From: Gordius albopunctatus
Taxonomy: Eukaryota
Direction: 5' to 3'
DNA: 64,000 nucleotides
Assembly: GCA_964276515.1 (NCBI GenBank)
Contig: OZ193910.1
Coordinates: 4,526,001 to 4,590,000 of the forward strand
The position numbers and the translations under genes are program-made. Below, piece by piece: positions 1 through 64,000 of this stretch (position 1 is the stretch's first letter; every line of letters starts with the position of its first letter). A model generated the notes under the pieces. It saw nothing but the letters and a program-made list of their open reading frames with translations, was not told where the DNA came from and ran no database searches.

Positions 1-12
1 CTTTTTGATTAT

Positions 13-1601
13 TTGAAAAATCCCCCTAAAAATGCCCTCTACTTAAGTCCTCACTTTCAAAATGAGGTTATATCGATTTGTAATGACCTAATTGTTAAAA
101 AAATAGTCAATAAAATAAACAAATCTCCCTTCTTCACAATTCTTTGTGATGAATCTACTGATATATCAGGGATGCAACAAATGTCCCTGTGTGCTCGATA
201 TATTGACTCTTCTACATTAACAATAAAAGAAGATTTTTTACAGTTTGTGCCAGTTTGTGATACGACTGGAAGAGGGCTAGGCGACTTAATTATAAAGAGC
301 ATAAAAGATCTTAATATAAATATAAATTTTTTAAGAGGTCAGGGATATGATGGGGCCAGAAATATGATTGGAAAATTCAACGGCGTCCAGGCCTATATTT
401 TGAAACCATACCCAACGGCATTGTATGTACATTGTGCTTCCCATTCATTAAATTTGGCACTTTCAGATGCCTGTACCCTTCCTACTATACGGAATTGCAT
501 GGGTATTGTTTCCAAAGTATATGATCTGTTTAAATATTTTGAACGTCATGAAGTTTTAATTGAAATGTTGTCAGAAATGGAAGATAAACCAAATAAGGAG
601 AAATTGAAGCAAGTTTGTGTCACCCGTTGGGCATCACGACATGAAGCTGTTTCCACACACATTTTGCTTCAAGATGCCATATATCCAGCGTTGGAAAAGA
701 TATCTACATGGTATGATCACGATGTTGTAACAGAAGCTGCAACTTTGCTCACTGCATTACGACAAAGTGAATATATTATTTCCCTTCTATGCCTAAATAA
801 ACTCTTTGGCTATACGTCCTTATTATGCAAGCAATTGCAAAAAAGGACCTAGATCTTCAGCAAGTCACACAGTTAGCAGAAGCTTTAGTAAATCAAATGA
901 AATTAATAAGAAACAACGTTGATGAAGTGTTTCGGGAAATTTTTTTAGTAGCCGAAGCTAAGGCTAAGTTGTATGATTTTGACCTTAAGAAACCTCGATA
1001 TGCAAAGAAGCAAACTTGTCGAAGTAATATTTTAACTGAATCCATTGAGGATTATTACAAAATCACTATTTTTATACCTTTGCTCGATATGTTCACTCTA
1101 CAATTCAATGAACGGTTCGTGGACAAGAAACAAGTTTTGGCAAATTTCCAAATATTATTTCCTTCGAATTCTTTGATTGTTTCGCCAGAAACGCGGATGA
1201 AAATAAACTTTTTATGGGACTTTTATTCCAATGATCTTAAGGGGACAAACGAAGACCTTAAATCTAAATTTAATATATGGTATATGGCGTTGTCTCAGAC
1301 GTCAGAAGAATTTGGTCCAAAGAATCCTTTGGACGCCCTATCAGGTTATAAAATATTGGAATCTTTACCCAACATCACAACTCTTCTTTACCTGTTAGCT
1401 TGTCTTCCTATCACTATATGCACCAATGAAAGAAGTTTCTCAACATTGAGGAGGCTTAAAACGTATATAAGAAATACTATTTCGAAAAATAGATTAAATG
1501 GATTGGCCCTTTTAGCGATTCATCGGGAATTAGCTCCCACTCCAGATGAAGTTCTTGAGATATTTTCGCTGGGAAAAAGAAAATATAAAATTATTTTATA
1601 A
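13..1601 (+). pseudogene. hAT transposase (ZMYM1/THAP12-like DUF4371 region plus hAT C-terminal dimerisation domain), split by a single frameshift near 839-844
   Basis: Motifs CDESTD, GQGYDGA, YVHCASHSLNL, TRWASR and TNERSFSTLRRLKTYIRNT..NRLNGLALL. ORF 13-852 and ORF 825-1601 join as KQLQKKDLDL if one A is added to the A6 run. Confidence 0.85.
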
Positions 1602-1650
1602 TGATTTTCTTTATTTAATTTTAATGTTGAAAGGAAAATGCTATAAAAAA

Positions 1651-2250
1651 AGGCCAATCCATTTAATCTATTTTTTGACATAGTATTTCTTATATAAAAG
1701 CTAATAGGTAAAGAAGAGTTGGACGAATTCCTTCTATAATTTATTTTCATTCGCGTTTCTGGCAAAACAGTCAAAGATTCAGAGGTAATATTATTTAAAA
1801 ATTTGCCAAAAGTTGTTTCTTAAGTTCAAAATCATACAACTTAGCCTTAGGTTCGACTACTAATACTAAAGTTTCTGCTAACTGTCTAACTTGCTGAAGA
1901 TCTGGAGGTGCTTTAAAGTTGCAGCTTCTGTTGCAACATCGTAATCATACCAGCTTGCTTCAATTTCTCCTTATTTGGTTTATCTTCCATTTCTGACAAC
2001 ATTTCAACTCATATTTCTGGCTCCACCATATCCCTGGCCTCTTAACAAATTTATATTTATATTGAGATCTTTTATGCTCCTTATAATTAAGTCGCCTAGC
2101 CCTCTTTTATTGTTAATGTAGAAGAGTCAATATATCGAGCACACCAATTAGGTAATTATAAATAGATATAATCTCATTTTAAAAGTGAGGACTTAAGTAG
2201 TAGCACGGTACCTTAAAAGAGCTCTAAAATTGCCATCTCCAGATGACGCT
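1651..2250 (-). repeat. Inverted, multiply internally deleted copy of the adjacent transposase ORF
   Basis: Its reverse complement matches about 11 colinear segments of 38-1509, plus one segment encoding GDGNFRALLRYRA that probably derives from upstream of the window. Confidence 0.9.
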
Positions 2251-2880
2251 GAAAAAAAGAAATCATGAAATTATTTATAATGACTTTCTTTATGTTTTAT
2301 ACCAGATTTTATAATTTTGATGTTGAAATAAAAATGTTATAAAAATTTTTTGGAAATTCCCCCCCCCCCCCCCACAGAGAAAATATTGGCTACGCGCCTG
2401 ATCAATCAGTATAATTATATAAAAAATTAATTAAGTCGCCCAAAGATTCCATATAATGTTTTTATGTGTGTTATTTAAATAGTCAGTGAAAATTTCGATA
2501 ATGCTTAGTAATTTGTACTCATTTTTTTTTATAAAAATTACTCATGTTTAGTTTTTTCATTAAATTTGCTCAGTTTTTTTTGAAAATAATTTTTATCAAA
2601 CAGTTTTGTTAGATTTTATATGAGCATATTTAAGAATTTTTAGTATTTTTTGTAGAGTTAAATTTTAAATTGTTTAAAAGGCCAAAAAGGCTTGTTTTCA
2701 AAATAATTATTAAGTTGTGTAAACTTTAGAGAGCTCAATAATTTACTTAATGGTTGTAAGTTATGAATTAATATTTTTTTATTTATAAGAAAACTACGTT
2801 TTTATCAAGTACATAATTTTATTAACTATATTGAAGTCAAACAAAATAATGCTTAAATTTTAAATCGAGTTAGCTTGTTC

Positions 2881-4062
2881 TAGTGTTACGATCTCGTCTC
2901 GGTCTCGAAAGAAAATCTCGTCTCGTCTCGGGTGCAATTATTGAAATCTCGATCTCGTCTCGTCTCGGCCTAGAAAAATCTCGATCTCGTCTCGACGAGA
3001 ATTCTCGTCTCGTCTCGACTTTTAAAAATAATTATAGCATATATTTTTTTCTGACTCTTATAAATTATTATATAATAAATTGGTCATAATGGGACCAATT
3101 TTTTATCTCAAACTCCAAAACACAAGCTGGGTATCTTAAGACATGAAGCATTATTGGAGGTGTTATATATACTACTTGCCTCGAAGATATAAAGTTGCTA
3201 AACAATAACCTTCATTTCCTGGCTAAGACTCAATAAAAGGATAAAGTTTAATAATATCATCATATTTTAACATAATCAATTTATTGAGATCTTATATAAT
3301 AACGTTAAAATAATGACAAAAATGCGAGAGTAAACTTGTGAAGATATGATTATTAATAACAAGTAATCATCTGAACATTGTAAACACAATAAAATAGGCA
3401 TTTTTGTTGGAAGAAGATAACAGTTTTGAGATCTTACGTTAATTGGACACATATAATTTAAAATATAAAAAAAAATATATATATAATTACATATATGGGT
3501 AGATAAATAAACGTCCCTGGTAGAACGATAGCGAAACCAGGGGATCTGGAGAAAGGGCTTAAAAAAACATTTTATTTGATTCATCCTTGAATACTGTGAA
3601 ATGTTTGAACAGCTTGCTATTTTTTGTGTTGGATGATGAACTTGTTGCGCATAAACTCATTATAGGTGTAAATAATTTTATATTATATAAGCTATACAAA
3701 TAAGTAAAAAATACACAAATACCCTAAGGGCTACTAACATTATGTGTATTAAGATTATATTACAAATTTGAAATTTGCGAGAAGCGGATAATTAGGTGCG
3801 TAAGTAATTACTATCAAAAGTTTCAAAATCATATTAATTTGCATTAAATACCCTAAATTTAAATCTCATAAAATAAAAATTCTTAATTAGCTAAATGAAG
3901 ACTTAATAGATAAAAATTAAAGTCGAGCTCTCGCCGACAAAATCTCGTCTCGTCTCGAGGTCAAAATTCTTGTCTCGATCTCGACTCAATTTTTCAAAAT
4001 CTCGTCTCGGTTTTTCGAGACGAGACGAGACCGAGATTTTTCTCGGTTTTTCCGTATCACTA
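2881..4062. mobile_element. Non-autonomous hAT-type MITE, family A, with (C)GTCTC-rich subterminal repeats
   Basis: Ends TAGTGTTACG.../...CGTATCACTA. Imperfect 8-bp TSD GCTTGTTC/GTTTTTTC. A second copy lies in the opposite orientation at 26338-27256. Confidence 0.85.
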
Positions 4063-4719
4063 GTTTTTTCAATTATCCCTTATTATATAATTTATACCAG
4101 CGCAATAATTTATTTTGATTATTCTCAAATTATTGTAAAATAAAAGCATCTTTTTTGACCAATACAATATTTTTTGTATCTATTCAAAGCTTTTTAGGCT
4201 TTAATAAAATTCCTACCACATGTTTACATATATATTGCTTAAAAAAGGCTGGGCAATTACAACTTCCTTTATCTCATTAGGAAGGAGTGAGTGGCACCTT
4301 TTTTGACCCATTTCTTTCTAAGTGGGTCCAACATACTACAATCATCTTGTTTCCTTATACACTTTGCAAAGCATAATTTATGGCACTAGCCGTATCACTT
4401 ATTAATACTTCAAAAATTTGGTCTACATCAACCAACACATTAACATCACTTGCTAATATTTCAGAAAAAAATTGCAAATAAGAGGATTCGTTATGATATA
4501 TTAGGTTAATTTGTTTATTAAAAAAATAGTAAGTGGAATAAAACAATAAATTACGTAGAGTTCTTTTTGTTGCATAAAATTTCTTCCAACAATTTCTATA
4601 CTTACTGAAAAGTTATCAGATGTTCGCAGTCTATGGCATTATTAATCTAAGGTTGGAGAACCGATAAATATAGTAGCGTTATTGAATTTGTACCCAATAT
4701 ACTGTTTGTCTAAATCCAT

Positions 4720-20844
<16,125 letters not shown>

Positions 20845-22498
20845 TTCCCCACCTATTTAAACACTCCTAAACCATTCGATTACTATTAGTGTGTTGCTTT
20901 AAGCTACTCCTTTTTCCCTTATATATCTTCATACCTCTCTATCTATCTATCTATCTATGTTTTTATAAATGGCCCCAATGGGCCAGGGAGAACATACTGT
21001 AATATATTGTTTGAATTCCTTCGTGACTACCATTGTAGAACTAATGTTTGTACTGACACTAAAGATAGCTTAATCCTCAAGTATATTAGGTTATGGTTAT
21101 TTAAAATGTAAAAAACATTTAAAATATTGAAATTAACAGAATAAAGATATTTATCTTTCGGTGATGGATGTTTGGTCAATAACATCTTTTCATGGTTACC
21201 AGACCCTATTGACTTCGTTGACCTCGAATTGCATGTAAATGCTTCTAGGCTTTAGAATTTTTGTTAAGATTCGCATCTATTATTTTATATCATCATTTTT
21301 TGACACAACTTCTACACTACTCGGAGCAAGTTATTCACTTGAATTTCTTATAAAATTGCCTATTCTTATGACTTCCGAGTTTCTTTTTGCGATCTGTGCT
21401 TATCAAAATGAATTTAAACGTATAATCGAATGCAATTGCTTTTATGAGATGGAAATATTACAGTATGTTCACTTTATCCCTTAATTTGTTCATCACTCTC
21501 TCTAAGTTGATAATTATCTTTCATTTTTTTACACAATTTGTTATGGTTTCTTTTACTAGCCATGTAGTCAACTTTCCGACAAACATTTACATTTTTTACA
21601 TTTGATAAAATATCCACAATCGCCTTTAATTTTAATACTATGTGGATACTGTGCGACCAACCCTTTAAAATACTCAGTTGGCAAAGGATTTATCTCTTTT
21701 ATTTTTCTGTAAAACCATAATTCTTTAATTAATATAATGTTTTTTCTCTCGGTTTGTATTGCTTGTTACGTGAAATTATGAGTCAAATAAAGGTTATGAG
21801 CGTTATTTGGTCATTTTGACAAGCTCTCATTGTAAAAACAACATACATAAATATTTGCACTTAGACATAACTAGTTTTAACAAAAACTATAATATTACTT
21901 TCGATGAATTACTATGAGTATAAGCAGTGGCCTAGCTAGGACCTATGGCCTACCCCACCCTTTATCGAAAATTTATACTTGTGTTATTTTGTAAATAAAA
22001 ATAATTTAAAAAAATATTTATTATTTTTTTAGATTAGCTGGCGGATTTTTTATTTATCATTATTTAGTTATATCTTGCTCCCTTGCAAATTTCACCTCAA
22101 GATTATGAAAAATAATTAGCAATCAAAGTTCAACATATGTTTAAAATATAATATACAAAAAATTGTTTGAATTAATGTGAGCCATTTATTTCGCCTTTAG
22201 CTATAATGCCTATAAAACGTTAGTATTAGGACCTTATTGAATTGCAAAGTATTATGCCTAGCAAGCTAAATATCTAAAAGGCAAGCTCTGTCTGAACTTT
22301 GCACAGTATAACATAGTTTTATCGTGAAACCACATTCAACAATTATGAAAGTTAAATATTAAATATGCTGACACCATTTTTACATTTTAAGTTTTAAAAG
22401 AGGATTTTTTACAAATGATATTCGGTTTAATAAGGTTGTTTGGTTTAATATGAATATTAGATATTCAACGGGCTATTTTTAGAAGGTTGGCTTGTCCT

Positions 22499-23032
22499 TA
22501 TAGGCCTGCAAAGTCACTTTTTTCAACCCGAATCCGACCCGAAAGCGTTTTTAAATTTTCGACCCGAACCCGACCCGAAAGCGTTTTTAAACAATAATAA
22601 ATAATCATTTGTTAATATTTTATATTTCGTGATTCAACCTTAAATTGAATCTTTAACTATATCTTTATGTAGTTAAATTCATAATTTACTCTATAGACTA
22701 TAAACAATAATAAATACTCATTTGTTAATATTTTACCTTTCGTGATTCAGCTTTAAATTTAAATTTGCCTCCAAATTAAACGAATTAAAAAAATAGGAAA
22801 GGAAATTGATTATATGAATGAATGATTATAATTATTTATACAATTCGATATTGTTTTACAAAAATTATAGATAATAGCATTAATTTAACAAATATGTTTC
22901 GTTCATTTTGTAATGTAAGATTCATATCCTTTGACCCGACTCTATAAACCCGACCCGACCCGAAGGCATTCTAAAATTTTTTAACCCGACCCGACCTCGG
23001 GTCGGCTTTCAGGTGACCCGTGCAGGCCTCTA
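22499..23032. mobile_element. hAT-type MITE with CCCGA subterminal repeats
   Basis: TIR TATAGGCCTGCA/TGCAGGCCTCTA; 8-bp TSD CTTGTCCT/CTTGTTCT. Confidence 0.8.
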
Positions 23033-23049
23033 CTTGTTCTTACCAGTTT

Positions 23050-23520
23050 TACAAAATCAGGCCCGTTTGAGCTCGTCCGTAACTTTTGGTGTACACTTCA
23101 GGCCATTCCGTACCTGTTTGGAAAATTTTCAGACCCTTTAGTAATTTTTTCCATGGACTTCATGTTTGGCCCCTAATCAAAGTCGGTCCAGCCCGAACCA
23201 CTAATAAATTCAAAATTTATTACTATTTTACAGATTTTATAAGGTATCCGAGCAAATTGAATAGGTGAATATTTTTAAGGGTTTGACTATAATCCTCACA
23301 AAATATTATTGAGATAATTTCTTTATTAATAACTCCGAGTGTTGTGATGTGCTCAACATCATATTCTTAATATTTTTCACTGAGTTTATTTATGCGAAAA
23401 TGGGGTTGTAAGAAAGATTTTTTCTAGATTATAATTTAAAAATTAGAATGACTGCTAAGCGTTAAAGATATGTTCCTAATTAGATATCTACATGTCTATA
23501 GTTGCCACTCAGTCCTTTCT
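23050..23520. repeat. Dispersed repeat; inverted relative of ~54050-54480
   Basis: For example, GCTAAGCGTTAAAGATATG..CTAATTAGATATCTACATGTCTATAGTTG here matches its reverse complement near 54057-54108. Confidence 0.6.
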
Positions 23521-25274
23521 AAGTGTAATTTTTATATCTGGAAATGCCCCTATGTTAGAGTATTGCGAGCTATCTTAAAATACATACTATGCCTTAGAAA
23601 AACACCAAACATATGCTTGTAGGTTGATGTAGAAGCACGTAACTCGTTACACTGTAGTACAGGTTAAATAAATTTAGACATTAGCGATGCCCTAAAATCG
23701 ATGCCATTATGAATTTTTATAAAAGTATAATCAAGAGTTGATAGTTATTATTAATAATTGTAAAGAAGAGACTATATGAGTTAGTGATTTGCAAGCATAA
23801 GGAGTTGCTTATTTAATGGTGCGGAGAGGTTAATTTGAAATCATTTTAAAGTGTAAATACTCAATTAGCAATTTATATTTAACATACACCGCAAGATATT
23901 TGCGAACTAATATAAATAATTGTTTTAATTAACGCTAATTGGGAAGTCAATTAATCCCGAAAATTATTCTTTTAGGTAGAAATGGAGTTTATACAAAATA
24001 ATTAGGCCAGTGTTGGCGACCAGACTTGGAGATGGCTAGGTTACGAAGTGAGATGTTTGGTTTGTAAGAGGGGGATTCTTATTTCAAGAATTCGGTTCGT
24101 CGTTTTTAGTTTCAAGGAAAACAGGTTTTAGACGATCGATTAAAACGTTGGTTTTTCTTTACATGATACCACAAATTATGGGGTTAAGGTTCTGCCTACT
24201 TTATCTATCCTGATCAAAACGTATGGTTTTTAAGTTATTAGAAATATGTTGTCTAATGTTTCATGGGCGAAGGGGGGAGGGGTCTGTGAAAGGAAGTTTA
24301 TTGAAATGGTGTCGTAGATGTCGAATAAAATTGATCGTTTTTGTGTCCTTATCTGATGCTAGTACAAAGTCTTCCGGTAAGTGTTAATATGTGCCATATA
24401 CAATTTCGGCTGGAACAATATAGGTCTTTCATGACTAATAGACTGCTCATCTCTTATATATTCATGCATCAAAGTGTTGCAAAAGACGACCGCCATTTTG
24501 AAAATCTACGTAAAATTTGTATACCGATGGATTGTATAATTCAATAAGCACTGATTAACACAACCTATTTTAATCATTATAGGGATTTTAAAAATTCATC
24601 AAACCATATGAATTGGCCAAAATTCATGTTAAAAAATAAGTTCCAGTTTAGATGGCGCTATAAAAGTTATTTTTATTGTTATATCAATATTTTAATTTTC
24701 AAAAGCTCATGGTGATAAAACTGTAAATGATTTACATTTTTATATAAAAATAAGAACTAGTTACCTTTCCAAAAATTGAACTATGAACTTGACACAAAAA
24801 TTCCAAGGTTCAACAAGAAAAATTAACCGGCAAACTGTTTGCAGATTCTAGGAGAGTTTTTCACGGTGAACACAAATATGTTTTTAGTTTTTAACCTATA
24901 CGTCAAATTTTTTTAAATATTCGCTGTCAAAGTTGCCAAAAACGCGGTTTAGCGTTGTTCAAACGTCAATAACTTGCAAATTAGTCGGTAAAAATTTTAT
25001 TTAATAGATTTAATATGTAGATATAGGGGAGAGGAATGTATTTACAATTTTTTTTATCGTAGCAGTTTTACTTTTTAAATTATATACAAAATTAATTATC
25101 CCTATCTTTTAATTGACAAATTACACCAGACTTGAGGGCGCCCTCCCTTCTCTTCAACACTAGGAATTAAGTGCGTGTTGTTGTTTTGGTAATAGTAGTA
25201 GTAGAGTAGATTAGACGTGTTAACAGTAAATATATATATTAATAACCAGTTGTTTCAATTTATCTTCGATACAG

Positions 25275-28258
25275 GCGCTACGGTATCGATAATAGCGGCG
25301 CGTAGATGGGGAAGGTGCTCTCACGCAACAAAGAGCCCGTCCCGACGGTGTACGCATACGGCCACGAGGAAATAAAGATTGTAGCCAAGGTGCAAGTCGA
25401 TTTCCGAATCGGTAACACGAGGAAACAGCTGCCGTTATTGTCAGACGTAGCTGGACCGCCGTTGTGCGGGATCGATTGGATCCAAGAATTCGAGCCGAAA
25501 TTTGGCGACGAATATGTTGAAACTCGAGAGCTGCTGCTGAACGGTTTGCTGTCAAATACGTGGAAAGGCCGAAGGATACCAAATCGAACGGGAGGCGCTG
25601 CCGGTGTTCTATGGACTAATAAAGTTCAATGAATATATACAAAGACGAAGCGTTTCAATATGACGGATCATAGACCGCTAGTATATATATTTTTTTAAAG
25701 CAAAAGGGCCAAAGAACAATGGTCGCCACGTCTAACTAGGTGGGCGCTCATGGTATCAGGTTACACGACCAAGTTTGAGTACAACAAGGGATCCGAAAAC
25801 ATGGCAGATTTCTTGTCCAGAAAACAGAACGAACACGCATATCATGTTAGCGAGGAAATGTCAGAAGATTTGTCGAATCCAGTCATATCATTGGACTTGG
25901 TGGGACAACACGCCTTAGACGATCCAGAACTACGTCAGTTAAAAAAGAGGATAAGAGGGAAACACAATGGTCACTTATGGGCTAAAATGCTCCTACGAAA
26001 CACCTGCCAAAGTTACATGAAAGAAAAAACATAATATTTTACAAAGGGCGACGAATATTAATTCCGGCTAAGTTAGGAGGAGTTGTACTCCAAAGACTAC
26101 ATAGGGGCCACGTGGGTATTTAGCGAATGCAAGAAGTGGCGTGGCGTGGCAGTATATATGGTGGCTTACTCTCGACTATGACTTATTGAGCGTAGCAAAA
26201 GGGTGCTGGAATTGCAATTACACTGCCGCTGCGGCGAAGAAGGCACCGTCGATAGAGTGTCAACCTAGCCATAGACCTTGAGTTCAAGTAGATTAGGACA
26301 TCATGGGCCCTCTCAGAGGTAAGTCATACTTGGTGATTAGTGATGCGGAAAAACCGAGAAAAATCTGTCGAGATCGAGACGAGAATTTTGACCTCGAGAC
26401 GAGACGAGATTTTATCGGCGAGATCTCGACTTTAATTTTTATCTATTAAGTCTTCATTTAGCTAATTAAGAATTTTTATTTTATGAGATATAAATTTAGG
26501 GTATTTAATGCAAATTAATATGATTTTGAAACTTTTGATAGTATTTACTTACGCAGCTAATTATCTGCTTCGCGCAAATTTCAAATTTGTAATATAATCT
26601 TAATAGACATAGTGTTAGTAGCCCTTAGGATATATATTACTTATTTGTATAGCTTATATAATATAAAATTATTTAGACCTATAATGTGTTCATGCACAAC
26701 AAGTTCATCATCCAAAAAAAAGAGCAAGCTTCTCAAACATTTCACAGTATTAAAGTATGAATCAAATAAAATGGAGAAGTGTAAATTGTGCTTTGAAAAT
26801 TTTTTTATATTTTAAGTTATATATGTGCAATTGATGTAAGATCTCAAAACTGTTATGTTCTTCCAACAAAAATGCATATTTTATTGTATTTACAATGTTC
26901 AGATAATTACTTGTTATTAATAATGATATGTTCAAAAGTTTACTCTCGCAATTTTGTCATTATTTTAACGTTATTATATAAGATCTCAATAAATTCATTA
27001 TGTTAAAATATGATGATATCATTAAACTTTATCCTTTTATTGAGCCTTAGCCAGGAAATGAAAGTTATTGTTTAGCAACTCTATACCCTCGAGGCAATAG
27101 TATATATAACACCTCCAATAACGCTTCCTGCCTTAAGATACCCATCTGAGATCGAGATTTTTCTAGGCCGAGACGAGACGAGATCGAGATTTTAATTATT
27201 GCACCCGAGACGAGAAGAGATTTTGCTTTCGAGACCGAGACGAGCTCGCAACACTACTGCTGATGGTGGACAATGGCTTTAAATGGGTACAGGTGTTCAA
27301 ATTAGAAGACACCACAGCGACCACTATTATAAAAAAACTTGCCGAAACGTTTGCAATATTTGAAAATTGACCATTTTTAATATCAGATAACGGGCCGCAA
27401 TTCAAAGGGCAAGAATTACAGAGTTTTTGCATGATGATAGGAATCAATCAGCGATGGACAGCCCCTTATCACCCGGCGTTTAAGGGTTTGGCAGAAAGGT
27501 ACGTACGATTAATTAAAGAAGCCTTTATAAGAAACGAGTCGGAAGTAGGGCTTTTTGTAAAACTACAGAGCTACAAAACACCCCACAACCAATAAAAGCC
27601 CAGCTGAGGTGATTCTAAAAAGGAGGAGCGAACCAAATGGGGGGGGGGGGGGTATTGAGGTAAACCGTACCACAACAATGGTTAGAGACCAGGAACCCGC
27701 GTATGTTTAACGTAGGAGACATTGTTTGGTACGCATGTTTTTGGGACCAGCAAATGGGTAGAAGGCACTATAAAAGCCAAGCACGGTAGTCGTTCCTAAG
27801 ATGTGTGTGCACAGAGAAGAAAGCACTACCGACACGTAGATCAAGTAAGGAAACGGAAAATTCTGGATTGGACTACACTAAAACAAGAGATCGGGTGGCC
27901 GCAAAGGATATCATCAGAAGGGGAAGCGGGAACAAGTGCTAAAGGGAACAAACGCCAAATCGGACAAGTGTTGCAAGGGAACAAATTCACAACCAGTCAG
28001 GAACGCCCAAGAACATTCATACCCTCAGCGTAGTCGGAAACCGCCAGCATTTCTTAAGGATTTTATCTGTGAAAAGGGGAGAATTGTAGGAAGATAATTG
28101 AGTGCGGAGTGCCTTGAGCGATAAGTAAATTACTAAATGGTAAAATGTTACTGGTAATGCCTCAAGTGACAATAAAATTTTTGTATATATGATTATCATT
28201 CTTACTATTTTAATATCCTTTCGTAACGTGTTTTGGATATTATTTCCCCGCTCTTAAC
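25275..28258 (+). mobile_element. Decayed Gypsy (Ty3) LTR retrotransposon remnant: protease-like, RNase H and integrase fragments, PPT and putative 3' LTR
   Basis: TDHRPLVY and RLTRWALMVSGYTTKFEY..NMADFLSR (RNase H end); LHRGHVGI (integrase Zn finger); SYLVMVD..KW, SDNGPQF and TAPYHPA (integrase core). PPT AAAAGGGGAGAAT near 28072-28084 precedes a TG...CA segment. Many stops and frameshifts. Confidence 0.8.
26338..27256. mobile_element. hAT-type MITE family A inserted in the Gypsy integrase
   Basis: Reverse-orientation homologue of 2881-4062; TSD TTGGTGAT/CTGCTGAT. Confidence 0.85.
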
Positions 28259-28464
28259 AAGGTTTGTTTAAAGCTTTTATAAATCTATGTTCATAGAAAT
28301 ATATTGTGCGCTGTGTAATATTTTTATCATTAGACAAATAAGATTTGCAAGATTCTCTTTCAAACAACACATCGACGATCTTACTTTTTTTATATAATAT
28401 TTGGCCGATATCAAATATAATTTAGCCTCCATATATAAGCGCACTATTAGGAATCTTTAAGAGG

Positions 28465-28608
28465 ATTTTTACCCTCATAATTAATGTTCTTCATAGATAT
28501 ATTTTACTTATCTGACGATGTCCTCTATGAGGACGAAATATTATATTAACTACAATAATTTTTTAACACCCTCGACAATTCCCGAAAATATATCTATAAA
28601 GAACATTA
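28465..28608 (+). mobile_element. Penelope pseudo-LTR-derived mini element with a hammerhead-like core (28512-28538)
   Basis: CUGACGA-U-GUCCUC-UAU-GAGGAC-GAAA. Inverted ends TAATGTTCTTCATAGATAT/ATATCTATAAAGAACATTA. Flanking ~19-bp direct repeat ATTAGGAATCTT..AGAGG at 28446-28464 and 28605-28624. Confidence 0.7.
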
Positions 28609-28821
28609 GGAATCTTATTAGAGGCCACCAGGGAAATATTTACACATAAATTTAATGCCTCCTCCCACGTCTTAATTTTTAAGAATATGATCCCTCAAAG
28701 TTCTATTTGTCGAGCTCAATAAATCTGTATAATAAAATTAGGCATCATACATTGCAGCGTTACCCTCCCGATGATAATTATTCATCCTGGGACATGTACA
28801 TTCATTTAATCATATGACAAA

Positions 28822-31800
28822 ATGGTTCAAAACCTTAAAATATGTGGATATATAAATTTTAAGTTTATAGATAACTCATTGGGAAATACTCAACCTGATA
28901 GTTAAGGATCATAAAATTTTATAAAATCTTATATATAGTTATTAGAAAATATGAAAATCAAGCACAGTCTTATGGTGACAAAAATATAAGCAATTTTATT
29001 TTGCGAAAGTCGAAGTTTTCTATATCGTCTTGCAATAATGTTATTGCTCTATCGTTTTACAACAAATTTTTAGTGCTAAAAGGTATAATTTGAATTTTAT
29101 ATAGTTTAAATTTTTTTAAGCAATAAATAAAGATTATTTTAAGAAAGATTTCAATATAATTCATGAGCAAGACTGCAATGAAAGTATTGGCTATATTACA
29201 TCAATACTATGCTTAACTATTTATTCTAAAAAGTACTAAATTCTTAATATGTATGCATGAATATGTTTTTTTGTTTATATTTAACAATCTAAGAGAAGGA
29301 AGCATAGAATGAGCAATGTTATGTTTTGATTGAAATATAATTTTAATTATGATTTATAAAAATTTCTCTATAAATTTTATTATATTTTTTTAACATGTGA
29401 TTGGAATTCTTAACCATTTTTTTGCAATGTATTTTATTTTGTTTTTTTAAAATATTGATATAAATAGAGATGATAAAAACAATCTTGTGATCCTATTTGT
29501 TGGCTTTACAAGTGGCCGTTTAAGGGCTTACACTGAAAATGGGAAATTTTTATTTTCTTTTTGTATGGATGATTCTTCTATTGTGTGTCTTAAAATTAAT
29601 GCTTCAAATAATCATCCTATTCATCATAGTGACCTTGCAGTTAAAGAATCAAAAGTACTTGATATGTTTTATTTCTTATGATTTAGGTTTGTCAACTATT
29701 AATATTGCACAAAAGTTGCTTAGTATTAATTCCAGCAAGTTATCTTTATGATTTAATAGAAAAAATACTAAAAGGTATGCCTATATCAATTAAAAGTGTT
29801 TTTTATAAATTTAAATTATATTTAAAATTAAATAATATATTTACATCTACATGTAATTTTAAGGGGATCTTTTACCAGAATCAACAATTGATCTCAATAA
29901 TGTTCCCTCAAAAAAATTATGGATAAAAGGGAAGCAGCAAAATATGCAAGATATAGCTTTGTGTGGTAAATTGATTATTTAATAACTTAATTTCTTTGTT
30001 AGTCTAATTATTTTTGCACCTATTTGTTACAAAGTTAAAATCATTTGTGTAACATCTATAGTATGAATTTGATTTTATTGTAATTATATCACTACACTTT
30101 TATTATATTAATGTGGAATAGTCACTTATAAATAGAAATACAGTGTTGAAATCATTTGTGTAACATCTATAGTATGAATTTGATTTTATTGTAATTATAT
30201 CACTACAATTTTATTATATTAATGTGGAATAGTCACTTATAAATAGAAATACAGTGTTGAAATCATTTGTGTAACATCTATAGTATGAATTTGATTTTAT
30301 TGTAATTATATCACTACAATTTTATTATATTAATGTGGAATAGTCACTTATAAATAGAAATACAGTATTAAAATTTAGTATGAAGTATCAAGTTTTGCAC
30401 AAAATTTAGACTGTTACAAGCATTACAAAACGATTATATTAAAACTTCACTCTGAGACATGGTAGATTCCTTTGCCCTTTTAAACTCTTACACGAGTGAT
30501 GTAAACCACAATTTAATTAGTAAAATTTAACATTTTAATCAAATAAGCTCAAAACTGCATCTATTAACAATTTGGATTTAACAGAAATTGTTAAAGTATT
30601 TTATTAACACATTGACCTCATAAATCATATATATTTTTCCTAGCAAAAATCTAGTTTGTATCAATAATTATTATTTATATTTAAGGTTTTAGGCGATTAT
30701 CAACATTTGATCAACTTCGCCTAATATCCTGTTTTAACTCGTTCCGTACAAACACACCACCCAGCTCCAATTTTCACTCATATGCAATATGCGGATTCAA
30801 GCCATTTTTGGGCCTCTATTATTTGGAAGAGGTTTGATATAATTACGAAAGAATGGCTCAGTCAATAATGGAGCTGAAAAATATGATATATTTTGGAAAA
30901 AAAATTTTTTAATAAAATAAAATTATAGATTATCTCCCACTGAGTTAATTTTGATTAGCCCTATAAAAAAATTTAAATAATATTTCTGTTAATTTTATCA
31001 TTTTTCTATATTTTAATAATAAAGAAATTGAAATTGTTCTAATAAATAAGTCAATGCAAAAACCTCTAGTACTAATTAACAAACTCTCATCCTGAAATCG
31101 TTGACTTTATTTTAAAAATTTCAAATCAACCAGGCAAATTACAATTTAAAATTATTGTACTCAGTAGAATATTTTAAATGCTCTGTAGAATAATCTAATG
31201 CTCAATAAATAATTTAATGTTCAGTAATTTTATAATTTGTTCAGTTTCTTATTCAAATCTTGCTCTGTAATTTTTTTAGTTATCAACATCCTAGATATAA
31301 TCGCAGTAACTAGATCAAATTTTATAATTTTAAAGGAAGGAGAAACAGTTCCCAAAAATTTGACGGATCAATTAAGTGCAGCAACCTCAAGGCTTAAAGA
31401 TACCCTGACCTCCTCCACTTCGGCCCTAATGTCAAATTTGCCAGGGTTTTTAAAGAGTGGAATAAGCAACGTTTCCTCCTCCAAGCTAGCTAACACTCTG
31501 AGCGACGCAACTAGTAAAGTCATATCTCGCCTCACCTTGGGCAACCTCAATTTAAGGTTAATTTCCTACTCTTTCTATTCCTTTTTTTGGATTTTAAAAG
31601 AATTATATTTCGTTTTTATAAATATTTGCTGTAATACCAATAGATAATGGCTTAGTTACCATTTTTTACTTGGGATTGGGGCGAACGTGAAGAGGGGTCA
31701 AGGGCGCGTTTTAAAAAATGCTCCATAGCCATTTTCGAAATCAGCTGTTTATTTATGTAATTTTTATTAACTCCATATTATGTTCCCAAATATTAGATCT

Positions 31801-34800
31801 TCCTTGTTAATTTCGACTTACGGATGACGCGCGGAGCCTAAAAAAGCGAAGTGAATATTTGGGATAATTTATCAAACTCTTCTTTCTTTTTCTTAATATC
31901 TTTATATTCATCGTGAAATTTATCATATGACAATAGTATTTTGCCAATATAATTGATAAGATCGTAATTATTCTCTAATCATATAAAATTATATGAAAAA
32001 TACATACATACCAAATTCTATTTTTTAACCATCGTGCGAAAAGTACAAAATGATTTGTATCTTATTTTCGTTCGCTTTAATCGTCTGCGGGCCAAAATAA
32101 TCGTCTGCAGTTTCACTATGAACGCCTCCTATAATGTTTGATAAATTAGCACAAAAATTTACTTCGCTTTTTTTCGCTTTCGCCACGCGCGAAACGGAAA
32201 AAATCGAAGTGAATATTAGGGCTAACTTATGAAATTCTTCATTCTATTCCTTAATACCTTTATATTCATCGTGAAATTTATCATATATCACGAAAATAAC
32301 AATTGTAAATAGGAGGTGTTCATAGTCAAACCGCAGACGATTATTTTCGCCCGCGGCAAAAAGCGAACAAAAATAAGATACGTAAATAATTTTGTACTTT
32401 TCGCGCGATTGTTGAAAAATCGAATTTGGTATGTATGTATTTTTTATATAATTTATATCATTAGAGAATAATTACGATCTTATTAATGATATTCGCGCAA
32501 TACCTTTGTTATATGATTAATTTCACGATGAATTTAAAGATATTAAGTAAAAGAGTAAAGAATTTGATAAATTAGCCTAAAAATTCACTTCGCTCAGTGT
32601 CGTTTTTTATAAGTAGACTATGACCTTACATAGTAAGTCAAAAAATTTTTGGAAATGTCTAATTACTTTATATATTTTCTATATAGAGTTTAATACAGTT
32701 TTATTGCTTCGAAAAATGCTTATAAATGAATCTTTTTCGTTTTACAAAATATTACTAAACTTGAATTAGCGTCTAATGTTGTATTTTTTAAACTGTTTTA
32801 TTAACGGTTCAATTTTGATTAAGCGTTTTTATTGATAATTTCTGATATTGCAGTGCTTTAATTAATCGTATAAAAGTAATTCTTTATATTCTTAAAAATT
32901 ACCTTGAGTTATGGGCTTTTTAAAGTATGGGATTAGAATTATCTGTTATTTGATATATAGGGCTTTCAATATCATTAAATTAATCGGGTAAACAGTTAAA
33001 GTCAGTTAAAGAAATGTTAACAATTCATCGGTCTTTTAGTATTTGTGTAGGCCATAATAATTATGTTGAGCTTTATGGCATCAGAACCAAATTATCTAGG
33101 CGCGAGAGTCTTGATTTTTTCACCCTGCTAAGCTATAAATTTTTTAATTTTATTTATCAAGGTAAAAATACATATTTTGTGGAGATGAATGAATTCTATA
33201 AATAAATTGCCAGGTATGGCTTGTTGGATTCCCGAAGTGCAACGCACGTAGTAGCTAGCCCGGACCGCAACTATTTGGCTTTGACCGACAATCTTGGGCG
33301 AGTTTTGATAGTAGACGTGGAGCTGACCATCATTATCCACATGCTAAAAGGTTATTTTTACTCCTGCAAACTTAGTCTTCTCAGTATTATATTAGCTTTT
33401 AGTCATTAATTAAACCTAAGACTATATGGCTGATGTGTTACTAGATACATCAATGTGTATACAGAAAAATAAAGATGGTAATAGTAATCATTATAACTAC
33501 TCATGGGAGTAGCCAGCATTGGAATTAGAGGGGGGTGGGGCAAAATGATCATTTTGCGAAATTTTAGCCCCATAATTATAAGAAATTTCAATTAATTTTA
33601 GGATTTAAAGGAGGCAGCCCCCCCCCCTCCAATTTTTTCATTATGATTTCCCTAATAGCTCAAATTTTTTATCATAAATCTGCCCCCCCCCCCTAATTCA
33701 AAACCTGCGTACGCCCGCCCATGCTTTGATTTAATATTCCCAAATCGTAAAAAGTTTCCATTTTCCGCAGCACATGCCTACAGTTATCACACTAAAACAC
33801 TACCTACTCTCATGCACACACACACACACACACATAGTTTCATTTAGGTTGCGTTTGATTGACGTTTTATTAAACGTCAAAACGTATAAAACAAACTAAC
33901 TCACAAACTACTGGACCGATTTGGCTCGAACATATCTTAAAACATGCTCCGGAGTGTGGGGAATAAACTGTGAAATTTTGAGCCAAATCGGTCTGGTATT
34001 TTTCCGAAATTTGTGGCTGCATATATACACACATACACACATACATAGTTTCATTTTTATGTATAAGATTTCGTGATTAATAAATGTTCACTAAACCGTT
34101 TAACTTTTAGATGGTGTAAATGTGATAGTGTTGTAAAAGGGGCAGCGTTTTGTTTGGATTACCTTCGCTTTTAGTCTTCGTATCATAAAAATGCGCTTTA
34201 AATAGGATACGATTCATTAATTTTAATTTACTTTCTAGAACTACCGCGAATATTAAGTAGCTTTATTTTTCGTACTACTACATCTTTCGCATAAATTTAT
34301 TCAACTTCAAAATTTATTCTCACTTCAATTATTTCCACCGACAATTCGTTTTATAGTAGTAACAATAATAATGATGGATGAGGTAATCAGATTAGGCGTA
34401 AATAACGATAACGCACAAATAATAATAAACAGCGAAGTGGTAACAGTAATAATAAATAGCAAAGATAACAATAAACTAACAATCATCGTGATTCTACAAT
34501 CTCTTAATAAACGCGTGGCCGTGAACAGCCAAACGAGATCATAAAATCCAAATTTTATGGGTGAAGGGATAAAATTAATCCAAGGGTAATTTTAGGGTGA
34601 AGAAATAAAATTATTAAAAACTTGGCTTAATGCCACAGTCGACTAATTGCAACCACACCAAAGGTTCGACCAAACAAAAACCAGCCGTTTTTACAACACT
34701 AATAAATGAATTTAATTTGGAGAATTAATGGTATTATTTATAATATTTTTTTATAAAGGGTATCGAGACGCCTCTTGTGGTTGGATTGGCATTAGTAAAT

Positions 34801-37800
34801 CAACAGACCCTACCTCGGATAAGTTCCAGTTTCAGCCATTTTTCTTGGTCATTTACGCTCCACGTAGGGGACTTGTCGAGATATGGGACGTTAGTTCGAC
34901 GCATACGCGCAGACTCAAAGCTATAAATGTCTCCAAATTTGGCAGGTAACCTTTTCAAAAAACTCTTATAACTAATACACGAAATATTTATGCTAGTCGG
35001 GTTCGGATTAAAAATTTTGAAATGCTTTCGGTGTCGCGTTCTAGTTGAAAATTGTGACTTTGCAATTCTATAATTTATACTTATTTAATTAAGACTGATA
35101 TACACCGTGCCCTGCTACCTCACCGCCGAGGGGTGCGAAATAGACGTCGCAAATCAGCTGGAATCCGCTGTGCAATGTTTCCTCATCGAACAGAATGGAA
35201 TGATGAAAAAGATCGTGATGGATCAGAAATCTTATTACGAGTTGAGTTTATTTAGACTTGTGCAACATTTAAACTAACCTTTTAATAAGTGTTTTCTCTC
35301 TCATTTTCTTAGAGATTTAAATAAGTTTTTTTTTTGAAAATATTTAAGTACCATATACTTTATCGACGAATTAATTAGGTGTGACACTAGCAAACAAATT
35401 GTAAGGATTAAAGAATTTGAATTAGCCAGTGCACATTTTCTCTCCAAAAGTAAATTAACGAACCCATCTTTATGATTTATATATTATGTTTAGGTGATAA
35501 TTTTCCAGAAGAATTAAGCACGTTAATTAACCAATTCGCAACTTTCTACGCGTTAGAGAAGGTATGATGATGCATAAATGTATTGAAATACTTTTTATTA
35601 ATTTTTGCGTTTATCAGGCATTTAAACGGATCATGCATTTGTTTGAGGATTCACCCTTGGAAAAAGTTGTTGAATTAACTAACGCCTTCATCGCTCGCGG
35701 AAATAACTTAGCAAGTAGCTTTTGTATGAACCAAACAGTTACGTTTCTTAGATGCTGATGATATAAACGATAATTTGGTTGGAAAGTTGAAAATATTTTT
35801 GGCCATACTTCAAATTTACCATAGCTTACCGAAAAATAGGACGTCAAATGATGTGCCTCAGCCGAAAGATTCCAACGTCAACGTGGTAATTTAGTTTTGA
35901 GTAAAAATTCAAGAAAAATCGTCATTTTTTTGTAATTAGGAGGATATTTATTCAACCTTCTTAAGTGGAGATCCCGATGCTATGAACAATGCGAAAAATC
36001 TCGTTTCTATACACGGCTATTACCAATCGCATTTAGTGCGACCTCGATCGAGAGGAGACTACACCAAACCCACATCTCATTATATATGGTCTCTGGCCGA
36101 TCATCATCTGGGAAATGATTTGAAGGGATCACAATTTGTGGGCGAGGAGGCTGAATTTGATGTTTTTGCGCTAATTAAGACTGCCAGTAATCAAAACGAA
36201 AATCTTGTTTTAAAGGCTTGTAAGCCTTCGGGCCATGGGCAGCCCCTTTTTACCGATATTAAATATCAAGATTCTAATTCCATCGACAATTCAATGGTGC
36301 TCAGCGAAAGTCATGATTTGGGTTTGAATCAAGTTTTGAATGCTATCGGACTACATGTGATAGCCACGAAAGCTCTGGTTACAGGACCTATTGGTTCCGA
36401 GGTTGGGAGCAAAGATATAACGGTAAAATTCCCCAAAACTATGAGTTGGCTAATAATTGATAATTAAATTATATAATAACAACAAGTTTAACCTGTGTAT
36501 GACCATATATTTGCTGCTTTTTTAGATCACTTTATTGCAATTATATTGGCTATACGTTGTTGAGCACCCTATGGATTTGTTCGAAGATTTTTACGTAACT
36601 TTTGAAAAAATCATGAATGAAGGTAATAACTTGCATTCCTACATGGGCGTAGCCGGGGGGAGGGAAGCAAAAAAATTTCCAATGCAAAAACTCTTAAAAA
36701 TCAAAAAAATGGATGTTTCCCCCCCCTAAGGCTACGCCCATGCATTCTTCAGTGTGCCCATCCCCCTGATTGAATCCTCAATTTTGTTGGATAGAAAATA
36801 TGATTTTTTCCAAATAAAACCACGGGTTTAAGGATTATAAGATTTAATGCGCCTAAGCTAATTTTATATAACCGCACCGATAACAAACCAGACTTTTAAA
36901 AGCCACTACCTCTGCAATGGATGTATTCTAGCCTATATTTTTCCAACTTACTAAGTGGTCGTTATTTACTAATTTTACGTATATGGCAAAATTATATTTG
37001 TATATTATAGACAAAGTTGTAGAAGAGTGGACGTTGGTGAGAAGACAAATTTGTCGATCGCCTTACCTCATTAATACCTTGTTGTTAGTTATCTCCTATT
37101 GGCGGTATCTGTCCTTGCATAATAAATCTGCGCCCCCTAACGAATCATTAATAGAAGTAGACTTATGTTTAATTATTATACTCCAATTATAATATGTTTT
37201 CTTAATGTATTTTACCGCGATTTATATATTTCTATTGATTTATTATTTTTAAGATTTATTGTTTATATGCTCATTATATTGTTTATAATTTTTTGAAACC
37301 GCTAGATCAGGAATACCACAACTTACTGCATAATCTTGCTGTGTTTGCAAACCTTACTCCTTGCCAACCTCTCTCCTCTTCTTACCATTGATGATTCAAC
37401 CTTTGGCACAGAAATTATGAACGTTGCCCAATCTATACCCCTCACCATCTATTCTCTGAAAACAATGTGCAAAAGTAATTTTCCTTCAATTTTAGCCTCT
37501 AACTTGAAATCCAACTTGCTATCAATATTTTAGAAATCGATTTGACATCATGTTATATTGTTTTTCTGGATCCTAATTATATTTTAAAAGGGCATATTTT
37601 CTTTATTTTTAATCGATAACGCATATTAAAATTTTTGGGCCTCTATTTTTATTATTCAATTATATAAGTGAAGGTTATTTAATTTAGGTTCCGAAGCTGT
37701 TATCACGAATAGCGTTAAAACGCTTTCTAACCTCTTCACCTTATTCCACCTCAACCCTGCGTCAGCTAGGCAATCCGATGAAACAGTTTCATCGCCTTGT

Positions 37801-40800
37801 TTTGAACTTCCTTCCAACCACGAAGATGATTCAATCAATAAGATGGCAATGTTGACTATCGAGTCGGCTTTGCAAAAAATGCATCATTTTAATAAGCATG
37901 AATCAAGATCGAATTCTACTGCATTTTGCTTCAGAGATATTTTGTTGGCCTACACTTGTATGGGTTACTACAGAAAATGGGAGTATCATCAAGAAAATCC
38001 AATTATTGGGGTCGCCAATGACCCCACTGCGGAAGATGATGAAGAAGATAGAAAATCAGTTACGACATTGCAATGGCAACGCTGGTATAGTTGTTTTGCC
38101 GAAATCGGGGACCCAGTCAGTAAAATCAGTGCGTTTACCATACATTTTGTTATAATCTACAAAATTATAGTTTTTAAACAGTTTTTTACCAGCAATATAC
38201 AAACAACCTATGCAATTCGATTTAGCATGATTTATTTTTCATATAAAATTCTAAAAAATAATATATATATGTGTGGGTATGTTCTATTAATGCGTGTTTC
38301 CTATTCTTTTAAACAATTTAATCTTTTGGAATTTTGTGTGGAGCTATAATTTATTATCATTTGTTTAAACCATTTTACTAAAATTCCAAATATTTATGAG
38401 TAGATACCATGAAATGTTTATGGGATTCGAGCGTTGAAAAGAAATTGCGTACCTTGACTACTGCAGTGAACGATATAGGAGAAATCCCTGGTGCTCTGGT
38501 GTGTGAACGTAGCTTAGGCTTAAAACGAGAAGCTATTTCTACGTTTACCGGTCTTATTGGAATTATGTTAACTGACGTGTATGAGGTAATGTTGGCTAAA
38601 ATTTAAAATTATGCTATTATTGGTCAAATATTGTAGAAGAAGTATATGCGATTTCAGTAAATGTTAAATTTCATGTAAACTATTTTTAAACAAAAATTTG
38701 CCTTTGAAATGTAAATTTTGAATTTCTTGTTAATAATATAATTAGTTGACTAAATGTTTACTATATGAAGTAGATTCTTTATTAAACATTCCAACGAAAT
38801 TATTATTTTTATTTTGTAGGCTTTGGCTAGGAAAGACTCGATGAAATCATCCCCTATTCCATCTCTAACTACTCTCGGAGACTTTGAATCAAAAGATACA
38901 CATGAACAATATCATGAAACTGCGGTGGATGCTTGCTTCTTATTTGATAATCTTGTGATGGATAAAATTGATAAAGCAAAAATCACATTTTGGAGAGATT
39001 GTTGCTTTATCCTGTCAGCCAGTGCAAAGTTTGACCTGGAATCTATTCGTCCCTCAAATTTTTTAAACGCCAAGGTTTTATGCCCCAAATATCATATATT
39101 AGATAATTTGTATGTCGATGATGTGGTTATTCGCATTTTTAAAGTTATAATATAAGTTAATCCTCTTTATCATGCATTTACTCCCACAGTCGTGCGGTTA
39201 GTTTTGGTAAATTTCTTCCATCTTTATCAGAACTTTGTTCAGTAGTCCTTTCCATTTAATACGAAGTCGTACCTTTTCTCTATTCCACGTCACCTCAATA
39301 TCCAATATTTTTCGATTTACTTAATTCGTTTCCCATATGAATGAAATGATCATTTATATTGTCCTAATTTCAGATCGAGGATATTAGCCCTGGTTTGCTC
39401 CGCGAGGAAAAAATAAATGAAAATATTGATGAATTATCGCACTCCGACGAGGTTGAAAGTGACTCTCGCAAAATATACAGAGAAACGGTTATTTTCCGAT
39501 ATCTTACCTTTTTGAAATTTATGTTTAAAATACCATAATGGGAACAACTTCAAAGAATGAATGTGTTGTTTTTATCTTTAACGTTGAACAGTTTGTCCGC
39601 AATATCTTGAAACATGGCATAACTTGCCAAAGCAAGTCACAAAATGTGCTCGAAATAGATCCCCCGTTGGCAGAACTTTTATTTGACTCGCTCAACGTGG
39701 AATTTTGGTATAAAGTGGTTACCCAAATCCTAGCGATCGATTGGCTCAGTGATATAAACGCGGATAAATTAATTCTATACACCCTAAATCTCTTGTACTC
39801 CAAAAATATGGATGCAAAAGTGGAGAGGGTATCATAATCGTACATTTAATAGACTGTCTGCCTTACAAAATTTTAAATAATTATTTTGATGTTAAACTGA
39901 TATTTCTATAAATTAGTGTTGTAAATAGATCTGGGTTTCGCTTGTTCGACCTTTGATTTTACTAAGACTAACGGTAGATTCCGGTCAGACTAGATAGACT
40001 GCTCATCGACGCACAAAATGTGTACCCTTTTTCCCACCATTTCCATGTGAACATTGTAAAGTGGTAGGTGCTCATATAGAAATTAGTAATTTTCGCAAAT
40101 TAATTATAATCTTAAAAAGGCAAATAAAAAAATATTGAATTGGGTAGATGTCAAAAGGTGCATTCTAAAATAAATATCATTCATACAATACATATAGATT
40201 AAAAATGTAAGAAATGCGATTAAAGTTTGTTTAATAATATGGCGCCATCAATATTAATTGCTATTTTGTATAATATTAATTTATTGACGTTCGTTTTAAT
40301 TTATAAACTAGGGAGGAAGGTAAATTGACCGTTATATATAGGGCAAAATCACATCGTTAAATTACACGAGTTGCACTCTTCAAAATGGAGGAAAATTAGA
40401 CACACAATTAACCATATGCAACATATGGCATGAGCAGTCTAGCTAGTCTATGGTTATATGCGATGCAATATTGAATTTTATAAATTTTTGCTTATTTTTG
40501 AAGCATTTTTTGTAATATCCTATTCATTAATCACGTTAATTGAATAATTTGGATGAATACAAGCATTTCTAATACTTTAAAGATTTATTGTGCCCCCTTA
40601 CCCAATTTTAACATAATTATATGGTTGAAATGTCTATAATATTGCCTTTTCCTTAGTTGATTGGTATGAGTAAGGAAAAACAGCTGCTGGGATGTCACAT
40701 AATGAATATAGCCGGTATTAGGATCATACATTACATGGAGAGCATCGAAGATGACAGGATTGCTAAAACATTTACCGACAGTCTATCGGTCCCCGTACAA

Positions 40801-41419
40801 ATTTGGTTGGATTCGGTAGGACTTTATTATATTCATTTTTTTAATGTAAATAGAGTTGAATTTAATTTTAAACAATTATATAATTTTATTTTTATGTTTT
40901 AATTTATCATGGTAAAAATACATATTGTGTGAAGCTGAACAAGTTATTATGAATGTTTGGAAAACATCCCGATGTTGCTATTCAATCATATTTACTAATA
41001 TTGATGACGATTTTCTGTGTTATAGATAAGATTCGCGATTATCGTGGGATTGTTTTCTTTTAATGGCCATAAATAATAAAAATTGAAGGCTTTAATTATT
41101 GGGTTGAAGAGAATTTAAACATGCTTTTTGTTTAAATCACAACTTCTTATTACATTTATAAATACAAGATATCCTTTTACTTTTTAAAGGCATTTATGCT
41201 AAAGGTTTAGTTAGGTAAGCTTTATATTTAAAAATATATGTATAGCTTGACTTGGTTTACGAAGACATATCAGAATTTGATTATTGCAACGCAGAGGGAA
41301 TAACGAAAATGCTGGAGACCGTGGTAAATTTATTACCCAACAAACATTCGGTCAGCGCCATGGCACTTTCATTGATAGAATCTTTTAAATCGTGTAGCCC
41401 AAATTTAAAGAATTTATGA
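28822..41419 (+). CDS. RAB3GAP2: Rab3 GTPase-activating protein non-catalytic subunit, spliced
   Basis: 5' exons: 28822-28900, 28939-29082, 29121-29232, 29468-29654, 29687-29774, 29864-29965, 30686-30831, 31336-31556, 33214-33350, 34759-34945, 35094-35240, 35379-35449, 35494-35561. Further exons coincide with the + ORFs at 35618-40815 (boundaries less certain); last exon 41246-41419. Family motifs VGFTSGRLRAYTENG, LALTDNLGRVLIVDV..IIHMLKGYRDASCGWI and FLVIYAPRRGLVEIW. Confidence 0.88.
30038..30369. repeat. Tandem repeat, 3 x 111 bp, nearly identical, intronic
   Basis: The unit start AAATCATTTGTGTAACATCTATAG recurs at 30038, 30149 and 30260. Confidence 0.95.
31845..32594. repeat. Long imperfect inverted repeat (two MITE-like units in opposite orientation) in a RAB3GAP2 intron
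   Basis: ~31845-32131 is the reverse complement of ~32309-32594. Each unit is bounded by CGAAGTGAAT/ATT(T/C)ACTTCGCT. Confidence 0.8.
34126..34701. mobile_element. MITE with 13-bp TIR TAGTGTTGTAAAA
   Basis: TAGTGTTGTAAAA at 34126 and TTTTACAACACTA ending at 34701; the TSD is weak. Confidence 0.65.
36642..36742. mobile_element. 101-bp hAT-type MITE
   Basis: Perfect 13-bp TIR CATGGGCGTAGCC/GGCTACGCCCATG followed by G and C tracts; imperfect TSD CATTCCTA/CATTCTTC. Confidence 0.8.
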
Positions 41420-42300
41420 ATCGCTCCTTTTCTTGTTTATTATTTATACCTTAAACGAATTTATTATTTATAATATCTGTAACGAATTCCATGATTTCAC
41501 GATCCTCACCTATTTATAATTATACCGTGCAATTTTTGTTACAATATGGTTATTTAGCGCGCATTTTAAGGAATAATAGGTTTTTTGTATTTTTAAAGGA
41601 TCACGAAGCAAGATTCGTCGAAGGGACTAATAATAATATATTTATTTGAAAAATGTGTATGTCTAATGGATGTTGAATCAAAAGATAGCATTACAAAATC
41701 GCACACCATAAATATTTGTGATAGATGAAAATTAAAGGTTTTTTGAGTTTTACACTTATCAGACTTTAAAAAATAAGATTTTGAGGTTGGGGGCCATATA
41801 GATTTATAATCAATGTTTCGAGTCAAATATATTATGTGTATAAGTCAGGGTCTAGCTAGGGTTGCCACACGGCTAAATATTTTTTGAGGTAAGGTGGTGT
41901 TGAAAATCAATGTGAGATCTACGCCCCTGGAAAATAGTATCGAATACAATTCTTATGTGTAAATTCCGAACAAACTAATGCTAAGATTCGAAAATCCGAA
42001 ACGAATCTTTCAAAAAAGGATTTGAATATTATTTATGTCCAATATTTTTGGTAACATTTTAGTTTAATCGTTATTTCAGATTATTTTAGCTCTTAACCTC
42101 CATTATACTTTAAAATATATTGTTATTAATTCCAAATAATATATTTTGATATGCATTCCCCTTATAAGCCGAGATCTTATATCTATATATATATCATTCA
42201 CCCGATGTAAGAAGTGCCGCACTAAATTTTACTAAGCTCTACTTTGTGTCATATTGGAGGCAGTTTTAATTGAACACTAATTCTATCGTTAAGTTTAGAT

Positions 42301-42544
42301 CATAGACTGCTTATGCCATATGGTGAAAGGTGTACCATTCAGTTCATCATTTTGAATTTTAACTATCTCCCGTCTTTCTGCTCTGTACCCCAATGTTAAA
42401 ATAGAAAAAGTATTTTTTATTACATTTTAAAAACACTTTAATTAAACATAATTGCAATAATCTTTATGCCCTTCCTTTATTTTTCCACATTTAAAATGGC
42501 ACGGTACACTTTTCAAAGTTGATAATGAGTCTATCTAGTCTATG
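42301..42544. mobile_element. hAT-type MITE with CATAGACT ends
   Basis: CATAGACT.../...AGTCTATG; 8-bp TSD GTTTAGAT/GTTCAGAT. A related end lies at ~40410-40451. Confidence 0.7.
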
Positions 42545-43608
42545 GTTCAGATAATTTTGATATTAAAGAAAAAAGAGAATGGCTTGGAAACATTAGACAT
42601 ATCGTTACCTGCTGAGAATAAGAGTGATCTATCTGCGATTTTCGCAAAATTTTAAAGCAAAAGTGCTCTTCCCTTTTAAATATTTTATCATAAACATTTT
42701 TAAGAATTGGGAAAAAAATTTGGCTTCATTAAGGTTTTTATTTTGCTTAATCTGCAATTAGACAATTCCAAGCGCACATTTAAACAAGTAAATAAATCGT
42801 CTGTTTTAAAATTTATATTGGCGTAATGTCCCTACAATTAATTTTTAATAGTAGTATGTCAAACAATGATAAAATAAAAAATATATTGGATGAAATAATT
42901 AATATAAAAAACTTTTAAACGAGTTTTAAAAGTTTTTGGAGATAATGGTTGTAATCAGACAAAATCCATTGGGCACAATTTGTAAATACAATGATTAATA
43001 CTAATATTTTTAGGTTTTGTAAACTATTGCTTAAAATAATATTGATTTATTGTTATGGCTAAAAAAAGGTTAGGGAGAGTTAAGAAAAGGGAATTTTAAA
43101 AATATAATTGTATTTCTGTTTGTTATTATATTGTTTGTATCATTTACTTCATATTTAATAACTCTAAATAATGGGGTTGATGTCGTAAATAGTATGATTT
43201 AACCCGATACATGGCCCCAGGTAAAATTTTTAGCTGTATGTTGGATAAGCATTTTAATTATTTTATATCTTAATTATTTACATTTTCCCCCTCAAGGATA
43301 TTTAAAACAACAACAGTTTTTAGTTTTGATAAATTTAACAGGGTACACAGCTCTTATTTTTTTATAGTATCAAATAAATGTAAGATATTGGAGACTTATG
43401 TAGTCATAATGATAAAGGGACGCCCATTGTATAGATAGGGTGCTTTAGGGGCGGGACAAAGCATTTACCTCCTATAACATCAAACACGCAAAATTAGATC
43501 GACAATATAAGAAAGTGATTTCAGGTTTATCTGAATTGTTTATATAGTATAAAATATAATCTGTTCTCAAAAATACCATAAATTCCTATATTTAAAAATT
43601 AATTAATA

Positions 43609-43768
43609 ACACTGGTCAACAAATAATGGTCATGTGAAATAAACCTGCGAACTATTTGCAGATTCTGGTAGAGTTTTTCACTGAGAACACAAATATGTTT
43701 TTAGTTTGTTCCCTATACGTCAAGTTGTTACAGTTTGCCGGTTGATTTTTTTTTGTTGAACCGTGTAA
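43609..43768. mobile_element. Small Tc1/mariner-like MITE
   Basis: Imperfect ends CACTGGTCAACAAA/TTTGTTGAACCGTGTA. The interior is shared with 24806-24906. Confidence 0.45.
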
Positions 43769-44228
43769 TTTAAACCAATTAATTTATACTTGTTTTATAT
43801 AGTTTTTAAATTTCATAAAGGTCGGGCTCTTAGGATATAATATGCATTCAGATGGCAGCAACCTTATGCTAACTAAAAAATTATAGCTCTATACCTTTCT
43901 AAAAAAATTCTTCCAAGTTTATAAAATTTAAATCTATTAAATTCACAATCATTGATAGCTTAATTTTGTGTGATTTAAAAAAATGACCTAATTTATTTAA
44001 AAGAGAAAAAATGTGCATTTTTAAAAAGTTACTTTCAAAAAATGTGTTTCAAATGTTATACACCTTTTAAAAAAGATATTTGTACTTAAAAATAATTTAT
44101 CAAATTCTTTTTAACCACCTTCCAAAGAAAATATGCTAGAATATGTATTTACACATGTAATAAAGTAATAACATAATTATAATATAATAATTCTTTTGCA
44201 TAGTGTATATATTATTAACAATTTTGGT

Positions 44229-46251
44229 TTATAATTCATTAGGGTCAGATGCTTTAAGCTTATTGGCCCAAAATAAGGAAAGACGGTAGAGCCATTCTTG
44301 CCAATAATAAGTAGTTAGGTCTTGGGGAAGATGGTATATGTCTGCAGGATCTCCATTTTGATAAGCTATAACAATTATTGCATCGTGAATGGGTTGCTAG
44401 TGCAAAATATTTAACAAGGTTTACAACCAAATTTGTGATAGATCAGGAATTAATTTATGACTTTAAAACATACAGATGAAAAAATTATTTTTTTTCCAAT
44501 TACAACTTATTCATTTATTGTGTAATCCTTTTAATTTGTAACTAGCTTGATGTTGGTGAAGATATGGCCAAATTCTAGTTATTTTATCTTATTTTGTTAA
44601 AGAGTCTCATATAGAAAGTGTATTAATTTTAAATTTTAGAAGTAACTAAATATGCATCTTGAATGTGAAAGTTTATTTTACCTAATAAATTTAAGATAAG
44701 TAAAAAAGTAGGGAGTATATTAAACTTTATATACAAACCATTTGAATACTTAAAGTTTGACTTATAAAGTATTTATTGATTAGTTAAAATTAAAAAAAAA
44801 CTTAAATTTTACCTTAAAATCACTAATCAACAATAATGAAAAACATCCCTTTCACATTATATAGTAATATCCAAACCCATATAAGTTAAAAAAATTTGAC
44901 ATTAATAAACTATAAAAAAAATTAATTTGATATGGCAAATAAAATTAAAATTTCACAATTATTATGATTAAAAAGTATATATTTATAGAATAAAAACTTA
45001 AACTTATTCATATGATTTATATTTTGTTCCAGCTTTGGCAAAATTTATATATTGTTAACTTTTACCAAAAATTATAAACATACTAAAATCAGTAATATTT
45101 ATAAAAATATTTACAACCCTACCTGGAAATGTGGATCAGCATCATAATTTAATGCACCAATATAGGCTGCAATTTGTAAGGGAGTATCAATTGTTTTGAT
45201 AAGATTTCCTTTAGGCTTGACAGATGTTTTCCATTCTATTGCACATTTTTGGCCACTATAAAGAAAAAGTAAAATATTTGAACAAAAAGGTTTAATAGCA
45301 AAAAATAATTTTGCAAATAAATAACTAGTGTATACTTGTACTCTCCTAATGCATCAACAATACCAATATAGCCTAGATGAGGATGCAACAATGGTTTTTC
45401 ATGAATATCAATATGATTTAAAATATTAAAGGCATTCTGCAAACTTTGCCAATGGCCCTTATTTTCCTCAGGAATGGTAGTTTCATCAATTAATTCTCCC
45501 TTATATTTGAGTTCAATAAGATGATGCAACTTTCCACCTTGTTTAATAAGGCCTACATATAATATTTTGTATGTATTAAACAAAAAGTAATACCTCTATT
45601 ATATTTTAGAAAATTTTCTTCACCCATATCTTTTATCATTTTATTACGCCAAACAAAAAGTTTCATTGAAGATTCTTTAGTCATAGTCTCTCTTAAAACT
45701 GTTTTAACACTTGGTAGCTTCTGAACATTTTGGAATATTTTAAAACATTCTTGACAGTCAGGCCTATCTTTTATATGAATTTTAGTATTTTGTGAAAGAG
45801 GGAATTTTCTGATTGCCGCAACAAGAGTTTCAATCTCATTAATTTTTGGGTATGTTAATTTCGCAACATTTAAACTACTATTGTCATTAACCTTATCCCT
45901 AATGCCCTTTAAAAATCTTTGGTGGTATAAATTTTTATCAGTCTTTTTGGTAGGCTGATATGTTTTTGCACCAATAACCTTATCAGTGAGGTAAAAAGGT
46001 ACATCTTGCTTTTGCGCTGCCTGACTAATTAAATTTATAGTATTATTTAAAACAAAGGTATTTTTATCTTCTAAGTGATCTTTCACCTCTTCTTTACAAC
46101 CTATGTTTTTTGAAAATTTGTCATGCTCCGCATATAAAGCAACACTGAGAATGATATTCCTTTTCGATATATGGTCATAAAGAGATAATATTTTGTTTGG
46201 TTGAAAAACCGCTGGTACTTTTAAAAATAAACTTTGATAATAAAAATGCAT
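44229..46251 (-). CDS. MGME1: Mitochondrial genome maintenance exonuclease 1, spliced
   Basis: Exons 46251-45594, 45552-45336, 45255-45123 and 44396-44229. Motifs PSVKTVLRETM..L..W..MIKDMGE, G.KLH..IE, H..LGYIGIVDALGEY, IEWKTS (PD-(D/E)xK), PLQIAAYIGALNYD, IVIAYQNGDPA..YWQEWLYRL. The start codon is uncertain. Confidence 0.9.
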
Positions 46252-46859
46252 GTCTGAAAACAGCTGTTTTAAAAGCTTCTATATTTTAAAAAGTAGGTCA
46301 AAACCGATAAAATTTTCACCTAAACTAGTTTTCAATAAAATATTAAGCTATTAAAAATGCTAGATTTATTAGACTTAAATTGCGCTTATATTTAAAATAT
46401 TAATTTGCGTGGAGTTTCGAGGTACCTCACGAATACTCTCGCGGGTTTAATTTTTTTAAGATGAATGTTAGTTAAAATTCTTACATCAGACAATTATAGG
46501 GTCGTAGACGCCACCCCCCCCCCCCCCTAAAAGTAAAAGAAATTATTTTTAATACAAACAACCTTAAAAGTTAATAAAAATTATGTTTTGCCTCCACCCC
46601 CCCCCCCTAATTGAACTTAATTAAATTATTATAGACATTTATTAGCAATTTTAAACATAAATTTAAATTATTTTTTGCAATTAAATATTAATAGGAGATT
46701 ACTAGTTGCGTTTGTGTTTCTGTTTGTGTATTCATTCATTTTTTTATTGCTACTAACAAATTCAAATTCAATTGGTTGATTTTTTTTAGAGAAAATTAGT
46801 TTATTGATATATATCTAAACATCATATTAAATGGTACAATTATATAATAATGATATTAA

Positions 46860-47775
46860 AAAAACATTATATGAGTTTTTAGAAGAGGCCAGTAATCCAA
46901 AAAAGATTTGAAATAAGATTTCAATAAAAATGCGGGGGAATGTTTGGAGGGAGGGGATCGCCTGCCTATTTCTTTGAATAAAGCCAACGCCATTTTTCCA
47001 TAGGATCCTGAACAGGAGGAAACTATTGGGATAAAAATACTAGAGTCCAAGAGGGCCTTGTATTTTTGGAACTTGCGTTCTTCAGCTAGGGCCATGGGGT
47101 CATAATTAAGATTAGAGGGGCAAATACATCTATGCATGTAAAATCCCACTTTAAAAGGAGAACATTTTCCCATGGGACTAGCGAGGAACCGTCAGGACGC
47201 ATTCGACCTTCAAGGGCGCGACCTGAGGGTCTAGTATGGATGGGATTTTAGTTTTTCAAAATGTAAAATGCGTGGTGGGCGGGCATAAGCTTAAAAATTT
47301 CATTTTTACATTTTAAATTTTTAGATTATTGTCGAGATAACTTCTTAAACCTTCAGGACTGCCTATTGGAGAACCTAGTAAAAATACATCGTCCTTCACA
47401 AGGCCTAGAAAAGATGCAAAGGATGGGTGGATGTCAGTTGTGCTGTTAGAATAAATTTTGCATTTTGTCGCGTTTAATGATAGGTTAAGTTTTATGTAGT
47501 ATTCATTAATGATGTTTAGAGCTTTGATTAGCTCTTCCGTGGTGCCTGATAGGGTGGCATAGTCGAGATACCATACATTCAACCTCAAATTGCATTTGTC
47601 ATTGATTTCATCTATTAATGGTTTGATGGCCATACAAAATAAGGGGGCCAGGGGGTCCCCCTGTTGAATGCCCTCAGCTGAATCAATAGAAAATTGTCCA
47701 AATTTTAAAATAGACTGGGTGCCATAACTTAAAATAATATAGTTGGCATATTGGGGAAAAGCATCGATGAAAGTG
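46860..47775 (-). mobile_element. Decayed CRE-clade non-LTR retrotransposon (RT plus restriction-like endonuclease fragments)
   Basis: GIQQGDPLAP, CMAIKPLI..LNVWYLD(Y), LLGSPIG; C-terminal RPDG..LVPW, WDFTC and AEERKFQKY. There is a large deletion between the RT and the REL domain. Confidence 0.7.
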
Positions 47776-50261
47776 TTACCCTTTACTCATAGGCTTCAGC
47801 CTTTACGAACCCCTACATTAAAACATTTAACCTACCCCTCCCCGACAAGAGAGCTTACCTACCACAAAATACCCGAAATATTAATTTTGTTTGAGAGCTA
47901 TAGGTCATTATAATACGACATTAAAAGTTCAAGCGAAATCCTAGTATCATAACGAACAGAGTTGCCTAAGTCATATTATGTCAATTTCTCCCGACACCCA
48001 TCATAACAGCACCATCCTAATTTTTCCAAACCCCGAAGACAGCAGTGGTGCCCTGTCCCGGTCACAAGAGTCGTTCCCTTCCGCGGATATCATCGTCTTC
48101 ATTATCAGTTATTTGGTCCCACAGTCGTGGGGTTTTTAATAAGTTTCCTCCATTTTGACGGGGGGAGTGCCATGTTTTGACTAATAATTTTTTTTATAAC
48201 TTTGCCGACTTGCCCTTTTCAGGTGACACGGGGTGGTCCTCTTCCTCTCTTTCCCGGTACCTCCATGTCCAGTACTTTTCGATTTACTTCATTCGTGTCC
48301 CTTCTTAGTATATGCCAATACCACCTTAGCCGCTTTTCGTTAATCATATCCGCCATAGGTTGAATACCCATTTTTGTCATGAGAAGGTCATTCGTCATAT
48401 GGTCGTGCTTAGTATACCCCAAGCTCCAAAGCATCATTCTCATCTCTGCTTGTAATGCTTCCCTTCCGTAGTGTTTAATGCCAATGTTTCACTTCAATAT
48501 AAAAACATCGGTCTTACGATAGATTTGTAAGCTTAGCTCTTCAATCATATGAGCATTTTTTTGTCGCAAATTACACCGGATAAACTTCGAAGTTTAAGCC
48601 ATTCTTTTTGGATCCGGGCATTGACTTCTGTTGCGCAACATCTTTCTTGATGTAGCATCGAGCCGATGTATATAAATTTGTCTTTTTCACCATATATATT
48701 CATCATTTGTCTTAGTGCGAAGATTGGGTCGATTGTGGATTTGCCGACTACAAATCCGAATTGGTTAGACGATATTTCCACCTCTTCTTTCAACATTGTT
48801 ACCAAAATCTTTTCCTTACGCTTCAAGGAGTGGCAAGTTAGCTTGATACCTCTGTAATTGCCACAGTCCTGAGGTCTCCTTTGCCTTTAAATAATGGTAT
48901 AATCGTGCTTGCTCTCCTTAGATTATCAATTCGCTATTCTACCAATATCTTGTTAAGAAGGTTAGGATGGTGACTCCTTCTTCACGGCATCCGAGCAATG
49001 CTTCCATAGGTATTCCATCTGAGCCATTAGTGTTCGTTTGTATCTTACCTTCTCCTCCTGAAAGTGTTCGGCCATACTTATGTTTGGCTTAATATCGGGA
49101 AGGGAATCTTTGTCATTTGCAATATTAAAAAAGTTTCTTAAATTATCCTTTCCATCTTTCCACCACTTCCTTCGGCTTGAATAAAATTTGACCCTTCTCG
49201 TTTTTGAGTATTTTAGGAACTCCGAAATCGAGACTTGTCTTCTCCCTTATCTCCTTTATGATTCTGTTTGCCATCTCGGTGTACGCGGCATTCTTCGCTA
49301 TTGCATCGGCCCTTCTATACCCTTGATAATCCTCCGAGATTTTTTATTTATGCAACCGTCTTAATAGATTTTTCCTTCTTTCGAAGAAATCCCTAACCGA
49401 ATGATCCTACCATCATATTTTCCTATTCCGAGCTTTGCCTCCTTTGGCCTGTCCTAGAACATGAATAGCAATTTCCTTTATGCCCTTAGATAGCGTCTAT
49501 CAATCGTCGTTTACGTCCCTTTTAAACTTCCCTGCAACCAAGAGTGAGCAGGCTTTTTGATGGTATTCTTTGTTCGTCGACGTATCCTTTAGCCTTTCAT
49601 ATAGAATTCGAGGTTCATATCATAGACTTTTCTTCTTTCAAAAAATACTCTTCTGTCAGGATCCATAACAAGAGGACGATGTTGCTTGCCGATTTCTTCT
49701 CGCATTACTTTGCAATCCTTGATACTCCATAAGTCCTTTCGCCTTATGAGCAGATAGTGAATTTGAATAAAATACTTCACACTTCTATAAGTCACAATAT
49801 GATATTTGTGTTTTTGAAAATAGGTGTTAACGATCGCCTTTTCGTATGCTTGGGATGTTTTTCCCCTTCTTTGTTCTTCAGACCACCCCCATAGCCTCAA
49901 TGATTGCATTGATACCCAAACCCATCTTTCCCTACATGAGAGTTGAAACCGCCCCAATGATTAGCCTTTCTTCCTGTAAAATTCCTTGTATTTCCTTTCC
50001 CAATGAATCGAAGTATATGACTTTTTGTGATTCTATACACCCAATTTGTGGAGCATACGCACACATAACGGCTAAGAGGGCGCCTTAATGTGCAATCTTC
50101 ACCCACATTAGCGTGTCTGAACGACGTTTGACTTCCACAACCTTGTTTTTGAACGATTTGCTTAGAAAGATACCGGCCCCGTTTCTACGATTTGGTAAGC
50201 CACTGTAGAATAGTTAATATTCTTCTCCTAACTCCTGAGCATTGGTTTTGTTCCACCTCGT
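47776..50261 (-). mobile_element. Decayed RTE-clade LINE (APE plus RT fragments), truncated at its 5' side by the Penelope insertion
   Basis: TRW..LFYSG..RNGAGI, AYAPQIG, FNSHVG, IVNTYFQK, NYRGIKL, QFGF..GKSTIDPIF, MRMMLWSLG..KRLRWY.HILRR..GKRGRG; many disablements. The boundary of the 3' tail is approximate. Confidence 0.8.
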
Positions 50262-50858
50262 CTTTATATGAAACATTCTGTTTAGGATATCCGAATCACC
50301 TATTTAATGATATTCTAAAAAAATGTTTATCCGAAAATAATCAAAAAAATAATGATAGAACTTTTAAAGATTTCCCACATCATTCATCCCTACCATTTTC
50401 ATTTATCAAAAGCATTTAAAAAATTTTAAAAAGTCACGATATTAATAACATAACGATTACGCCAAAACCCAACCAATCACTCTTAACCATCTTACAAAAT
50501 AACTATGAGTCTAATTTAAATAACGTAATCTATAAAATAACATGTAGTGATTGCAACCAGTTTTACACCGGGGAAACTAAAGAGCACTTGGCGGCTTTAT
50601 ATCGCCAAACGCGGTACCAATTGGAGTATCCAACCACATTTTACAAGATAAACACTCAATTTAACTTTTTGCAAATCATATTTTGGAAAAAAAGACGTTG
50701 GAGTCCTTATTTATTAGAAAACTTAACCCACTTTAAATGAAGATATAGGAAGGGTACACTCCTTTACCCTTGGCTATACACAAACTTGTCACTTACAATA
50801 GAACATTCTCTTTAGTTTATATTCTAGTTTATTTACATTTATTTTGTTTTTTATATTT

Positions 50859-50885
50859 CTGAAGATGTCCTTTATAAAGACGAAA
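50859..50885 (+). ncRNA. Hammerhead-ribozyme-like core
   Basis: CUGAAGA-U-GUCCUUUAUAAAGAC-GAAA, with one stem II mismatch relative to the 53797 copy. Confidence 0.5.
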
Positions 50886-52456
50886 TATTATAATAATTAT
50901 GATTTGTTTTTACCACCATCTAAATTCCCGATAATAAATCTCTGAAGAACATTGATTATGAGGGTAAAAATCGTCTAAAATTTATATCAAATTCTTACGG
51001 GAAGATTCAAATTAAAGATATTCATCGATTTTTAATCTCCAAACCGAACTCAATCGCACCGTAAATAAGATAGTATTCTTATCAACCTGTCTAGGTAACA
51101 ATCTTATTCTAAATTATATTAACCATATCAAATTTAATGAACATGAATTTAACGAAAAACTTATTCATATAAACACAAGTATAAATATTTTTTCGTTTAA
51201 CCTAATGTATTTTGAAACTCAAATATTAAAGAAAAAATTAAAGGATCTCTTTCTCAGACGAACAATTTATAACAAACCAAAAAATATTTGTCGATAAATC
51301 CTTTTAAGAGATTTATTAGCAGGTGCAATAGAGGGAGTTAAAAAATAATTCTAATTATTATAATGATATTTCGCCCTATTCAAGCACATCGCCGGATTAA
51401 AACAAAATTGAATTTACAAATAAAATAAAATGATACAATTAAATGGAACGTTCTATAGGTGGGTTGATATTATAACTTAAAAATAGATACATGTTCTCAT
51501 TGAGTGTTGGGTTTAACCTTCGAATGAAGAAGGATTTTAGGGTTTTTCTTTCAATATAAGTTTCGGTATTAATTAAATCGGTTGTTTTCAAATTGGTTGC
51601 ATGCTTTTGTTGTATTAAATGATTTGAAATGGCGGTTAAATTTGCCTTTAAGCGATATAATGCCGCTAGATGTTCCTAGAATTTTTTTTTTTAATTAATA
51701 AATTCCCTGAAATCTCTAAAAAAATTACATTTCTATTAATGAAACAAGTGTTAAGTTAAATTTTATATAGAGAACTGCACGGGTAACCCGAGACCCGATA
51801 TCGGGTCGCGTCGGGTTCGGAACCTTCTTAACCTAGGACCCAAATTTATTTTTAGAAAAGCAAAAACTTTCCCTCTGATGCAAACGATAAACAACGTCGA
51901 GAAAATATTAGAAACGATTAAACGAGAAAAGCCGGAAAATAATAGAATCTTGAACATTTGAATACCCAGATAGGATACAAGCTTAATAATTTTAAAATCC
52001 AAAAATCTCAATCTAAGGATAATTTATGTATAGATGCAATAAAAAAGTTAAAATGTATAAGGATTTAAAAATTACTAGGGCAGATAAGGGAGGACAAATC
52101 GTTCTGATGAACATGAAGATGTATGAAATAATGAATGATAAAAAGCATTTTATCACATTAGATAAGAAGCCAACCCAGACATGAGAAATGGCACTTAATA
52201 AGATTTCAATCAATATATTTCGTAAAAATCTTTTATCTAAGGAGGATTACAATTACGTTAGATCCTCAAACCCTAGAACACCTCAACTATACTTCGTCTA
52301 ATCATGCCAACATCTAACGCCTACAATTACAATTTTTCCAAATTTATTAAACGAATTTTTATCACCTATTTCCAAAAACAAATACTCAATTTTCTTCATA
52401 GATACATTTTCGGGAATTGTCGACGGTGTTAAAAAATTATTGTAGTTAATATAATA

Positions 52457-52486
52457 TTTCGTCCTCATAGAAGAGGACATCGTCAG
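52457..52486 (-). ncRNA. Hammerhead-ribozyme-like core
   Basis: CUGACGA-U-GUCCUC-UUCUAU-GAGGAC-GAAA. Confidence 0.55.
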
Positions 52487-53796
52487 ATAAGTAAAATAGA
52501 TTTAAATAAAATAGATTTAAATAAAATATAAACTAAATAGAATGTTCTTTTGGTAGTGATAAATTAGTGTGTATCCAAGGGTAGAGGGGTACTCTTCCCA
52601 TATCATCTTCATTAAGAGTGGGGTTAAGTCTTCTAATAAAGAAGGACTCTTCTAACGTCTTCCTTTCAAAATATGATTTTGTAAAAAGTAGAATTGATTT
52701 TTTGAGTTTTGACGTATGATTTTCCTTTAAAATGTGGTTAGATACTCCTGTAGGTACCCCTTTGGGGCGAAATAAAGCCGCCAAGTGTTCTTTAAGTCTA
52801 ACTCTTAAGTCTCATTTTGTTTCCCCGATGTAAAACTGGTTGCAATCACTACAAGTAATTTTATAGACAACGTTATTTGTCTGTAAATCGAATTCATAGT
52901 TATTTTGTAATATTGTTAAGAGTGGATTCATTAGGTTTTTGTGTGATGATGATGTTTTTAATATCATTACTTTTTAAATTTTTTAATTGCTTTTAAAAAA
53001 TGTAAATGGTAACGATGGGTGATGCGGAAAATGTATAAATTTTTAATCATTAATATTTTTTTGCTTATTTTCAGTTAAAAAGCATTTTTTAGAATATTAT
53101 TGAAAAGATGATTTGGATATCCAAGAGAACAGAATGTTTCATATAAAAAATCATATTTTGAAAGGAAGACGTTGGAGTCCTTATCTTTATATGAAACATT
53201 CTGTTTAGGATATCCGAATCACCTATTTAATGATATTCTAAAAAAATTTTGTCCGAAAATGATCAAAAAAAATGATAGAACTTTTAAACATTTCCCACAT
53301 CATTCATCCCTACCATTTTCATTTATCAAAAGCATTTAAAAAATTTTAAAAAGTCTCGATATTAATAACATAACGATTACGCCAAAACCCAACCAATCAC
53401 TCTTAACCATCTTACAAAATAACTATGAGTCTAATTTAAATAACGTAGTCTATAAAATTACATGTAGTGATTGCAGCCAGTTTTACACGGGGAAACTAAA
53501 GAGCACTTGGCGGCTTTATATCGCCAAACGCGGTACCAATTGGAGTATCCAACCACATTTTACATGAAAACCATACGTCCAAACCTAAACGCTCAATTTA
53601 ACTTTTTACAAAATCATATTTTGGAAAAAAAGACGTTGGAGTCCTTATTTATTAGAAAACTTAACCCACTTTAAATGAAGATATGGGAAGGGTACACCCC
53701 TTTACCCTTGGCTATACACAAACTTGTCACTTACAATAGAACATTCTCTTTAGTTTATATTCTATTTTATTTACATTTATTTTGTTTTTTATCTTT

Positions 53797-53823
53797 CTGA
53801 AGATGTCCTTTATAAGGACGAAA
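53797..53823 (+). ncRNA. Hammerhead-ribozyme-like core
   Basis: CUGAAGA-U-GUCCUU-UAU-AAGGAC-GAAA. Confidence 0.55.
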
Positions 53824-56800
53824 TATTATAAAAATTATTATTTGTTTTTACCACCATCTAAATTCCCGATAATAAATCTCTGAAGAACATTGATTATGAG
53901 GGTAAAAATCTTATAACATTTATAAGATTAGCTTCTCTATTTGAAGCTAATTAATAATAGTTTAAGATGTTTTACAACGCAAGTCAAAATTACGGTATTA
54001 AATCCAAATTAATTAAATTGAGTATCCTAATTGAACAATTTAAAGGACAGTGTGCTCAACTATGGACATGTGGATATCTAATTAGACAAAGGTCTTTAAC
54101 GCTTAGCATTGATCTGAGTTTATAAATGATAACTTTCAGGAAAAACTTCTTTTGCCCATTTATATACAATTAAATTGGTTTGTTGGACGGATCACAACAC
54201 TCGCAGTTACTAACGAAGAAATTAATTTTTACTAGCAAAAGCCTCAATTAACCCATCGATTTAATTCTTCGCTATACTTTAAGGCGATCATAAAAATAGT
54301 ATTCAATATTGCATTTATTTACTATTATTTTAATAACCCGAGCCCAAAATGCCGATTTTGGTAGAGGCCGGGCCTTAAGTGCATAAAGAAACATACGGAA
54401 GGGCTCGGACGGGCTTAAAAGTTTTCCAAACGATTACGGACGGGCCGACCTCCTAAAGACGGCCCGATACAGATTTCTAATGCAGATTCCCTTCTTATTA
54501 TTTGCATAAATGAAGAGAGACTTTCGAATGCGTTATAAGCATATTAAAATTTCTAACATATTTATTGCACTAAATAGATGCAATCGTCGAGATTAGTCAA
54601 GCAATTTGTTTTACTAAGTTAATATACGATATTGCTATGCAGCAATGTCACTTAATATGCGTTGTTTAGTATGCACGTACAGGCATAAAGAGTTGCCAGT
54701 GATTTGGATGCAGGAAGTAGTTTAAATGTTAACATTTTAGTGTCTATTACGCTATCCACATATAGAAATTTCACTTTTGTACCGTTATATCGGGGGATGG
54801 TTTAAATGTGTTCTGATGAAAAAATGTTTTTTAAATATAAAATAAAAAATAAATTTAGATTTGTAATGTAATGTAATATTTATAGGCATGTTATTTTGAG
54901 CAAAAATAAGATTGATATTTTGTGGCACATTTTTTGCAATTTACTTCATGATCAATCAATAGGTTATAACCAGAGGAGCACATATTTAACTGTGTCAAGG
55001 GCGTCAATTAAAAAAAACGCTAAAATTGCAAATCACAGCTTAAAACTTTATATGCTTTTTTGCTTATGGATGACTACAAAAACTGTATTCCTGCACCTTT
55101 TTAAAACAAAATTCTGACCTACCTTTTAAAAGTGCTAATATGGGCGAAGCCAGGGAGAGGCAGGAACGGTCGGCTGCCACCCTCTAAATCCCAAAATTAT
55201 TTGAAATTTATTAAATTAGGGCTAAAATTTTGATAAATTGTCATTTTGCTCCTAAATAAATCTTTATCGCCCCCCCCCCCCTAATTCCAATGCTGACTAT
55301 GCCCATGAGTCCTGATGTCAAAAAAGAACAGAATCACAATTCAACAAAAATGCTTTAGATGGCAAAAACAAAGGGAACCAAATCAAAAAGTTACAAATGA
55401 GATTTCCATCCTTTAGTAAAGGAATTAATACCAACTCCCCACAAAATTAAATGCATTCGAGTGAATATTTAAAATCCACTAAGGGTCGGGCTTTAGCATT
55501 GAACTGTTCGAACTAAGTAAAAGCTCTAAACGCATCAAACTTATTATTAGTTTATATTTAACCTTGATTTATCTTGTAATGTCAAGCAGAATAACCTTTA
55601 AATATAACAAAAGTTTTTACACTTACATAAAGAGATTAGTTATAGTAGAATTTACAAACTCACTTATCTTTGCATACTATGATAGATAGGGTCTTTACAC
55701 CTTGCGTGTTCAAGGTAGCAATGATTACTGACCTACTTATTTATTATAAAGTGATGCTTATTGGAAAGTCATTTTCTTTTTTCTTCCTTTTTAACCAATA
55801 TGACTTAAGCTACTACTTGAAGACGCTTAAGTTATGTTTTTTTTATTCAAACCTCCAACGACAATCGCATATTTTAGCGCGTTTAAATAATAATATTATA
55901 GATTTTACTGGACCAAGAGAGAGATTAAATTTGATATTAATTGCCAGAGGATGTAGATTAAGGGCAACTATATTTTTCTGACGCAATTTGGTTAATGTTA
56001 CTTTCATTTTAAATATAAAAAGATTCATATTGCATAATTTCGATTTTTAACGATAAAACTGTTTAGTTGAGGCTTGTAATTATTAATAAGAGTTGAGTTT
56101 AATTACCCATTCTTTATAAAATGATGGAATCAATGGGGCATCTTTGTAAAGTACTTAAAAATTTTACATAGTTTATTGACATTTTGATACTTCAAATGCA
56201 CATTTTAAAATGATAATTATAAGCCATGTAACAAAAAGGGCAATAAGCTGCGGCTGGCGTTAACACTTTACTTAATTAAAAATGTTCTCAACCCTCAGCA
56301 TCAATCAGCTAACTTTAACTTTTTGGACATAATGGTAAAAGTATTTCAATCAAACATGATCGATTTTTACACCCATTTAAATTAACTGCACATATGCAAA
56401 TGTAATTGAAGGTTTAACCCCCCCCCCCCCCGTAAACTTTTCAACTTTGTTATGAGTGTCGCGTACAATAGGTTCATGTACTTACCTATCCCCCCCCCCT
56501 CTAAAAAATCTTTTCGGCAAATGAACAAACCGATGGAGGTGTATGAATGAGGTTAACACTCACACTATCTTTTGTAGAAATATAATGCAAGTGTAAGCAA
56601 AAACGGCAGTAGCTAGCGGTATAGGCAACAACACACCCACCATAGTAACGATTGTATTTCAAAATGCCCTAATGCGTTGGGGAAAAATCAATAGGAAAAT
56701 GGAGATAATGGTTGCCATAATTTGCGGCCCTGCTTGCTCCCTCCCCCAATGGGCAGTCATAGCTCACGCAAAGACGCTGAGTAACGTTTTCACTCCGCCC

Positions 56801-57030
56801 CCTGAATGTGCAGGTGTTTTATATGCTAGTGAGTGTACCTTATTTATTAAAGGCAACTACTATCCAGTTCATAATTTAAAGCGCCAACCTGGCTTGAGAA
56901 GGTGGAAAATGTAATTGGGAAAAATGGGGAATAATATAAATGCTGGCGCGGAGGAATTGCATTTACGATAGAACATGGCAATTATGTAATTCGACTACGG
57001 TCGCGTTACTAGGTTAGGTGGGCATAACTA

Positions 57031-57038
57031 TATAAAAG
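57031..57038 (+). promoter_or_regulatory. Candidate TATA box upstream of the SANS-like gene
   Basis: TATAAAAG at the end of a relatively GC- and CpG-rich island (~56600-57070), with a possible UTR splice donor at 57116. Confidence 0.3.
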
Positions 57039-57950
57039 CGTCGTCAGGATCCCTCTCTTCCTCCTCCTTTTAACTTCTTATTCGCCACATGATAACAAAG
57101 TGATGTTTTGTAAAGGTAATAATAATGAATGACACAAACCCTGGCAGCATCTGCTCCCTTTGCATCGCACCAAGTCAAAAGTTAAACATGGTTTTTAAAA
57201 ACCCGTGGTTACATCAATGTCCCAAAATGTAATATGATCATACAAAGCTCGACTGTAAAAAAACTTCAATATTTACATCACCAGTTTTGTTCTCATGGCT
57301 TACCCATATTGTATTAACCACCTTTCCTCTGGCTGTCACCATTTTTGTTTGAAAACTTTAAGAGTCATATTAACGCGATATACGATAACTCCCCTACCAA
57401 AGGGAGACAAATTTATCAAATATACTAATCGTGTTTGCTGTTTAATTATTTATGATGTTTCTACTACCATTACACGGAGATGAACGAAATTCAATATTTT
57501 ACCTTCACATCTCCCCACACCACCTTTTAAATCGGTGTTTTATTCAGGGGCATATTACTAGATAACGACCGAAATATTAGATTTACCCTTAAATTTAACA
57601 TGCAATAAACCCCATTATCGCCGCCCGAACAAATTTACAAAGGGAGAGACGGGCCACAAATAACTGCCCCCCTAACTATATTATGGATCTGAATTTACCA
57701 TGTGCATTAATATCCTTATCTCACAAATGACATTCCCGAGATATCTATGTTCGTTTTGATGTCAAATTTGACGATAAAAGTCTATTAATCAAGTGAGTGG
57801 CCTTTAATACTTTTAATAACGTAAAAAATACATTCTGAAACTGGTAAGATTTTATGATCTAATAAAAAATTTTATATAGCTAATAACTTTTAATAATTAA
57901 ATTAATAAATGTTACAATTTTAACATTTAGCTTGTAGAATTGATTAAACG

Positions 57951-60900
57951 ATGACCAAAAAGATCAACGACATTTATCACAAAGCTGCGAGGGAAGAATG
58001 TCTGGAAATTTTAAAGAAAGCTTACAAAAGGGATTTAAACCAAGTTGATGAGATAGGTATGACACCCACCCACTGGGCTGCCTATTATGGAAATTTAGAT
58101 GCTCTAAGGATCATTGTTGGCCGAAGGTAAAAACATAGGTATTTTGTGCCAAATTTAGTTTTTGGCTTAAAAATTTTAATTAAGAGAGATTTGAGATTAT
58201 TCAGTTGTTTTATTCTGATAGTTTAGCTTCATTATAACAATAATTATTGAATCGGCGGTTATAATTATCCAAGACAACAGATACTTATTAGTTAATTACT
58301 AATTTGTATAAAATTTATATTTAGTTGGGATTAAAGTATTTTAAAATAATAAAGAAAATATGAGGGCTCAATTAATATAAAAATATCTTAAAGAAAATTT
58401 AGATATATAAAGGTTTAAAACTGTAGGGCATATGAGTTATTTTATTCTCATATGCAAGCTTGTGAGTATATCCTATTTTCGGGATATTATATTGTCCATT
58501 CTACTTAACACACATTTTCCCTTATTAAATTTCAATAATTGAAACTACCCAGTTCAATTATTATAATACTCAAATCGATTTTTTAATTAGTTGACCGCCC
58601 TCCCTCGATTATCACCTGAAATGATTTTTATCATCATTTAATAGCAATTCTATATATTTAAAATATATCAAAAGGTTTCATTAACATATCATCCATTTTT
58701 TAAGGTATCTATAAAAATGATGCCGATCTATCTTTGGTTTTAATATTTGATCAATTTTTTAAACGCTGCCTTTCCATATCCTTGCTAAAATTTTCCAAGT
58801 CTAGCAATTAACTTTATTTGATGTTAAAGATTTGTTCAAGATTCGGCCCCACATAACTTTTGAAGGGGATATTTACGCTTAAAAAATATAACTTGGTCAA
58901 TTTCTCCCGTTTAAAAAAATACATTTTCTCTTAATTGAAAACGGTAACTCCTTTGTGAAATCTGTGAGATTTATAAAGATCTTATACCTTATCACTCCAC
59001 CCAAAATTCGTAAGGGTTACTCTTTACACAACCATTTTTTCGTAAATACTATCATTGCTAAAAAGGATCATTGCCATGATTATAACATATTATGTAAGCC
59101 CAAACCTTAGTTTTAATATAATTTGTCTTAACTTGGCTTTCATTCTATATAAAGCGGTGACCCAGACAAGCCTGATTACGTCGGTAAAACATCTCTGCAC
59201 TATGCCGCCATGAACGGTCACTTGAATTGTGTCAGTTTTCTCCTTTCATTTGGATCAGTAAATCTTTGGGCTCTGGATAATGACTTTAAAACTCCTCTCG
59301 AACTGGCCGCTTTGAGAGAACAGGCCTCCATTGTACAATTACTCGATTTAACCATTCAGCAGCGGATAGTTATGGATGGGGGTCCTGGTAAAGTAGCCAA
59401 GATCAAGGCTAAAAGTTTGAAGGATGCAACTAAGCGGGTAAAATCTTACAAAAATTTCTGCAGACGCGCCGAATGTCACAAATACCTTTCCCGATTCCGC
59501 GTCAACGATAAAGCCATGAATTACGTGCTCAAACCTAAACCCATCGAATATGGAATGTACAGCCCCATCGATACTTCCAATATATACCCACACTCTCGTT
59601 CTTTTGATGAATTGGATTTTTTTGATAGAAGTTGTACGCCTCAACAGGTATTAGGAAGGAGGAGTAATGGTTCGGCTAATACAAGTTGCGAGCGTGATTT
59701 AAACGATTCACCCTTATACAGTGCGCTGAGCAAAAGCTATTTGGAACGAACGGATCCGCAACGGTATAGACCCCTTTTTTCTAAAAAGGATTGCTACTAT
59801 TCTCCCAACATGTTTAGCACCTTTAGCCCAAGTAATTTCCATTTTGGAATTTTATAATTAAAAAGGACGTGTTTGTGCACCCCAATAATTGATAGTTCTT
59901 TAATTTAATGGGCCCTATGTAAATTTTACTTTATGGGTGTCCGGGGTTAAAAATTTTTCATTCAAATTTTTTTGATTACATGTATGATTAGAGCCCTGCA
60001 CGGACAACCCGGCCCTATTCACGCCGTGCTCAAGCAGAATTTAGTAAAAATAATTAGGCATTGGTTGGCATGATGAGGCAGTCAGACCCGAGCCCCGAGC
60101 TCAGCCAATCCGCGAAAACTTATATTTTAAATATTATTTCAATGAACTCGATATGAGTTATAAATGGCGCAGCATAAACAATATAGCTTTTAAACTCCAG
60201 CCCCTACCCCCTGTCTACAATAATTTGTTAATCAAAATAGCTAATTTTATTTTAGTCTATAGACCCATCCCATAGTAGCTATTACAACTTTTAAAATAAA
60301 ATATGTAAACAATTCAAAAGCTTATTTATTTAAACTGTTAAATAAAATTTATTTTATAAATTGAGATAATTACTTTAAAATTTTGTAAGTTAAAAAATTA
60401 TAGCAAGAGAAAGTCTTTATTCCAAACTTACTTGTTTTAAATTACAAATAATAAGAATCAAATTATTCTATATATATATATTTTAAAATAAATTGTGCCA
60501 AAAATTGAAAAGGATCTCAGGCTCAGTTCGGGCTAATTAATAGGCCAGGACGAACTCAGGCCAAATAAAATCCATTTTGCAGGAGTCTATATATGATAGA
60601 ATAAAATGTTTCATCTTTAATACGATGTATATACAAACGCCACATTGTCGTGAGTTTTTCCAGACAAATTTAGATAGTTTTACATCCTAATGACGCTAGT
60701 GTAACGGAAATGTAATATATAAAATGTAAATTAAAAGATACGTGGGTAAAAACGTGTCATACTTTTTCCTAAAAGTGTAATTTAAAAATACTAACATAAC
60801 ATAATATTAGTGTATCAGAAATCTGAGATTTTTTAAACTTGTTGCCTTTCATTAAATAATGGATTAAGTGTACTCGTTTCAAAAAATGTATTTTTAAGAT

Positions 60901-62451
60901 CTTTAATCGTTTTATAGCATTTTCTAAAGAAGCGACGAGAAACATGAATCGTTCATCGGTCATAGCACAGAGTATGTATATTTCGAGTAATGACCAGTCT
61001 CCAAAATCGCCCTTAGCCAATTACAACATTGAGCATCCTTCTAGGGATAATAATGATGAAAATCATGCTAAAATAAACGGCGACTTACAGCTCCCAGGCA
61101 ATGACGTAGAAGACAAAAGTCATTGTCAGGATTCTTTATCAACTTCAAACCCTCCTTCATGGTCCTCACTTAGTTCATCCCCTTCTTCCTTTATCCTAAA
61201 TTGGTGGAAAAAAAGAGCTGGAAATAGCAACGGTCAGCGCAGGTCGAATGACCGCAAAAATAACATTTCACACCTATCAATATCTCCAGATTCGGGAGGG
61301 TCTTCACTAAATTCATCAAAATGTGCCCCTCGGCCTAGTAATCCAATCCCCAAGGAATTGACTTCGAAAGAAGATAAACGTTCTTTTTGGAGAAGTTATA
61401 TGCACTTACCCATTCCCAATAAAAATAGACCACTGTCATATGCTGCCCAATGTAACAGTGAAAAAATAAAGAAATCTTTCAAATACTCGCCCCATAAATC
61501 AGGTAATGTTTCTAACGCTTATGCTTTAAAATCCAAAAATAGTAGGCTTAAAAGTGTAAAATTTAAATTTAGACCGTTATGTTGCATTTAGTCCAGTTAA
61601 CAAGGGCCCACTTTTGAACATAAGATTAAAATAATGTTTTGGCAGTTAAAAGAAATAAATAAAATTACTTAGAAATTTAAGGAGGTTGCTAGGATTTTGA
61701 TAAGATTTGTGGAGAATGAGGTTTATTTAAAATTGCAACTCACAGAACTTAATTTTGAGCCCCTATATTTCGTTAAAATTCCGTCAATATATAATTAAAA
61801 TATTCAGAAATAAGAAAACAATAGTTAGGGGGTGAGGTTGTATAACTTCCATGCCCTAAAAAAGTCTATCGATTGGATCTTAAATAAAAGTAAAATTATA
61901 TCTTTTTTATACAGAGAAAAGAATGTCAATTTTTTATGAATCTCCCTCGATGGAAACAAATTTAAAGAAAGGCAAAAACAAAATACTCCAATCCATGCCA
62001 AATATATTTGGAGCTAAAGATATTCCTTTTCAAATTACGGAAAGCGAATGGAGAAATTTTAAAGCCGAAATCAAATTTGAATCTAGTGACGCGGAAGAAG
62101 ACAATAATAATCAAATCGATCAATTATATGAACCGGTGTCCAAACAACTTTTAGTCCGTCCCATTTTGAACGAAGAAAATAGGTAATGTATTAAATATAA
62201 AATTTTCTATAAAGATGATAATTTTTAAACATTATTTACGTCATTCCTGAGAGAACAAAAGGCTAAATGTTTTAATTCAAAAGTCAATCAATACCTTTGC
62301 CATTTCTATACAATCCTAATATTTGTTCATCAATATTTAGATCAATATCTGGCCAGCGACTAAATAAAGATGAATTCAAAGGATACAGTAATTATGTATC
62401 CCAACACTATCGATTTTGGGAACAGTCCTCACCATCTTGTACAGTTAAAAG
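57951..62451 (+). CDS. USH1G: USH1G/SANS (ANKS4B-family) ankyrin-repeat scaffold, spliced; 3' end unresolved
   Basis: Exons 57951-58126, 59155-59831, 60918-61502, 61915-62182, 62341-62451. The N-terminus [96 protein letters not shown] matches the SANS ankyrin region. Confidence 0.8.
59989..60589. mobile_element. hAT-type MITE in an intron of the SANS-like gene
   Basis: Ends TAGAGCCCTGCA/TGCAGGAGTCTA; 8-bp TSD TGTATGAT/TATATGAT. Confidence 0.75.
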
Positions 62452-63230
62452 GTACGTGTCATGCACAAGGCTGTAATTAACATTAAAGTGACCCTGACCC
62501 CTTATCGACTTCAATTCCTCATGAATTTTTAGAGCCCTGTTTGTGAACTTAAACGCTATTATAAAAAGCTAAATTATTAATATAAGTTTTATATGGAAAA
62601 TAAAATGGTGCCATGCTTTAATTTGAGTTACGGTTGCATTTTTTACTAGTTCCAGTTATATTTGAGGTTCACCAGCAATACACTTTCGATTAAAAATACA
62701 ATATTTATTAATATATTTCAATCAACATTTGTTATACAAATTTTAAAACATTATAATGATTCGATTTCAATAAGACATTTTATTCAGATTTGTTTCCTGT
62801 CACTAATATTACATCAAGACTGAAAAGACCCTAGACGGGAGCGCTAAAGGAAGATAATTATCAATAAGATAAGTATGTATGCATCATAGGTCAGATTTAT
62901 TAAATTTTCTATTTCACTTAAGTTGGGTAATTTATTATTACTGGGTAAATCTTTATTTTTTATAATCCCATTACTTATAGGATAAACTCAATTGAAGCAT
63001 CTTTATTAAAAGTGCATGGAATAAGCTTAGTTATGAATAAATTTTACTTTAATAAAATTGCAATCGAATTACTGCGTAAATTTAAACAGAATTTTCGGGA
63101 AGTAAATACCTGAAGGATAAACTTTATTGTATATAAAATTAAATTAAATCGTTGGAAGAAAAGTAAGTGAGTAAGCAGTGTTTTAAATTCCTTTATATAC
63201 TCGTGAATTAATTGAATAATTCAATTAAGT

Positions 63231-63356
63231 TTAGTGGTGCCTCCGCGAGACATAAATAAATCGATTACCTGAGGTATAAATAAATAAATTACATTTAGTG
63301 GTACCTCCGCGAGGTATAGATAAATCAATTACATTTAGTGATGAATCCGCGAGATA
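63231..63356. repeat. Degenerate minisatellite with a ~41-bp unit
   Basis: TTAGTGGT.CCTCCGCGAG..ATA.ATAAATC.ATTAC recurs about three times. Confidence 0.65.
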
Positions 63357-64000
63357 TGCTTGATTGGTCAATTAACGTCGCTAAATAGTAAGGTAATGTA
63401 AATGTGTCAATTAAAAAACGATAAACTAAAGCTAGACAGATAACTTTGATAATCTAGTTAATTAATGATTTTAAGGTTTATAGAAAGTAACAAACTTTAT
63501 TCAAACAGTGACTAAAATACCGTAACTGACTACAATAACAATTAAAAATTTCCCCTGGTAATTAACTAAAGTTGATTTTCTAAAAAAAAGAAATTCTTGA
63601 AACTATTTGCATGTAACTTGTTATTTAACAGATTTAACTTCTTATAAAAAATCCCATCAACATATAGTAAGTATATAAGTATTAACAATCATAGCCGTAA
63701 AATACATTAATCTAACTGCGCAGATGATATATGCTCACCTATCTTAATTTCATTATAACGGCATTTATAAACATCGGATCACTTTACTTCTACTTAGGGA
63801 TTCCCAAGGGAAAATTCCCCTAAAAATATATTTTTTTAATCAAATTTATATGATCTAATTTAAGTTATATATTATTTTAATTTACTTTAATTTCATATTT
63901 ACCTCGTGGTAACTAATATTTTAAATATTTCCTAATTTATAATTTGTGAAAATTTGCTTAAATACTATTAACATCTAGTTGTTAACTTAAAAGATTTTGC

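Follow-up and report, generated by a model that had tools for sequence, protein, structure and literature searches.

An antisense mosaic of its own transposase gene in a hAT transposon of Gordius albopunctatus, with a possible role in self-damping

Results

The locus

The window, by which we mean the whole stretch of DNA analysed, is 64,000 nucleotides of contig OZ193910.1 from Gordius albopunctatus (assembly GCA_964276515.1). It opens inside a hAT transposon: bases 1–1601 encode the last two thirds, on the 3' side, of a DUF4371-group hAT transposase. The features of the element are listed here.

1–852, plus strand: hAT transposase ORF, 5' frame (PF14291, DUF4371, E 1e-17), open at the window edge
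801–1601, plus strand: hAT transposase ORF, 3' frame, which includes the dimerisation domain and the stop codon (PF05699, E 1e-8)
1513–1647, plus strand: spacer or loop of the predicted hairpin, made of the ORF end and the first 3' UTR copy (alignment)
1648–2240, minus strand: antisense arm, made up of 12 pieces of the transposase ORF in colinear order (self-BLAST and gapped alignment)
2247–2345, plus strand: direct duplicate of the ORF end and 3' UTR at 1567–1649 (self-BLAST 71%, E 5e-11)
2327–2332, plus strand: AATAAA poly(A) hexamer, presumably used, the sole canonical one from the stop codon to the end of the element
2388–2400, no strand: candidate 3' terminal inverted repeat (TIR), with the element end at 2400 and unrelated loose ends past it; the partner TIR and the target-site duplication lie outside the window

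The 5' frame contains motifs of the DETD, YDGA and HCxxH type, and is about 50% identical to named ZMYM1-like and THAP12-like proteins. The transposase is 35–51% identical to ZMYM1-like or 52 kDa repressor (THAP12)-like proteins of insects and Gordionus, and the best named matches at the C-terminus are Gordionus proteins (43–44% identity). The C-terminal hAT dimerisation domain (PF05699) scores 35 bits against a Pfam cutoff of 21.4, so that this feature of hAT transposases is present. A preliminary description of the sequence had regarded the sense ORF as undeleted; this holds in that there is no large deletion, but the window's copy has a frameshift near 838–850. Many contigs of related copies have one extra base at 838, and there the reading frame is kept. 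The superfamily is among those retained in nematomorph genomes, according to one report (10.1101/2024.06.11.598342).

Contigs assembled from seven public runs (designated X1, X2 and so on), which are not on record as RNA, were aligned to the window. Position 2400 is a sharp end common to copies at many sites, with unrelated loose ends in 15, 30, 23, and 32 contigs of four runs (agreement 0.41–0.46). The antisense block had been placed inside the element on the strength of the putative TIR, and fixing the end at 2400 bears this out. Just past the end, at 2403–2416, X1 and X3 have a second allele or paralogue with small indels at about half depth, which may represent the empty site or else the second haplotype.

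Elsewhere in the window, four related short repeats (6379–6537, 17494–17617, 33499–33623, and 55148–55314) have C-runs like those at the end of the element, and are probably the ends of other small DNA transposons. An inverted repeat of about 290 nt at 31845–32594 is MITE-like, with 87% identity and an inner direct copy (31827–31928/32185–32286). A direct repeat pair, 94% identical, is found at 50261–50986 and 53184–53924, with a 75% inverted copy between them (52382–53147), and pieces of this region recur at 9141–9388, 28456–28607, and 51304–51587. By eye, its short frames look like the tail of a GIY-YIG endonuclease, and we take it to be perhaps a decayed Penelope-like element; Pfam gave no match to a GIY-YIG or Penelope-type family in the repeat at 50261–53924. 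There is also a reverse transcriptase fragment at 47313–47786 (PF00078), a 111-nt unit in three tandem copies, 95–97% identical, at 30028–30374, and a host ankyrin-repeat gene at 59153–61591, which is USH1G/ANKS4B-like. The best named match of this gene is in Gordionus (53%, with 98% of the query covered), in keeping with a horsehair worm (nematomorph) as host.

Structure of the antisense arm

Bases 1648–2240 consist of antisense pieces of the hAT transposase ORF of the element itself, joined in colinear order, and begin after 46 bases of UTR past the transposase stop codon. Self-BLAST gave 10 minus-strand matches of 1647–2200 to 39–1513, strictly colinear, with E values from 3e-40 to 1e-5. 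Gapped alignment placed 556 nt of the arm on the ORF in 11 pieces of 14–97 nt with 43 mismatches (7.7%); these pieces and a twelfth, all on the minus strand, are as follows.

1648–1697, minus strand: piece 1, equivalent to 1463–1512
1698–1721, minus strand: piece 2, equivalent to 1378–1401
1722–1735, minus strand: piece 3, equivalent to 1304–1317 (14 nt, weak alone)
1736–1821, minus strand: piece 4, equivalent to 1125–1211
1822–1863, minus strand: piece 5, equivalent to 945–986
1864–1914, minus strand: piece 6, equivalent to 842–890
1915–1953, minus strand: piece 7, equivalent to 708–746
1954–2009, minus strand: piece 8, equivalent to 558–613
2010–2106, minus strand: piece 9, equivalent to 270–366
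2107–2144, minus strand: piece 10, equivalent to 189–226
2145–2201, minus strand: piece 11, equivalent to 38–94
2202–2240, minus strand: piece 12, source just upstream of the window, encoding GDGNFRALLRYRA

The coordinates given in the preliminary description agree with these to within a few bases, and piece 3 is an addition to its list. The last segment had been described there as a hAT motif from upstream of the window. This reading is supported in two ways: GDGNFRALLRYRA (minus strand, 2240–2202) occurs in homologues some 20 residues ahead of the point corresponding to the window start, and contigs that extend beyond window position 1 continue with an opposite-strand match from 2201 (with a side of up to 35 nt).

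The arm is followed by the direct duplicate of the ORF end, which was found by self-BLAST and had been overlooked in the preliminary description. The overall layout is ORF, antisense arm, and duplicated 3' end. The two copies of the 3' end align over 92 nt with 11 substitutions and 3 indels, and the duplicate may start as early as 2238, given a 9-nt match to 1541–1549. The equivalent of AATAAA in the first UTR copy (1631–1636) is AAGGAA, which may be the result of drift; it may also be the family state, with no variant at this place among those listed.

The predicted RNA fold of 1–2345 has 517 of 554 arm bases paired with the ORF, in 12 unbroken helices of 19–55 bp, and a gain of about −474 kcal/mol over the two halves folded apart. 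This prediction agrees with the earlier suggestion that a read-through RNA would form a multi-segment duplex. The 43 mismatches are distributed 14/12/17 by codon position, with 12 G-U wobbles on the sense RNA versus 14 on the opposite strand, and neither a codon-position nor a G-U bias was found among them. Rfam covariance models gave no matches in 1500–2450 at E 0.1.

Occurrence in other copies and relatives

A junction was counted only where a contig had at least 31 nt on each side. Of about 16,500 contig pieces aligned, 58 were listed, and in these at least 7 of the 13 arm junctions are bridged, by contigs from five studies. The junction from ORF end to arm (1647/48) is bridged in X2 and X4 in copies about 10% diverged, and the far end of the arm is joined to the duplicated 3' end in X3 in copies 12–15% diverged. 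The inner junctions bridged are 1863/64 (X8), 1953/54 (X7 and X9), 2009/10 (X7), 2144/45 (X8, and X1 as a joint 94>189), and 2201/02 (X3 and X8); those in X7, X8, and X9, which are three further studies at low depth, show 0–12 differences. The flank is matched without differences in X1 and X3, and the window may itself come from these, which leaves four independent studies. The structure as a whole is pieced together, as among the contigs listed none covers the ORF, the entire arm, and the end.

Given that the junctions recur in contigs of five studies, and in some copies that are 10–15% diverged, the arm is on this sequence comparison a family feature, and neither a one-off nor an assembly artefact. 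A block unique to this locus would have told against the preliminary description; other copies have identical junctions. One ORF contig in X3 that matches exactly has 28 times the depth of the flank contig, which roughly suggests that close copies number in the tens; summed depths were not taken as copy numbers.

Three kinds of joint were left out of the count. A joint 2106>2105 in X7, with 38 extra letters, and a joint 1863>1864 come from ordinary ORF contigs placed on the arm. Joints such as 1589>2299 were considered as arm-less copies, and are indistinguishable from misplacement between the two direct repeats.

Other versions of the element are also present. Further deletion joints recur in ORF sequence at 1009>1107 (several runs), 773>821, 505>542, 251>322, and 1443>1482, where either orientation in the element is possible. 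In another multi-copy rearranged version, present in 23 X2 contigs and 13 X4 contigs, the first 22 bases of the arm (1652–1672) continue into sense sequence beginning at 542. The depth of 2275–2336 is about 10 times that of the ORF and arm in X3, and many shorter relatives seem to have this 3' end in common. In 16, 11, 13, and 1 contigs of X1, X3, X4, and X8, a loose end is attached at 2269 to the duplicated 3' end. On the minus strand it reads, by eye, LGQL, resembling the zinc-finger motif of homologues. If this reading, which rests on four residues, is right, the loose end belongs to a second arm that reaches about 90 codons further upstream and has a different junction, which would suggest that the ancestral arm was longer and that trimming took place in at least two lineages.

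At least 16 of the 43 mismatches between arm and ORF are variable among copies (40 of 201 variant rows), and in 15 of these the other letter restores pairing. For 11 of the 15, the restoring letter has a share of at least 83% in all four runs. Since shares near 100% are not explained by cross-placement of ORF and arm, most visible mismatches are private decay of the window copy. Three mismatches in the 38–94 piece are restored in X2 and X4, and the restoring letter reaches only 16–41% in X1/X3. They are thus seemingly common to the X1/X3 copies, which indicates that the arm does drift. The near-identity of arm and ORF fits a young age or conversion equally with selection.

In more distant DUF4371-group hAT loci, a self-antisense arm was found in none of 88 (80 from metagenomes and 8 from a genome collection), of which only 17 were informative, having 1 kb of ORF and 800 nt downstream, and where short-read contigs may break at inverted repeats. 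Five of these loci have minus-strand protein matches and no nucleotide self-match. These ZMYM1-like and 52 kDa repressor (THAP12)-like hATs have the same domains and motifs as the window element but lack its arm, which is therefore, as far as these loci indicate, not general to the DUF4371 hAT clade. Viral contigs were also searched, and nothing was found.

Origin of the arm

Template switching typically leaves direct duplicates on both sides of an inversion, and is the likely origin of the arm. Copying would have changed strand at about 1647/1512, proceeded through the ORF in reverse, and gone back to the sense strand close to where the ORF ends, to give a duplication–inversion–duplication. 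The long arm would then have lost stretches of 43–191 nt, blunt or at short microhomologies, while their partners in the ORF were spared because the transposase is needed. This later shortening, by repeated small deletions, is probable.

The arm has ten such internal deletions of 43–191 nt and the ORF has none of comparable size. The gaps are blunt or have 1–7 nt of microhomology, summing to 17 versus 7.6 expected (P 0.01). A splice origin was rejected, as splice-type ends are absent from all ten gaps on both strands, even when the ends are allowed to slide by up to 4 nt. Skipping of local hairpins was also rejected, as the deleted stretches fold barely better than random ORF stretches (mean z −0.35). 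GC content is alike in kept (0.33) and lost (0.35) pieces.

In simulations of uniform deletion, the number of pieces, longest piece, and largest gap were jointly matched in 0.2–0.3% of cases, and a model with deletions targeted at long stems gave the same joint match in only 1–3%; these statistics were picked post hoc, with the observed gap sizes as input. It is only suggestive, then, that the arm was cut more evenly than random deletion would give. A second repeat in the window serves as a control: its inverted copies at 2881–3993 and 26359–27256 are 6% diverged, with indels of 136, about 80, and 48 nt between them. Gaps of the size seen in the arm are therefore normal for this host, and host-type deletions alone would suffice. 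The earlier proposal that the deletions preserve coverage of the ORF thus gains from the even spacing, but loses from the same-size deletions in another repeat.

Proposed function and alternatives

The best explanation, in our view, is that a template-switch inversion, shortened by deletions, is now damping its own transposase, and we put the chances of this at about even. Transcripts would mostly end at the downstream AATAAA and so include the arm, and repression of the transposase by the duplex would act via cleavage by Dicer, via editing, or via a block to translation. Weaker 3' ends upstream would supply mRNA free of the hairpin. We count in favour of this explanation that the arm is shared, that nearly all of it is predicted to pair with the ORF in a read-through RNA, that pairing is restored in other copies, that the ten deletions are confined to the arm, and that these are evenly spaced and show microhomology. 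The intact AATAAA past the arm, with AAGGAA before it, is counted for self-damping. Against a function we count the lack of codon or G-U bias, the same-size indels in the control repeat, and the absence of the arm from the 88 distant loci, while the high copy number reached despite the arm counts against self-damping.

The host is relevant here. Paragordius is reported to have no piRNAs, with no Piwi found (PMC4323106), and four nematomorph genomes are described as largely without PIWI and without RdRP (PMC13650160). In a lineage reported to be without piRNA and RdRP, a hairpin built into the element would be among the few ways of producing silencing RNA. A stronger version of the explanation would make the arm a selected built-in brake: an antisense summary of the entire transposase gene, past which the poly(A) signal has been moved, such that every copy makes a silencing hairpin in a piRNA-less lineage and several subfamilies have trimmed the arm independently, all keeping one. 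We offer this version tentatively, and consider it on the unlikely side.

Among the alternatives, the one that survives best, although we doubt it, is that the arm is a neutral hitchhiker. One inversion in a master copy would have been broken by ordinary or palindrome-driven deletions and carried along by transposition bursts, with transcripts ending before the arm, or with the arm having no effect on mobility. The indels of the control repeat, the neutral-looking substitutions with no G-U bias, and the 88 distant loci without an arm are all consistent with this. So is a report on nematomorph mitochondria, which describes them as rich in inverted repeats, maybe kept by conversion without function (PMC6649704). 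However, the arm has suffered at least 10 small deletions and yet was never lost, despite its flanking direct repeats; even spacing is rare in the simulations; the sole canonical AATAAA lies downstream of the arm; and several runs have what may be a second arm with another end point.

It is improbable that the arm is instead a silencer favoured by the host, sitting mainly on defective or non-autonomous copies and repressing intact elements in trans, as a mobile analogue of Mu killer or Ac killer. Such copies are suggested by the frameshift in the window copy, by the many derivatives that the roughly tenfold depth of 2275–2336 in X3 points to, and by the other deletion joints in ORF sequence. 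However, the frame-keeping base at 838 occurs in many contigs, the ORF end is joined to the arm in copies about 10% diverged, and arm-specific and ORF-only depths are of the same order, depth being a rough guide.

Less probable again is an escape in progress, in which the original long hairpin was harmful, each deletion that shortened the duplex was favoured, and the arm is a vanishing remnant. The longest arm piece, of at most about 100 nt, would fit, as would a number of deletions that exceeds expectation from the single control pair at the given divergence (these numbers being small). However, about 520 bp of predicted duplex are still present, loss of the whole arm between direct repeats would be a simpler route, and the six joints that perhaps show such a loss are at single-copy depth and ambiguous with the direct repeat. 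Finally, inverted repeats are prone to misassembly, but the recurrence of the junctions in five studies, and the lack of splice-type ends at any of the ten gaps, make an assembly artefact or a spliced antisense cDNA insert extremely improbable.

Discussion

Self-damping by the arm, if correct, would resemble known systems in maize. Ac killer, also a hAT derivative, is an inverted duplication that gives dsRNA, siRNAs, and heritable repression, once probably from its own promoter (10.1101/2020.01.07.897926). The window element likewise has an inverted duplication of hAT sequence. Ac killers are single-locus products of alternative transposition with continuous arms of 1.8–3.9 kb from the 5' end. 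In contrast, the window arm lies 3' of a full-length ORF in a multi-copy element and consists of 12 short pieces, and its hairpin RNA is predicted.

Mu killer is a duplicated and inverted transposon part whose hairpin acts against transposase RNA, with siRNAs shown (PMC2563033), and thus is likewise an inverted duplication of DNA-transposon sequence. It is a single derivative of Mutator, not of hAT, with a perfect 2.4 kb hairpin that acts in trans. The window arm differs in having pieces of at most about 100 nt, in being amplified with its family, and in recurring in diverged copies. By analogy, the window element would resemble Mu killer and Ac killer in its working but belongs to neither.

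In animals, fold-back dsRNA from Tc1 read-through and the antisense promoter of LINE-1 are examples of element-borne dsRNA feeding RNAi (PMC3878927). In Tc1 the pairing is between the terminal inverted repeats, and in L1 it follows from transcription in both directions; neither has an internal antisense coding copy. No published description of the layout ORF, antisense arm, and duplicated 3' end was found in a search of mostly open-access literature, with repeat databases outside its scope.

It has long been asked whether transposons restrain themselves or are restrained only by their hosts, and animals provide few clean test cases. The present element is one, given that it offers a removable module of 600 bases, exact predictions, and a lineage reported to be without the usual piRNA defence. 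Small RNAs and editing would be expected on the kept pieces and be absent on the gaps, and there would be a choice between two 3' ends. Even if the arm is neutral, it is a record of a long inversion broken into short pieces inside an amplifying element.
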